DNA of 64,000 nt, taken from positions 4,832,001-4,896,000 of the forward strand of contig OY764216.1 of NCBI GenBank assembly GCA_963668315.1, read 5' to 3'. Position 1 is the stretch's first letter, and every line of letters starts with the position of its first letter. The notes beneath the pieces are model-generated. The model had not been told where the DNA came from and ran no database searches. It saw only the letters and a list, made by a program, of their open reading frames with translations. Below are positions 1 through 64,000 of the stretch, piece after piece. Both the position numbers and the translations under genes were made by a program. The stretch comes from Spirochaetia bacterium. GTDB taxonomy: Bacteria > Spirochaetota > Spirochaetia > DSM-2461.

Positions 1-59
1 GACAGAAAGCCGCCCGGGCCATCACGGAGCGTCTGACCCACCACAGCTGACAGGCGAAA

Positions 60-178
60 GGGATTGGAGCGGTTAGGGCGCCCGGCGCCGGTCTGACGCG
101 AGGAAGACCGATGGAGCGCCGGGAGTAAGCCCTTCGAGCGGAAAGCCCGGCCGGGGCGCAGCCCCGGGCCGCCCCCCT
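60..178. repeat. GC-rich structured REP-like intergenic element
   Basis: GGGATTGGAGCGG...AGCGGAAAGCCCGG frame enclosing nested inverted repeats (CCCGGCGC/GCGCCGGG, CGGTCT/AGACCG), followed by a second hairpin GGCCGGGGC-GCA-GCCCCGGGCC; single copy in window. Confidence 0.45.
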
Positions 179-187
179 TCATGCCAT

Positions 188-784
188 CTAGACGGGAAAG
201 GCCGTGTACAGCCCCGCTCCCAGCCCCAGCGAGATGAGTATGGCCCAGAAGGGCTTGAGGCTTGTCTTTTTCCTTAAGACAAAGATAATCAGAAAAATGA
301 GAACCCCCTGCCAGAGAATCGAGAGATCTTTCCAGGAGGAGAGGTCGGCCCAGTTGCTGACGCCCAGGGGCAGTTCGCCGTCCACCAGGGAATTTTCCAT
401 GAAGAAGAGAACCGCCGCGCCTATGAGGCCGATGGCCGCGGAACGGATGCCCCGGATCCACGGTTCGGCCGCCCGGGAGCTTTTGACTCTGTCCAGGAAG
501 CGGATGACCAGGGTGGTCAGGCAGAGAGCGGGGAAGATGAGCCCGAAGGTGGCGATGAGGGCCCCGGGAACTCCGGCGGTGATTTTTCCCACGTAGGTGG
601 CTGTGTTGAGGGCGACAGGCCCGGGGGTCATCTGGGAGACGGCCACCATGTCGGCGAACTCCGAGGGGAGACACCAGCCCCGCCCCACCACTTCCTGCTG
701 GATGAGGGAGATCATGGCGTATCCCCCTCCGAAGGTGACCGCGCCGATGCGGCAGAAGACCCAGAAAAGTTCGAGATAGATCAT
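188..784 (-). CDS. chrA: Short-chain chromate transporter, subunit 2
   Basis: Motifs FGGGYAMI and SQMTPGP; hydrophobic; overlaps its paralog. Confidence 0.9.
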   Translation of the reverse strand: MIYLELFWVFCRIGAVTFGGGYAMISLIQQEVVGRGWCLPSEFADMVAVSQMTPGPVALNTATYVGKITAGVPGALIATFGLIFPALCLTTLVIRFLDRVKSSRAAEPWIRGIRSAAIGLIGAAVLFFMENSLVDGELPLGVSNWADLSSWKDLSILWQGVLIFLIIFVLRKKTSLKPFWAILISLGLGAGLYTAFPV

Positions 785-1335
785 GCCTTCGCCTCCCCGT
801 CCCGGCGGAACAGAAGCCAGCCGAGGAAGGCGGAGAGGAGAACGACCAGCACGGCGTTGATTTCCAGCACTTCCAGGGCGAGAAAGGCGAAGCAGGCCAG
901 GAAGACTTCCCTTTTTCCCTTGAGGGTTTTCATTCCCAGACCGATGACGACGGCCAGCAGAAGGGCGGTCACTCCCGCCCTGACGCCCAGAAAGGCCCGG
1001 GCCACATAGAGGTTGTCCGTGATAAGCTGTACGGCCGAGGCCAGGGCCGTGATGATGACTACGGAGGGGACCAGGACGCCCACCACCGAGAAGACGGCCC
1101 CCCAGAATCCCGCCTTGATCCGGCCGATCATGAGGGAGGAGTTCAGGGCGATGACTCCGGGAAGGGTGTTACACATGGTATAAACGTCGAGCATGTCCTC
1201 TTCGGTAATCCAGCCCCGCCTTTTCACAAATTCGTCCTCCATGAGAGGGAGCATGACCGCTCCGCCCCCCAGGGTGAAGGCGGAAATTTTAAAGAATGAG
1301 AAAAAAAGACTCATCAGTAGGGAAAAATATTTCAT
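781..1335 (-). CDS. chrA: Short-chain chromate transporter, subunit 1
   Basis: LGGGAVML and NTLPG motifs; start MKYF chosen (ORF track extends to 1371). Confidence 0.88.
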   Translation of the reverse strand: MKYFSLLMSLFFSFFKISAFTLGGGAVMLPLMEDEFVKRRGWITEEDMLDVYTMCNTLPGVIALNSSLMIGRIKAGFWGAVFSVVGVLVPSVVIITALASAVQLITDNLYVARAFLGVRAGVTALLLAVVIGLGMKTLKGKREVFLACFAFLALEVLEINAVLVVLLSAFLGWLLFRRDGEAKA

Positions 1336-1380
1336 GTGCCTATTCGACCACAGGGATGAATAATTGTCCATGCCTTTCCC

Positions 1381-1408
1381 TTGACCTGAGGCATTTTTAG
1401 TGTAAAAT
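1381..1408 (+). promoter_or_regulatory. Candidate sigma70 promoter of proS
   Basis: TTGACC-16-TAAAAT, 9 nt before the ATG at 1418. Confidence 0.4.
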
Positions 1409-1417
1409 TAAAGCAGT

Positions 1418-3103
1418 ATGAATTACTCCGATCTTCCCGGCAAGGTGAACCGCCCGGGGACGATAAAGCCGTCCCTTTACAAAGGTAACGACCTCCTTCT
1501 CACGGCGGGCTTCATAAGGCCTTCGGGCAGGGGGCTCATCTCCTACCTGCCCCTGGGGATGAGAGTCCTGAGAAACCTCAAAAGAGTCATCAGCGAAGAG
1601 ATGGAAGCCCTGGGGGGCATGGAGATCGCCGCTCCCCTGGTGGCATCGGAAAGCCTCTGGGAAGTGACGGGCAGGAACGAGAGCTCCTCGGTGGAATTCG
1701 CCCGTTTCACCGACAGGCAGGGACGAAGGATGGTGCTGGCCCCCACCCACGAGGAGGCGATTACCGACCTGATCAAAGAGGATATCCGTTCCCACAAGGA
1801 CCTGCCCCTGTTCGTTTTCCAGAATCAGATAAAATTCCGGGACGAGATACGCCCGCGGGGCTACCTTATCCGGTCCCGTGAATTCCTTATGCACGACGGA
1901 TATTCCTTCCACCGGAACTATACGGAGCTGAACAACTTCTTCCCGAAAATTTTCGCCGCCTACGAAAGGGTCCTGAAGCGTTGCTCCGTTCCCTATATCA
2001 CTTCCGAAGCCGATCCGGGCTTCATGCGCGGTTCACGCTCCTATGAATTCACCATGCCCCATGAGTACGGTAAAGACGTGGTGGTCCAGTGCCCCCAGTG
2101 CGGCTATCGGGCCAACAGGAACATTGCCCGATGCGAAAAGCCCACCCGCTCTGAACCGCTTGAGGAGATGGAGGAGCGCGCCTGCGACTCTTTTTTACAG
2201 CAGGGAAGAAAGGAGAGGCCCGACGAGTATGCCCGATGCCACATTTTCAAAGGCGAACGGCGCTACATCATGGCCGTGTACCGAAGCGATTTTTCCCTGA
2301 GCGTGGACAAGATAAAAAAGATGACCGGAGAGGACGAACTGATCCCCGCCACGGAGGAGGAGATCCGAGGCCTGGGCATAGATCCCAAGTCCGTATCCCC
2401 CTTCAATCACTCCGCCTGTCTTATCGTGGTGGACGACAGCGTGACCGATACCTCCAATCTGATCATGCCCTCCGGAGTGGAGGGATTCTGCTTCACCGGA
2501 GTCAATTTCGGCAGGGATTTCGATGCCCATAAGACGGGGGATATCGTGAAGGCCGGCGAGAGCAATATCTGCCGTATCTGCGGAACCAATCTCCAGACGA
2601 TAAGGGGGATCGAGCTGGCCCACATTTTCAAACTGGATGACTTTTACTGCCGGAAATTCTCTCTCTCCTTTCAGGATGAGGACAACAAGATAAAAACCCC
2701 CTTCATGGGCAGCTACGGGATAGGCCTGGGGCGCCTGCTCTTTGCGGCGGCCGAATCCAACAACGACGAAAAGGGCCTCCTCTGGCCCGCCGAGATCGCC
2801 CCTTTCCGGTATTTTATCATGGGTATCGGGAAATCCCCCTCCGTGAGGGACCGGGTTTACGAACTGGCGGAAAAGCTGGGAAATCAGGTTCTGGTGGATG
2901 ACAGAAAGGAGGGAATCGGTGTAAAATTGCGCGATTGCGACATCATGGGCATTCCCTGCCGGATAATCATTTCCAACCGTTTCCTGGAAAAGGGAGAGGT
3001 GGAAGTCTACACCCGGAGAGACCGCGCCATAACCTATGTCTCATACACGGAACTGCTCCCCCGGTTACAGGAATGGGAGCGGGAACAGGGGTTAAGAACA
3101 TGA
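1418..3103 (+). CDS. proS: Prolyl-tRNA synthetase, bacterial type, divergent
   Basis: LAPTHEE, FRDEIRPR..REFLM, MGSYGIG, C-terminal anticodon-binding domain. Confidence 0.85.
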   Translation: MNYSDLPGKVNRPGTIKPSLYKGNDLLLTAGFIRPSGRGLISYLPLGMRVLRNLKRVISEEMEALGGMEIAAPLVASESLWEVTGRNESSSVEFARFTDRQGRRMVLAPTHEEAITDLIKEDIRSHKDLPLFVFQNQIKFRDEIRPRGYLIRSREFLMHDGYSFHRNYTELNNFFPKIFAAYERVLKRCSVPYITSEADPGFMRGSRSYEFTMPHEYGKDVVVQCPQCGYRANRNIARCEKPTRSEPLEEMEERACDSFLQQGRKERPDEYARCHIFKGERRYIMAVYRSDFSLSVDKIKKMTGEDELIPATEEEIRGLGIDPKSVSPFNHSACLIVVDDSVTDTSNLIMPSGVEGFCFTGVNFGRDFDAHKTGDIVKAGESNICRICGTNLQTIRGIELAHIFKLDDFYCRKFSLSFQDEDNKIKTPFMGSYGIGLGRLLFAAAESNNDEKGLLWPAEIAPFRYFIMGIGKSPSVRDRVYELAEKLGNQVLVDDRKEGIGVKLRDCDIMGIPCRIIISNRFLEKGEVEVYTRRDRAITYVSYTELLPRLQEWEREQGLRT

Positions 3104-3987
3104 ATGAAAAAGTAATTCTCTCGCCGGAACTCCTCGAACAGATTATTTTCGGGATGGAGAACCAGGCGGAGAATTTCTGTCTGGACGTGGAAAAACTGAC
3201 CGTTATTCCCAAAAGTCAGAAGGAGGAGGAGGACCCGGAGGAACTCCGCTATCTCTCCCTTCCCCGCTGGACCCCTGCCAACGGCTACAGCATCATGGAA
3301 AGGTTCGTCCTCTCCCTGAACAATCCCCTCTACCGGAGCCGCCTGAGATCGATTCTCCACTCGGGGAAAGGGGTTTTCCGTAATTTCAAGGATCTGCTCA
3401 AGGAGAAACCGGAAATTGAGAAACTCTGGTTTCATTACAAGACCCGGGAGCTGCGTAATTATATTCAGGAGTGGCTGGACAGTTTCGAAAACTACCGCAA
3501 TATGATGACCCTGGGGGAAGCGAAGGAAAACCTGGAAGAGCTGCTTCTCAGCGATTTCCTATTCCTGGAAAGTCCCGCCCACCACAGAGAGGAAGTACGG
3601 AGACTGGACAGGGATGTGCTGGACAGGATGAAGAAAGAGCTTCCCCATGAGATACGGACCTCGGAGGGCGTTTATGTGCCCATGAAGGATGATTCCGATT
3701 TCATCGTGGCCGAATCACCGGAAAAGGAGATGGCCGGCTTTATTGTCTACTCCATCGAAGGCGACTCCGCCGTCATCACGAATCTGTATACCCTTCCCGA
3801 GTATAGAGGCCTCCGCGTGGCGGAAGAACTCTATTCTCAGACGGAAGCGCTTCTTTTATCAAAGGGGATCTCCCGGATCTACGCGGCGGGCATTCCGTCC
3901 CAGAGCGTTCTGAACCACTTCTTTCTGGAAAAGCAGTTCGAACCGCGTATTATAACCTATTCGAAGAAAATCTATCCCGATTACTGA
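3100..3987 (+). CDS. UPF0158-family domain fused to a C-terminal GNAT acetyltransferase
   Basis: LPRW..ANGYSIMERF..GKGVFRNFKDLL..W pattern; C-terminal LYTLPEYRGLRVA acetyl-CoA motif; ATGA overlap with proS. Confidence 0.75.
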   Translation: MNEKVILSPELLEQIIFGMENQAENFCLDVEKLTVIPKSQKEEEDPEELRYLSLPRWTPANGYSIMERFVLSLNNPLYRSRLRSILHSGKGVFRNFKDLLKEKPEIEKLWFHYKTRELRNYIQEWLDSFENYRNMMTLGEAKENLEELLLSDFLFLESPAHHREEVRRLDRDVLDRMKKELPHEIRTSEGVYVPMKDDSDFIVAESPEKEMAGFIVYSIEGDSAVITNLYTLPEYRGLRVAEELYSQTEALLLSKGISRIYAAGIPSQSVLNHFFLEKQFEPRIITYSKKIYPDY

Positions 3988-4910
3988 TTCTTGAGTATTT
4001 TCAGCTTTTCCAGACGGGCCGGCTCGTTTTCCTCATGCATTTCGAAAAGGGTATCCATAACCTTATCCACCACATACTGCTTGGCGTCCACCCCTTCGGG
4101 TATCTCGGCGGAGACTTCGTTTCGGAAGCTTCTGGCCTCCACAACGGGGGAGAAGGTGAATGTCATGATGTCCGGAGACGGCTCATCCTTTTCCATGGCC
4201 TCTTCCCGGCAGGGGACCAGGGTATTACCGTTAATGGAGAGAAAGCAGAGATAATCAAAGGTCTTCAAGTAAGAGTAGATCTCCCGCACCCCTTTTCGTG
4301 AAGTGGGATCCCAGGGACGGTATCTCGTACCGGCGGGAAATACGGTGATAATGTGCCCCGAGTGCTTCCTGTGGGTCAGCTCCTTGATCGCGGCGATATT
4401 GATGGGAACGCTGATCTCCCGGATCCTCTTTTTCTCCTCTTCATTCTCAACCTTGTCGATGGATCGGCTGGGATAAATGACGATAGTATCGTAGGAGTTG
4501 GAGAAGGCGGCGGTGACGGGATTCCCTTCGCTCAGCTTCATACCCTGGATGGGGAGCATGGCTCCGGCCACTTCGGGGCCTACCTTGGGATCGTTCTCCA
4601 TAAGGCGGTAGAGACAGGGATAATCAAAGTTGCTGTAGTGCTCCACCAGGAGAAGGCAGGCTTTTCCCGAACGGCTTTTCTCGTAGAGATCCAGAAGGGC
4701 TTCGCTGTTGACAAGTCCGCTTCCGGGAAGCATGAGCGCTTCCACCATATCCCCGATTATCTTCCGGTTCGCCGGAACACCTTCCTGAAAGACGTTATCC
4801 GGTCTGAAACCGTAATCACGCCCCTCCAGATTTTTAGTCATAAGCTGTATCTGATCCAAATAATCGGACACTCTCATTTGAAATACCTCGCTATCATTCT
4901 CTGGTCTCAA
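3981..4910 (-). CDS. Glycerol-3-phosphate/lysophospholipid acyltransferase
   Basis: HxxxxD (HYSNFD) and FPAGTR motifs; start may be 4877. Confidence 0.8.
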   Translation of the reverse strand: MRPENDSEVFQMRVSDYLDQIQLMTKNLEGRDYGFRPDNVFQEGVPANRKIIGDMVEALMLPGSGLVNSEALLDLYEKSRSGKACLLLVEHYSNFDYPCLYRLMENDPKVGPEVAGAMLPIQGMKLSEGNPVTAAFSNSYDTIVIYPSRSIDKVENEEEKKRIREISVPINIAAIKELTHRKHSGHIITVFPAGTRYRPWDPTSRKGVREIYSYLKTFDYLCFLSINGNTLVPCREEAMEKDEPSPDIMTFTFSPVVEARSFRNEVSAEIPEGVDAKQYVVDKVMDTLFEMHEENEPARLEKLKILKNQ

Positions 4911-4959
4911 CCAAACAAGTATAGGTTATTATGGATAACTTGTACAGCCAAATTGACAA

Positions 4960-6876
4960 CTATGACAGGACTTCTTCCAGTTCTCCCTCTTCTGTCTGTT
5001 CCAGGGATGCTTCGTCGAGTTCGGAAAACTCGTCCCCGTCCTCCGGTTCGCCATCGATTTTGAATTTATCAACCTTTCCCCGGAGAACCTCCATATTCTC
5101 CCGGTTCTTCTCACTGACATCCTGCATGGAGGTCATGGCGCTGATAATTTCCCGGCTCCCCTCATTAATCTCTTTGATACCGTTGAGAACGGTGGAGGAG
5201 AGCTGCTGCAGACTTCCCATATTTTTTGTGATGCCGGAGGATTCACCCTGCAGGGCTTTCACTTCATCAAGAATCTCTATGGTGACTTCCCTCACCTCTC
5301 CCGTACCGGCGAGGACTTCCCGGGATCCGCCGGATATCTCATCCATGGACCGGGAGATCTCCAAAAGGGCCTGGGATGTGCTTTCCACTTCCTTTTCTAT
5401 GTGGGAGAAGTGCTTGAGACTGATCTGGCTGCTGTCGTTAGCCTCTTTGATCCTCTCGGTTATCTGCTTGAGGGAACGGGCCACAATCTGGGCGTTTTCT
5501 CCCGTGGAATCGGCCAGTTTGCGGATCTCATCGGCCACAACGCCGAATCCCTTGCCCGCTTCACCGGCGTGGGCGCTCTCAATGGCGGCGTTCATGGAGA
5601 GCAGGTTGGTCTGATCGGCGATATTGTCGATGATCTCAATGATCTCAACAAGATCTTCGATATCGCTGGAAACCTGATTGATGGCTCTGTATGTCTCCTG
5701 AACCCGCTCACTCCCCTGACCTGTGGCCTGGATCAGCCCTTCAACCTGGGATGCCCTTTCCGATGCGACCCGGGACACGTTGGATACGGAGGCCATCATC
5801 TCCTCTACCGCCGAAGCAGATTCGGCAACGGCGGAGGACTGCCTTTCCACACCCCCCACCTGATTCTCCAGTTTGCCGTTGATCCTTTCAAGAGCCTCGA
5901 AGACTTCGTTGACAACCTGATCCAGAGAGTCGAACTGACGCTCCATATTCTTGAGATTGGCGGTGATTTCGGTCATGGATGCGGAGGACTGGGTGACACT
6001 GGCCCCCATTTCCTCCCGGAGGTTCTGCCCTTCCAGTACATTTTTTTTGATATCCCCCACGATAGTCTTGAGCTGTTCCATTACACGGTTGGCGTGATCG
6101 GTCAGCAGCCCGGTCTCGTCCTTAGCCGTCTTCTTGATCTTGACGGTAAGATCCTGATCGGCTATGGAGCTCATGATTTTTTCGACCTCTTTCAGCCGCC
6201 AGCTGAGACGGGAGGCGAAGGAGAGGACGAGAATGATAGATCCCAGAACCACGAGGCTTATGACAGCGATGATGATAATCTGCTGCCTCTTCTGTATTCT
6301 GGACTGCAGCCCCCCGATGATATTGGGCATATCCAGAAGAAGGACCTCAAAGGCAGAGGAGGCGGAAATCATGGTATCCATTTTGGACTGGAAGTTCATG
6401 GCGTTCATCAGATAGCCACGCCTTACAGAGTTGTCCGCATCGGCCAGTTTGACCAGGGGCTCCATCTGCGTATCGCTGATAAGAAGCTCGTTTGACGAAT
6501 CGTCCACGAAATCATCAATGAAGGTGATCGTGAGTCTTAAGTAGTCCCAAAGGGAGGAGAGATTCTCCTGTTTCTCATGGGTCAGGGGATATTCGGCCAG
6601 GACAGGTGAATTGATCATCTGGTCCAGGGATTGATTAAAGTCCTTGAAAGTGGGCTCCCATTTTGTCTGGTAAGTATTACGGAGATCTGTTTCGGCATAC
6701 ATCTCCCGAAGAGCAAGAATCATGGATTCCCATTCGAAAAGTGTCTTGGCAGCGTTATTGGTTTCCACATGCAGTCTGTTAACCTCGGCGGTGGCACTTT
6801 GAATAACAACAATCGCACCTGAAAAGATGAGAATGACAACAAAAAACAGAATTAACAGTTTAGCTCTTATATACAT
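4960..6876 (-). CDS. Methyl-accepting chemotaxis protein
   Basis: Two TM helices, [47 protein letters not shown] before ATG 6876. Confidence 0.95.
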
Positions 6877-7140
6877 ATTTTTTTTACTCCTTAAACTCCC
6901 GAAAACAGGGATAAATTGTAAACCTGCTTCTCCAGAAAAACAATTCTTTTTTTCCCCCATCGCTTTTTTAGGACAAATCTACATAATAGACGGACGGAGC
7001 GGAAAATCGCGCTGTACCCGGGGATATCCCGGAGAATAAATAAACATAGCACATATCATTGTTTATATCAGAGTTTCCCCCTCCCATTCCCTGATTTTTC
7101 ATCAGGGATAAATTATTTTACCTTTTTTTGAGAAGGTGTA

Positions 7141-7169
7141 TTGACAACTTTTCAACAAACCACTATATT
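7141..7169 (+). promoter_or_regulatory. sigma70 promoter of the tRNA
   Basis: TTGACA-17-TATATT, 14 nt before the tRNA. Confidence 0.75.
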
Positions 7170-7183
7170 ATGTCCCACAACGA

Positions 7184-7256
7184 CGCAGGGTGGAGCAGTT
7201 GGCAGCTCGTCGGGCTCATAACCCGAAGGCCGGAGGTTCGAGTCCTTCCCCTGCTA
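7184..7256 (+). tRNA. tRNA-fMet (CAT), CCA not encoded
   Basis: Cloverleaf; anticodon loop CTCATAA; three G-C pairs at the base of the anticodon stem; 1:72 mismatch; GTTCGAGTC T-arm. Confidence 0.95.
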
Positions 7257-7258
7257 AA
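7214..7258 (+). repeat. att core, copy 1 (tRNA 3' half, 45 bp)
   Basis: Identical to 27179-27223. Confidence 0.95.
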
Positions 7259-7331
7259 TTATTAGTCCGAAAGGATTTAGTGAAAATTATTTTAATGAGT
7301 AACTACCGTAAAAACGGCGTTTATCATTAGT

Positions 7332-7354
7332 TGTCCTATGAAAAGTGTAGTAAA
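7332..7354 (+). repeat. Candidate integrase arm-type site, left
   Basis: TGTCCTATGAAAAGTGTAGTAAA, 22/23 identical to 27015-27037. Confidence 0.65.
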
Positions 7355-7368
7355 CACTGGGAGAGACT

Positions 7369-8697
7369 ATGAAACGCCGTTTTTATTTTTATAACCGTGG
7401 TGTGAATAAGACCTGGTACGTGGCTATTCTTAATCCCAAAACGGGAGAAAGATTACCCGCCAGAAGTACTGGTACGTCTGATCGGGAAAAAGCCGAATAC
7501 CTTGCCAACAAATGGTATTACGAAGGAATTCCCAAGGAGAAGACTTCCGATCCTCGTTCGGTAAAAGAACTCTGTTCCGTTGATAAGATTCTATCTGACT
7601 TACGTTCAATCTCTCTACAAAATACCGATGTCCGTCGATTCCTCCGTTATTTCAAAGAAGAAGGTTTCATAAACGACATCAGCCTCAGAGGCAATTCCAA
7701 TGAAACCTTCTGTGATTTCCTTGCCCGAATCTGGGATTACGAGAACTCTCCCTATGTACGTGAAAAGAAAGCCCATGGACAAAGAGTCGGACAAACACGC
7801 TGTCGGGATTGTAGCGCAGCTCTGAATAATTATTGGATGCCCTACTTCCAAGATATTCCCATCTACGATATAACCCGTCAAAAGCTTAAAGATTTCTCCC
7901 TTACACTATCAGAGAAAGGACTGGCCGCCGCTACTATTAATAATATTATGGACGCCGGTTGCGTTCCCTTACGCTGGGCATATGCGAATGAATTGATTGA
8001 AACAGATCCGACTAGTGGTCTCATGCGATTTTCTGGTAAAAAGAAACGCCGTGGAATCCTATCCGTAGATGAAGCGGAGAAGCTTTTTTCAGAGGGAGAC
8101 TGGTATGGAAATGAGGGAGCCCGGCTGGGAAACCTTCTGGCCTATCAGACTGGATTAAGAGCGGGAGAGATTGTTTTCCTGAAGGTACGACACCTGGAAC
8201 AGGACCGTATCAAGATAGAAGGTTCCTTCTCTACTGTTGAAGGAGCCAAAGAGACAAAGACCCAGGAAAACCGGGAAGTTCCCCTACTCCCGGAGATGCG
8301 ACGAGCTCTTCTGAATCACGCCAAAAAGAGCCCTCACGGCTTCGGACCGGAAAACTGGATATTCTTTCAGGAAAGTGCAAAAGATCGTCCTATGAGGCAG
8401 GAAACGTTTAATAAAAGACTCAAGAAGGCTCTCTACAGTATTGGGATCAATGAAGTGGAAAGAAAGGAACGGAGTATCTCCTTCCATAGCTGGAGGCACC
8501 TCTTTGCTTATATTATTTCCAAAGAGCTGGATAAGAAAGTAATGCAGCTTACAGGGTGGAAAACGGAAGCTATGCTGGAAAATTACAGTATGCATAAAAC
8601 AGAGGCGGATTTCCAGAAAGCAGCAGAAGCAACGGGACGGATATTTTCGAATATCCTCCCCTTCTCCCATAAAGCGACTAAGGAGGCCACCGTATGA
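7369..8697 (+). CDS. Tyrosine recombinase/integrase 1
   Basis: GLRAGE, FHSWRH, LTGW...ENY catalytic residues; N-terminal arm-binding-like region. Confidence 0.95.
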   Translation: MKRRFYFYNRGVNKTWYVAILNPKTGERLPARSTGTSDREKAEYLANKWYYEGIPKEKTSDPRSVKELCSVDKILSDLRSISLQNTDVRRFLRYFKEEGFINDISLRGNSNETFCDFLARIWDYENSPYVREKKAHGQRVGQTRCRDCSAALNNYWMPYFQDIPIYDITRQKLKDFSLTLSEKGLAAATINNIMDAGCVPLRWAYANELIETDPTSGLMRFSGKKKRRGILSVDEAEKLFSEGDWYGNEGARLGNLLAYQTGLRAGEIVFLKVRHLEQDRIKIEGSFSTVEGAKETKTQENREVPLLPEMRRALLNHAKKSPHGFGPENWIFFQESAKDRPMRQETFNKRLKKALYSIGINEVERKERSISFHSWRHLFAYIISKELDKKVMQLTGWKTEAMLENYSMHKTEADFQKAAEATGRIFSNILPFSHKATKEATV

Positions 8698-9340
8698 TTG
8701 ATGAGATACCCCAGGATTTTGCGTTTAAGGAACAGACAACTCTAGAGAGCCTTGAGAATGGAATTAGGGCTATTGAGGGTAATGTAAAGGTTGGCCTTGC
8801 TATTATTGCCGTCAGCCTAGGACGGGTTCGGCGTGAAAAGCTTTATCTGTCGCTCTGCTCCGATTTCAAAACCTACTGCCGTATGGATCGATTTGATATG
8901 TCTTATAACAAGCTGTTACACCTCTCTATTATCGGGGAGAACTGGTGGAATCATCGGCAGGCGCTTCATGATCATAACATCAAACTATCGGAACATATGT
9001 CAAAAGTTCGGCTTCTTACGTCTGACTTGAACGAAACGATCCGGCGCTCTCCCCTTTTCTTTCAACGTTTTAAAGAGTTATCACATAGGGAGTTAAGGAT
9101 ATATTAAAAAAAAGATGTGACAACTTGAACGTTCGCGTTGAACGGGAAGATATCGGAGATGTGACCGCAACTCGGAAGGGATTATATATTGACGGGGTTA
9201 AAGTCCGCGGCTTGGATATGGATGAAGTCAGGGAGCAAATGGCAGCAGGAAAAAGAGCCGTAGTTATCTGGGTGAAGGATGATGGAGAGGCGCGAAAGAT
9301 CAGGAGATATATAAGGAACCGGCTTGACTTTTCTATTTAG
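8694..9340 (+). pseudogene. Integrase partner protein, split by a 1-nt frameshift near 9095
   Basis: ORFs 8694-9107 and 9125-9340 together align with the intact paralog 28673-29314 (REL|KDILKKR vs RELKDFIEKR; GKRAVVIWV.DD.EARK). Confidence 0.8.
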
Positions 9341-9363
9341 GTGCAGTAATTACTATTTGCACG

Positions 9364-10341
9364 ATGCTTAAAAGATACAAGCTTGCAGATCCAGATGATC
9401 TCTATCGACAACACTTACGAGATAGCCTCAAAGAACGTCTTCCACAAGAAAGAAGAATGAATAGACATGGTAAGTTCTTCTGGGATTCCCCTAATAACAA
9501 TCACTATATTTCCCTTGATGAATTGATAGAGCCTGTCCCCAAAAAGGAACTGTTGGAATTCGAATATCAAAATTTCATGCTTAAAAAATATTTTCATCTA
9601 GATCAGGAAGATAAAGTCCTTCTAATTAACAGGAATATTCAAGCGGCAAAGGACTATTTACTTGATTTAAGGTTTGTCCTTTCATTTCGGGACTCTATTG
9701 ATAAAAAGGAAATCAGAGAAAAATACGAGACTCAACCGGAAGACGATATACTCCGCCTTCAAAAGGTTATGAATTTGCCTGGTGTTGAAGACTTCTATAA
9801 TGCCCTTAATATCCTACCTATGGGGGATGAATACAAAAGGATTCATCAATATATAATGGAAGGGGATTATTATTATTTCTTAAGCTTAGATTTCTTCGAC
9901 GATCTTTCGAAGTTTACCATCATTAATTACGATATTCTTCTCTATGAAGTCTTTAAAATTGATGGGATTCAACCGGAAGAGATAAAAGAGAATGAGTTTC
10001 TTTCAATTCTCAGAAAGCATGTAAGGCAAAAAAAAATGAAGGATGAGTTGAAATTTGACATCTATAAAATATTTAAAAAAGCAGTTGACGATGGACTTTT
10101 TATTCTAGAGGAAGACGATGAAGGCAACATCTATTATGACTTTCAGTTAGGAGTAGGTGCTGCTCGATGGTTCTTCTTTGATGGTGATTTTCATAATTGG
10201 ACAGATTGTACGAACTATGTTAAAAGCAAGGGTAGCAGCCTTCCAGGTACTTTCCGTAGTTCATGTAGTGCAAAGGAACCGAAAGAATATCTTCCAATAC
10301 GAGAAAAATACTTTCCAGAAATTGATAATTCCTTGGAATAA
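9364..10341 (+). CDS. Hypothetical protein
   Basis: 325-aa ORF, no recognised motif. Confidence 0.7.
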   Translation: MLKRYKLADPDDLYRQHLRDSLKERLPQERRMNRHGKFFWDSPNNNHYISLDELIEPVPKKELLEFEYQNFMLKKYFHLDQEDKVLLINRNIQAAKDYLLDLRFVLSFRDSIDKKEIREKYETQPEDDILRLQKVMNLPGVEDFYNALNILPMGDEYKRIHQYIMEGDYYYFLSLDFFDDLSKFTIINYDILLYEVFKIDGIQPEEIKENEFLSILRKHVRQKKMKDELKFDIYKIFKKAVDDGLFILEEDDEGNIYYDFQLGVGAARWFFFDGDFHNWTDCTNYVKSKGSSLPGTFRSSCSAKEPKEYLPIREKYFPEIDNSLE

Positions 10342-10448
10342 TTAAAAATACTACCGCATACTACAAAAAATACTACCTAACTGTATCTTACATATCGCAA
10401 ATAACCAGTTACATTGGATTCATCATTTTTATCCAATAGGAGCTGTTT

Positions 10449-10640
10449 ATGAGCAAGAAACTGTTTGCAACACCAAAAGAAGCCATGGAAAGGCTTTGTA
10501 TCAGTTATTCGACTTTTATCAGAAAGGTTAATGACAAGAGCATCCCATCTGTAAAGATCGGTAACCAGATCCGCATACCACTTTCATATTTCTCTGATCT
10601 GGAAGAAAAAGCTTATGGTAAAATCGGAGGTGACTGTTAA
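10449..10640 (+). CDS. Excisionase-like helix-turn-helix protein
   Basis: TPKEAMERLCISYSTFIRKV..IPSVKIGNQIRIP; AGGAG RBS. Confidence 0.85.
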   Translation: MSKKLFATPKEAMERLCISYSTFIRKVNDKSIPSVKIGNQIRIPLSYFSDLEEKAYGKIGGDC

Positions 10641-10822
10641 TGAATGTCGAACGGTTGCTAGAAGAAATCAATAAGTCTTTTATGGAAGCCTTCACGTCTA
10701 TACCGGAATATGGAACCATCGGTTTCACCGTTCATCTCAGAGAACAGGAACCGGTACGGATTGAGTGGAGCGGAAGTATTTCACATAAGTTACCTCCTAA
10801 GGGGTTGAGGGAGGAAGCGTAA
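10640..10822 (+). CDS. Small hypothetical protein
   Basis: GGAGG RBS; TAATG coupling to the xis-like gene. Confidence 0.65.
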   Translation: MNVERLLEEINKSFMEAFTSIPEYGTIGFTVHLREQEPVRIEWSGSISHKLPPKGLREEA

Positions 10823-11608
10823 TTGGCAAATCGTAGAATGTTTAGTAAAGCGATTCTAGATAGTGATCTTTTTTTTGATTTACCCTTTCCGACACAATCT
10901 CTCTATATCCAACTTAATATGAATGCAGATGATGATGGTTTCATAGGGTCACCCCAGAAAATTATCCGAATGGTTGGAGCAGACAAAGACGATATAAAAA
11001 AAATAGTAGATTGTGGGCTACTTATGGATTTCGATAATGGAATATATGCCGTTACACATTGGAACGTTCATAACCAAATCCGTAAAGACCGGCTTACCGA
11101 AACGATTTATCAAAGAGAAAAAGCCATGCTCAAAACTAAAAAGGATGGAACGTATACTTGGAAAAGACGACCAAATGACAACCACCCGTCAACCAACTGT
11201 CCTCCGAGTATAGAAAAGGACAGTTTAGGGGAATATAGTGGAAAAAGGACAGTATTAGAAAATTCTAATAAAGAATATATTAATAAAGAAAAGAATATGT
11301 ACTCCTCCGTAGATGTCCCAATAAACAATAGCAATCTATCTGAAATAACAGACCTCATCAAATTATGGAACTCGAAAAAGAATTTACCTCCTCAAAATGA
11401 GGATATATCTGAGGAAGAACTCGACTTATTATGGGACAATTTAGATTCATATTACATAGAAGAAATCAAAATCGCGATCAAGTATTACAGTTTTATGCTC
11501 GAAGACATCGAATCTAAGGGAGAGGAGATCTATGATGACTTAATCGAGTTCATGGAAAAAGGGCTTGAAAAATTCACTAAAGAGGATCTGCCATCTTTAC
11601 CCGATTAG
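10823..11608 (+). CDS. Phage replisome-organizer-like replication initiator
   Basis: N-terminus MANRRMFSKAILDSDLF..LY..LNMNADDDGF..P..I.RM; TTG start after GGAGG. Confidence 0.8.
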   Translation: MANRRMFSKAILDSDLFFDLPFPTQSLYIQLNMNADDDGFIGSPQKIIRMVGADKDDIKKIVDCGLLMDFDNGIYAVTHWNVHNQIRKDRLTETIYQREKAMLKTKKDGTYTWKRRPNDNHPSTNCPPSIEKDSLGEYSGKRTVLENSNKEYINKEKNMYSSVDVPINNSNLSEITDLIKLWNSKKNLPPQNEDISEEELDLLWDNLDSYYIEEIKIAIKYYSFMLEDIESKGEEIYDDLIEFMEKGLEKFTKEDLPSLPD

Positions 11609-11730
11609 GATGTGGGACAATAGCTATTTTGGGACATATGCCCCATGACCTGTACCTCAGGGATAAATGTACTATTACTTAACGGAAAATTATTTTTTAA
11701 TAAATATACTTATATTGAATCCTTCAATTT

Positions 11731-12436
11731 TCAAATCCCCTCAAAGCTCCCCGCTTCCCGTTGCCATCCTGGTGCAGTAGATTTCCAGATTTCGTTCCTT
11801 ACCCTCAGGTCATCCAAGAAATCCTTTTCCAGAGAGGGATTTTTCAGTCCGACTTCGTAGCTGAGCTTGAAGAGACTCCCCATATTCGTCGTTCTAACGC
11901 CGGTCAGACGGGATTTTACCGTATACTGTGCGAAAAGATCATCAAAGGTATCCCGATAGTTCAGATCTTCCGGTATGGTAATAGTGAGCGTTCCCTCCCC
12001 ATCCATCCTGAAGATCTCCCCGAAATTTAGTTTCTCAAGGACAAACAGTCCCCTGATGATGATTCCGGCAAAGATCAGGGCAAAAATGAGATTTCCCGTA
12101 CCGCAGGTTAATCCCAAGGCCATGGAGATGAAGATAGCCATGATTTCACGGCCCGAGTCGGGGACCGAGCGAAAACGCACAAGGGGAGAAGGCTCCCACG
12201 ACGGGAACTCCTGCCCCCAGGGAGCCGTTAACCATCATGAATATGGCGCAGACTACGGGAGGCTGCATGGCTATTGTCAGGGCGAAGGATTTGGTAACGC
12301 TGCTCTTCAATTGAATGATCAGGGAGAAAGCGGTTCCCAGGAGAAGGGCCATGATAAGATTGACCGCATAGGACCCGAAGGATGCCAGGGCTGCCTGATT
12401 CGATTGTGTCAGCATTTCTGTTATTGTATTCATTTT
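11731..12436 (-). pseudogene. DUF4956-family membrane protein, frameshifted
   Basis: VNGSLGAG...GAFS / RFRS.P.S.REI..IF.SMA.G and ITIPEDLNY...TTNMGSLF lie in two frames; apparent second shift near the C-terminus. Confidence 0.75.
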
Positions 12437-12716
12437 GTTTTCCTTTTTTGATTTTTTCAGCAATGGAATCCAAATGAACTTGATACAGAAGCAATAACTC
12501 TATGCGACGTTCACCTTGAGATATTTAACGTTGCGGGGGAATTTTAAAAAAAGGCTCCATAACAGCTCCTTTGTAATTTTATTAATACGAAGATATGAAA
12601 ACATAGAAGATTGGATAGTATTGAACAGTCCTGAACGCTAATGTATACATATGAAACTTAACATTTGTAAAGTAATCGGTTTAATCTTTTTAATTTTTTA
12701 GTCTGAAGTAGATTCA

Positions 12717-12737
12717 TTGTTGCAATCAGCGCAACAA
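12717..12737. promoter_or_regulatory. Perfect inverted repeat, candidate operator
   Basis: TTGTTGC-N7-GCAACAA upstream of the gene run leading to WYL and cas. Confidence 0.4.
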
Positions 12738-12781
12738 AATGGGTTCAACATGGGATATGAGATAATTAAGGAGTGTCCCCT

Positions 12782-13363
12782 ATGAAAAGAATATTGGTTT
12801 TATTCATTCTATCCCTAACGCTGTTATCCGCCCAGGAAGTGACGAGGGATAAGGTTAACCAAATCTATCAAATCCAGGATGACTCGACCCGTCTGGCTTC
12901 TTTTGATCAATGGGCCAAATCCCTTGGTTTGGCAAGGACGAGTATTGAATCCTTAGGAAACTGGTTTGTGGAAGTTGATAGCGATCCTATTGATGATTCC
13001 AAAAAGATTGTTTTTTCCTGTCGTGCTTCGGAAGGAGGGAGTGCATATGATACTCCGACTATAATTATTCGTTGGCAAAATGGTGAATTGGACAGCTACA
13101 TTTATTGGGATGATTATCTGGCGGATAATAGCCAGGTGACATTACGTTTTGATTCTGAAGATGCTTATAAGGAAAGATGGAGTATGAGCACTAATAGCCA
13201 GGCTACTTTTTGTACTAATCCCCAGGCCTTCATCGACAAACTTCTAGTACATGATAGATTAGTTACAAGAATTACTCCTTACAATGAAGGTCCCACTACA
13301 CTTGTCTTTGATATCAGTGGATTAAGGGAAGAAAGCGATGTTTTTCCGGAGTTAGGGTGGTAA
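12782..13363 (+). CDS. Secreted VasI/TagO-like protein
   Basis: Signal peptide; RL..FD, W.V..DPIDDS, W..ST...ATF, TPYNE.P....FDISGL pattern. Confidence 0.6.
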   Translation: MKRILVLFILSLTLLSAQEVTRDKVNQIYQIQDDSTRLASFDQWAKSLGLARTSIESLGNWFVEVDSDPIDDSKKIVFSCRASEGGSAYDTPTIIIRWQNGELDSYIYWDDYLADNSQVTLRFDSEDAYKERWSMSTNSQATFCTNPQAFIDKLLVHDRLVTRITPYNEGPTTLVFDISGLREESDVFPELGW

Positions 13364-13366
13364 ACG

Positions 13367-13678
13367 ATGTGCCTCTCATGTGAGTGGTTTGATCAGGCTG
13401 ATGAACGGAAAAAGCAATGGGATAGAGAAGGGCTTTCGCTGGACGAAGCGGAGGAGTTGCTAAGTTACTATCATACGACCATATTTCCTGTTGCCTGTGA
13501 GGCTGCTGAATACATAGAAAAGAACTGGACTAGAGATCTGATCGAAAAACTAGACAATGAAAGACAATTGGCATTTCAGGAAATTAAGACAAAACATATT
13601 GATCGTGATTCTCTAGAGGATGAGAATTGGCAATCTGATACCTTAATTATTAAAATACAACTACTTACTGACAAATGA
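13367..13678 (+). CDS. Hypothetical protein
   Basis: 103-aa ORF with N-terminal CxxC, closely spaced in the run. Confidence 0.55.
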   Translation: MCLSCEWFDQADERKKQWDREGLSLDEAEELLSYYHTTIFPVACEAAEYIEKNWTRDLIEKLDNERQLAFQEIKTKHIDRDSLEDENWQSDTLIIKIQLLTDK

Positions 13679-13715
13679 ACGAAACGGTTGTAAAATAGTG
13701 AAATAAGGAAAGAAT

Positions 13716-14660
13716 GTGAATAAGCCCGATCGAATTGAGCGGATGAAAAAGATAGAAGAAATCCTCCTGGAAAATAATAAGGGATGGAGTCGTTCAGAAT
13801 TAGCGCGACGGTTTGGAGTTGACCGCTCTACTCTCAAAAGGGATATTGACTATATATTTGAAAAAGATCTATTCCCGATCCGGATAGATGATAACAAAAT
13901 ATATTTGGAAAGCGATTCCTATGTCAGCAATATCCAGATGAACATGCACGAGATGCTGGCTCTTCATCTGGCGACTAGACTGTTGGTAAAAAAGAGCAGT
14001 TTCGCGTCACGTCATTATGCATCGCTCTTAAGAAAAATATCACAATCCTATGCCAATCACTCAGGATTGATCAGCCGGTATATGGCCGATACGGCGGACG
14101 GACTTGATGAACAGGAACAGACTAGGGAACAGCATCGTCGAAACGATAGGTTGGAAGTAATGAATCAAGCATGGACCCAACAGAAGAAGGTGAAGATCTA
14201 TTATCACAGTAAAATAGGGCGTAAGAGCTATGTCCTGGGGATCTATTGCTTTGAACCTTATTCAGAGGGACTTTCTTTACATGTAGTAGGGCTGTGCAAC
14301 GAGGAGGATCATACTCGTAATTTTAAATTCGAGCGGATTGAGTCGGTGAAGATATTGAATGAGAGGTATGAGATCCCAGATAAATTCCGACCCCATGAAT
14401 ACTTTAGGGATGCTTGGGGAATTTGGACCACAGGTAAGGAGCCTGTAACTGTAAAGCTTAAGTTTGATAAGTCTGTAGCGGGACGAGTGAAAGAGAATCG
14501 GTGGCATGTTTCGGATTCGATTGAGATGCAGGTTGATGGTTCCTTGATCTGGACGGCGAGAGTGGCAGAGCCGACTGAGATGTTGCCTTGGATTCGGGGT
14601 TGGGGGGACCAGGTTGAGGTTTTGAAACCCATGGGGCTCCTGAATTATGGGGGGGATTGA
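13716..14660 (+). CDS. HTH-WYL-WCX transcriptional regulator
   Basis: ELARRFGVDRSTLKRDI HTH; RNFKFERI; WIRGWGDQVEVLKP. Confidence 0.92.
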   Translation: MNKPDRIERMKKIEEILLENNKGWSRSELARRFGVDRSTLKRDIDYIFEKDLFPIRIDDNKIYLESDSYVSNIQMNMHEMLALHLATRLLVKKSSFASRHYASLLRKISQSYANHSGLISRYMADTADGLDEQEQTREQHRRNDRLEVMNQAWTQQKKVKIYYHSKIGRKSYVLGIYCFEPYSEGLSLHVVGLCNEEDHTRNFKFERIESVKILNERYEIPDKFRPHEYFRDAWGIWTTGKEPVTVKLKFDKSVAGRVKENRWHVSDSIEMQVDGSLIWTARVAEPTEMLPWIRGWGDQVEVLKPMGLLNYGGD

Positions 14661-16895
14661 ATGGGAAAGTATATTGCTCATGTTAAGGAAAGCGATGGGG
14701 AGTGGAGCGTTCAGTCTCTGCGGGATCATCTTAAAAATGTCGCTGAAATAGCTTCCGATTTTGCCAAGTCCTTCTCTAATGACGACTGGGTGCGAGCCGC
14801 CGGAATCCTTCACGACATTGGTAAGAGCAGTAAGGAGTGGCAGGAATACATTTCCAATAGGAGCGGTTATTCGGATGCTCCCGTTACGGAAACCTCTTTT
14901 GGTAAAGTAACCCACTCTACTCATGGCGCGGCATGGGCATTCAAGGAATGGCCTGACATTGGAAAAGTAATAGCCTATCTGATTGCCGGACATCACGGCG
15001 GGCTACCCGATTGGTTCCATGAAATGAGAGTGGGTGGAGGCTTGGAACATCGGCTAAAGAAAGAGGAGATCGATAAACTTCCTGAAGTAGCTGAGGATAT
15101 TACCGATTATGTGAATCATCACTTGAAAAAACCTAATAGCCTTCCCTGCGATAGTCAACTTGAATCAGAGCAGATTCATCTTTGGATCAGAATGCTTTAC
15201 TCCTGTTTGGTTGACGCCGATTTTCTTGATACGGAAGAGTTTATGAATCCTGAAAACGGAAGTCTAAGAAACGGATATCTTTCAATAAATGAACTGAAAA
15301 GCCAGTTCGATGCCTATATGGATTCTCTCAAAAAAGATTCAAGATTATCCCAGGTAAATAACATTAGAGAGGAGATTTTGAGTCAGTGTAGAAAGACCGC
15401 AGAAGAGACTCCCGGCTTGTTTTCCCTAACCGTACCAACCGGAGGAGGAAAAACACTCTCCTCCATGGCATTCGCCCTTGACCATGCGTTGAAACACCGG
15501 AAAGACCGTATCATTATGGTTATCCCCTACACCAGCATCATCGAACAGACGGCAGAGGTGTATAAAAGAATATTCGGAATAGAGAATGTTCTCGAACACC
15601 ACTCCTCTTTGGATCCTTCTGAGGAAACACAAAGAAGCCGCTTGGCCTCTGAAAACTGGGATGCCCCCATCATCGTCACAACAAGCGTACGTTTCTTTGA
15701 ATCCCTTTTTGCAGCTAAACCATCGTCTTGCAGAAGACTTCACAACATCGTGAACAGCGTAGTAATTCTTGATGAGGCTCAAATGCTTCCTACTAATTAT
15801 CTGAAACCCATTCTTTACAGTATCAAAGGATTGATTTCACTTTTTAAGGTGACCATGGTCTTATGTACGGCAACTCAGCCAGCCATTAGGGACAAGATAT
15901 TTACAAAGGGCAATGGCGAACACTATTCTCTGTTGGATGATATACCCTGTCGGGAGATGATGGTAAAGCCGACGCCCCTGGAGCTGACAAGTAAACTGCA
16001 GCGTGTCACGATCGAAACCTTGGAAAAGCCAATCTCTGATTGGTACGAGGTGGCAGAAAAACTTACCTGTTTTCACTCAGTACTATGCGTCGTTAATACC
16101 AGGAAAGATTGCCGCGAACTTTTTGAACTCATGCCTGAAGGGACGCTACATCTCTCGGCCAATATGTGCGGAGAACACAGAAGCGAAACGATTGATCTGA
16201 TCAAGCAACGATTGGAAAGGAATGAGTCGGTGCGAGTTATCAGCACACAGCTGGTAGAGGCGGGAGTCGATTTTGATTTTCCCGTGGTATTTCGCGCCAT
16301 GGCGGGTTTTGATTCCATAGCCCAGGCGGCCGGACGTTGCAACAGAGAAGGATTGTTACCGGAGAAGGGCAAGGTTTTTGTATTTGAACCGCCAAATCAA
16401 CCGCCCGCAGGCAGTTTGCGTAAGGGTGCTCAAACGGGTCGGGAAATTTTATCGGTGGATTCGGAAGGATGTCGCGATCTATTGCCGGATACAGTGAAAC
16501 GGTACTTTCAGCTCTATTACTCGGGACTTCTGACCTTTGATTCCAAAGAAATTGTTGATCTTTTATCATCCAATGTCCATCCCGATTTAAACATCCAGTT
16601 TAGAACGGCGGCAGAAAGGTTCCGGATGATTGATGATCAGTATCAGCAATCGGTTGTTATCTGGTATGAAGGAGAGAAAGCCAACAGTTTTGACTTAATT
16701 GATGAACTTAGAAGATTTGGTCCTAAAAGGGAAATAATGCGAAAACTGCAACGTTTCACCATTACTATTCCTAAGTATGTGTTTGAAGAAATTCAAGATT
16801 CATTTGAATCGATTCACGATATCTGGTGTCAATATACAGATTCTGCTTATGACGAGGTCCTGGGCTTTGTTGATAATACATCATCCGTGTTATGA
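14661..16895 (+). CDS. cas3: Cas3 HD nuclease-helicase
   Basis: HDIGK, LVDADFLDT, PTGGGKT, DEAQ, TATQP, QAAGRCNR. Confidence 0.97.
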   Translation: MGKYIAHVKESDGEWSVQSLRDHLKNVAEIASDFAKSFSNDDWVRAAGILHDIGKSSKEWQEYISNRSGYSDAPVTETSFGKVTHSTHGAAWAFKEWPDIGKVIAYLIAGHHGGLPDWFHEMRVGGGLEHRLKKEEIDKLPEVAEDITDYVNHHLKKPNSLPCDSQLESEQIHLWIRMLYSCLVDADFLDTEEFMNPENGSLRNGYLSINELKSQFDAYMDSLKKDSRLSQVNNIREEILSQCRKTAEETPGLFSLTVPTGGGKTLSSMAFALDHALKHRKDRIIMVIPYTSIIEQTAEVYKRIFGIENVLEHHSSLDPSEETQRSRLASENWDAPIIVTTSVRFFESLFAAKPSSCRRLHNIVNSVVILDEAQMLPTNYLKPILYSIKGLISLFKVTMVLCTATQPAIRDKIFTKGNGEHYSLLDDIPCREMMVKPTPLELTSKLQRVTIETLEKPISDWYEVAEKLTCFHSVLCVVNTRKDCRELFELMPEGTLHLSANMCGEHRSETIDLIKQRLERNESVRVISTQLVEAGVDFDFPVVFRAMAGFDSIAQAAGRCNREGLLPEKGKVFVFEPPNQPPAGSLRKGAQTGREILSVDSEGCRDLLPDTVKRYFQLYYSGLLTFDSKEIVDLLSSNVHPDLNIQFRTAAERFRMIDDQYQQSVVIWYEGEKANSFDLIDELRRFGPKREIMRKLQRFTITIPKYVFEEIQDSFESIHDIWCQYTDSAYDEVLGFVDNTSSVL

Positions 16896-17569
16896 AAGGA
16901 GGAGAAGTGGATAATAAGAACAAGCTATTCTGTCTGGAAGTATGGGGCGATTTTGCCTGCTTTACCCGTCCTGAGATGAAGGTGGAAAGGGTGAGTTACG
17001 ATGTGATCACCCCTTCCGCCGCCCGAGCCATATTCGAAGCAATCTTCTGGAAACCGGCCATACGCTGGCATGTCAGAAAAATTGAGATACTCTCTCCCAT
17101 AAAGACTATTTCGATCCGGAGAAATGAAGTAGGTACAACAGCGGGAACTGGACGAAAGAAAGAAATCTTTGTGGAGGAACACCGTCAGCAAAAGGCGGGA
17201 ATATTACTACGAGATGTGCGATACAGAATTTACAGTAGGATGGAGTTTCTTAACACCAATCCGGGGAATGGGGATGAAAGTCCCGGCAAATATCTGGCCA
17301 TGTTCGAGCGCAGGGCAAAAAAAGGTCAGTGCTTCAATCAGCCCTATTTAGGATGTCGCGAATTTTCTGCCGGATTCGAGTTCATAGAAGATCATGATTC
17401 GTATAAGCCGGGTTTTGCTCCCATTGATGACTCCCGTGATTTAGGCTTCATGCTTTATGACATGGATTTTACAGATAGTGAAGATATCAAACCGACATTT
17501 TATCGCCCAACTCTGGAGCGAGGCATTATTAAGGTGCCCTCTTGGGATAGCGAGGAGGTACGCCAATGA
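16892..17569 (+). CDS. cas5c: Cas5c (type I-C)
   Basis: ACFTRPEMKVERVSYDVITPSAAR, PYLGCREF. Confidence 0.97.
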   Translation: MKGGEVDNKNKLFCLEVWGDFACFTRPEMKVERVSYDVITPSAARAIFEAIFWKPAIRWHVRKIEILSPIKTISIRRNEVGTTAGTGRKKEIFVEEHRQQKAGILLRDVRYRIYSRMEFLNTNPGNGDESPGKYLAMFERRAKKGQCFNQPYLGCREFSAGFEFIEDHDSYKPGFAPIDDSRDLGFMLYDMDFTDSEDIKPTFYRPTLERGIIKVPSWDSEEVRQ

Positions 17570-19503
17570 TATTGCATTCTTTAGTTGAGTATTACGATAG
17601 GAAGGCGGAGCTTGGTGAGATTGCGCCCCTGGGATTTGAAGAGAAACTTATTCCTTTCATCATTAAGATTGATAGGGAGGGAAAGTTTAAGGATCTTATT
17701 GATACACGAGGGCTTGTTGGGAAAAAGCTTGTTGCAAAACCATTTTTAGTTCCCAATGCTTTATCTAGATCGGGATCAAATTCCTGGATGACAACTTTCT
17801 TGTTATGGGATCACACAGGGTTCATTTTAGGTCATGCAAAAGGAGATAGCCCCAAGGATAGAAAAAAAAGACATGATCTTTTTTTGACTCTATCCGAAGC
17901 AGAAAGCTTTGGGGAGATATCAAGCAGCCAACTCCTTGAAAAACTTTCACCAACTGCGATCGATAAGATTTTAACAACCATTAATCAGTCTGAATCAAAA
18001 ATCGGAAAAGACCTTATAAGAAACCTTACAGCACTACGCAAAGCTGTTACTGATGGAGATAAGCAGTTGGGAACTTTTATCGCCTCTTTGGATAAACTCC
18101 CCAAACCACTACAAGAGAAATCTGAAATCAGAGCTATAAAGAGATTCTATGAATCAGGAGAACATCTGAAAGTATTCCAACATGAACGATGGGCTGATTG
18201 TGCCGGAATTGCAAATGCCAATCTTACCTTTCAACTCGAAGGAGAAACGGAGATAGTGGCAAGAGATCCGGATATCGTTATTTACCAGAAGGAATTGTCT
18301 TCAATGCCCGAAACGGAGGATGAGACTCCTTCGCTCTGTCTGATTACAGGAGAAAAAGATTATATTGAGAGGATTCACAACTCGACACCTATCCGAGGAG
18401 GTCAAGCCACGGGAAAACTCGTCGGTTTTCAGACGAATTCCGGCTTTGATTCCTATGGCAGGGAGCAATCCTTTAATGCACCGATTGGAAAAATAGCTCA
18501 ATTCGCCTATTCCACCGCACTAAACACTCTTATTAAAAGCCCTAAGAATCATGTCAATATTGGAGACACGACCATTATCTTTTGGTCTGAAAAGGGCCAC
18601 TCCCTTGAAGAAGACATCCCTTTCATTCTCTCAAAATCCAAAGATGAACCAGATCGGAACGTACAAGCGGTTAAGCAGTTGTATGAGAGTATTTCCTCAG
18701 GAAAGTTTAGCACAGAAAACCAACAACGGTTTTATGTCTTAGGATTGGCTCCCAATGCCGCCCGGGTAAGCGTCAGATATTGGATAACAGGAACGGTTGA
18801 TAAGTTTGCCTACCATATCAAGCAACACTACGATGATTTGGAGATTGTCCGGGGAAAAGAGGACAGAGAATTCTTTGCGCTCAACACACTGTTGTCTCAT
18901 ACGGTACTGGACTACAAACTGGATAATATTGCTCCCAACTTAGCCGGACAGGTGACGGAAGCGATTATGAGAAATATCCCCTATCCCAAATCTCTTCAAC
19001 ACTCGACAATCCGCCGTATCAGAGCAGAGCAACATATAACCAGAGTGCGCGCCGCTATCTTGAAAGCATGCATCAATCGATTTAACAGATTTTACAATAA
19101 AACAGAGGAGGATATATCAGTGGCATTGGATGTTAACAACACGAATCCAGCCTATCGCCTGGGAAGGTTGTTCGCCGTTTTGGAAAATCTTCAAAGCAGA
19201 GCCTTGAATGTAGAAACGATACGCGAAAGGTACTATGGAGCTTTTTCCAGTACTCCGGTAACGGTGTTTCCCCAATTGATGAAATTGAGGAACCACCATT
19301 TGGCAAAGCTCGAAGGATGGCAGAAATACTACTTTGAGAAGCTAATCGGCGAGATTCTGGATGGTCTTGACGGAAGCGGCGATATACCCCGCCAGCTTAA
19401 TTTGGACGAGCAGGGACGATTTGCCATAGGCTATTATCACCAGCGACAGGATATCTTCAAATCAAAGGATAAAGAATCAGATAAGGAGGTAAAGAATGAT
19501 TAA
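17566..19503 (+). CDS. cas8c: Cas8c/Csd1 large subunit
   Basis: [46 protein letters not shown]. Confidence 0.95.
19120..19503 (+). CDS. cas11c: Cas11c small subunit from an internal in-frame start in cas8c (127 aa)
   Basis: GAGGAGG at 19105-19111, then in-frame GTG giving [19 protein letters not shown]. Confidence 0.8.
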
Positions 19504-20404
19504 GAATAGGTACGATTTTATTATGTTTTTTGATGTTCAGGACGGCAATCCCAACGGTGATCCGGATGCGGGCAACTTGCCCCGCATTGATGCGGAAACC
19601 GGAAAAGGGCTGGTCACAGACGTATGCCTGAAACGAAAAGTAAGAAACTATGTCCAGCTATCCAAAGCTGAATCTCAAGGTTACCGCATTTTCGTAAAGG
19701 AAAAAGCGATTCTGAATGATCTCATTGAGAAAAAATACGATGAAATCGGTATAGATTTAAGCGCAACCCCTAAAAACTCTGAAGACGGGAAAAAGAGGAA
19801 TAAGGACGGCAAGGCCCAGGGAGGTGAAGTGGAACAAGGAAGACAAGCCATGTGTTCCGACTTCTTTGACATTCGTGCGTTTGGTGCTGTTATGAGTACC
19901 GGACCCAATGCTGGTCAAGTTCGCGGTCCCATACAGATAACCTTTGGCCGTTCCGTTGATCCTATTGTCACTCTTGAGCACAGCATTACCCGTATGGCCG
20001 TTGCCACAAAGGAGGAGGCGGAAAAACAGAGCGGAGACAATCGCACCATGGGGAGGAAATTCACCGTGCCCTATGGCTTGTATAGAGCCCATGGATTTAT
20101 CTCAGCCAATCTAGCGGAGCAGACAGGATTTTCCGATGACGATTTGAATCTCTTCTGGGAAGCCCTTCAGGGAATGTTTGATCATGATCATTCGGCAGCG
20201 CGCGGCTTGATGGCTATGCGAAAAGTCATAATATTCAAACATGATTCTCCCCTGGGTAACGCATCGGCCCATAAACTCTTCGAATTGATCCCCAATCCTG
20301 ATCTTATAGATGAGAAGATGCCGCCTAGAGCCTTTTCTGATTATGAGGAGATAACCATACCCGGTTCATTACCGGAAAATGTAACGATGACAGTTCTTGA
20401 ATAA
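19496..20404 (+). CDS. cas7c: Cas7/Csd2
   Basis: [31 protein letters not shown]. Confidence 0.97.
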
Positions 20405-20420
20405 AGCGAAAGGAACTCCT

Positions 20421-20795
20421 ATGTCCGATCAAATAGCTATATTTCAAGGAAAGCAAATCAGAAAAATCATCTACCAGAACGAATGGTGGTTTTCAGTTTT
20501 CGATATAAGCGCCATTCTTACAGAAAGTAAGAATCCCTGGGCTTATTGGAGAAAATTGAAACAAATACTCATTGCTAAAGGTAGTGAACCGGTGACAATT
20601 TGTCACCGGTTGAAATTGCTTGCATCGGATGAGAAGCAAAAAACAATAGACTATGCCAATATGGAGGGAACATTTCGTATCATCCAACCAATATCCTTAC
20701 CAAAGGCCAAACCGTTTAAGCGACGGCTGGCCAAGGTAAGGTATGATTGGATCAAAGAAATCCCTAAAGAAGTACAAAGAAAGCAACTGGAGTGA
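20421..20795 (+). CDS. Bro-N domain protein, apparently truncated, inside the cas operon
   Basis: IRK..NEWWFSVFDI..LT..YWRKLKQ..LKL.A.D.K...D.A..E..FRIIQ.I..PKA.PFK; AAGGA RBS. Confidence 0.7.
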   Translation: MSDQIAIFQGKQIRKIIYQNEWWFSVFDISAILTESKNPWAYWRKLKQILIAKGSEPVTICHRLKLLASDEKQKTIDYANMEGTFRIIQPISLPKAKPFKRRLAKVRYDWIKEIPKEVQRKQLE

Positions 20796-20798
20796 AAT

Positions 20799-21437
20799 AT
20801 GCCCTATTCAGAATCAGACTGCTACATGTTATCAGCATTACAACATTATGCTTTCTGTCCCAGACAGTGCGCTTTAATCCATAAAGAGCAAATTTGGACT
20901 GACAATTACCTTACGACTAAGGGTGATCTATTTCACGAACGGGTTGATTTCTATAAAAGAGAATCCAGAAAGGATTTTCACAGAGAATTCTCTCTTCCTA
21001 TCCGATCTTTGATTTTAGGACTTTCTGGCAGAACCGATATTGTAGAGATCTACTATCTGAATGGAAAAATCAGACAGGTGATACCTATAGAGTATAAATC
21101 GGGAAAGAAAAAAATTGACACCCTTGATGAAGTGCAACTATGCGCCCAGGCAATTTGTCTGGAAGAGATGATGAAAGTGAAGATTGCTAATGGATATCTC
21201 TATTATGGGAAAGATAAGAGAAGACATGAAGTACAACTTACTGCTGAACTTAGGGATGAAACGTCCGATCTGGCAAGTCAGCTTCATAGCATGATGTCCC
21301 GGGATTCATTACCTTCTCCTGTATTTGATAAAAGGTGCAAAGCCTGTTCTCTCTACGACTACTGTCAACCGGAAATTATTGCAAAAAGATCAATAAGCAG
21401 GTATATGAAAAAAGCTTTGACCGATGAGGATATATGA
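20799..21437 (+). CDS. cas4: Cas4
   Basis: SALQHYAFCPRQ, DIVE, PIEYK, QLCAQ, CKACSL..C. Confidence 0.97.
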   Translation: MPYSESDCYMLSALQHYAFCPRQCALIHKEQIWTDNYLTTKGDLFHERVDFYKRESRKDFHREFSLPIRSLILGLSGRTDIVEIYYLNGKIRQVIPIEYKSGKKKIDTLDEVQLCAQAICLEEMMKVKIANGYLYYGKDKRRHEVQLTAELRDETSDLASQLHSMMSRDSLPSPVFDKRCKACSLYDYCQPEIIAKRSISRYMKKALTDEDI

Positions 21438-22465
21438 AGAAAATATTCAATACTCTCTTTATTACAACCCAGGGGACTTACTTATCAAAAGAAAGAGAAA
21501 CTGTTGCTGTTCATCTTGAAGATGATAAAACAATCCGGTTCCCCTTTCATAACCTAGATGGAATTGTCTGTTTTGGTAATATCAGATTAAGTCCATGGTT
21601 AATTGGCGCCTGCGGAGAAAAAGGTATTACCGTCAGCTTCTTAAATGAAAACGGAAAGTATCTGGGACGCTTCATAGGGACCGTTTCAGGCAATGTTCTA
21701 CTTAGACGTCAGCAATACAGAGTTGCCGACACCGATTCACAAAGATCAAAGATCGCGGCAAACATGGTTATTGGAAAGATAGCCAATACCCGGACTTGCC
21801 TTGAACGATTTTCCAGGGACCATCCGGATAACCCGGGTTATGAACATGTGAAAGAGGTTTCCAGAAAGCTTAAAAAAATTATTGTTCGACTGGAAAAAAG
21901 TGACTCAGTCGATTCGATAAGAGGCATGGAGGGAGAAGCGGGGGCACTCTACTTCTCAATATTCGATCATTTGATTTTGAAGCAGAAAGAAGGATTTCAA
22001 TTTTCAGGACGGAACCGAAGGCCACCTCTCGATTCAATCAATGCCTTGTTATCATTCATCTATACTCTACTCCATCATGACCTAACATCGGCCTGTGAAG
22101 CAACAGGCCTTGATCCGGCCGTTGGTTTGCTTCATGTAGATCGTCCGGGAAGAAACAGTCTAGCCCTGGATCTCATGGAGGAATTCAGAAGCTTTATGGC
22201 AGATAGGTTAGCCCTTTCTCTTATCAATCGCCAACAGATCACTCCAGATGATTTCCAAAAACATGCCAGTGGAGCCATCTATATAAATGACAAAGCAAAG
22301 AAAGTAGTTATTGATGCCTGGCAAAGCAGAAAAAAAGAAACATTGCAACATCCGTTCATTGGTGAGAAAACGACGATAGGAGCCTTGTTCTTCTATCAAG
22401 CACTTCTACTTTGCCGCCATTTACGAGGGGATCTCGAAGCCTACCCACCCTTTCTTTGGAGGTAA
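21434..22465 (+). CDS. cas1: Cas1 (type I-C)
   Basis: GNVLLRRQQY, RNRRPP.D.INALLS, LALDLMEEFR, YPPFLWR. Confidence 0.98.
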   Translation: MKKIFNTLFITTQGTYLSKERETVAVHLEDDKTIRFPFHNLDGIVCFGNIRLSPWLIGACGEKGITVSFLNENGKYLGRFIGTVSGNVLLRRQQYRVADTDSQRSKIAANMVIGKIANTRTCLERFSRDHPDNPGYEHVKEVSRKLKKIIVRLEKSDSVDSIRGMEGEAGALYFSIFDHLILKQKEGFQFSGRNRRPPLDSINALLSFIYTLLHHDLTSACEATGLDPAVGLLHVDRPGRNSLALDLMEEFRSFMADRLALSLINRQQITPDDFQKHASGAIYINDKAKKVVIDAWQSRKKETLQHPFIGEKTTIGALFFYQALLLCRHLRGDLEAYPPFLWR

Positions 22466-22466
22466 T

Positions 22467-22757
22467 ATGCTTGTATTGGTAAGTTATGATGTCTCAACAG
22501 AGGCACAAGATGGGAAGAGACGACTGAGACATATTGCAAAAATCTGTGAAGATTACGGCCAACGCGTTCAATATTCCGTTTTCGAATGTCTGGTTGATCC
22601 ATCACAGTGGGCACAACTGAAGCGCAAACTTGAAAAAAAGATTAATCCCAAAACAGATAGTCTCCGCTTTTACAAGCTGGGTTCCAATTGGAAGAATCGT
22701 GTTGAACACATAGGCGCAAAACCCTCATATGACCCGGAGGGATCATTGATTCTTTAA
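22467..22757 (+). CDS. cas2: Cas2
   Basis: LVSYDV, YGQRVQYSVFEC, DSLRFY. Confidence 0.98.
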   Translation: MLVLVSYDVSTEAQDGKRRLRHIAKICEDYGQRVQYSVFECLVDPSQWAQLKRKLEKKINPKTDSLRFYKLGSNWKNRVEHIGAKPSYDPEGSLIL

Positions 22758-22932
22758 TTGCGAACCTTTGATAAGCAGAACTAGCCAAAGCATTCGCACT
22801 ATTTTTATTCTTTTTCTAAAAATAACTTAGTATGTATGATCTTTGAAAAATAAGAGAAGGATTTAGATTCTACCCCGGTTCGCGAAATTGTATACATAAA
22901 TCGTTTGAGATATATTGTTTATTGCAAAAGCA
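22758..22932 (+). promoter_or_regulatory. CRISPR leader
   Basis: AT-rich 175 bp between cas2 and the first repeat, with GCGAACC and GGTTCGC motifs. Confidence 0.8.
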
Positions 22933-25900
22933 GTCGCTCCCCTCGCGGGGGCGTGGATTGAAACATGACCTGGCTTTAGGGCTGGCGGGAGTTGAACCGT
23001 CGCTCCCCTCGCGGGGGCGTGGATTGAAACTCTTTCTCCTCGATCCGTCCCACAAGGTCACCTTGTCGCTCCCCTCGCGGGGGCGTGGATTGAAACAATG
23101 CATGAAGAGATCAGAAATACTTTTAGTAGGTCGCTCCCCTCGCGGGGGCGTGGATTGAAACTCTTCACCGGAATTTGCAGCAACCCCTGGGAACGTCGCT
23201 CCCCTCGCGGGGGCGTGGATTGAAACGCATCTCTTGGCTGTAGAAGAGAGTTTGCCAAATGTCGCTCCCCTCGCGGGGGCGTGGATTGAAACTCGGACAT
23301 AGAACAGTTTGTGCAGTCGAGATTGAGTCGCTCCCCTCGCGGGGGCGTGGATTGAAACAAATCCTACCATGTCTTTTAAGTGCATCGTAAGAGTCGCTCC
23401 CCTCGCGGGGGCGTGGATTGAAACATGTTTTCGACATTATCCATATCGAATTTAAAACCGTCGCTCCCCTCGCGGGGGCGTGGATTGAAACCGTTGAATT
23501 ATCAGACCTTACTGGAAATCAACATGTCGCTCCCCTCGCGGGGGCGTGGATTGAAACCTCATGGTGGTATGATACTGCCGATTATATTCTGTGTCGCTCC
23601 CCTCGCGGGGGCGTGGATTGAAACTGCCATAAAGGATTTTTTCTCCGGGAAAGAATCGTGTCGCTCCCCTCGCGGGGGCGTGGATTGAAACTCAATCCTG
23701 GTCACTTTATCAAGCCAGTTTTCCAGGTCGCTCCCCTCGCGGGGGCGTGGATTGAAACCTACCGTTGATAAAAGATTAGAGTTCTGCACCGTGTCGCTCC
23801 CCTCGCGGGGGCGTGGATTGAAACTCTTAACATTAGCCGTCACCGTCACCGTCACCGGGTCGCTCCCCTCGCGGGGGCGTGGATTGAAACGATCAACTAG
23901 ATCATATGGATTGGGAAGATATAAAGTCGCTCCCCTCGCGGGGGCGTGGATTGAAACTCTTCGACGCTCGCGAGGTTGCCCTCGGTTTTGAGGTCGCTCC
24001 CCTCGCGGGGGCGTGGATTGAAACAATTGGGGCGAGAAGTAACGTTGACGCGCTAAATGTCGCTCCCCTCGCGGGGGCGTGGATTGAAACTTTTAAGCCG
24101 TCAGACAATGCGTCTTGCTCTACTGTCGCTCCCCTCGCGGGGGCGTGGATTGAAACACTGACGTCTAGGGAAAGAGAGAACCAATTCTCCGTCGCTCCCC
24201 TCGCGGGGGCGTGGATTGAAACAGATACGACAGAAGAACGTCGAGCGCGGCAAGGCCGTCGCTCCCCTCGCGGGGGCGTGGATTGAAACTCGCCGTACCG
24301 GTCAAGGTAAGCCTGAAGAACGGCGTCGCTCCCCTCGCGGGGGCGTGGATTGAAACTCATAACATAATAAGATAAAACATAATCATATTAAGTCGCTCCC
24401 CTCGCGGGGGCGTGGATTGAAACTGAACAGTGCCTATTGCATTTATGAGGGTAAAAAGTCGCTCCCCTCGCGGGGGCGTGGATTGAAACCGAACGTCGTC
24501 GGTCTTTACTGTCAGACCAGAGAGTCGCTCCCCTCGCGGGGGCGTGGATTGAAACCACCACCACCAACATCCTCCACTGTCCATGAGCCGTCGCTCCCCT
24601 CGCGGGGGCGTGGATTGAAACTTACGCGCTCCGGGTCGCCTCCGTAATATCCAAGGTCGCTCCCCTCGCGGGGGCGTGGATTGAAACAAATCCTACCATG
24701 TCTTTTAAGTGCATCGTAAGAGTCGCTCCCCTCGCGGGGGCGTGGATTGAAACAAAAAATTCAGGGGTGACCTTTACCTTATCCTCGTCGCTCCCCTCGC
24801 GGGGGCGTGGATTGAAACTCATAATCATAATCTTTTCCCAATGCGAGAATTTGTCGCTCCCCTCGCGGGGGCGTGGATTGAAACCGAAAACCCGGATCGG
24901 AAATATGGATCACTTTCAAGTCGCTCCCCTCGCGGGGGCGTGGATTGAAACTTGGAGGGGGCGGGCCATCAATACCGACTTTAAAGTCGCTCCCCTCGCG
25001 GGGGCGTGGATTGAAACCCGAGGTTGAGGATATGCAAATTTATGGTGTAGGTCGCTCCCCTCGCGGGGGCGTGGATTGAAACTTGGAATAGCAAGTCCAG
25101 CATGCATATCCAACACGTCGCTCCCCTCGCGGGGGCGTGGATTGAAACTGGTCTGTGTGCAAGCATTAAATATAGGCCAACGTCGCTCCCCTCGCGGGGG
25201 CGTGGATTGAAACGTCAAGAGAGAATCAAACTCTACTTGCTTGTATAGTCGCTCCCCTCGCGGGGGCGTGGATTGAAACATTATCAAATCCGTAGCCACT
25301 GTCGGAATTGGCACGTCGCTCCCCTCGCGGGGGCGTGGATTGAAACTCGTCTATGGCACCGCCACGGGCAAGCGTATCAAGTCGCTCCCCTCGCGGGGGC
25401 GTGGATTGAAACAACCCTATTCTGGCCCATAAACCAAATTTTAAGAGTCGCTCCCCTCGCGGGGGCGTGGATTGAAACTCTGGGCCGTGAATAATGGGTA
25501 TGGGACGGTTTCGGGTCGCTCCCCTCGCGGGGGCGTGGATTGAAACTTGGAATAGCAAGTCCAGCATGCATATCCAACACGTCGCTCCCCTCGCGGGGGC
25601 GTGGATTGAAACAGGGATAGGCACACGGGCTATCCCGACGAACGGGGTCGCTCCCCTCGCGGGGGCGTGGATTGAAACGGTTTTTCGGTTGTGTTTTTCC
25701 ATCCACAAACTGGTCGCTCCCCTCGCGGGGGCGTGGATTGAAACTATATGCACCTTAGTGCCTCCTTTGTCCCCTTCCGTCGCTCCCCTCGCGGGGGCGT
25801 GGATTGAAACTGACAGTGTTATTGTCCCAGACGCCTTACGGGATGGTCGCTCCCCTCGCGGGGGCGTGGATTGAAACTCTATGGTCCTTAATGCTCCCAT

Positions 25901-26940
25901 TCCGAGGAGAGGTCGCTCCCCTCGCGGGGGCGTGGATTGAAACTTGACATAGATGTTGACACAAAATCCTGTGAAAAGTCGCTCCCCTCGCGGGGGCGTG
26001 GATTGAAACAAAGTGGTCACGGTGATATTAAATGTCACCTCAGGTCGCTCCCCTCGCGGGGGCGTGGATTGAAACATCAGCCTGGTTTCGTCGGAAAGAT
26101 TCCAAAACAGTCGCTCCCCTCGCGGGGGCGTGGATTGAAACCTCTTAGCCTAGTGCCTCTTTATCTAGAGCATTGATGTCGCTCCCCTCGCGGGGGCGTG
26201 GATTGAAACTCACTCATCGTCTTATCCTCCATAACTCAACACCGTCGCTCCCCTCGCGGGGGCGTGGATTGAAACAATGGACTGGTTGAAACGGGTAGGG
26301 AAAGGTCTTGTCGCTCCCCTCGCGGGGGCGTGGATTGAAACACGATGCAGACAAAACAGAATATGAAAATTGAGAGTCGCTCCCCTCGCGGGGGCGTGGA
26401 TTGAAACGCTATCGCCTTTCCGTCGAGAGTAAGTGTAACGTGTCGCTCCCCTCGCGGGGGCGTGGATTGAAACGTATCATCTTTTGTCACAACTTTGCTA
26501 GCTAACGTGTCGCTCCCCTCGCGGGGGCGTGGATTGAAACTCTGATAAATACACTTTATCTTGCTATCCTGTAGGTCGCTCCCCTCGCGGGGGCGTGGAT
26601 TGAAACCTCTTAGCCTAGTGCCTCTTTATCTAGAGCATTGATGTCGCTCCCCTCGCGGGGGCGTGGATTGAAACACGATGCAGACAAAACAGAATATGAA
26701 AATTGAGAGTCGCTCCCCTCGCGGGGGCGTGGATTGAAACTATTTGAGATTTTTCCAGAATGGCGTAATTATGAGTCGCTCCCCTCGCGGGGGCGTGGAT
26801 TGAAACTTATTGTGAGAGTTAGAACCGCTCCCGCGCTATGTCGCTCCCCTCGCGGGGGCGTGGATTGAAACAACCGTTGATGTTACTCTGGAAAACGAGT
26901 CCCTGAAAGTCGCTCCCCTCGCGGGGGCGTGGAATGCTTT
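22933..26940 (+). CRISPR. Type I-C array: 61 repeats (GTCGCTCCCCTCGCGGGGGCGTGGATTGAAAC, 32 bp) and 60 spacers of ~33-37 bp
   Basis: Counted by eye; last repeat (26909-26940) degenerate at its 3' end, fixing + orientation. Confidence 0.99.
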
Positions 26941-27014
26941 CTCTCTTTTCAGTAAGTACTCCCATATTCACCAAGTAATAGTAAGAAGATATTATCGTTT
27001 TTTACTTGTACTAC

Positions 27015-27037
27015 TGTCCTATGAAATGTGTAGTAAA
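27015..27037 (+). repeat. Candidate integrase arm-type site, right
   Basis: 22/23 identical to 7332-7354. Confidence 0.65.
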
Positions 27038-27178
27038 ACCCCTGAATCAATAAGAATAAAGCTGAATAAGAATAATGAAAATAGACAATTTTCAACCATT
27101 GACAACTGATACTTTACTTGCTATCCTATAACAAATTAAAAGCACATATGACATCAAATGATAAATAAACGGTTATGC

Positions 27179-27223
27179 GCTCATAACCCGAAGGCCGGAG
27201 GTTCGAGTCCTTCCCCTGCTAAA
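27179..27223 (+). repeat. att core, copy 2 (tRNA-fMet 3' fragment)
   Basis: Identical to 7214-7258; 5' half of the tRNA absent. Confidence 0.95.
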
Positions 27224-27308
27224 GCATGACAATTCTTTCTGTTAGAAAGAATTAGAAGTAACAACAGGTATAAACTACCGGAAGACCGGCGTTTCTATCA
27301 AAATCCAG

Positions 27309-27329
27309 TGACACCAAGAATGACACCAA
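27309..27329 (+). repeat. Tandem TGACACCAA x2, candidate arm-type sites of integrase 2
   Basis: Same relative position as the 23-bp motif of element 1. Confidence 0.5.
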
Positions 27330-27353
27330 AATCATTCTTGTACAGGAGATGAT

Positions 27354-28676
27354 ATGAACAGCCGGTCTTTTTATTTGTACCGACGGAATCCCAGAGGCCC
27401 TTATTACGTAAAGTTCCGTAATCCCCTGACAGGCGAAATAGGATCATATAAATCCACAGGAGAGTCTGATAGGGATAGAGCGTCTTATATCGCACAGAAA
27501 TGGCTTTATGAGGGAATGCCTGAAGGAAGAACCCAAAAGCCCAAAAATCCCGGTGAGTACTTCACCAAAGAATCTGTTTTCGAGAAATTAAGGAAATTAG
27601 ATCTTACTCCTGAAGACGCCCAAAGAATATTACAGCTCTTGAAAAAAAAGGAGCTCATTACAAATACTAAATTGGGCACAGTTAACACCAACTCACCTCT
27701 ATTTATCTCTTGGCTTCTGGATATGTGGAATCATGAAACAAGCCCCTACATTAAAGAGAAATTAGCCCACGGACATTCTCTTGGTAAACGACGAAGTTAC
27801 GATGCGATTAGATCTATAGAAAAACATTGGGCTCCCTTTTTTGAAGGAGTAAACCGGGATGAACTAACTCGGCACAATCTCAAGGATTTCTCCCTCCACT
27901 TATCAGAAAAGGGTTTGGCAGCTAAAAGCATAAACAATATTCTCTCCCCCGGTACGGTGATTCTCAAATGGGCTGCTCAGAATGATATTATCAAAACCGA
28001 TCCTTCTATTGGTTTACGAAAATTCTCTGGTACAGCACAGAAACGGGGAATACTAACAGATAAGGAAGTGAATACGTTATTTACCGATGGAATATGGAAA
28101 GATCCCAAAGTTCGTCTTGCAAATATCCTTGCCTCCGTATCAGGCTTAAGAAATGGAGAAATTCTTGCTTTACAAGTTCAGGATATTGGAGAAGACCGCA
28201 TCTATGTTAGACATAACTGGTCCATCAAGGACGGATTAAAATCACCGAAGAATGGTCTTTCCCGTGAAGTTCCCATATTCCCTACGTTAAGAAAAGAATT
28301 GCTTAGATGGGCTAGACGCCACCCTGAGGGTATGTCTCCTGAACATTTCCTATTTTATAGCGAAATTACCCCTTCCATCCCACTTAATGGGGGAACACTC
28401 TCTAGACATCTTGTAAGTGCTCTGGAAAGCATAGGAATAAGCGATAAGGATAGAAAAGAAAGAAAAATAGATTTTCATAGTTGGAGGCATCGTTTTGCGA
28501 CTCTTCTGACCCATAAGGTGGGTCAGAATACAGCCCGAGTAACCGGACACCTGGACCAGAAGATGCTAGAACATTACAGCAACCATTCCAGCGAAAAAGA
28601 TTTCCAAGAGATCTACGACGCCAGCGCACAAATTTTCAGTAACACATTTAATATTGTAGAGGAGAATGCCGTATGA
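27354..28676 (+). CDS. Tyrosine recombinase/integrase 2
   Basis: GLRNGE, FHSWRH, VTGH...EHY; collinear with integrase 1 (LKDFSL.LSEKGLAA..INNI). Confidence 0.95.
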   Translation: MNSRSFYLYRRNPRGPYYVKFRNPLTGEIGSYKSTGESDRDRASYIAQKWLYEGMPEGRTQKPKNPGEYFTKESVFEKLRKLDLTPEDAQRILQLLKKKELITNTKLGTVNTNSPLFISWLLDMWNHETSPYIKEKLAHGHSLGKRRSYDAIRSIEKHWAPFFEGVNRDELTRHNLKDFSLHLSEKGLAAKSINNILSPGTVILKWAAQNDIIKTDPSIGLRKFSGTAQKRGILTDKEVNTLFTDGIWKDPKVRLANILASVSGLRNGEILALQVQDIGEDRIYVRHNWSIKDGLKSPKNGLSREVPIFPTLRKELLRWARRHPEGMSPEHFLFYSEITPSIPLNGGTLSRHLVSALESIGISDKDRKERKIDFHSWRHRFATLLTHKVGQNTARVTGHLDQKMLEHYSNHSSEKDFQEIYDASAQIFSNTFNIVEENAV

Positions 28677-29314
28677 GTGGAGAAGTACCCGTAGACTTTG
28701 CCTTTGAAGACAATGCAACACTGGAATCATTGGAAGAAGGAATAAGAGAAATAGGAGATCAGATTAAACTGGGGCATGCTTTCATAGCGGTTGCATTAGG
28801 CAGAGTTAAAAAGGATAAATTATACCTTAAAGTTGCCGTAGACTTTAAAAGATATCTGGAATTAGAAAGACTTGATCTCTCCTATCAAAGAGCAATATAC
28901 CTTGCGGACATCGGAGAAAAATATATCAGGTATAAACCACAACTACAGGCAAACGGTATCAGGCTCTACGAAAATATGAGTAAAATTCGTCTGCTCGAAT
29001 CTGAGATTGTGGAAAATGATCCTGTCTGGTGGAAACGTATGAAGAAAAATTCAGTAAGAGAGCTCAAGGATTTCATTGAAAAACGAAAAAGCAGTATAGA
29101 CGTCTCAACTGAACCGAATGATGACGGAATCATTACCGTAAGCAACTCCAGTCTTTACCTAAATCGGGAGAAAATCCGCGGGATTAACCTGAAAGAGTTC
29201 AAAAAGAATGCCCATAAAGGAAAAAGAGCCGTTGTTATATGGGTCGATGACGACCAAGAGGCTAGAAAAGTGCGAAAAAAGCTAAAAAAAATCCACGGGG
29301 CAGAAACAGACTAA
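28673..29314 (+). CDS. Integrase partner protein (possibly DUF3102/Borrelia PF49-like)
   Basis: ATGA coupling to the integrase; L.RVK.DKLY....DFK.Y...L.LSY..A..L pattern. Confidence 0.75.
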   Translation: MSGEVPVDFAFEDNATLESLEEGIREIGDQIKLGHAFIAVALGRVKKDKLYLKVAVDFKRYLELERLDLSYQRAIYLADIGEKYIRYKPQLQANGIRLYENMSKIRLLESEIVENDPVWWKRMKKNSVRELKDFIEKRKSSIDVSTEPNDDGIITVSNSSLYLNREKIRGINLKEFKKNAHKGKRAVVIWVDDDQEARKVRKKLKKIHGAETD

Positions 29315-29802
29315 CACAACACTACACAATATAAGAAATCTGGTAATAAGAAAAGGAAAGGGGACAGAGGGGATATTGAATCTTCTCTATCTTCCCGAAA
29401 AACATTGATTCGAATAGACCGCTATAATGCGTTTTCCCTCTGTTGCAAACCTTGGAAATTCACTCCGAGTTAATAGATGGGAAGAGCTATAAATAAGCGT
29501 CCTATCCTCTTCGTAAGACAATGGCTATTCCTGTAAAATGACGTATATTTTAATCGCTAGGAAGGACCTTCTGGATAGGGAATCCCACGTGTAAATCGGC
29601 TTGCTTCTATTGAAAAAAGGCAATTTTCTAGGGGCTAAAACAGCCCCCTAAAATGAAGGGTTTGACCCCTAAATTACATTACCGTATTTGCAAATACCTA
29701 GCTCTTGAACAGACGATAGAACAAAGGATCTTTGAAAAAGTTAAGATAACGGTTATTTCAGCTATCCCCCACTGATATCTAGAATATAAAGCAATTCTAA
29801 GA

Positions 29803-29952
29803 TTACATCAAGATCCTGTCCCGGATCAACAAAAAACTACCGCATTGGGGACAGCGTATTTTCCTTGCTTCCTTCCCTCTTAACCGATTCCCGCATTTTA
29901 AGCAAACCTTAGGTTTCGGCTCTTTCGGGTTATACCAGATTCCTTTTTCCAT
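29803..29952 (-). CDS. 49-aa zinc-ribbon protein (not in ORF track)
   Basis: MEKGIWYNPKEPKPKVCLKCGNRLRGKEARKIRCPQCGSFLLIRDRILM; GAGGAGGAG RBS. Confidence 0.7.
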   Translation of the reverse strand: MEKGIWYNPKEPKPKVCLKCGNRLRGKEARKIRCPQCGSFLLIRDRILM

Positions 29953-30024
29953 CGAACTCCTCCTCTGACATTTTATTATCAAGTTTTATAGAAGACCGGG
30001 CCTCCCCCTAGGAGACCCGTAGAT

Positions 30025-30405
30025 TTAATCTTCATAGGGATACATGATAGTTAAAACCGGTTCCCCCTTATCTCCGGGGCCAATTATGGCTTTAACTATA
30101 ATATTCTCAGGATTCCCTTCCGTTTTCATCTGGAACAGAACCTTGATGCGAATCTCGCTCTGCGTTGATTTCCTGGCATAGATATGTAGCATAAAGAGCA
30201 AATCCCAGAGACGTCCCTTAACCGACTGTCCTAGGGCAGCCAACTCCTCCTTCGGAACAACCACACCGTTATAGAACGTATCCGTTATGGCGACAGGTAC
30301 CTTGAAACCTACTTCCCTGGCAAAATCCGTTACATCGACAAGAACACCGTCCTCAATAGCTTGCTTCCTGGTATATGTATAAACGATGTCTGCCTCATCC
30401 CACAT
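30025..30405 (-). CDS. DUF6573-like mobile-element protein
   Basis: YTYTRKQAIEDGVLVDV...GRLWDLL...GPGD.GEPVLTIM.P.ED. Confidence 0.75.
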   Translation of the reverse strand: MWDEADIVYTYTRKQAIEDGVLVDVTDFAREVGFKVPVAITDTFYNGVVVPKEELAALGQSVKGRLWDLLFMLHIYARKSTQSEIRIKVLFQMKTEGNPENIIVKAIIGPGDKGEPVLTIMYPYED

Positions 30406-30742
30406 GATGTTCACCCTTATGTTCATTCCTGAACTCGATATGTTCGGCAACAATAATGACCTTACTATGGTTCATACCATCCTTCTTCCACCGATTCTGC
30501 TTCAAACGGCCTACGACACGTACGCTTCTGCCTTTTTCCAAGTATTTCAGACAGTTTTCCGCTATCCTCCCCCAGCACTCCACATCAAAAAAGGAAACCT
30601 CTTCCTCCTTATCATCGGCTTTTCTGTATATCCGGTTGGAGGCCAGGTTCATTTCGCAAAGTGTTACCTCTCCCTTATGAGTTCGTTCTTCCGGATTCCT
30701 GGTTAACCGGCCTTCTAAAATAATTGAATTGAGTGAATTCAT
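30395..30742 (-). CDS. ssb: Single-stranded DNA-binding protein lacking the acidic tail
   Basis: LNSIILEGRLTRNPE, FFDVECWG..AE.C..YL.KG..V.V.GRL. Confidence 0.92.
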   Translation of the reverse strand: MNSLNSIILEGRLTRNPEERTHKGEVTLCEMNLASNRIYRKADDKEEEVSFFDVECWGRIAENCLKYLEKGRSVRVVGRLKQNRWKKDGMNHSKVIIVAEHIEFRNEHKGEHHVG

Positions 30743-30760
30743 TTCTTTCTCCTTGAATAA

Positions 30761-30795
30761 TAAAAAACCGTATCCCATCGCTGAGATACGGTTGG
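30761..30795 (-). terminator. Intrinsic terminator-like hairpin between gam and ssb
   Basis: AACCGTATC-N-GATACGGTT followed by a T run on the minus strand. Confidence 0.6.
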
Positions 30796-30806
30796 TATGG
30801 CGAAGC

Positions 30807-31343
30807 TCACTTCTCCTTAATTTGAAGCTCCTCTTCACCGATAGTCACATTTACTCCGGGAATTAACTCTCCCTGGCTAAGCAGCTTGTTGATCTCCGAT
30901 TTTGATAGTGATTTCTTAACCTGAACAATCTGGGGCTGGTTCGCCTCGCAAAACTTTATGGCAAGTTCTTCGTCGACCACTTCCACCCGATTGGGTTTCT
31001 TGCGCAAAGTGATGTTGACTCCGGGAGCCTTTACAGTTTTGCCTTTACGCAGCTTGAGAACCTCACGGGAGATGTAAGGTTTGAGCAGTCCCATCATGTA
31101 GCTCATGGTGTTTTCATCCTCCACATTGGCTCTCTCGTACCACAGATCAATCTTTTCCTTGAAACCCTTAGCCTGATCCCATCGTTCAGTCATGCGCTCC
31201 TTGGCCTGTATATACTTCCTGGCGGCCCAGGCAGCTTTTTCCAAGCTGTCGATGACGAATCCTTCTTCTCCCTCCTGGGGAATATCATCAACGAGAACTT
31301 CTGTAATATCCGGATGGATTTCCGCTACTGCAATAGATGACAT
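30807..31343 (-). CDS. Mu Gam-like host-nuclease inhibitor / Gp157-like protein
   Basis: IDSLEKAAWAARK coiled coil, KTVK.P...LRK, K..I.K.L..GE.IPGV. Confidence 0.75.
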   Translation of the reverse strand: MSSIAVAEIHPDITEVLVDDIPQEGEEGFVIDSLEKAAWAARKYIQAKERMTERWDQAKGFKEKIDLWYERANVEDENTMSYMMGLLKPYISREVLKLRKGKTVKAPGVNITLRKKPNRVEVVDEELAIKFCEANQPQIVQVKKSLSKSEINKLLSQGELIPGVNVTIGEEELQIKEK

Positions 31344-31357
31344 GGTTTACCTCCTTC

Positions 31358-32224
31358 TTAGGCTGTTTTGTCGTTTTGGTTCTGATGAATGACCTTTCGA
31401 ACATATCCAAGCATGGTCATAACCTTGTTCTCCCCTGGTTCAGTCTGGATCTGGTTGATCACCCAGTTGAAATGCTTATCTGTGAAACATGCCCTGTGAT
31501 GATCCAGAAGACCAGCCAGTTCCCGGTGAGAATCGGTTATCTGAGGGATGGGACCAAAGAGAAGTTCTTCCGATACCTTGTCACCTTCCCGCTCGGCATA
31601 AACCTCGAAAGGTTCGCTTTTAGCAGGTTTTGATTGATTTCCAGATTTTTCCCTATTTTCTTTGGTTTTCTCCCTCTCGTGACTATCCTCTTCTTGGGGT
31701 AATTCTGCCGAATCATAGGGGATTCCCCCCAGTTCATCGGGGAAACACATACGAAAAGCCTGACTGATGGCTACCTTCCTCAGCTGAAACTTTGGCATTT
31801 TCTTCCAGAACGATGTTATTGTACCGTCATGCTTCTTCTGAACTGCTTCTTCCCAGAAAACCTCGTGCGAAAAGGGATGGTCCCAATCCTTACGATGAAT
31901 TTCCACCACCGCTTTCATAGTTTCTCCCTCCCCTTCCACTGTGGCAGCCCAACCGTCCAATTTCCCCGTCCTTTCGGCTCGTTTCAGGTAGACCTCATAA
32001 CCGACAATGATATTCATATGCCGGAAGGAGCCTGTTCCGTAAACGACGCAGTGGATTTCCCGTTTAAAGGGGTTCAGCTGGTAGATCGTAGCGATTTGTA
32101 TCAGCTGTTCCTTTTCCGGGTTTGTCAGGGAATTCTCCAAGTTGAAAGATTTTAGATATGCCTGGATCAGATCTTGTGTGACGTCTGTAGAAGAGAGAAT
32201 GTCCTGTTGATGTTCCTTATCCAT
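31358..32224 (-). CDS. bet: Bet/RecT single-strand annealing protein
   Basis: LNPFKREIHCV.YG, IIVGYEVYLKRAER, W.KMP..QLRKVAISQAFRMCFPDELGG.PY. Confidence 0.88.
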   Translation of the reverse strand: MDKEHQQDILSSTDVTQDLIQAYLKSFNLENSLTNPEKEQLIQIATIYQLNPFKREIHCVVYGTGSFRHMNIIVGYEVYLKRAERTGKLDGWAATVEGEGETMKAVVEIHRKDWDHPFSHEVFWEEAVQKKHDGTITSFWKKMPKFQLRKVAISQAFRMCFPDELGGIPYDSAELPQEEDSHEREKTKENREKSGNQSKPAKSEPFEVYAEREGDKVSEELLFGPIPQITDSHRELAGLLDHHRACFTDKHFNWVINQIQTEPGENKVMTMLGYVRKVIHQNQNDKTA

Positions 32225-32227
32225 GGA

Positions 32228-32332
32228 TCACCTCCTGTATCTAGGCAGCTGTAGATTTTTTTTGTTGCTGGTGTTGTAAAACAGCAAGTATGCAATCGGG
32301 ATGATTGCGTAAGGGATGATTTTCTTGAGCAT
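32228..32332 (-). CDS. 34-aa hydrophobic/basic peptide (not in ORF track)
   Basis: MLKKIIPYAIIPIAYLLFYNTSNKKNLQLPRYRR; AAGGAGG RBS; stop overlaps the bet RBS. Confidence 0.55.
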   Translation of the reverse strand: MLKKIIPYAIIPIAYLLFYNTSNKKNLQLPRYRR

Positions 32333-32499
32333 ATTTGCCCTCCTTTGTTATTTGTTAGAGGGATAATATATGTTTGAATTCTGGTGTTTTGCGGATTTCC
32401 TTGTCTATTTCGAGCTTGATAGGAAATGTATGGTTTTCAATATAACAGGTGTATACGATAGGATTTTGATGCAATAATCATATCAGAAAAGAAATTTCG

Positions 32500-32584
32500 G
32501 TTAGACATATTTACCACATCAGGTCTATATTAGATATAGTCAGACATTTATATTGAAAACAATAGAATTAATAAGTTATATAGA
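32500..32584 (+). other. attI-like first insertion site (G|TT at 32575/6) with candidate Pc
   Basis: GTTATATAGA is the exact complement of the attC1 left end; no attC hairpin upstream; AGACAT direct repeats; TAGACA-18-TATATT at 32502-32531. Confidence 0.55.
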
Positions 32585-32686
32585 AAACGGGTGCATACAA
32601 ATGGACGTTTTTTTATGAAAAAAATATTAATTTTAATAAGGAATTTCTTTTTTATAAAAGTGTAAATAAGAATTAAAGGTATTAAA

Positions 32687-33616
32687 ATGAGAATCTCATT
32701 CAATCTGAGGAATATTAGCTGGAATACTGTTGGGACTATCTTCAGTATTATTTTTAGTGGTTTAACATTAATTTTCTTAATAAAAAACTCAAATATTGCT
32801 AATTCATCAATTAGAGAAATGCATGATCAGACCATTTTAGCAGAAAAAACAATAGAAGAGATGAAAGCGCAACGGATACAATCACAGAAACCCGTTTTAT
32901 ATTTGTCGTCGGAACACTTTTCTATCTACGAGAAACCAGACTCATATACATTTGGACTTGGTAATATAGATCCAATTGATTTTGATTGGGTTAATGAAAC
33001 AGAAGTAGGAATTATAATTAATCAAAGTATAATTTTTTTACAGAATACGGGAATTGGTCCAGCATATGAGATTGAAATACAATGGGATTTTGACATAGAT
33101 GAAATGATCAAAAACCTCAAGACTTACTCAGAATTTTTAGGCGATGATATAGAATCAAAAAATACATTATTTTTCATTGATGCTTTGGAAACATCTTTAA
33201 AGATACTAGGGACTCAAAACCACAATTATCGATATCCTATAGCCAAAGTAGAAGATGGATTCTATATCGAAATTCCTTGGTTATTCTTCGCTTATTGCAA
33301 TTACATTACTTTTATTGATAGTAATGACCTTAGCTATAGTCATATTGATGAAACATCAAAATTTATTTTGGGAAAGAGAACGGAGTATCTAGAATACTAT
33401 GGACATAAATTAATCTCATTTAATAGCAATCCAGTTAATTTAATGATTAAATATAAAGGTATCAATGGTGAAAGTTATAGTATGAAGAAACAACTTAGAT
33501 TTATGGGATTTGTTCGATTATCACCCCAAGATTATTTAATAGAAAATTTAAAAGACGCAAATGATTGCTTTATAGAAATAATATCGATTGATGAAAAAGA
33601 ACAACAAAAAAGCTAA
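32687..33616 (+). CDS. Cassette 1: hypothetical protein with N-terminal TM helix and coiled coil
   Basis: 309-aa ORF followed by attC1. Confidence 0.75.
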   Translation: MRISFNLRNISWNTVGTIFSIIFSGLTLIFLIKNSNIANSSIREMHDQTILAEKTIEEMKAQRIQSQKPVLYLSSEHFSIYEKPDSYTFGLGNIDPIDFDWVNETEVGIIINQSIIFLQNTGIGPAYEIEIQWDFDIDEMIKNLKTYSEFLGDDIESKNTLFFIDALETSLKILGTQNHNYRYPIAKVEDGFYIEIPWLFFAYCNYITFIDSNDLSYSHIDETSKFILGKRTEYLEYYGHKLISFNSNPVNLMIKYKGINGESYSMKKQLRFMGFVRLSPQDYLIENLKDANDCFIEIISIDEKEQQKS

Positions 33617-33666
33617 TACAGATGAATAAAATAAAAGAGAAACAAGTGATAGTGAAATTTAAATCT

Positions 33667-33764
33667 ATATAACAAAGATTTGCTACGGATTTGCCTATGT
33701 CACAATTATTGCTGTTCGCAATAATTCCGCCAAATACGGCAAACCGCAGAAATCGGCGTTATAC
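33667..33764 (+). repeat. attC1
   Basis: ATATAAC...GTTATAC, 98 bp; GATTT[G]CTACGG/CCGCAGAAATC arms. Confidence 0.9.
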
Positions 33765-33767
33765 CGA

Positions 33768-33796
33768 TTGCAAATTCAAAGAAATAGGAATATACT
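33768..33796 (+). promoter_or_regulatory. Cassette 2 internal sigma70 promoter
   Basis: TTGCAA-17-TATACT. Confidence 0.55.
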
Positions 33797-33829
33797 CCAA
33801 TAATAACATTGAAAATACGGAGTATAGTC

Positions 33830-35038
33830 GTGATAACAAATATAATAGCAACCTATAAAAGACTCATCCAGCACACAAATTATACTCATCACAGATATAT
33901 CTATAAAGAATTTAATATAAATAATAGGCTAACAGGACTAATTGGTCCAAGAGGAACAGGAAAGACAACACTTCTTATTCAATATATTAAAGAGAATTTA
34001 AAAATTGATGATTGTATTTATACGTCATTAGATAATATTTATTTTACGCAAAATAATTTAATCGAATTTGTAAATGAATTATATGATATTTATGGGATCA
34101 GATATTTCTTCTTCGATGAAACACATAAATATCCGAACTGGAATCAAGAATTAAAAAATCTTTATGATTCCTACCCTGACATAAAATTAATCTTTTCTGG
34201 AAGTTCAAGTCTAGATTTAATTAAAGGATCTTATGATTTATCTAGAAGGGGAGTCATATTCAGAATTGGAGGAATGTCTTTTAGAGAATATTTACTCTTC
34301 AATAATATAGCAGATATCCCTTCAATTACATTTCCCGAATTATTAGAGAATAGATCAAGATATGAAAACGAAATAGGATCTATGAAGAAAATATTGGGAT
34401 ATTTTAATGAATATTTAGGAAAAGGATATTATCCATTTATTCTGGAAGATAACCAAAGTTACAGCCAAAAAATCCAAAGAATTATTGAAAAGACGATTTA
34501 TGAAGATATTTCAAATTACTATAAATTGAAAACAGAAAATCTGATAAGTTTTAAAAGAATAATTTCTTATATGGCAACAATTCCACCAGGAGAATTAAAC
34601 AGAAATAACATAGCAAAAAATATAGGATTAGATAATAAGACAATACAGAATTACCTTGATATTCTTCAGGAAACAGGACTGATTCAATTCATATTAAAGA
34701 ATAAAGCAGGAAGCAATATTTTAAAGAAGACAGAAAAAATATTCCTGGATAATACAGATATTTATAGATCCACAAGTGAAGAAATCGGTTTTGAAACACC
34801 AATTGGAACGTTAAGAGAGATATTTTTTATTAAAATGCTGTTGAATTCTGGGAACAAAATCCATTTCAGCGAAATTGGAGATTATCAAATCAATAATATC
34901 AATTTCGAGATTGGTGGTAAGAATAAAGACCTTAAGCAAATAAAAAACAATTTGGAAAACTCATATTTAGTAAAGGATGATATAATTACTGGGAGTAAGT
35001 ATGAAATCCCGTTGTACCTGTTCGGATTTCTGTACTAA
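33830..35038 (+). CDS. Cassette 2: AAA_14/DUF4143-type ATPase
   Basis: GPRGTGKT, FFDETHKY, SGSS, C-terminal D...FEIGGKNK; GTG start after GGAG. Confidence 0.88.
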   Translation: MITNIIATYKRLIQHTNYTHHRYIYKEFNINNRLTGLIGPRGTGKTTLLIQYIKENLKIDDCIYTSLDNIYFTQNNLIEFVNELYDIYGIRYFFFDETHKYPNWNQELKNLYDSYPDIKLIFSGSSSLDLIKGSYDLSRRGVIFRIGGMSFREYLLFNNIADIPSITFPELLENRSRYENEIGSMKKILGYFNEYLGKGYYPFILEDNQSYSQKIQRIIEKTIYEDISNYYKLKTENLISFKRIISYMATIPPGELNRNNIAKNIGLDNKTIQNYLDILQETGLIQFILKNKAGSNILKKTEKIFLDNTDIYRSTSEEIGFETPIGTLREIFFIKMLLNSGNKIHFSEIGDYQINNINFEIGGKNKDLKQIKNNLENSYLVKDDIITGSKYEIPLYLFGFLY

Positions 35039-35051
35039 GAAAAAAGAGACG

Positions 35052-35150
35052 GTATAACAAACATTTGAACTTGATTCGCCTACTGTCATACTTTTTGCAT
35101 TCGCAAAAAACACGCCAGCTGACGGCTCACAAGTTAAATGGGCGTTATAC
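35052..35150 (+). repeat. attC2
   Basis: GTATAAC...GTTATAC, 99 bp; CATTT[G]AACTTG/CAAGTTAAATG arms. Confidence 0.9.
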
Positions 35151-35168
35151 GGATAAAATGTAGTAAAA

Positions 35169-35948
35169 ATGACAAAACATAATGAAGAGATATTAAAAAT
35201 TTGGAATATGGTACTAAATCTCGCTATTCAAATGCTTAATAATGAAGAAGATGCGAAAGATGCCGCACAATCAATATTTGAAATAGTATCAGAGAAAATT
35301 GAAACTTTTAGGAATGAATCAAAGTTAAGTACATGGATATACCGGATTTCATATAATTATCTGATTGATGAAATAAGATATAGAAATAGTGAAAAAATCA
35401 CATTTGAACTTTTTGAAAATGAAATAACACAATTTAAAGAATATGAGAATGAATATAATCTTACCCAAGAAGAAGAAAAAATATATATAGAAGAAATAAA
35501 GATAGGATGTACAAAAGCATTGTTACAATGTTTAAATCCTGAAGATCGCTTTATTTTCATATTAGGAACAATTTTCAATTTTCCGCAAAAAGATGCTTCT
35601 GAAATATGTAATATCTCGTATGATAATTATCGTACCCGGTTATCAAGATCAAGAAATAAAATAAAGAACTTCATGTCAAATAATTGTGGTCTCGTAAATC
35701 CAGATGCAAAGTGTAAATGCAGCAAAAGGATACTAATCGCAAAAGAAAGAGGAAGAATAAATTTTGAGAAATCTTTATACAAAACAAATAGCAATAGGAT
35801 TAATAAATATATTATTGAAATGAATGATATAGATGAAATTTCAAGAATTTATCAGGACAATCCATTCCTCGAAATTAACAATGATGATATCTCCTGTAAA
35901 ATCCAAAATTTGGGAATAGTACAAGAGATATCAACAATAGTTATTTAA
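35169..35948 (+). CDS. Cassette 3: ECF sigma factor with Cys-rich C-terminal extension
   Basis: DAKDAAQ, SKLSTWIYRI, RLSRSR, CGLVNPDAKCKC. Confidence 0.88.
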   Translation: MTKHNEEILKIWNMVLNLAIQMLNNEEDAKDAAQSIFEIVSEKIETFRNESKLSTWIYRISYNYLIDEIRYRNSEKITFELFENEITQFKEYENEYNLTQEEEKIYIEEIKIGCTKALLQCLNPEDRFIFILGTIFNFPQKDASEICNISYDNYRTRLSRSRNKIKNFMSNNCGLVNPDAKCKCSKRILIAKERGRINFEKSLYKTNSNRINKYIIEMNDIDEISRIYQDNPFLEINNDDISCKIQNLGIVQEISTIVI

Positions 35949-36258
35949 TTAAAGTACCAGATGAAAAGCCAATAAGTATTCCTAATATTACTGTTGTAAT
36001 ACAAATTTGAAAGAAAGCAGAATTATCTTGTCTGAAAATAAGAAAAGATAAAGGAATAAAGAAAAGGGAAGTAATGATTAATCCATTCAAAATAGAATTA
36101 TCAACTATTCTGAAAAAAGTATTCACAATCCCAATAATAAGCCACATGGTGAATGCAGAAAGAATAAATAACTTATCAAGCTTTTTAATTAGCATTGGAA
36201 CTATATCTGCCAGTGCTGCTACCAAACCAATAAGAATAGAAATAATCAAATTGTTCAT
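35941..36258 (-). CDS. Cassette 3: small multi-TM membrane protein, convergent with the sigma gene
   Basis: 105 aa, hydrophobic, AGGAG RBS. Confidence 0.75.
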   Translation of the reverse strand: MNNLIISILIGLVAALADIVPMLIKKLDKLFILSAFTMWLIIGIVNTFFRIVDNSILNGLIITSLFFIPLSFLIFRQDNSAFFQICITTVILGILIGFSSGTLIK

Positions 36259-36278
36259 ATAATCTCCTATATCAATAT

Positions 36279-36306
36279 TAGACGTAAAAATTATTAATTT
36301 GTGACA
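36279..36306 (-). promoter_or_regulatory. ECF-type promoter for the membrane protein
   Basis: TGTCACA-N15-CGTCTA on the minus strand just upstream of the RBS. Confidence 0.6.
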
Positions 36307-36365
36307 GAAAAAAAGAAAAAAAATTAAGAAAAAAAGTATGATATAATGAACATTGGCAACGCACC

Positions 36366-36463
36366 GTATAACAATGAATTGGAGCCGAATTGCCTATGTC
36401 ACAATTATTGCTGTTCGCAATAATTCCGCCATGGACGGCAATCAGCTCAATTCGGCGTTATGT
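36366..36463 (+). repeat. attC3
   Basis: GTATAAC...GTTATGT, 98 bp; 42-bp core identical to attC1. Confidence 0.9.
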
Positions 36464-36490
36464 CTACAAAATAAAAGATGAGAGGAATAC

Positions 36491-37684
36491 ATGGAAAAGA
36501 TTAATGTCATTACAGAGATAAAAGAACTTAAAAATCAATTATCCTATTCAAAACGATATGCATTTTTCTTCGGAGCTGGAACATCTTGTGCTCTTGGCGT
36601 TCCAAATATTGCGACTCTCACTTCGTCAGTTGAGGATTTATTAAAGGAAAAAAATAAAGAAAACTTTAAAGTGATTAAACAAGATTTAGAATCTTCTATT
36701 CCAGATAAAACAATAAATATTGAGGATATATTAAATCAAATTAGACAGATTCGTATGATTACGAGAGAAAGAGAAGATAAAAAATATCTTGAAATCACAG
36801 GTAAGAGCGCTAAAGAACTAGATAACTCTATTTGTAAAAGTATCTATGAGATTATATCCCAAAAAGAATCAGATGCCGACTTAACAAATACTAAAAGATT
36901 CTTCGCATGGCTTAGTATGCAAAATAAGAATTATTCGTCAGAAGTATTTACTTCAAACTATGATATGATTATTGAGAAATCCTTAGAGGGTATAAATTAT
37001 CCATATTTTGATGGTTTTGTCGGCGCATATGAACCGTTCTTTTGGCAAGAAAGTATTGATAAATTTGTAGATAATAATGACCTAACAAAAGATTGGATAA
37101 GGTTATGGAAAATTCATGGATCATTAAATTGGTTTTGGAAAGTTAATGACGGAAAAGAACAAATTATACGCGGTAGTAAGATATCTGATATTCGGACACT
37201 TTCTAATGAGCTAGTAATCTATCCATCAAAGGAGAAGTATAATTCCTCAAGAAAACAACCCTTTGTTTCTTATTTTGAGAGACTTAAAAAGGTGCTTACT
37301 AGTGGAGAAGTTTTATTTGTTTTTTCTGGTTATTCATTTTCTGATCAGCATATAAATGATATTGTTTTTGATGCTTTAAGACAAAATAATAGATTACATA
37401 TAGTGGTGTTCTCCTATTTAGATGAAGAAGTAGAAAATTTGTATAAAATTTTATCTTCGTACCTAAATATATCAGTATACGGTCCACAAAAGGCTATCTT
37501 AAGAGGAAATATATATGAATGGAATACACTAGAACAAGATGAAGAATCTATTAAAACAAATTCTATATATTGGGATAATACAAAAAAATCACTCACTATA
37601 GGTGACTTTAATAAATTGGTAGATTTTTTAATTAAATCTTCTGGGAATGTAAAATCCATTGAGGATGAAGTTAATGGAAAATGA
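36491..37684 (+). CDS. Cassette 4: SIR2-like NADase
   Basis: FFFGAGTS, FTSNYD, KIHGSLNW, GYSFSDQHIN. Confidence 0.93.
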   Translation: MEKINVITEIKELKNQLSYSKRYAFFFGAGTSCALGVPNIATLTSSVEDLLKEKNKENFKVIKQDLESSIPDKTINIEDILNQIRQIRMITREREDKKYLEITGKSAKELDNSICKSIYEIISQKESDADLTNTKRFFAWLSMQNKNYSSEVFTSNYDMIIEKSLEGINYPYFDGFVGAYEPFFWQESIDKFVDNNDLTKDWIRLWKIHGSLNWFWKVNDGKEQIIRGSKISDIRTLSNELVIYPSKEKYNSSRKQPFVSYFERLKKVLTSGEVLFVFSGYSFSDQHINDIVFDALRQNNRLHIVVFSYLDEEVENLYKILSSYLNISVYGPQKAILRGNIYEWNTLEQDEESIKTNSIYWDNTKKSLTIGDFNKLVDFLIKSSGNVKSIEDEVNGK

Positions 37685-39458
37685 TATTACATATCTTGGA
37701 AAAGTCATACGAGTTGATTCAAATATTGTAGAAGTTGAAATTTCAGATTTGATTCCTTCTTCAACTCCAGTTATCAATGGCAAGTTGTATAAAATTGGTC
37801 AGATTGGAACTTTCATCAAAATGCCAATAGGTAATATTACAATTTATGGAATTGTTTCATCCGTAAGTAATACACCAACGAAAAATGATGATAATCAATT
37901 AAGGCAGCTAGTTGGATCGCGATATCTGAGTGTACAACTAATAGGTGAAAAAATCGGCGATTCTGATTTTGAGAGGGGAATCGGAACATATCCCACAATA
38001 AATGATGAGGTTCATTTAGTAATTGAAGAGGATCTCGCAAATATTTACGGTAATGATAAAAATGGATCAATTGAAATAGGAACTCATTCATCCTCTGAAA
38101 ATTTAAAAGTGTATGTTGATTTACATAAATTGGTTTTAAGGCATAGTGCTATTTTAGGTTCAACAGGTAGTGGGAAATCAAATACAACTGTTAGTATACT
38201 GAAATCGATACTAAATGATTATGATGGTTCAAGGGTTTTGCTAGTTGATCCACATGGGGAATATGCTTCTGCATTTCCAGATGCCACAGTTTTTAAACTA
38301 AATGATCCAGACTCTCCATTGTATGTACCATTTTGGTTAATGAATTTTGATGAATTAGCCTATTTCTTAGTTGGAGCAAAGCCTACCGATGATCAAAAAC
38401 CAGAATATAGATTATTAAGAGAATGGATTGTTAAGTATAAAAAAGAGCATTGTGAACTTAAAGCTGGAAATGTAAATCCTAATTTTATAACAGCAGATTC
38501 ACCTATTCCATTTAGTGCTAGAAAACTTTGGTATGATATGAATTGGTGGGTAAATGCATCTTTTGAAGAAACGACAAAAGATAAACAAACCGTAGATAAT
38601 GCTTGCATAAAAAAAGATGAAAGCGGGACTGAGCTTGTAGGAAATTATGAAGGGCTAGAACCTGCAATATTTGAATCATATCAAATGGGATCAACTGCAC
38701 CATATAAATCAAAGCATCAGGATTTCTATACGTATGAGAAAAAGATCTTGAATAGACTTAAGGATTCAAGATTTGATTTCATGTTTCATCCAGGAGATTA
38801 TAAAGATGAAAAATCACCGAAAGATTTACACAATTTGCTTAATGAGTGGATTGGCAGTGACAAAAAACTTGCCATATTAGACTTAAGTGGCGTTCCTTTT
38901 GAAGTTTTAGATATTACTATTGGACTTATTACTAGATTTGTTTATGACAGCATGTTTTGGGGAAGAAAGGAATCATATACAGGAAAACAAAGACCAATAT
39001 TGCTCGCCTATGAAGAAGCACATACTTATCTTGGTAAAAATGAAAATATTAGTTATTCACGGAAAGCTGTAGAACGAATTTTTAAAGAGGGAAGAAAATT
39101 TGGGGTAGGTTCATTAGTTATATCCCAAAGACCTTCTGAAATATCTGAAACAATCTTAGCACAGATTGGAACATTTATCTCTTTGCGTCTGACTAATTCA
39201 GCTGATCAATCAATAGTAAAATCGTCATCTCCAGATAATTTAAATAGTTTAATTGATTTATTACCATCATTACGAATTGGTGAAGCCATTATTGTTGGTG
39301 AATCTATAAAAATACCATCAAGAGTTAGAATAGAATTAAATCATCCTAGACCAACAAGTGATGATCCAGATATTGAAAAATGTTGGAAGAAAAAACATGA
39401 ATCTAATGATGATAATTATAAGACTGTTGTTACAAAGATAAGAGAACAAAGAATATAA
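37674..39458 (+). CDS. herA: Cassette 4: HerA-family ATPase
   Basis: N-terminal HAS barrel, HSAILGSTGSGKS, DPHGEY, EEAH, KEGRKFG, SQRPSE. Confidence 0.93.
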   Translation: MENDITYLGKVIRVDSNIVEVEISDLIPSSTPVINGKLYKIGQIGTFIKMPIGNITIYGIVSSVSNTPTKNDDNQLRQLVGSRYLSVQLIGEKIGDSDFERGIGTYPTINDEVHLVIEEDLANIYGNDKNGSIEIGTHSSSENLKVYVDLHKLVLRHSAILGSTGSGKSNTTVSILKSILNDYDGSRVLLVDPHGEYASAFPDATVFKLNDPDSPLYVPFWLMNFDELAYFLVGAKPTDDQKPEYRLLREWIVKYKKEHCELKAGNVNPNFITADSPIPFSARKLWYDMNWWVNASFEETTKDKQTVDNACIKKDESGTELVGNYEGLEPAIFESYQMGSTAPYKSKHQDFYTYEKKILNRLKDSRFDFMFHPGDYKDEKSPKDLHNLLNEWIGSDKKLAILDLSGVPFEVLDITIGLITRFVYDSMFWGRKESYTGKQRPILLAYEEAHTYLGKNENISYSRKAVERIFKEGRKFGVGSLVISQRPSEISETILAQIGTFISLRLTNSADQSIVKSSSPDNLNSLIDLLPSLRIGEAIIVGESIKIPSRVRIELNHPRPTSDDPDIEKCWKKKHESNDDNYKTVVTKIREQRI

Positions 39459-39470
39459 AGGGAGATAACA

Positions 39471-39680
39471 ATGGAAAGAAAGTACATAGAATCATCAATG
39501 ATATCTAGTATAGGATTTGATTTTGCAAGCTCTACCTTAGAAATTGAGTTTCGTGATGGTGCATTATGGCAATATTATGATTTTCCAGAATCAATGTGGT
39601 ATGAATTTGAATCAGCTGAATCCCAAGGAAAATTCTTTCATAGGGAAATAAAAGATCAATACACAGGTTCTCGAGTATAA
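39471..39680 (+). CDS. Cassette 4: KTSC domain protein
   Basis: SSMISSIGFD....LEIEF..G..WQY..FP......F..AES.GKFF...IK. Confidence 0.9.
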   Translation: MERKYIESSMISSIGFDFASSTLEIEFRDGALWQYYDFPESMWYEFESAESQGKFFHREIKDQYTGSRV

Positions 39681-39692
39681 ATAAAAATCGAG

Positions 39693-39790
39693 ACATAACA
39701 ATCAAATGCAACTGTCATGGCAAACTGTCACAAAATCCGCTTACGCATATTTTGCGCCAATTCACCATGCAGCTGATTTGGGCGTTATAT
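39693..39790 (+). repeat. attC4
   Basis: ACATAAC...GTTATAT, 98 bp; CAAAT[G]CAACTG/CAGCTGATTTG arms. Confidence 0.88.
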
Positions 39791-39874
39791 TACAAATGGT
39801 AGAATAAAAAACATCTTTACTTTTATACAGTAAAGGTTAAACTTATTACGTTCATTAAAATAGGGAGAAAGAAA

Positions 39875-40339
39875 ATGAAAAGAATAATTGTTTTACTAAG
39901 TGCTTTATTAGTATTTGCAGGTTGCGCTTCTCAGGTCACCGTGAATGAAGAGGATCGACAATATCAAGAAATCGTTGATTTTCCAGGCAAAAATAAAGAT
40001 GAGATATTTGATCTGATTAGTCAAAGTATGTCCAATGTTTTTGTTAGTGCAGAATCTGTAATCGATTATGAAAATTCTGAAAGTGGAAAAATTATTGGAA
40101 AAGGAGTTGCTGAGATTATCTATACAATAGCTCCTACATATACTCATTATACTTTAACAGTTGAGGTTAAGGATGAAAGAGTTCGATTTAGCTTTACTGA
40201 TATGTATTTCCCTCCATCTGGAGTATTGGGAAGAATGCCTTTAACTAATCAAGGTCAAATAGATTCATTTTCAGAGCATGCTAGAAAATTAGTGAATGAA
40301 ATTACAGAATTCTGTCAAGATAGTAATGATAATTGGTAG
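39875..40339 (+). CDS. Cassette 5: lipoprotein (DUF4468-like)
   Basis: Lipobox FAGC; F.SA.SVI.Y...E.GKIIGKG; no attC follows. Confidence 0.75.
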   Translation: MKRIIVLLSALLVFAGCASQVTVNEEDRQYQEIVDFPGKNKDEIFDLISQSMSNVFVSAESVIDYENSESGKIIGKGVAEIIYTIAPTYTHYTLTVEVKDERVRFSFTDMYFPPSGVLGRMPLTNQGQIDSFSEHARKLVNEITEFCQDSNDNW

Positions 40340-41078
40340 AATATCCTACCTTGAAATAGATAAAGCAACCCTTTTGTCTGTAAAATTAGAAAAAGTTAAT
40401 CAGTCTCCATATTCAAATATCTTTTACCTGTAAACCACTGCTCATCTATTTCCATTAACAGAGCCGCGATCAGACGATCAACGGACTTCCTATTTGGAAA
40501 TATCATGGCTACCCTTGTTCGCCTCTTTATTTCTTTCATCTGCCGCTCTGCCAAATTTGAAGTTCTTAGCCGTCGCCAATGAGCCTTTGGCATTGAGAAG
40601 ACGGTAAGGGACTCGGGGATATTCTCATCCATCCAGCTACTCAGATCGGGCGCCGTTTCCTCATATTTTTTAACAGCCATTGAAAGAAAGCGTTTCGCTT
40701 CTTCTCCATTGGGTGCGTTAAAAATAGTTCTGATGTCTTCTGCTACCTCCTTCTCCATGCTCTTCTTGGGAACGTGATGAGAAGCATTCTGCTGGAGATG
40801 AAACTGACAGCGATGCCAGGGAACCGTAGGAAAAACAGCCTCTATTGCAGATTTTAGACCACTATGGGCATCTGAAGTTATCATTCTGACTCCATGTAAA
40901 CCTCGGTCAACCAATCCAGCGAGGAACTTTCTCCAATGAACATCAGCCTCGCTGAGTTCTGTTGAAATCCCAAGAACCCTTCTCATTCCCTTATTATCAA
41001 CTCCATAAGCAATTAGAACGGCTGCCGAAACGACAGCTCTATCCACACGAGCTTTTTCATAGGTCGCATCCACAATGA

Positions 41079-42425
41079 GATAGTGTCCAGACATGTTCGC
41101 AACTTTCCTTTCAAGAAGCCATCAAAATTCCCCATCAGGCAGCCTGACCTAATTTAATTCTTTGTTCATCTATCGATTTTTCACTGATATACCGTTTTCC
41201 CGAAGCCCAGTCTTCTGAGTATTCAATCAGGTAACAACAGACTAGTCTAAGGTAGGAGTCAATACTGGGAAAGATTCCCACAACACGAGATCGTCTACGG
41301 ATTTCCCGATTCAATCGTTCCAGTTGATTGGTAGAAGCAGTTTTCCGGCTGTCTATTTCTGAGAATTCATAATACTGAAGAGAGTCTTCTAATCCGTCTT
41401 CAAGACAAGTCATGGACTTCGGAAATTGTTCTTCAAATTCCTCTATAATTCGGTATGCATATTCACGGGCCGATTGGGAGTTCGGTTGATTCCAAATCTG
41501 CTTAATTCTGCCGGCAACAGCTTCTTTATCCCTGGCAGGAAGATGGGACAGGATGTTCCTCATAAAATGAATTTTACAGCGTTGCCAGGAGCAACCGATG
41601 AGTTCCTTTCTTATGGCGGCTTGAAGTCCCAGATGGGCATCAGAGACACAGAGCCAGGCATTTTTAAATCCTCTTGCTTTAAGAGACCTGAACAGTTCGG
41701 TATAAGTGCTTTCTGATTCTTCCTGCATTGGTTCAACAGCAAGGATTTCTTTGAATCCTTGTGAATTAACACCAGATACAACCATCACAGCCATATTTCT
41801 CACTCTTCCGTTATACCGGATCTTTTCATAGAGGGCATCAACCCAGATGACAGGATATTCTGAATCAAGAGATCGATAGCGGAATTCATCTACCTGTTCA
41901 TCAAGTCCCTTATTGATTTCAGAGACCTGGCTGGCTGAAATATTTTCAATGCCCAGACTCATAGCCAATTTCTCAATCTTTCTGGTTGAAACACCGTTGA
42001 TAAATGCTTCCTGGACAACCTGAATCAGAGCTTGCTCGGATCTCTTCTTTTCTGTTACAAAGAAGGGAATATATCCGCCTTTTCTGAGCTTGGGGACAAG
42101 GAGATACAGTGTTCCAAGACGAGTATCAAATCGGCGTGGTCGATATCCAGAAAAATGGGTGGATCTTCCCATAGAATGAGACCCCTTTTGAGCTCCTACT
42201 TTATTCGCCGCTTCTATTTCCATAAGCTTTTCCAGTAGCCATTGCAATAAGCTGAAAATGGGATCCGGCTCCGATATGAATTGGAGTAGCATTTTTTCCA
42301 GATTCCCATTATCATTTTCCTTAGCCATCGTTTTTCTCCTTGTGGTTTTAGTAGTGCATTACCATTCTGGAGAATTCGATGGCTTCTTTCAATAATTAAA
42401 ATTGCGAACTTGATTGTACGCTATC
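41079..42425 (-). mobile_element. IS256-family element (inner), 1347 bp, intact
   Basis: 24-bp IRs (19/24 match); 8-bp TSD CACAATGA at 41071-41078 and 42426-42433. Confidence 0.95.
41135..42328 (-). CDS. IS256 transposase
   Basis: WVDALYEK, SDAH.GL, QRCKIHF.RN, STNQLERLN.EIRRR. Confidence 0.95.
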   Translation of the reverse strand: MAKENDNGNLEKMLLQFISEPDPIFSLLQWLLEKLMEIEAANKVGAQKGSHSMGRSTHFSGYRPRRFDTRLGTLYLLVPKLRKGGYIPFFVTEKKRSEQALIQVVQEAFINGVSTRKIEKLAMSLGIENISASQVSEINKGLDEQVDEFRYRSLDSEYPVIWVDALYEKIRYNGRVRNMAVMVVSGVNSQGFKEILAVEPMQEESESTYTELFRSLKARGFKNAWLCVSDAHLGLQAAIRKELIGCSWQRCKIHFMRNILSHLPARDKEAVAGRIKQIWNQPNSQSAREYAYRIIEEFEEQFPKSMTCLEDGLEDSLQYYEFSEIDSRKTASTNQLERLNREIRRRSRVVGIFPSIDSYLRLVCCYLIEYSEDWASGKRYISEKSIDEQRIKLGQAA

Positions 42426-43136
42426 CACAATGAGATAGCGAAAAGCTCCCAGAGGGCGATTCCGCCACTTAGAAATCTCTTCATCCAGCAGTGCGGTTGC
42501 TTCAGAAACCTGGGATTGGGAAACTTCGAAGCCGCAGAGCTGTTCTACAATTTTGGTTACTCTGCGAGTTGATACCCCCTGGATATACATCTGAGCTATT
42601 GCCATTTTCAACGCCCTTTCGCTGCGGCACCCTTTTTCAATGCTGCCAGGATAGAATTCCATCCCACGGACCTGCGGAATCTCGATAGGGATCTCACCTA
42701 CACGAGTTCGAATCTTCCTGCTTTTGTACCCGTTTCTATGGCCAATGCGATCGTCATTCCGTTCATAATGACTGGCTTGGATTGCCTTCTCTTGCTCTAA
42801 CCGCATAGATAAATTCATTATTGAACTTATGACCTTTGTTAATCCTTCTCGATTATCTGCCTGGAGCTCTTCAATCATTTGATCGAAAACGGTATAGTAA
42901 TCCTCGTTAGTCATGATGCCTTCTTTTGTTTTTGGTCGAACTAATCGAAGACTGATTGGCTAACTTTTTCAAGCCCCCTTTATTTCTAATTTACAGACAC
43001 TATTGTACACTATCCGAAGGTTAAGGCATTGCTGGAGAGAGAGTAGTGTAATCATACAGGTCCGATAGGGGGATCTGGAATGATGTTTGAGTGCACTTTT
43101 TAAGATGGAGTTGTTTTTTATTTACGGGTTCTCATG

Positions 43137-46097
43137 CTATTGATCCAGAATCTTCCGGATATATTCCATTAAAATACGAGGAGAATAGGGTTTGGCCAGA
43201 AAATGCACGTCCTTCCCGATCTGCCCTCTCTGAATGATGGCTTCATGGGTATATCCGGATGTATAGATAACATGTATTTGAGGATACATCTTTCTGATCT
43301 CCTCTTCCAGTTTCCGGCCGCCCATGCTGGGCATGATCACATCGGTTAACAGTAGATCCATCGGTTCGGATAATCCCCTGATTTTCTTCAGAGCATCCTT
43401 GCCGTTACTGGCTTCAATTACGGAATATCCGTTTTTCTTCATAGTCTGGCTGATGAGGTTCCGGATTATATCTTCATCTTCAACAAAGAGGATTCTTTCC
43501 GTTCCCATGAAAACAGACGGGCTGACGGGATTCCCGGATTCAGCCGTTTCCTGTTCATCGGTCAGGGGAAGAAAGATATTGAAGACGGTACGTTCTCCCA
43601 CAATGCTCTCGATCCGGATATCTCCCCGATTCTGCTTGACGATCCCGTAGACAGTAGCCAACCCCAGACCGGTTCCCTGCCCCTGCTCCTTCGTCGTGAA
43701 AAAAGGCTCGAAAACCTTATCACGGAACTCCTCCGGAATTCCTTCCCCGCTGTCTTCGATCTGCATGTGGACATATTTCCCGGGATCTAAATCCAGCTGA
43801 AATGGTCCTCCTGCATCATGGTGATAGGGGCGGGTCCTAATGAAAATCTTGCCTCCCCGGGGCATGGCGTCTCTGGAGTTGATGACCAGATTCATAATGA
43901 TCTGCTCAATCTGAGATTTGTCGAAATGAATCTTCAATTCCAGCTTGGGTGTAACCAGGCAGAGCTCGATATCCTCACCTATCACTCTGCGAAGTATTTT
44001 CTGCAGATCAATGACCACATCATTCAGATTCAGAACGACCGGTTTGATCATCTGCTTTCTGCTGAACATCAGCAGCTGCTGGACCAGATCGGCGGCTCTA
44101 AAGCCCGCGTCCTGTATTATATCCAGGTAAAGTTCGAACTCCTCCTGATTATCATGGGAGCCCATCAGCTCCGCCGAGCCGTTGATCGCGGTCAGCAGGT
44201 TGTTGAAATCGTGGGCGATTCCACCGGCGAGCCGGCCCACAGCCTCCATTTTCTGCGACTGGTGCAGCTTCTCTTCCAGCTCTTTGCGCTCCCTTATTTC
44301 ATTCCTCAGTTCCTCTGTTCTCTTTTCTACGGTTTGCTCGATTTTGTTGTAAGACTCCACAAGGGCTTCCTGGGTTTGCTTCAGCTCGGTAATCAGCATG
44401 ATGCCGTCCAGAGCGGAGCTGATATACTTTGTCAAAAAGCGGTAAACCGTTCCATCCAGAGGACCTGACTCAAAAAGGGCAAACCCCAGCTGCTTATTCT
44501 TGTGATGAAGAGGCATCATGAGATAATTGTGGTGGCCGCTGCTGAACAGAGAGCCGCTGTGATCGATGAAATCATGGGTGGGAAAGCACGCTCCCTCCTC
44601 ATGGATGCGCTCCGTTCCGTCTTCCACATACTCATATATCAATCGTGACTCTGCCAGGGGATTCTCCGGCTCCTTGTATAGAAAGAGGCTGCAACGGGGA
44701 ATCCGCAGTTTTTTTAAATTCTTTCCCAGTATGCCCATAAGATCCCTGAAGTCATAGGAGGTCAGAATTTCTTGGCCCAGCTCGTTGAGAAACGCCTTAC
44801 TTGATGAGGAGAGCCTCTGCTGTTTCATCATCTTCCGCATAGACATTTCGCTGGCCACCACATTCAGGCGGGATAGAACGGTGTGAAAAGTCCCCATGGT
44901 CTCGCAGGAATCAACCGAGATCCGCTGCTCAATGAGGGAAATCAGATTCCGGGCGAATGAGATGTCTCCGTCCCGGGGCTGAAAAAGATCGAGCAGCCGC
45001 TCAAAGGATCTGACAGAAAGAAGGGAATCCTTATCCTTCAGATCCCTTTCCAGGCACTGCAGGAGCTCCCTGATCTGCCGATCGAGCTCCGCTGACCGGT
45101 CCCTGCCGAACAGAGCCTTCAACTCCTCGAAAAGATTCTCCTCTCCTGCGGAAAAGGAATCCTCCCCATCTATATTTCGGTGGAGATCAGAGATACTCCG
45201 AACGCCCGCTGATAAACAGCCGCAGGATTGGCGTATCACGGGAACGGAAGGAAGGATCACTTCCTCATTTCTTGCCTTACCAGTCCGGATCTCTTCCAGT
45301 AGAAGTTCCAGGCTTGTATATCCCTGTTCGTAAAAATCGGCCTTGACGGAGGTCAGAGGAGAACTGCACCAGAGCCCCTCTTCCACGCCGTTGAATCCGG
45401 CCAGAGCCAAATCGCCGGGAATCCAGATATTGTTCTCCCGGCAATAATCGTACACCCCCATGGCCTGGGCATCGCTGGTACATACGACGCACTGGATATC
45501 CTCCTTAAGGCGTAGCTTCCTTTCATTCAGAAAATTATCCATACTGCCCATTCCCGCGCCGGAAACCCAATCGCCATAATCAGAGACGAGTTCCTCCCGA
45601 TAAGGGATGCGGTTATCCTTCAGGGCGGCGCAGTAGGCGTTAAAACGCTTATGGGTCCCGATATGATGCTCCAGGCCCCGAATGTAGGCGATGCGGGTAT
45701 AGCCGTGCTCTTTTATCAAATGGGTGATTAGGTCGTACATACCTTGAAAGGAATCGATGGACACACAGGTTCGTCCCGGAAGCTTCTCTCCCAGGGAGAC
45801 CAAGGGGATATTGCGGAACCGGGTGGAATGAAAGCCGATAATCTCATCGGCGGGAACGAAATTACTCAAATTGGAAACCCAGCTGATGACACCGACGAAA
45901 GAGCTGCTCCGGACGATATCGTATAGGATATTGCCCTGACTTAAAGATTCCCAGGTGTCTTTTAATCTTCCCCCGGGGATGCAAATCAAATCTACATGAT
46001 TTCTACGGGCGGCATCGCTGATACCGGCCCAGAGATCACGGCCATTCCGCATTTCGATATTGGATGCAAGATAACAGACGGTTAAATTCTTATTCAT
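43137..46097 (-). CDS. Hybrid histidine kinase: LacI-type ligand-binding domain + HisKA + HATPase + receiver
   Basis: [39 protein letters not shown]; no TM helix evident. Confidence 0.92.
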
Positions 46098-46260
46098 TTA
46101 TAGACCTGCGTTCATTATCCAATAGAAAAAATAAAAAGACAAATCCTTTTCATCCAAATAAGAAAATATCTTCTGTAAGGTCAATGTAAAGATAATATCA
46201 CATAATGAAATAAAACAGATGGTATTATTCGCTGATCATTATGCGAATAAAAATATCCTT

Positions 46261-47478
<1,218 letters not shown>

Positions 47479-47574
47479 TCATGCGTCTCTCTGATTCTAC
47501 CTGGAAATCCTCTCGTTTTCCCTATGTTATCAGTAAAATAAAACTGTTAAAAATTGTTTAGTTTGTATTTTTTT

Positions 47575-47615
47575 AGTAAATATTTACTTGACAGTTGATA
47601 GAAATGAGATAGTAT
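47575..47615 (+). promoter_or_regulatory. LacI-type operator 2 abutting a sigma70 promoter
   Basis: AGTAAATATTTACT palindrome (47575-47588), then TTGACA-16-TAGTAT. Confidence 0.65.
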
Positions 47616-47640
47616 ATAGACATATCAAATGGAGAATGGA

Positions 47641-48504
47641 ATGCAAAGAAAAATACAGCTTTCAAACCGTGTGATCAAATAAATTTTCCTTCTGCCCGGA
47701 TTTATGTTTTTTTGTTTCTCTATAGTTATTCCCTTCGTTCTCGGGATTAATATCGCCTTCACGGACTGGAACGGTATCGCCAGGGATTTCCAATATGTCG
47801 GTCTGAAGAATTTTTTGACAATCTTCAAAGACCCAAGGCTCATCCCCCCTATCGGGAACTCTATCCGATTCGCCCTTTTCGGTACCATCGGCAGTAACGT
47901 GGTCTCCCTGACCATGGCTCTTCTGGTGAATCAGAAAACGAAAACACTGGGCAGCCTCCCCCGGCTTATATTCTTTATCCCCGTATGCTTCAGCGCCATT
48001 CTCACGGCTTTCATCTGGGGATTTATCTACAAAGAGGTCTTCCATACCCTCTTCCATGCCAAAAGTATGCTGGGAAATCCCAGGCTCGTCATTCCGGCCA
48101 TAACCGCCATGGGCATATGGAACACAAGCGGAATCAACATGCTTATTTACCTCTCCGGCCTCAAGGGTATCCCGATTACGCTTTACGAAGCGGCGAAGAT
48201 CGACGGGGCAAACGTCTTCAAGAGATTTGGAAATATAACGCTTCCCTTCCTGGCCTCTTCATTCACCGTCTGCTTCACCCTTTCCTTAACAGCCTGGCTG
48301 AGAGAATTCGCCATGACCCTTTCCGCAACCGGCGGCGGCCCCGGAGGATCTTCGAGAACGATATCCATTTACATTTTCGAAAACCTCTATCAGTACAACA
48401 AAGCCGGTTACGGCCAGGCCGTGGCGCTTCTATTCGCCCTGTGCCTGGGCCTCATTGCCAACTTCGTATCGTCGGCGTTCAGGAGAAGGGAGATAGAACT
48501 ATGA
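47641..48504 (+). pseudogene. Carbohydrate ABC permease 1 with an in-frame TAA at codon 14
   Basis: GGAG-ATG MQRKIQLSNRVIK*IFLLPGFMFF...; LYEAAKIDGA EAA loop; restart possible at 47704. Confidence 0.7.
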
Positions 48505-49343
48505 GTTTGAGACAGAATATTTCAGGGAGCAAACTGCTTCTAATCGGATTGACCCTCATCTGTATGGCTGTCAGCCTCTTTCCCATCTACATCGCCCTTT
48601 TGACATCGCTCAAGACTCCCATGGAAATCGCCGATTCCTCCTTGTCTCTCCCCAGGGCTCTGTATCTGGAGAATTATGCCTCGGGACTGAGGGAAAGCAA
48701 TTTCCTCAGCTCCCTCGCGAACAGTGCGATCATTACTTTCCCTTCCGTCATACTTATCGTGATAGTCTCCTCCATGGGCGGCTACACTATCGCCAGAAAC
48801 GGCAGAAGCGAAAAAGTCATCGGGGCCATGGAGAAGGTGTATCTTTTCTCACTCATGATCCCTTTTCAGATACTGATGATTCCCGTATACAGGATTTTCA
48901 AGAATCTCGGATTATTGAATTCCCTATTCGGGGCGACCCTGTTTGAAGTGGGCTACAGCACCGCATACGCCACATTTCTTTATATAGGATTCATCAAAGC
49001 GGTCCCCAGGGAACTGGAAGAGGCGGCCCTCCTTGACGGGTGTAATCCGTTCCAGGTCTTCATCAGGGTTGTCTTCCCCCTTCTGGCCCCGATCAATTCG
49101 ACGGTCGCGGCGCTTCATATGATGTGGATCTGGAACGATTTCAATATCTCTCTCATCCTGCTGCAGAAAGACTCCGTAAGAACCCTTACGGTTAAGCAGT
49201 ACTATTTTTTCGGTCAGTTCTCATCCAACTACGGAATGGCTTTCGCCGCATCCTTAATATGCATGCTGCCGGTCCTTCTTTTCTTTCTTTTGATGCAAAA
49301 ATATCTGGTAGACGGCATATCAGCCGGCTCTGTGAAATCTTAA
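48501..49343 (+). CDS. Carbohydrate ABC permease 2
   Basis: LEEAALLDGC, WNDF; ATGA overlap. Confidence 0.92.
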   Translation: MSLRQNISGSKLLLIGLTLICMAVSLFPIYIALLTSLKTPMEIADSSLSLPRALYLENYASGLRESNFLSSLANSAIITFPSVILIVIVSSMGGYTIARNGRSEKVIGAMEKVYLFSLMIPFQILMIPVYRIFKNLGLLNSLFGATLFEVGYSTAYATFLYIGFIKAVPRELEEAALLDGCNPFQVFIRVVFPLLAPINSTVAALHMMWIWNDFNISLILLQKDSVRTLTVKQYYFFGQFSSNYGMAFAASLICMLPVLLFFLLMQKYLVDGISAGSVKS

Positions 49344-49367
49344 TTTTATTTTTTTGGAGGAAATATA

Positions 49368-50630
49368 ATGAAAAAAACAACGTTTATGGTATTTCTGGTT
49401 TCCCTTTTCTCATCGGTGTTCCTGTTCGCGGCAGGCTCCGGCGAAGGGGGCAAAGACGGACAGATCGAATTCACCTGGATGCACCATCTTCAGGAGAAGG
49501 GAAAGCAGGCCTGGGTCAACGCCCTCGTGGAGAATTACGAAGCGGCCAATCCTAATGTCAAGATCAATGTAGAGCTTCTGCCTTCGGATCAGTACAACAC
49601 GATGCTGAAGACGAGAATCGCCTCGGGTGACGCTCCGATGATTTTTGACCTGGGAAACCAGCTTTTCAAAGAGTTCGTATCGGCCGGATACTGCGCCGAT
49701 GTAAGCGATATGGAGGGCATGGAAAACTATGACGCCGCCACTATAGCCCAGAGTTCGGTCGACGGAAAGGTCTATGGCGTCTGCATCGACAAAAATGCCT
49801 ACTGTACATTCTACAATAAGGACATCTTTGATAAATACGGTCTGGAAGTGCCCAAGACGTCAACCGAGCTGCTCGAAGTATGTAAAGTACTCAAAGAAAA
49901 CGGCATAACGCCCATTGCAGCTCCCTTTTCCGAATTATGGTGCCTCCGCTACTACGACATGGTCCTCACCGACGTACAGTGCTGCATGGACAATGTGAAC
50001 TGGTTCACAGAAAAGATGACACAGGAAGTCCCCTTTTCCGAAGATCAGGCATTCAAGGACTGTGCGGAGATTTTCTACAGCTTCAAACCCTACTGGGGCG
50101 AAGATCCCTTCGGGACGACCTGGAACGACGCCATGAACATGGTCGCTTCCGGCAAAGCCGCCATGACCTTGAACGGCTCCTGGGCCATCGACGGCATCAT
50201 GAGCATCAACCCCGAGATAAATCTGGGCTCATTCGCCTTCCCCACGTCAACCGAACCTTCCGGCGCGGTCATGGTGGTCAAGCCCGGCAGTTCTTACTGT
50301 GTCTACAACGACACGGAGAACCCTGAAATTCTCGCCGCAGCAAAGGATTTCTTCACTTACATGAGTTCCCAGGAGTCGGCTGAGTATTTTGCAGAATACG
50401 CCCACGGTCTTACCGGATGCGCCATTGAAAGTGAAGTGGATATTCAAGCTCTCAATGATATCAACTCATACAAAGGAGACAATCTTTACGTTCAGGCCAA
50501 TCTTGTGGTTTTCTCACCGGAATACCAGAATACGCTGTTCGAGACCCTCACCCAGTATGGGATGAAAGACAGCTTTGACGTGGACAAACTCTGCGCCGAA
50601 CTTGACGCCAAATACAAGGCCCTGCAGTAA
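49368..50630 (+). CDS. Carbohydrate ABC substrate-binding protein
   Basis: Signal peptide, FYNKDIFDKYGLEVPKT, GKAAM..NGSW. Confidence 0.92.
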   Translation: MKKTTFMVFLVSLFSSVFLFAAGSGEGGKDGQIEFTWMHHLQEKGKQAWVNALVENYEAANPNVKINVELLPSDQYNTMLKTRIASGDAPMIFDLGNQLFKEFVSAGYCADVSDMEGMENYDAATIAQSSVDGKVYGVCIDKNAYCTFYNKDIFDKYGLEVPKTSTELLEVCKVLKENGITPIAAPFSELWCLRYYDMVLTDVQCCMDNVNWFTEKMTQEVPFSEDQAFKDCAEIFYSFKPYWGEDPFGTTWNDAMNMVASGKAAMTLNGSWAIDGIMSINPEINLGSFAFPTSTEPSGAVMVVKPGSSYCVYNDTENPEILAAAKDFFTYMSSQESAEYFAEYAHGLTGCAIESEVDIQALNDINSYKGDNLYVQANLVVFSPEYQNTLFETLTQYGMKDSFDVDKLCAELDAKYKALQ

Positions 50631-50730
50631 TATCCGCAAGGATGCTTTCAATACCGGATCTTAGGTTTTTCTGAACGGGGCTCCGGGATTCACATTTATC
50701 CCCTCCGGCAGCGGGGGCGGAACGTTTCAT

Positions 50731-50780
50731 GACAGACTTCCGGCTTAAGGATGGCAATTGCCATCCTCCGGAAGTTTGTC
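50731..50780. terminator. Long stem-loop after the SBP gene
   Basis: GACAGACTTCCGG...AGGATGGCAATTGCCATCCT-CCGGAAGTTTGTC. Confidence 0.5.
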
Positions 50781-50809
50781 TTATATTATCCAGTCAATGA
50801 GGTGATTTT

Positions 50810-51535
50810 ATGACACAGATTATAGCCCACCGCGGAGCCTCCGGTTATGCTCCCGAGAATACAATGGCGGCCTTTGAGCTGGCCGCGGAGCAGGGAGCCT
50901 ACGGGATTGAGACGGATGTACACTTGACGCGGGACGGACATCTCGTCATTGCCCATGATCCCGTAATCGGGCGTACCGTCATGGGAGAAGGAGCAATAAG
51001 GGATCTGACTCTGGAAGAACTGAGATCCTTTGATTGCGGGGCCTGGTTTTCAAAGGAATTCGCCGGCCAGAAAGTGCCTCTTCTGAAAGATCTCCTCGCC
51101 CTCGTGAAAAGAGAGGATATGTTCCTCAATATAGAGATAAAAATGGGCTTTCCCTATTATACCGGTCTGGAGGAGGCCCTGGCGGAGGAACTGGCCCTCT
51201 GGGATATGGACGAGAAGCTCATTCTCTCCTCCTTCAACCACTGTGCCGTGAAGAAGATGGAAAAATTGAGGCCCCGGGCCGCCAGAGGCTTTCTGACGGA
51301 TAACCAGCTTGTCCAAAGCTGGGATTACACAGCGGGAAACGGCGCGCAGGCATTGCATCCCCATTTTTCCCTTGTAACGCCGGAGCTCATTGAATCATGC
51401 CACCAAGCGGGAATCAGGGTGAATACCTATACGGTGAATGATGAGAAGGAGGGAAAGCGTCTCATAGAAGCCGGAGTGGACGGCCTTATCTCCAATTATC
51501 CCGATGTGATGCTGGCGCTCCTGCCTGAAAGATAG
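50810..51535 (+). CDS. Glycerophosphodiester phosphodiesterase
   Basis: IAHRGASGYAPENT, ETDV, AHD, NIEIK. Confidence 0.95.
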   Translation: MTQIIAHRGASGYAPENTMAAFELAAEQGAYGIETDVHLTRDGHLVIAHDPVIGRTVMGEGAIRDLTLEELRSFDCGAWFSKEFAGQKVPLLKDLLALVKREDMFLNIEIKMGFPYYTGLEEALAEELALWDMDEKLILSSFNHCAVKKMEKLRPRAARGFLTDNQLVQSWDYTAGNGAQALHPHFSLVTPELIESCHQAGIRVNTYTVNDEKEGKRLIEAGVDGLISNYPDVMLALLPER

Positions 51536-51594
51536 GCAACAAGGAGATTTTCAAGCGGTTACCATTATCAACGGGAGATAGGGGGAGGAGGAAA

Positions 51595-51861
51595 TCAATC
51601 GGCTTTCTTCCTCCCACGCATTTCTTCCAATTCCAGAGGCAGCTCAGAAACAAGCCAGGAATCGATTTTCGGGTCCTGGATCTGAGGTAATGATTTCAGG
51701 ACAATCTCCGTCTCGGACGGGGTGAGAGTTCTCGACATATGATTTAGTAAATCATGGAGAATCAGGTGTTGGCTGTCTGACTTGCGAAAGATAATCATAG
51801 TGGGAGATGTCATATCATATCCTTCCCATCTATGCAACTCTGCAAAGAGATATTGCGACAA
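51595..51861 (-). CDS. Hypothetical protein or gene fragment
   Basis: 88-aa ORF, no clear RBS. Confidence 0.3.
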   Translation of the reverse strand: MSQYLFAELHRWEGYDMTSPTMIIFRKSDSQHLILHDLLNHMSRTLTPSETEIVLKSLPQIQDPKIDSWLVSELPLELEEMRGRKKAD

Positions 51862-52028
51862 TCGGTCATCGAAAACCGATCCCCGGTAATAATCATCATT
51901 AACTCTTTCTCACATATAAATATAAAAATATTATAATATACATGCTTATATTTATGTATTGTAATATTATAATATAAGAATTATCTACTTATTATATAAA
52001 TATTTATTTTCACCTGATAAAAAAAGGA

Positions 52029-53324
52029 TTGACATATCTACAACCTGTTTTATCATTAATTATGACTAATAGGGGAAAAAGAAAAGATATCATCAGAAGG
52101 AAAAGCTTTGGAGTCTTTCTTCTCATAATTTGTTTTTTACTGAATATTGTCATTTTCTCCGAGATCAATAACTACTCGAACATTCGAATGCTTTCCAACT
52201 ATCGGACTTTCCTCTATAACATCATTGATAAGACAGCTGAAATACTTTATGAAAAGTACTTCATGAATGAATCCTTATATAGGCGATATCTGAATAATGA
52301 AGAATTGAATCTTGAAAAGATACTAAGTGAGATGCGACAGTTCTCGCCTCTTTTTCTCGATATTGCATTAATCGAAAAACCTATTGCCAATCCGAGGCTT
52401 GATTACTCCATACGCGTGGCAGGAACAGAGTTATTTTTCAATTTCAAGATTTCCAATCAAAATGGATCATTATATGTGGAGGACAGATATATCCAGGTGG
52501 GGTATGACCTGGAAGCGACATTAAGAAATCTTCAGATTCTGGAAGATTTTACTCTGACGACATCATCCAAATCCTACCTCCTTATTTATGGATTGCGCCT
52601 GAAGCCCAAAAAACTTCCCCTATCATTCAATCAGATTCTTCTGAGTTTATTCTTCGGGATCCTCATATTTGTCCTGCACAGGAAGATAAGTAATAAGTTT
52701 CATTCCTACCTCTATAACTCCGAAGGTCTGGAGACAATAATCTTTCTTTTCGAGAAGACCGAGGAGTTTTCGGCCAATCACTCGAGGAATGTGGCTGAAA
52801 TATCCCATTTTCTGGGGAAAAAATACGGATTGAAGAGAAAGAAATTAAAGGACCTGAAAGTCGCGGCATTCCTTCACGATATTGGAAAAATCTCCGTACC
52901 TGTCAATATATTGAATAAGAGCGAAGCCCTGTCGAAAGACGAATTCGGTGAAATCAAAAAGCATGTTATATACTCGGCAGAGATAATTGAACATTTTGAC
53001 AGTCTGAAACATCTGAGAGACATAATATTATACCATCATGAGAAGTTAGATGGTTCGGGGTACCCCGAAGGACTGCGAGAAAACCAGATTCCCCGGGAAA
53101 GCAAGATAATCGCTGTGGCTGATATATTTGAGGCGTTGGTGGGAGAACGTCCGTACAGGTCTCCCCTTGATAAACTGGACGCTCTGGACATCATGAAGAG
53201 GATGCCCCTGGATCATGAGATCCTTTCCATTCTGATATTCAATATAGAAGAGGTCTGCACACTGATCAAACATAAAAAAAAGAATCAGCAATATGAATAC
53301 AAACATATTTTCCGGTATAAATGA
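52029..53324 (+). CDS. Membrane-anchored HD-GYP cyclic-dinucleotide phosphodiesterase
   Basis: Two TM helices, HDIGK, HHEKLDGSGYPEGL; start uncertain. Confidence 0.9.
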   Translation: MTYLQPVLSLIMTNRGKRKDIIRRKSFGVFLLIICFLLNIVIFSEINNYSNIRMLSNYRTFLYNIIDKTAEILYEKYFMNESLYRRYLNNEELNLEKILSEMRQFSPLFLDIALIEKPIANPRLDYSIRVAGTELFFNFKISNQNGSLYVEDRYIQVGYDLEATLRNLQILEDFTLTTSSKSYLLIYGLRLKPKKLPLSFNQILLSLFFGILIFVLHRKISNKFHSYLYNSEGLETIIFLFEKTEEFSANHSRNVAEISHFLGKKYGLKRKKLKDLKVAAFLHDIGKISVPVNILNKSEALSKDEFGEIKKHVIYSAEIIEHFDSLKHLRDIILYHHEKLDGSGYPEGLRENQIPRESKIIAVADIFEALVGERPYRSPLDKLDALDIMKRMPLDHEILSILIFNIEEVCTLIKHKKKNQQYEYKHIFRYK

Positions 53325-53505
53325 TTTTGATGTGTTTTCCCGTTATTGCAAGAGAGACAAACGGTTTCAGATCCCCGGAAAAGTAAAACACCCCGAAATA
53401 ATGACAAGGGGAACCTTTGACATCAATTCGGGAGTACGCCTTTTCATGGCATAAACGTCGCTCCCGTGGACAGACATCGGGAATCAGCCATGTGAGCGAA
53501 CGGTT

Positions 53506-54348
53506 CTATTTTACCGGTATCCAGACTTCGAAGGAGCTCTCTTCATCCATGGTATAATAGACTTCGATTTCCGGTCCCCCAGCATGTTCATAGTTCGTTG
53601 CCGGAAACCATTCATGGAATACCCTCTTCCAGACCTCCTGAATGGCATCGGGCATTCTGCCCTTTCCGGGAAATACCGCCCAGGTATAGGAGTCGATTCT
53701 GTTCAAGGTATCAAGTTTTCCCCGGGGGGTATCACCCTCGATGGCAATCATATACTTGAACTGTTCCGTATCCATATCGAAATCATAGCAGATTCCCATA
53801 AGTCCCATACTTGTGATTCCGGGTACGATTTCGGAGACGGTACCGTCTTCCTCCTTGTCTTTCCAGAACTGCGGAATGATTCTGAAGTTTGCATCATCCC
53901 TTTTTGAGACCTCCGTTGAGACGCCAATGACAGAGAAGGCATCCTTCTTTTCAATTCGGTAATCCATTTTCTCTTCTCCCTTGATAGTGATAATAAGTTT
54001 CAGGGGAGGCGCCGCCTTCAGGATTGATTCTGAGCTTTGAGCCTGCATCGGGGTAATCCCGTGGAATCGTTTAAAAGCCTTGGTAAATGATCCCGCATTT
54101 TCATACCGGTATTTCAATGCGATATCAATTATCTTCTGCTGTCCGGATAGTATTTCCTGGGCGGCAAGAGACAGCCTTCTCTCCCGTATGTACTCGCCGA
54201 GTGTCCTGTCCGTGAGGATGCTGAACACCCGTAAAAAGTGGAATTTCGAGGAGTTGGCCTCTTGGGCTATCCGATCATAACTGAGTTCTTCGGTTATATG
54301 ATCTTCAACATATTCAAGGGCTCTGTTCAAATTCTTAATCCAGTCCAA
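53506..54348 (-). CDS. AraC-family regulator with GyrI-like effector domain
   Basis: YIRERRLSLAA, FTKAFKRFHGITP, EWFP...E.Y..EVWIPV; TTG start after AGGAGG. Confidence 0.92.
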   Translation of the reverse strand: MDWIKNLNRALEYVEDHITEELSYDRIAQEANSSKFHFLRVFSILTDRTLGEYIRERRLSLAAQEILSGQQKIIDIALKYRYENAGSFTKAFKRFHGITPMQAQSSESILKAAPPLKLIITIKGEEKMDYRIEKKDAFSVIGVSTEVSKRDDANFRIIPQFWKDKEEDGTVSEIVPGITSMGLMGICYDFDMDTEQFKYMIAIEGDTPRGKLDTLNRIDSYTWAVFPGKGRMPDAIQEVWKRVFHEWFPATNYEHAGGPEIEVYYTMDEESSFEVWIPVK

Positions 54349-54472
54349 CCTGACCTCCTGATGAAACAATAGGGGAAAAGGATAATCATAGCTTGTCCTG
54401 AATTGCTCGGTTTTGTCTATATGGCTGGATTGCACTTCAAGTGAGAAAACAGACAAAGCCGGAAAATGTCGC

Positions 54473-56080
54473 CTACTCCCCCGATTTCACCTGGAGGGCG
54501 TCAAAACCGTGCTCTCCCGTACGGACGCGTATGACATCGTTGAGGGAATAGATGAAAATCTTACCGTCACCGATATAGCCGGTATAGAGAATCTTTCTTG
54601 CCGTATTCACAACTTCCTCCACGGGGACTTTGGCGATGACAATTTCAATGCGGATTTTGGCCCTCAGCTGCACATCCATGGGGACGCCCCGGTAGAATTC
54701 ATTGTATCCCTTCTGGACGCCGTATCCCGATACGGGAGTGACGGTCATTCCGGTAATCCCGATATCGTTCAAGGCGATTTTGAGATTTTCGAATTTTTCC
54801 TTCCGGGTGATGATCTCTATCTTCGTCAGGACCCCTGAATCGGCCATATCCTGGGGATAGTGGTAGTCCTCTTTCCTGAGGAGGGTATCCTTTCTCCCGT
54901 CATTGGTTTTATCCTGAAAGTAGGCATCGCTGTAATCGGAAGTATGGATATTGTAGGTAAAATCATAATAGGAACTCACCAGACCGTGTTCGCTCAGGTC
55001 CAGTCCTTCCAGCTCGTCCTCGGCAGAGACCCTGATATTCATGATTTTTTTCAGGATTCCCATGAATACGATGATGGCCAGGGAAGACCAGAGCAGAAGC
55101 GCCATCGTGCAGATCAGCAATTTTCCAAAGGTCGCCAGGTCACCGCCGTAAAAAAGTCCGTCCCCGGTGGAAAAAAGTCCCTTCCCGACGATACCGAGCA
55201 GTCCCCCCATGCCGAAAACGGCGGAAGATCCGACGGGGTCATCAATTTTCAGAGATTTATCGGTGTACTCAATAAACAGGATAACGATGAATCCAACAAA
55301 GATTCCCAAAAGAACCGATCCGATGAGGGAAAGATCCCCGCCCCCGGCGGAACCGGCAACCATTCCGGCCAGGAAACCGTTGAGGACCAGAGTGATATCC
55401 GTCTTTTTGTAACGGATCCAGGTGAAGGCGAAGCTTATGATGCCGGAGATGCAGGTGGATATCAGAAGACTCTGGCCATGGGATTCCATGGGGATCCCCG
55501 GTTCACCCCGGTAAGCGGCGGGAATAAGAATAAGCAGAATCCAGCAGAAGAGAATCAACATGGTCCCCTGGGCGCCCAGAGGAATGTTATGCCCGGGAAT
55601 AGCCTTGGAGATTCCCCCCTTGCTGTATTTCCCCAGACGCGGCCCGAGGATTTTCGCCCCGAAGAAGGCCGTGATTCCTCCCATGGTGCTGATCTGGACC
55701 AGCAGAAGGGAGTCGGAGAGGTGAAAGCTGTGAAGAATCTTCAGTCCTATGGGATAGATTACCACGGAGAGGAAAACACACGCTTCGAGATAGACGGAAA
55801 ACTTCATCCTTCCCGCCAGGGCGCCGGAAAAGACGGAAACCACTATGGCGCTCATCAGAGCCTTCTCCATCAGCTCTCCCTCATCATAGGCACTCCCCGC
55901 GAGGAGAAACTTTCCGACGAAGAAAAAGGCGACAATGGATATCCCGAATCCCATGATGCACCGCATTATTACATCTCCGGAATTTTTAGCCCGGGTATAA
56001 CCCGCTTCCATAACGGAGAATCCCGCCACCAGTAATACAATGACCGCCGATTCCAGCAGTAATAATACCGATTGTTCCAT
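54473..56080 (-). CDS. Ammonium-transporter-like domain fused to a C-terminal PII domain
   Basis: EAGYTRAKN, GALAGRMKF, LGPRLGKY, IDDPVG; PII GITGMTV..V.GYG.QKG...YRG, GDGKIF. Confidence 0.9.
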   Translation of the reverse strand: MEQSVLLLLESAVIVLLVAGFSVMEAGYTRAKNSGDVIMRCIMGFGISIVAFFFVGKFLLAGSAYDEGELMEKALMSAIVVSVFSGALAGRMKFSVYLEACVFLSVVIYPIGLKILHSFHLSDSLLLVQISTMGGITAFFGAKILGPRLGKYSKGGISKAIPGHNIPLGAQGTMLILFCWILLILIPAAYRGEPGIPMESHGQSLLISTCISGIISFAFTWIRYKKTDITLVLNGFLAGMVAGSAGGGDLSLIGSVLLGIFVGFIVILFIEYTDKSLKIDDPVGSSAVFGMGGLLGIVGKGLFSTGDGLFYGGDLATFGKLLICTMALLLWSSLAIIVFMGILKKIMNIRVSAEDELEGLDLSEHGLVSSYYDFTYNIHTSDYSDAYFQDKTNDGRKDTLLRKEDYHYPQDMADSGVLTKIEIITRKEKFENLKIALNDIGITGMTVTPVSGYGVQKGYNEFYRGVPMDVQLRAKIRIEIVIAKVPVEEVVNTARKILYTGYIGDGKIFIYSLNDVIRVRTGEHGFDALQVKSGE

Positions 56081-56098
56081 AGCTGTTCCTTCTTCCTT

Positions 56099-57208
56099 CT
56101 ATTTCCTGGGCAGATTGCCCTCTGCCAGGGTTTTTCTGATAATTCTCATGACTTCTAGATTCTGTTCCATGGTGCCGATGGTGATTCGGCTGTACTGGAA
56201 ATTTCCCCGGATAATCAGTCCCTTCTTCTCCAGTTCCGAAGCCAGGGCCGCGGTGTTATATCCCGAGTCGGCATAGAGAAAATTGGTATGGGAAGGATAG
56301 ACCTTCCAGCCCAGCTCCGTGAGATTCTCCGTCAGGTAACGCCGGCCTCTGGCATTTTCCGCCCTGGTTTTCTCAAGGAAATCCTCATCATCGAGGGCGG
56401 CCATGGCCCCGGCGAGAGCCGGTCTTCCCACGACGAATACGGGGGTGGTCTTCTGCAGGACGGAATGGAGTTCCTTGTTCATCAGGGAGTACCCGAGGCG
56501 ATGGCCCGCCATACCGTATATCTTGGAAAATGTCCTGATCACAATCAGGTTTCTGCCCTCGCCGATCTCGGAAACCATGCTCTCCACCGAAGGGTCGGTG
56601 GCATATTCGATATAGGCTTCGTCCACAACGGTGATGACATGGTCGGGCAGTCTTGAGAGAAATTGCCTCAGTTCGCCGCTGTCCACGGCGGTTCCCGTCG
56701 GATTATTGGGATTGCAGACAAACACCATTTTGGTCTTGTCGCTGACCGCGGCCTCCATGGCCGCCAGATCAAAGGTGAGATCGGAAGTCAGGGGAAGAAC
56801 CCGGGGAACGCCGCCGTTCCTTCTGCAGGAAGCCTGGTAGGCCTGAAAGGTCGGTTCACAGAGAACCACCTCGTCGCCCGTATTGATAAAGACTTCCCCC
56901 AGAAGAGCCAGTATGCCGCTGGCCCCGGAAGAGATAATGACATTATCCCCGCTGTCGTCAAAACCAAATTTCCTTCCTATTTTCTTACGCAGCTCCAGGC
57001 AGAAAGGATCGGGATAGATATGGGACTGCTTCTGGGCCTGTATCATAGCCTCCTCCGCCATGGGAGAAACGCCGAACTGGTTCTCGTTGGAGGCCAGTTT
57101 TAAGACCCGGGTCAGATGATACTTCTCCTGCACACTCTCTGCGGTCCGTCCCGGAATATAGGGCGGTATGTTTCTTATGCTCTCTTTGGTTAATAGATCA
57201 ACGTTCAA
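56099..57208 (-). CDS. hisC: Histidinol-phosphate aminotransferase family protein
   Basis: KLASNEN, CNPNNPTG, VDEAY, RTFSKIYGMAG.RLGY. Confidence 0.85.
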   Translation of the reverse strand: MNVDLLTKESIRNIPPYIPGRTAESVQEKYHLTRVLKLASNENQFGVSPMAEEAMIQAQKQSHIYPDPFCLELRKKIGRKFGFDDSGDNVIISSGASGILALLGEVFINTGDEVVLCEPTFQAYQASCRRNGGVPRVLPLTSDLTFDLAAMEAAVSDKTKMVFVCNPNNPTGTAVDSGELRQFLSRLPDHVITVVDEAYIEYATDPSVESMVSEIGEGRNLIVIRTFSKIYGMAGHRLGYSLMNKELHSVLQKTTPVFVVGRPALAGAMAALDDEDFLEKTRAENARGRRYLTENLTELGWKVYPSHTNFLYADSGYNTAALASELEKKGLIIRGNFQYSRITIGTMEQNLEVMRIIRKTLAEGNLPRK

Positions 57209-57232
57209 TGGTTCTTCCCTCTTTTCTGATAA

Positions 57233-58864
57233 TTAATTTACGTCGGCGAACCGGTAATAGGGTTCACCCTTGTCATTGTAGGTGATTCCCGTGATACGGG
57301 GATTGCGCAATCCGATGTATTTCATTGTGGTCATGGGGATGGTATAGAAGTTGTCCCCGATCAGTGTTCTGGATGCGTCGTGCAGATAGGCGTTGCGCTT
57401 AACCGGATCCATCTCGAAGTTGGAAAGTTCAATGGCCTTGTCGTAATCGGGATCATTGACATTTCCGAAGTTCAGGGACGATTCGGAAGTGTAGAGGGAG
57501 AGGTAGTTGATCGGATCGTTGAAATCCGCCGTCCAGCTGAAGCGGAGCAGTTCAAAACTGCCGTCCCTCTTTGTGGCGTTATACACCTGAGATTCCTGGG
57601 CCTGCAGTTCAATGCCGATTCCCAGAGACTCCTTCAGCTGTGCCTGAACAGCCTGAGCCATAAGGGCGTCCTTGTCGCTGCTGGGATAGATATAGGTCAG
57701 AACGGGAAATCCCTTCCCTTCGGGATAACCCGCTTCGGCCAGAAGGGAACGGGCTTTATCCCTGTTCTCCGTGAAAAGGGGATCCCCTTCCCGGGAGTAA
57801 TATTCCGAACCCGCATTGGACATCATGTACTTGGGTACCCAGGAGTAGCTGGCCTCGTAGTTGCTCCCCAGGGCTTTGCAGATGGCATCACGGCTGAGAC
57901 CGAGGGACAGGGCTGCCCGGACACGGGGGTCGTCCAGAGGCTTGACGTCGATATTGGGCAGAATGGCGGTGGTGGTAAGCATGTGCCAGATGGCCAGGTC
58001 CGGCTTACCGGCGTACTTTGTCTCGATATAGTCGGGAAGACCGGCCACATAATCGATCTCACCCGATTCGTAGGCGGCGATACGGGCCTGGGAATCGCTG
58101 ATGAACTTGGTGGTGATTTTCTCGATTTTCACCTTGTCCGCATCGTAATAGTAGGGGTTTTTCTCCACCACATAGTACTGGTCCTGGACATATTCGGTCA
58201 TTCTGTAAGCCCCGTTCCCCAGAGAGGTGGAGGGATCTTTCATCCAGTTGGGATTCTCCGCCGTGGCGACACCCTTTTTCGTGGGGTAGAAGACGGGCAG
58301 GGATATCATTTTGGTAAAGTAGGGGCAGGGCGTCAGAAAACGGAACTGCAGGGTGTAATCGTCAAGGGCGACGACTCCCAGGTCGGCAAGCGGTCCGGTC
58401 CCCTTGTGTACCCCCTGCGCCCCTTCGATATTATAAAGCATTTCCGCATAAATGGAGTAGCTGTTATCGGGATCAAGAGCCCTTTCTATCGTGTTGATGA
58501 AGTCCGCGGCGGTGACGGACGATCCGTCGCTCCATTTTCCCTCTTTCCTGAGGCTGAAGGTCCATGTCAGCTGATCGTCGCTGACGGTATAGGCCGTAGC
58601 CGCCTCCATGACTTCCTCTCCTTTGTCGTTATATGACAAGAGGGGTGCCGAGCAGAGCTTGGAATAGCTGACCCAGGTCTGAATGGCCAGACTGGCCGGA
58701 TCCATGCTTCCGTCCTCCGACGTATCGGCTACGATAATTTCCTTAACTGCCGGCTCGGAAACGGCAGCCGCCTTCTCCCCGGCCTTTTCCTTGGTGCAGG
58801 CAGACAGCAGCAGCACCAGCGCCAGTCCCGTCAACAGGGAACCCTTGGTAATTTTTCTTCTCAT
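57233..58864 (-). CDS. oppA: Peptide ABC substrate-binding lipoprotein
   Basis: Lipobox LSAC, KWSDGS.VTAADF, W.ADF.DP. Confidence 0.88.
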   Translation of the reverse strand: MRRKITKGSLLTGLALVLLLSACTKEKAGEKAAAVSEPAVKEIIVADTSEDGSMDPASLAIQTWVSYSKLCSAPLLSYNDKGEEVMEAATAYTVSDDQLTWTFSLRKEGKWSDGSSVTAADFINTIERALDPDNSYSIYAEMLYNIEGAQGVHKGTGPLADLGVVALDDYTLQFRFLTPCPYFTKMISLPVFYPTKKGVATAENPNWMKDPSTSLGNGAYRMTEYVQDQYYVVEKNPYYYDADKVKIEKITTKFISDSQARIAAYESGEIDYVAGLPDYIETKYAGKPDLAIWHMLTTTAILPNIDVKPLDDPRVRAALSLGLSRDAICKALGSNYEASYSWVPKYMMSNAGSEYYSREGDPLFTENRDKARSLLAEAGYPEGKGFPVLTYIYPSSDKDALMAQAVQAQLKESLGIGIELQAQESQVYNATKRDGSFELLRFSWTADFNDPINYLSLYTSESSLNFGNVNDPDYDKAIELSNFEMDPVKRNAYLHDASRTLIGDNFYTIPMTTMKYIGLRNPRITGITYNDKGEPYYRFADVN

Positions 58865-58916
58865 TTTTCCTTTCCTCCTATAGCAAATAGAATCATATAT
58901 ATTCTAATTACATAGA

Positions 58917-59894
58917 TTACAAATAGTTATAACACGAGACCCGTCTCGTTCCCTCAATGGCCACCGCGGGGGGCATCAGTTTACATTCGATCCGGCAGTC
59001 GGGACATCTGCTGGAAAAGGGACAGCCCCTGGGCACATTGATGGGGCTGGGGATCTCCCCTTCGAGCTTGATCCTCTTCTTGCTTCGGGCCTTGCGGGGA
59101 TCGGCGATGGGGGCGGCCGACATCAGAGCCTTCGTATAGGGGTGAAGCGGGTTATTGTACACTTCGTCGGCATCGCCGAATTCGACAAGCCTCCCCAGAT
59201 ACATGACGCCGATCTTGTCGCTGATGTGCCTGACCATGGTCAGATCGTGGGCGATGAAAAGATAGGAGATCGCCCTCTCCTCCTGCACTTTCTTCAGCAG
59301 GTTGAGGATCTGAGCCTGGATGGATACGTCCAGGGCCGAGATCGGTTCGTCGCAGATAATAAAGTCCGGATCCAGGGCCAGGGTGCGGGCTATGCCGATT
59401 CTCTGCCGCTGTCCTCCGGAAAACTCGAAGGGGTAGCGGTTGATGTGGTCGGGCTTCAGGCCGACCTGATCGAGCAGTGTCTTCACCACTTCCCTTCTCT
59501 CCCGGGCCGTGTACATGGAGTGGATTTCCATGGGCTCGGAAATGATCTCCTCCACCGTATCCCGGGGATCGAGACTGGAGTAGGGATCCTGGAAGATCAT
59601 CTGCATCTTTTTCCTGACCGGATACATTTTTCTGTTACTCAGGTGGGCGATGTCCTCGCCCTTATAGAGAATGGCCCCGTCGTCCGGTTCGTAGATTCTC
59701 ATGAGAGTTCTGGCCAGGGTGCTCTTCCCGCATCCGCTCTCCCCCACTAGCCCCACGGTCTCACCGGGCATGACGTCCAGACTCAGATCGTCCACAGCCT
59801 TGACATAGGAATTCACCTGTAACAGATTCTTCTTCACCAGAAAGTACTTCTTCAGATGCCTGACGCTCAGAACCGGATCCGCCGTGCTGCTCAT
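58917..59894 (-). CDS. oppF: Peptide ABC ATPase
   Basis: GESGCGKS, FSGGQRQRI, DEPISALD. Confidence 0.9.
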   Translation of the reverse strand: MSSTADPVLSVRHLKKYFLVKKNLLQVNSYVKAVDDLSLDVMPGETVGLVGESGCGKSTLARTLMRIYEPDDGAILYKGEDIAHLSNRKMYPVRKKMQMIFQDPYSSLDPRDTVEEIISEPMEIHSMYTARERREVVKTLLDQVGLKPDHINRYPFEFSGGQRQRIGIARTLALDPDFIICDEPISALDVSIQAQILNLLKKVQEERAISYLFIAHDLTMVRHISDKIGVMYLGRLVEFGDADEVYNNPLHPYTKALMSAAPIADPRKARSKKRIKLEGEIPSPINVPRGCPFSSRCPDCRIECKLMPPAVAIEGTRRVSCYNYL

Positions 59895-60934
59895 CGGGAT
59901 ACCTCCTCATTCTGCTTCGCCACAATCTCATCGGCCCTTTCCCGGCAGTACTCCCAGCATTTGGCCAGACGGGAATCGGGAAAAACGGTGCTCTCCGGGG
60001 CGTAATCCCGGCAGATATTCATGGCTTTCCCGCAGCGGGGCATAAAGGCGCATCCCCCTTTCAGCTTCAGAAGATCGGGGGGGGTACCGGGAATGGAAGC
60101 CAGATAGCGGCGTCCTTCGCTCTCCCGGGGGGCGATGCTTTCGAGTAGACCGGAGGTATAGGGATGGTGGGGATCGTAGAAAATCTCATCGGTCCGTCCG
60201 CTCTCGACGATTTCCCCGGCGTACATGATGTGAACCCGGTCGCAGATCTCCGCCACAACACCCATGTCGTGGGTGATCATGATGATCGATGTCCGGTTCT
60301 TTTCGGTTATCTCCCTGAGCAGGTCAAGGATCTGCGCCTGAACCGTCACGTCCAGGGCCGTGGTCGGCTCATCGGCTATGATGAGCTTGGGATCGCAGGA
60401 GAGGGCTATGGCGATGATAATGCGCTGTCTCATGCCTCCGGAGAACTCAAAGGGGTACTGGTGGTAGCGCTGTTCCGCATGGGGAATGCCCACCCGGTTC
60501 ATCAGATCGACGGCCCTCTCCTTCGCCTCTTTTCGGGAGCATTTCTTATGCTTGATGATTCCTTCGGTGATCTGCCGCCCGATCCGCAGGAGGGGGTTGA
60601 GATAGCTCATGGGGTCCTGGAAAATCATGCTGACCTGATCTCCCCTGATCCGGGAAATCGCCCTGCCGTACTCCCTCTCGCTTCCCCGGAAACTTTCCGC
60701 CATGGGGGAGATATCCCGCCCGTCCAGAAGGATTTCTCCCTCCGTGATCCGGCCGTTCGATGCCAGGAGCCCCAGCATGGCCATCATGGAGACGCTTTTG
60801 CCCGAACCGGACTCGCCCACAATGCCGAGAATCTCCCCCGGCTCCAGGGCGTAGCTGAGATTTCTCACCGCCTTGACGATTCCGTTCTTTGTCTTGAATT
60901 CGACCGAAAGGTTCCTTACTTCCAACAATGCCAT
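59891..60934 (-). CDS. oppD: Peptide ABC ATPase
   Basis: GESGSGKS, FSGGMRQR, DEPTTALD. Confidence 0.9.
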   Translation of the reverse strand: MALLEVRNLSVEFKTKNGIVKAVRNLSYALEPGEILGIVGESGSGKSVSMMAMLGLLASNGRITEGEILLDGRDISPMAESFRGSEREYGRAISRIRGDQVSMIFQDPMSYLNPLLRIGRQITEGIIKHKKCSRKEAKERAVDLMNRVGIPHAEQRYHQYPFEFSGGMRQRIIIAIALSCDPKLIIADEPTTALDVTVQAQILDLLREITEKNRTSIIMITHDMGVVAEICDRVHIMYAGEIVESGRTDEIFYDPHHPYTSGLLESIAPRESEGRRYLASIPGTPPDLLKLKGGCAFMPRCGKAMNICRDYAPESTVFPDSRLAKCWEYCRERADEIVAKQNEEVSR

Positions 60935-60938
60935 GGTT

Positions 60939-61853
60939 CTACCTCTTCCCCCGGGGATTGAGCGCCTCGTTTAGTCCCTCGCCGATAAAGTTCAATGAAA
61001 AGATGATCACCGACAGCATCACAATGGGAAATATCATCTGATAGGGATAGACTTCCAGATACATGCGGGACGACTGGGCGAGGGTTCCCAGGCTGGCGTC
61101 GGGAGCGGAAATCCCTATGCCGATGAAGCTGAGGAAGGCTTCCATGAAGATGGCCTGGGGAATCATCAGGGTCGCTTTGACGATAATCGGCCCCATGGCG
61201 TTTTTCATAAGGTGGCGGAAAAGGATTCTCGTGGATGAGGCCCCCTGGATATAGGCGGCCAGGGAGAAATCCTGCTCTTTCAGGGAAATGACCTGGGCCC
61301 TCATGATCCGGGCGATATCGATCCAGCCGGATATACAGATGCCGATCATGATGCTCTTCACGTTGGCCCCCAGAATCAGCATGAGCAGAATGATATACAA
61401 AAGGACGGGGATGGCGTAGATAATATCCACCACGCGCATCATCAGCATATCCAGCCTTCCGCCGGCGTAACCGGAAAACCCTCCGTAAACCACGCCCAGG
61501 ATCACGTTGACCGCCGTGGTGACAAATCCGATGAGCAGGCTGATGCGGATGCCGTAGAAGACCCGGGTCAGAAGATCCCGCCCGAGCTGATCCGTTCCGA
61601 ACCAGTGGTCCAGCCGGGGGGGCTGATTGCCGATATCGCTGTTCATCCCGTCATAGGAATAGGGGGAGACCAGCGGGCCCAGAACGGCGGCGAGGATTAT
61701 CACGGTCAGGATGACGAAACCGGTCAGGGCCCTTTTATTCCCCTTGAACCGCTCCCATACGTCCCGTGCGAAGCGTTTGCTTTCGACGGCGGTCTCCCGG
61801 TTCTGCTGTTCCGAAGGATCAATCGGCTTAAAGTAATCTTCCCTGGCAAGCAT
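60939..61853 (-). CDS. oppC: Peptide ABC permease
   Basis: HWFGTDQLGRD, EAFLSFIGIG. Confidence 0.9.
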   Translation of the reverse strand: MLAREDYFKPIDPSEQQNRETAVESKRFARDVWERFKGNKRALTGFVILTVIILAAVLGPLVSPYSYDGMNSDIGNQPPRLDHWFGTDQLGRDLLTRVFYGIRISLLIGFVTTAVNVILGVVYGGFSGYAGGRLDMLMMRVVDIIYAIPVLLYIILLMLILGANVKSIMIGICISGWIDIARIMRAQVISLKEQDFSLAAYIQGASSTRILFRHLMKNAMGPIIVKATLMIPQAIFMEAFLSFIGIGISAPDASLGTLAQSSRMYLEVYPYQMIFPIVMLSVIIFSLNFIGEGLNEALNPRGKR

Positions 61854-61863
61854 CGCAAATCTC

Positions 61864-62784
61864 CTATTTATTGTCCAGTTTGATCCGGGGATCGACCAGC
61901 GCGCAGATGATATCGCTCAGCAGATTGAACAGGATGATGATCATTCCCACAAATACGGTGAGCCCCATGATGACGGTATAGTCCCTGTTGTTTATGCTGT
62001 TGATGAATTCTCTCCCGATTCCGGAGATGGTGAATATATTCTCCACCACGAAGCTGCCCGTTACCAGAAAGGCCATCATGGGGCCCGCGACGGTGATCAC
62101 CGGGAGCATGGCGTTCTTGAGGACATGCCTGACAAGAACGGCGAGAGTGGAGATGCCCTTGGCCCGCGCCATGGTCACATAATCCTGGTTCATGGCTTCG
62201 GCAAAGCTGGAGTGGACGAGGCGGGATATTTCCGAGATGGGGTAAACCGCCAGGGATACCACGGGAAGGATATAGTGGAGCGGGGTGGAGAGTCCCAGCA
62301 CGGGGAGCCATTTCAGAATAACCCCGAAGAGCATCATCAGGAGTATGGCGAATACGAAGTTGGGAATGCTGACACCCAGTGTGGAGAAGGTGAGAAGAAG
62401 CCCCCGGATTTTCTCGCTTTTGGTAACGGCCATCATGATTCCGATAACGATGCCCACCGCCATGGCCAGAGCGAAGGCGAGAAGTCCCAGTCGGAGGGTC
62501 ACGGGAAAACTGGAGGCGATAATATCATTGACGCTCACTCCGGTTTTTTTAAAGGAAACGCCCATATCCCCCCTCAGAAGCTGCTTCATATAGAGGATAT
62601 ACTGTTCATCAAGAGGCTGATCCAATCCGTAATGGCTCTCCAGCGTCTTTAGCATGGAGGGCGTGATATTCGCCGTATCGAAGGGGCTTCCGGGAATCAG
62701 CCTTGTCAGGAAGAAAGTCAGCGTCACCAGACAGAAGAGGGTGAACGCCCCCAAAATCAGTCTCTTAAGGATATACTTCACCAT
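61864..62784 (-). CDS. oppB: Peptide ABC permease
   Basis: YGLDQPL, DYVTMARAKG, VDPRI. Confidence 0.9.
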   Translation of the reverse strand: MVKYILKRLILGAFTLFCLVTLTFFLTRLIPGSPFDTANITPSMLKTLESHYGLDQPLDEQYILYMKQLLRGDMGVSFKKTGVSVNDIIASSFPVTLRLGLLAFALAMAVGIVIGIMMAVTKSEKIRGLLLTFSTLGVSIPNFVFAILLMMLFGVILKWLPVLGLSTPLHYILPVVSLAVYPISEISRLVHSSFAEAMNQDYVTMARAKGISTLAVLVRHVLKNAMLPVITVAGPMMAFLVTGSFVVENIFTISGIGREFINSINNRDYTVIMGLTVFVGMIIILFNLLSDIICALVDPRIKLDNK

Positions 62785-64000
62785 ACCCTTTCCCTCCTTT
62801 TCAATTCTTTCAGTCCGAAGACATATAATATTCCGACCAGGACCAGCGAACATCCGTCGGAGACACTCGAGCTGTACAGGACGCCGTCCAATCCGAAAAA
62901 GCGGGGAAGGATAAACAGGGCGGGAATGAGGAAGAGCCCGTTCCTGCTCAGGGAGATCATGGTGGCCTTTCCCGGTCTGCCGATGGCCGAATAGTACATG
63001 GAGGCCAGTGTCTGGAAACCGAGGCTGAAAAGGAAAACCTTCCCCTTTCTCACGGCCCGAATGCCGTATTCCGCCAGCGCCGGGTCATGGCTGTTGAATA
63101 GCAGGAAAATCTGCCGGGGGAAAAGCATCAAGACAATCCATAGGGCCAGGGTGATCACCGATGCGATGAGCTGGCCGATGAAGGATGCCGATCTGACCCG
63201 CCGGTAATCCTCTCCGCCGTAGTTGAATCCTATTATCACCGACAGGGCGTTGTTCATGCCCATGATGAACATAATAGCCAGATTTTCAAGGGACATGATG
63301 ACCGAAACGGCCGCGATGGCCCGCTCCCCTCCCCCGGAACCGAGCTCCCCGTTGCCGTAGGACATCAGATTATGATTGATAAGGATATTATTGACAAAAC
63401 TGAGCCCCTGAAAAACGGCCGGCGCTGTCCCCAGGAGGAGGACGGTCTTCATCCTGTCCGGATGAATATCCTTCAGGCCGGTCCATTTTATCGTGCTCCG
63501 CCCCTGAAGGAAGTAGAGAAATCCCAGGGCGCATCCCGTAATCTGGCTCGCCACGGTGGCAAGGGCCGCTCCTTCCAGTCCCCTCCCCAGCATGACGACC
63601 ATCACATAATCGAGGAGTATATTCAGAAGGGCGCCCGTCACGGTGATAACCATGGCGTAATCCGTATTTCCCTCTGCCCGGACGGCGGCGGCCATGGAGA
63701 GGTTGATCACCATGAAGAACATGCCCACCGAGGTGATTTTCAGGTAGGAGAAGCCCATGGCGAAGAGCGGCGTATTCCGGATGCCCCCGCAGAGGGAAAC
63801 GAAGAAGCCCGTAAAAGTTCTGAAGAGGAAAGCCAGCACAAAGGCCAGCACAAAGGCGAGAACCATCATATTGGTAAAGGAGGCGTCCGCGCTCTCCCCG
63901 TCCTCCTTTCCCAGGGCCCGGGACATAAGGGCGCTCCCTCCGATGACAAGCATGACGGTCAGGGCGGAAGTGATGTTGTTCAGAGGGAAAACCAGTCCGA
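62778..64000 (-). CDS. MATE-family efflux protein, 5' end outside the window
   Basis: RAEG...AM, NILLD, GAALAT..SQ, GFNYG. Confidence 0.88.
   Translation of the reverse strand, partial: GLVFPLNNITSALTVMLVIGGSALMSRALGKEDGESADASFTNMMVLAFVLAFVLAFLFRTFTGFFVSLCGGIRNTPLFAMGFSYLKITSVGMFFMVINLSMAAAVRAEGNTDYAMVITVTGALLNILLDYVMVVMLGRGLEGAALATVASQITGCALGFLYFLQGRSTIKWTGLKDIHPDRMKTVLLLGTAPAVFQGLSFVNNILINHNLMSYGNGELGSGGGERAIAAVSVIMSLENLAIMFIMGMNNALSVIIGFNYGGEDYRRVRSASFIGQLIASVITLALWIVLMLFPRQIFLLFNSHDPALAEYGIRAVRKGKVFLFSLGFQTLASMYYSAIGRPGKATMISLSRNGLFLIPALFILPRFFGLDGVLYSSSVSDGCSLVLVGILYVFGLKELKRRERVW

Follow-up and report, generated by a model that had tools for sequence, protein, structure and literature searches.

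The locus described here raises the question of how a row of integron cassettes comes to stand where no integron integrase is encoded. In the accessible text of PMC4889954, cassettes leave an array through IntI-catalyzed attC × attC recombination and enter at G|TT through attI × attC recombination, and arrays of attC sites with no nearby intI (CALINs) are attributed to insertion at secondary sites, loss of intI, rearrangement, or an unknown route. Their origin and activity are stated there as an open question, in part because most genomes offer no way to search for attI. We analyzed a 64-kb stretch (the window) of a 5.62-Mb spirochaete genome assembled as a single contig, in which five cassettes stand in a row with a copy of attI at their head and no intI alongside. 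The locus is a CALIN that begins with attI and sits in a tRNA island; it represents one case of a family-wide architecture in which one intI is accompanied by several attI sites. Our main reading, to which we assign a probability of about 0.65, is that it forms a satellite integron platform within a tRNA-Met island, likely filled in trans by the chromosomal IntI of this host or of an earlier, congeneric one.

Five cassettes and four attC sites

The array is composed of the following parts.

32576..33758, plus strand: cassette 1, with a 309-aa ORF (32687-33616) of no assigned family, and attC1
33667-33764, plus strand: attC1 (hairpin and cassette complementarity)
33759..35144, plus strand: cassette 2, with an AAA_14 + DUF4143 ATPase (33809-35038; Pfam), and attC2
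35052-35150, plus strand: attC2 (hairpin and cassette complementarity)
35145..36457, plus strand: cassette 3, with an ECF sigma factor (35169-35948) and an antisense 105-aa ORF, and attC3
36366-36463, plus strand: attC3 (hairpin and cassette complementarity)
36458..39784, plus strand: cassette 4 (3.3 kb), with Sir2 (36491-37684), HerA (37659-39458), and KTSC (39471-39680), and attC4
39693-39790, plus strand: attC4 (hairpin and cassette complementarity)
39785..40358, plus strand: cassette 5, shortened, with a DUF4468 lipoprotein (39875-40339); attC missing

The four 98- to 99-bp attC hairpins proposed in the first-pass annotation proved to be real: the bottom strands each fold as a single hairpin (−17.6 to −23.2 kcal/mol with DNA parameters; z of −4.3 to −7.7 against mononucleotide shuffles), and in 4/4 cases the bottom strand folds more stably than the top. 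All eight 9- to 10-mers by which that annotation paired cassette starts with attC sites are present at their positions. Each cassette start matches the left end of its own attC over 9 to 10 nt and those of the other three over 5 to 7 nt. A single match is weak by itself (P of about 0.06 for the first one, over 1.46 kb), and the evidence from complementarity therefore lies in the diagonal pattern over four pairs rather than in any lone match. A fifth cassette, beyond those annotated earlier, starts at G39784 and lost its attC at the IS256 copies (40359). With four attC sites, each having R boxes and forming a hairpin from its bottom strand, and no intI nearby, the locus counts as a CALIN, for which two attC sites suffice.

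A strict de novo hairpin scan returned 4 sites of this attC family among 15 genome-wide matches and was replaced by an iterated profile, which finds 38 members in 10 clusters of the host genome (G000). When 32 of the 38 copies were aligned, compensatory change was evident at 16 of the 22 consensus pairs. The attC2 of the window shares 95.7% identity with an attC of the main array, the one headed by intI, and attC3 is 94.7% identical to an attC of another host array. In relatives, the same attC family also heads arrays adjacent to intI.

The array lies within a tRNA-Met island

The surroundings of the array are those of a mobile element.

7184..7256, plus strand: tRNA-Met, target of tandem islands (ARAGORN)
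27179..27223, plus strand: 45-bp copy of the tRNA-Met 3' half (100% over 45 bp), which forms the right att of element 1 and also the left att of element 2
27354..28676, plus strand: phage-type tyrosine integrase of element 2, not an IntI (PF00589 and PF13102)
28673..29314, plus strand: 213-aa ORF after the integrase (no Pfam or NCBIfam match)
30025..32224, minus strand: DUF6573, SSB, Mu Gam-like, and RecT genes (Pfam), divergent from the array
40359..43014, minus strand: nested IS256-family copies with no matching target duplication at their outer ends; attC5 and the right att are gone

The left side of the tRNA-integrated element proposed earlier is in place, with the left att (the tRNA 3' copy) followed by the tyrosine integrase; the right att is missing, and no tRNA 3' match of at least 12 nt was found downstream of the array. 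Element 2's left att lies on one side of the array and the first host gene on the other. In the congener G003, which also has an end homologous to that of element 1, a copy of the tRNA 3' part is found 6 kb ahead of a 76% ortholog of the kinase at 43137. We infer from this that the array is inside the island, whose right end was probably lost by deletion at the IS256 nest. Contigs from three runs, all of a single sample from which the assembly probably derives, bridge positions 27194-33720 without differences, which argues against misassembly. The host genome is rich in insertion sequences.

The integrase at 27354-28676 scores 7.5 bits on the IntI profile and is absent among the TIGR02249 matches; no relative of it was found in viral contigs. 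CRISPR spacers gave two weak partial matches elsewhere and none in element 2. The notion that attI is a conserved landing pad of the element 2 family was not borne out: an attC match was found at 0 of 31 RecT-related loci from metagenomes, of which 17 had at least 1.5 kb upstream, the profile being limited to the family and many contigs being short. In the other RecT-Gam-SSB element of the host, no site ranks at the top as attI.

An attI homolog heads the array

Three features precede the first cassette.

32433..32445, minus strand: inverted copy of a 13-bp motif also found at −27 in attI (putative role)
32502..32531, plus strand: putative cassette promoter (10 of 12 consensus positions; within chance expectation)
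32548..32581, plus strand: attI homolog, crossover between G32575 and T32576 (homology)

As annotated at first, the crossover at 32575 lies outside any attC, and the attI-like entry site suggested there is backed by homology to attI. Compared with the intI-adjacent attI of G003, which was assigned by its position beside intI and whose first cassette runs off the contig, the 27 bases that precede G32575 agree at 21/27 positions; this puts the site first among the 139,394 GTT sites of the host genome, the next reaching 18. Against the host's own attI, the same 27 bases match at 18/27, a value reached by three genomic sites, host attI included. Reference sites came from DNA upstream of intI in relatives, with crossovers set by cassette complementarity where possible (a 9-nt cassette complement in 5 of 12 such regions, weaker or none in the rest). 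Weight matrices made from 10 to 12 sites rank the window site from 5 to 1,533, varying with training set and background; the lowest rank comes from an AT-rich background with no congeners, where the host attI ranks 238, and in the matrices without congeners the host's true attI drops similarly, to 169-238. A gapped profile of 15 relatives' sites, from which G000 and the intI-adjacent attI of G003 were left out, ranks the window site 91 and the true attI of the host 121.

G003 has a second site, located at the end of a 9-kb contig without intI, that is 95% identical to the window attI over 40 bp. These two G003 sites were the only matches to the attI pattern in the collection of genome contigs, and a search of viral contigs gave none. 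The window module was matched in 2 of 37 other family genomes, in one of them marginally. Judged by homology and by its register with intI-adjacent attI sites, the head of the array would thus qualify as the attI of a complete integron; the adjoining intI of a complete integron is absent by both TIGR02249 and the IntI profile. All cis parts of an integron are present at the locus, the promoter as a candidate only.

Part of this attI likeness comes from the 13-bp motif, which is dispersed and intergenic, with 27 exact-core copies in the host genome, and which also flanks intI in G000 and G003. Among the 38 non-ORF copies listed, the window copy is by eye the only one with GTT at attI spacing, and the motif followed by GTT at that spacing was seen, again by eye, only at attI-like sites. 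The inverted copy at 32433..32445 lies ~140 bp before the crossover, near the start of the orphan attI modules of several relatives. Excision of intI between flanking motifs is not claimed here; the motif is at the intI stop in G000 and G003 and indistinct in the other genomes printed.

It is conceivable that the cassettes entered at a chance GTT near a host regulator motif, the resemblance to attI being incidental. IntI inserts cassettes at GWT sites genome-wide (attG sites, per the available text of 10.1101/2022.09.11.507474), the motif is dispersed, and the host has solo cassettes and an array with heads unlike attI, whose free crossovers (C1:2134303, 2957912, and 4646855) behave like attG insertions. 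These three score 8-14/27, however, as opposed to 21/27 and rank 1 for the window site, which has more than the bare GWT consensus of an attG; two independent attI references choose the same base in register, and the layout repeats across six genomes. We therefore regard such an event as very improbable and largely refuted. The remaining 8 of the 10 attC clusters of G000 have no attI-like head. The crossover of the second tRNA-Met element (C1:4646855) looked attI-like by eye and was rejected on its ranks of 5,977-7,091.

Of the two other upstream signals in the first-pass annotation, neither goes beyond chance. The AGACAT direct repeats are two copies of a 6-mer with about 1,900 genomic occurrences and were dismissed. 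A promoter candidate does exist, the best at 32502-32531 with 10/12 positions, among 5 sites where 3.1 ± 1.8 are expected.

A single distant IntI and proposed loading in trans

The window is indeed without IntI, having neither a TIGR02249 match nor a remnant by the IntI profile. One IntI in the host exceeds the TIGR02249 cut-off (C1:3134145-3135380; 360.9 bits, cut-off 265) and lies 1.73 Mb from the window, with an open, intact frame of 411 aa. It heads the main array, whose attC family is that of the window, and the host attI crossover (G3135521) was located from 9 nt complementary to the first attC. The earlier proposal of loading in trans by a host IntI calls for an intact enzyme whose array belongs to this attC family, as is the case here; loading of the window itself was not seen. 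The window array has no cassette gene in common with the host's other arrays, the main one included, and seven runs, four of them of one organism code and all consisting of contigs, which drop rare variants, contained no alternative first cassette or excision joint at 32575.

The proposed mechanism starts from direct observations, namely, the attC array and its cassette boundaries, the attI homology, the intI-free window, and the intact host IntI with its attC family. Cassette circles would be excised by IntI via attC × attC recombination and then placed at G32575|T by attI × attC recombination, the newest cassette being the first. Loading may have taken place in the present host or in a congeneric earlier one. 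A promoter upstream of the window attI would drive the first cassettes, and the island would gain defence cargo, e.g., Sir2-HerA, without encoding an integron integrase. The IS256 copies would afterwards have removed the end of the array and the right att of the island.

Alternatively, attI and array could have been loaded in an earlier host and have arrived as a block that the present IntI no longer uses. The window site is nearer to the G003 attI and to the second G003 site than to the host attI, the host arrays share no cassette genes with it, position 32575 shows no variation, and the island has lost its right end. We still consider this unlikely in view of the near identity of attC2 and attC3 to host-array attC sites, the intact core spacing of the window attI, and the behavior of relatives: orphan sites that match their own attI at 19-21/27 head arrays there, and one of these, in G006 (20/27), took up a cassette recently.

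Orphan attI sites recur in related genomes

The attC covariance model, which was built from these sequences, has matches in at least 28 of 38 family genomes, with 150 of 264 matches listed. We picked 20 clusters among the matches listed, favoring well-assembled genomes, added two further loci, and set aside 2 of these 22 for an IntI or partial IntI-like match. Among the 20 intI-less loci that remained, a nonrandom sample in which kin are not independent, 14 begin at a copy of their own genome's attI (four each in G007 and G020, three in G022, and one each in G006, G010, and G012). The other six comprise one weaker attI candidate (G001), three half attC sites behind a phage-type integrase, and two unresolved loci. 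Whole-genome counts gave five attI sites in G020, three in G010, and four in G022, with one IntI each, and a reversed-pattern control gave 0 in G020 and G010; the pattern for genus g4 missed known sites and is uninformative, and that for g5 fitted G020 only of five genomes. The layout of one intI and several attI sites is present in six related genomes. Related spirochaetes have up to four extra attI sites per genome, which a single IntI likely fills from afar.

The genome's own attI is the best match for 14 of 17 orphan sites, the window being among the three exceptions. Homology to the intI-adjacent region reaches 136-178 bp upstream in five orphans and is 20-50 bp, or without a BLAST match, in the others. 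Upstream genes are mostly ordinary chromosomal or housekeeping ones, such as a uxaC cluster, adhE, aminotransferases, and an amylase.

Support for loading in trans comes from G006, where the intI array contains, at an internal position, the same cassette that stands first in the orphan array (100% identity over 1,536 bp, crossover to crossover). The first cassettes of two G007 orphans match main-array cassettes at 94.5% over 421 bp and 99.4% over 627 bp. Long stretches common to orphan and main arrays were found in 6 of 11 comparisons and none in the other 5; several of these stretches start inside cassettes and are probably IS copies. The recent cassette copy is evidence that orphan attI sites are used.

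The relatives also bear on the idea that the window holds the remains of a complete mobile integron, with an intI once lying between RecT and attI and since deleted, so that the locus would be in decay and not a maintained platform. Loss of intI is a recognized route to CALINs in the accessible text of PMC4889954, the 136-178-bp orphan modules resemble the intergenic region between intI and attI, and the genome has insertion sequences in plenty. Even so, neither the window nor the 4 kb upstream of the 12 orphans tested (0/12) contains an IntI remnant, clean losses would be needed independently at up to four loci per genome, and the orphans keep taking cassettes. We hold decay to be quite unlikely as an account of the present locus; loss of intI could be how platforms first arise.

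The platform reading of the window extends to a broader proposal, which we offer tentatively and at somewhat less than even odds: a distributed integron, in which one IntI serves several maintained attI platforms, modules of ~140 bp that spread onto integrative elements as well as to new places in the chromosome. If this is true, many CALINs would be active, expressed sites of cassette capture, and an island with no more than an attI could gather defence cassettes, a route by which integrated elements could gain defence systems with no integron integrase of their own.

Relation to described CALINs

CALINs, attG insertion, and defence cassettes are already known. Like the CALINs of PMC4889954, as far as its available text goes, the window has two or more attC sites, no intI close by, and an IntI elsewhere in the genome. 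That text holds attI to be unsearchable for most integrons, whereas the window CALIN and most intI-less arrays examined in the family retain it. With the genome's own intI-adjacent attI as a probe, most of these arrays were found to begin at attI, and a scan of this kind makes the origin and activity of CALINs directly testable in any taxon.

One attI-headed CALIN has been published, to judge from the accessible part of PMC9892861: in the Shewanella prophage M16-3, as in the window, the mobile element is integrated and carries an array that lacks intI and begins with attI. The M16-3 array has an integron with intI in the same 40-kb prophage, whereas the only IntI here is the distant chromosomal one, and the extra attI sites of the family are a recurring chromosomal feature. 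In the attG/SALIN work (10.1101/2022.09.11.507474, available portion), IntI likewise places cassettes in trans away from intI, as in our reading, but at sites that share only GWT and are unlike attI; the window site matches attI along 27 bp. The Xanthomonas CALINs of 10.1101/2025.06.18.660453 are similar in having one intI locus and CALINs at a few recurring loci, said to be mobilizable in trans; attI is not reported in the text available, and they may have the same architecture as the window. Treponema integrons are treated as having one attI each in the accessible text of PMC3607928. No description of several attI platforms per genome was found in the titles, abstracts, and main-text passages searched, chiefly of freely accessible papers; CALIN tables in supplements could list attI.

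Predicted defence genes among the cassettes

Sir2-HerA is a defence system. PADLOC assigns SIR2 (E = 3e-125) and HerA (E = 6e-159) to cassette 4, NCBIfam anti-phage models match it below their cut-offs, and both proteins carry the usual motifs, presumably in their usual roles. Cassette 4 is a predicted Sir2-HerA anti-phage system, and this one pair, as predicted from its genes, agrees with the expectation that cassettes may encode such systems. Defence genes have been described as integron cassettes (10.1101/2024.07.02.601686); small systems are stressed there and the main text is without Sir2, whereas the window cassette spans 3.3 kb and three genes. The ATPase of cassette 2 matches PADLOC PDC-S01 (E = 1.6e-29), and an 86% homolog of this cassette is a cassette in G001. 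Two further cassettes recur as discrete units, cassette 3 (35141-36459) in another organism at 99% identity (run X5) and cassette 4 (36454-39703) in a marine metagenome at 96% (run X6). Elsewhere, the host genome has a CBASS-like cassette of 4.9 kb.

Arrays and cassettes outside the window

Among the relatives of the host, G012 and G007 have orphan attI copies (those heading cassettes without an adjoining intI) 3' of the uxaC cluster, and G020 and G022 have them 3' of adhE (loci L124/L125, L130/L135). These placements, where the cassettes differ, suggest either shared hotspots or inheritance. A short cassette of ~399 bp is present in many copies in G006, in the main array beside intI and the orphan array alike (L116, L138), and in G012 an unrelated membrane-protein-like gene (L119:1280-2635, minus strand) separates intI from attI, which are 1.35 kb apart.

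The cassettes of the host itself (single contig C1) include those at the following loci:

C1:4639229-4649123, minus strand, second tRNA-Met element (L106)
C1:2134303-2135532, solo cassette at a non-attI site
C1:2957912-2959091, solo cassette at a non-attI site

The cargo of L106 includes an OLD-like nuclease cassette and a CBASS-like cassette of 4.9 kb with four genes (SMODS, E2-E1, JAB and SAVED); its first crossover (C1:4646855) does not rate as an attI. The solo cassette at C1:2134303-2135532 is followed by GAT, not GTT, which is what natural insertion at attG, the non-attI GWT target of IntI, would be expected to leave.

Half attC sites head cassette arrays directly 3' of phage-type integrases at L123:7011 (G012), L084:12836 (G007) and L083 ~10380 (G025). 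These integrases match the window integrase at 27-29%, and attC sites may be the target of their elements.

A dispersed motif and the neighbouring islands

A 13-bp motif is scattered through the intergenic DNA of the host, frequently in short hairpins, 37-bp tandem arrays and divergent pairs. It was also found in G001 and G003, and flanks intI at both ends.

C1:252886-253033, 1933274-1933397 and 4041436-4041584, examples of the 13-bp motif
Window 32433-32445 and 32548-32560, copies of the 13-bp motif
Window 13716-26930, element 1 (WYL regulator, Cas3, CRISPR array)

The CRISPR array of element 1 has 60 exact repeats and 55 distinct spacers, among which no clear self-target was found.

C1:4587512-4587941 contains two tRNA-Met 3' copies and the host flank that follows att in G003. 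This segment, which also holds an IS256-interrupted integrase start 81% like the window integrase, is possibly the displaced right end of the window island.
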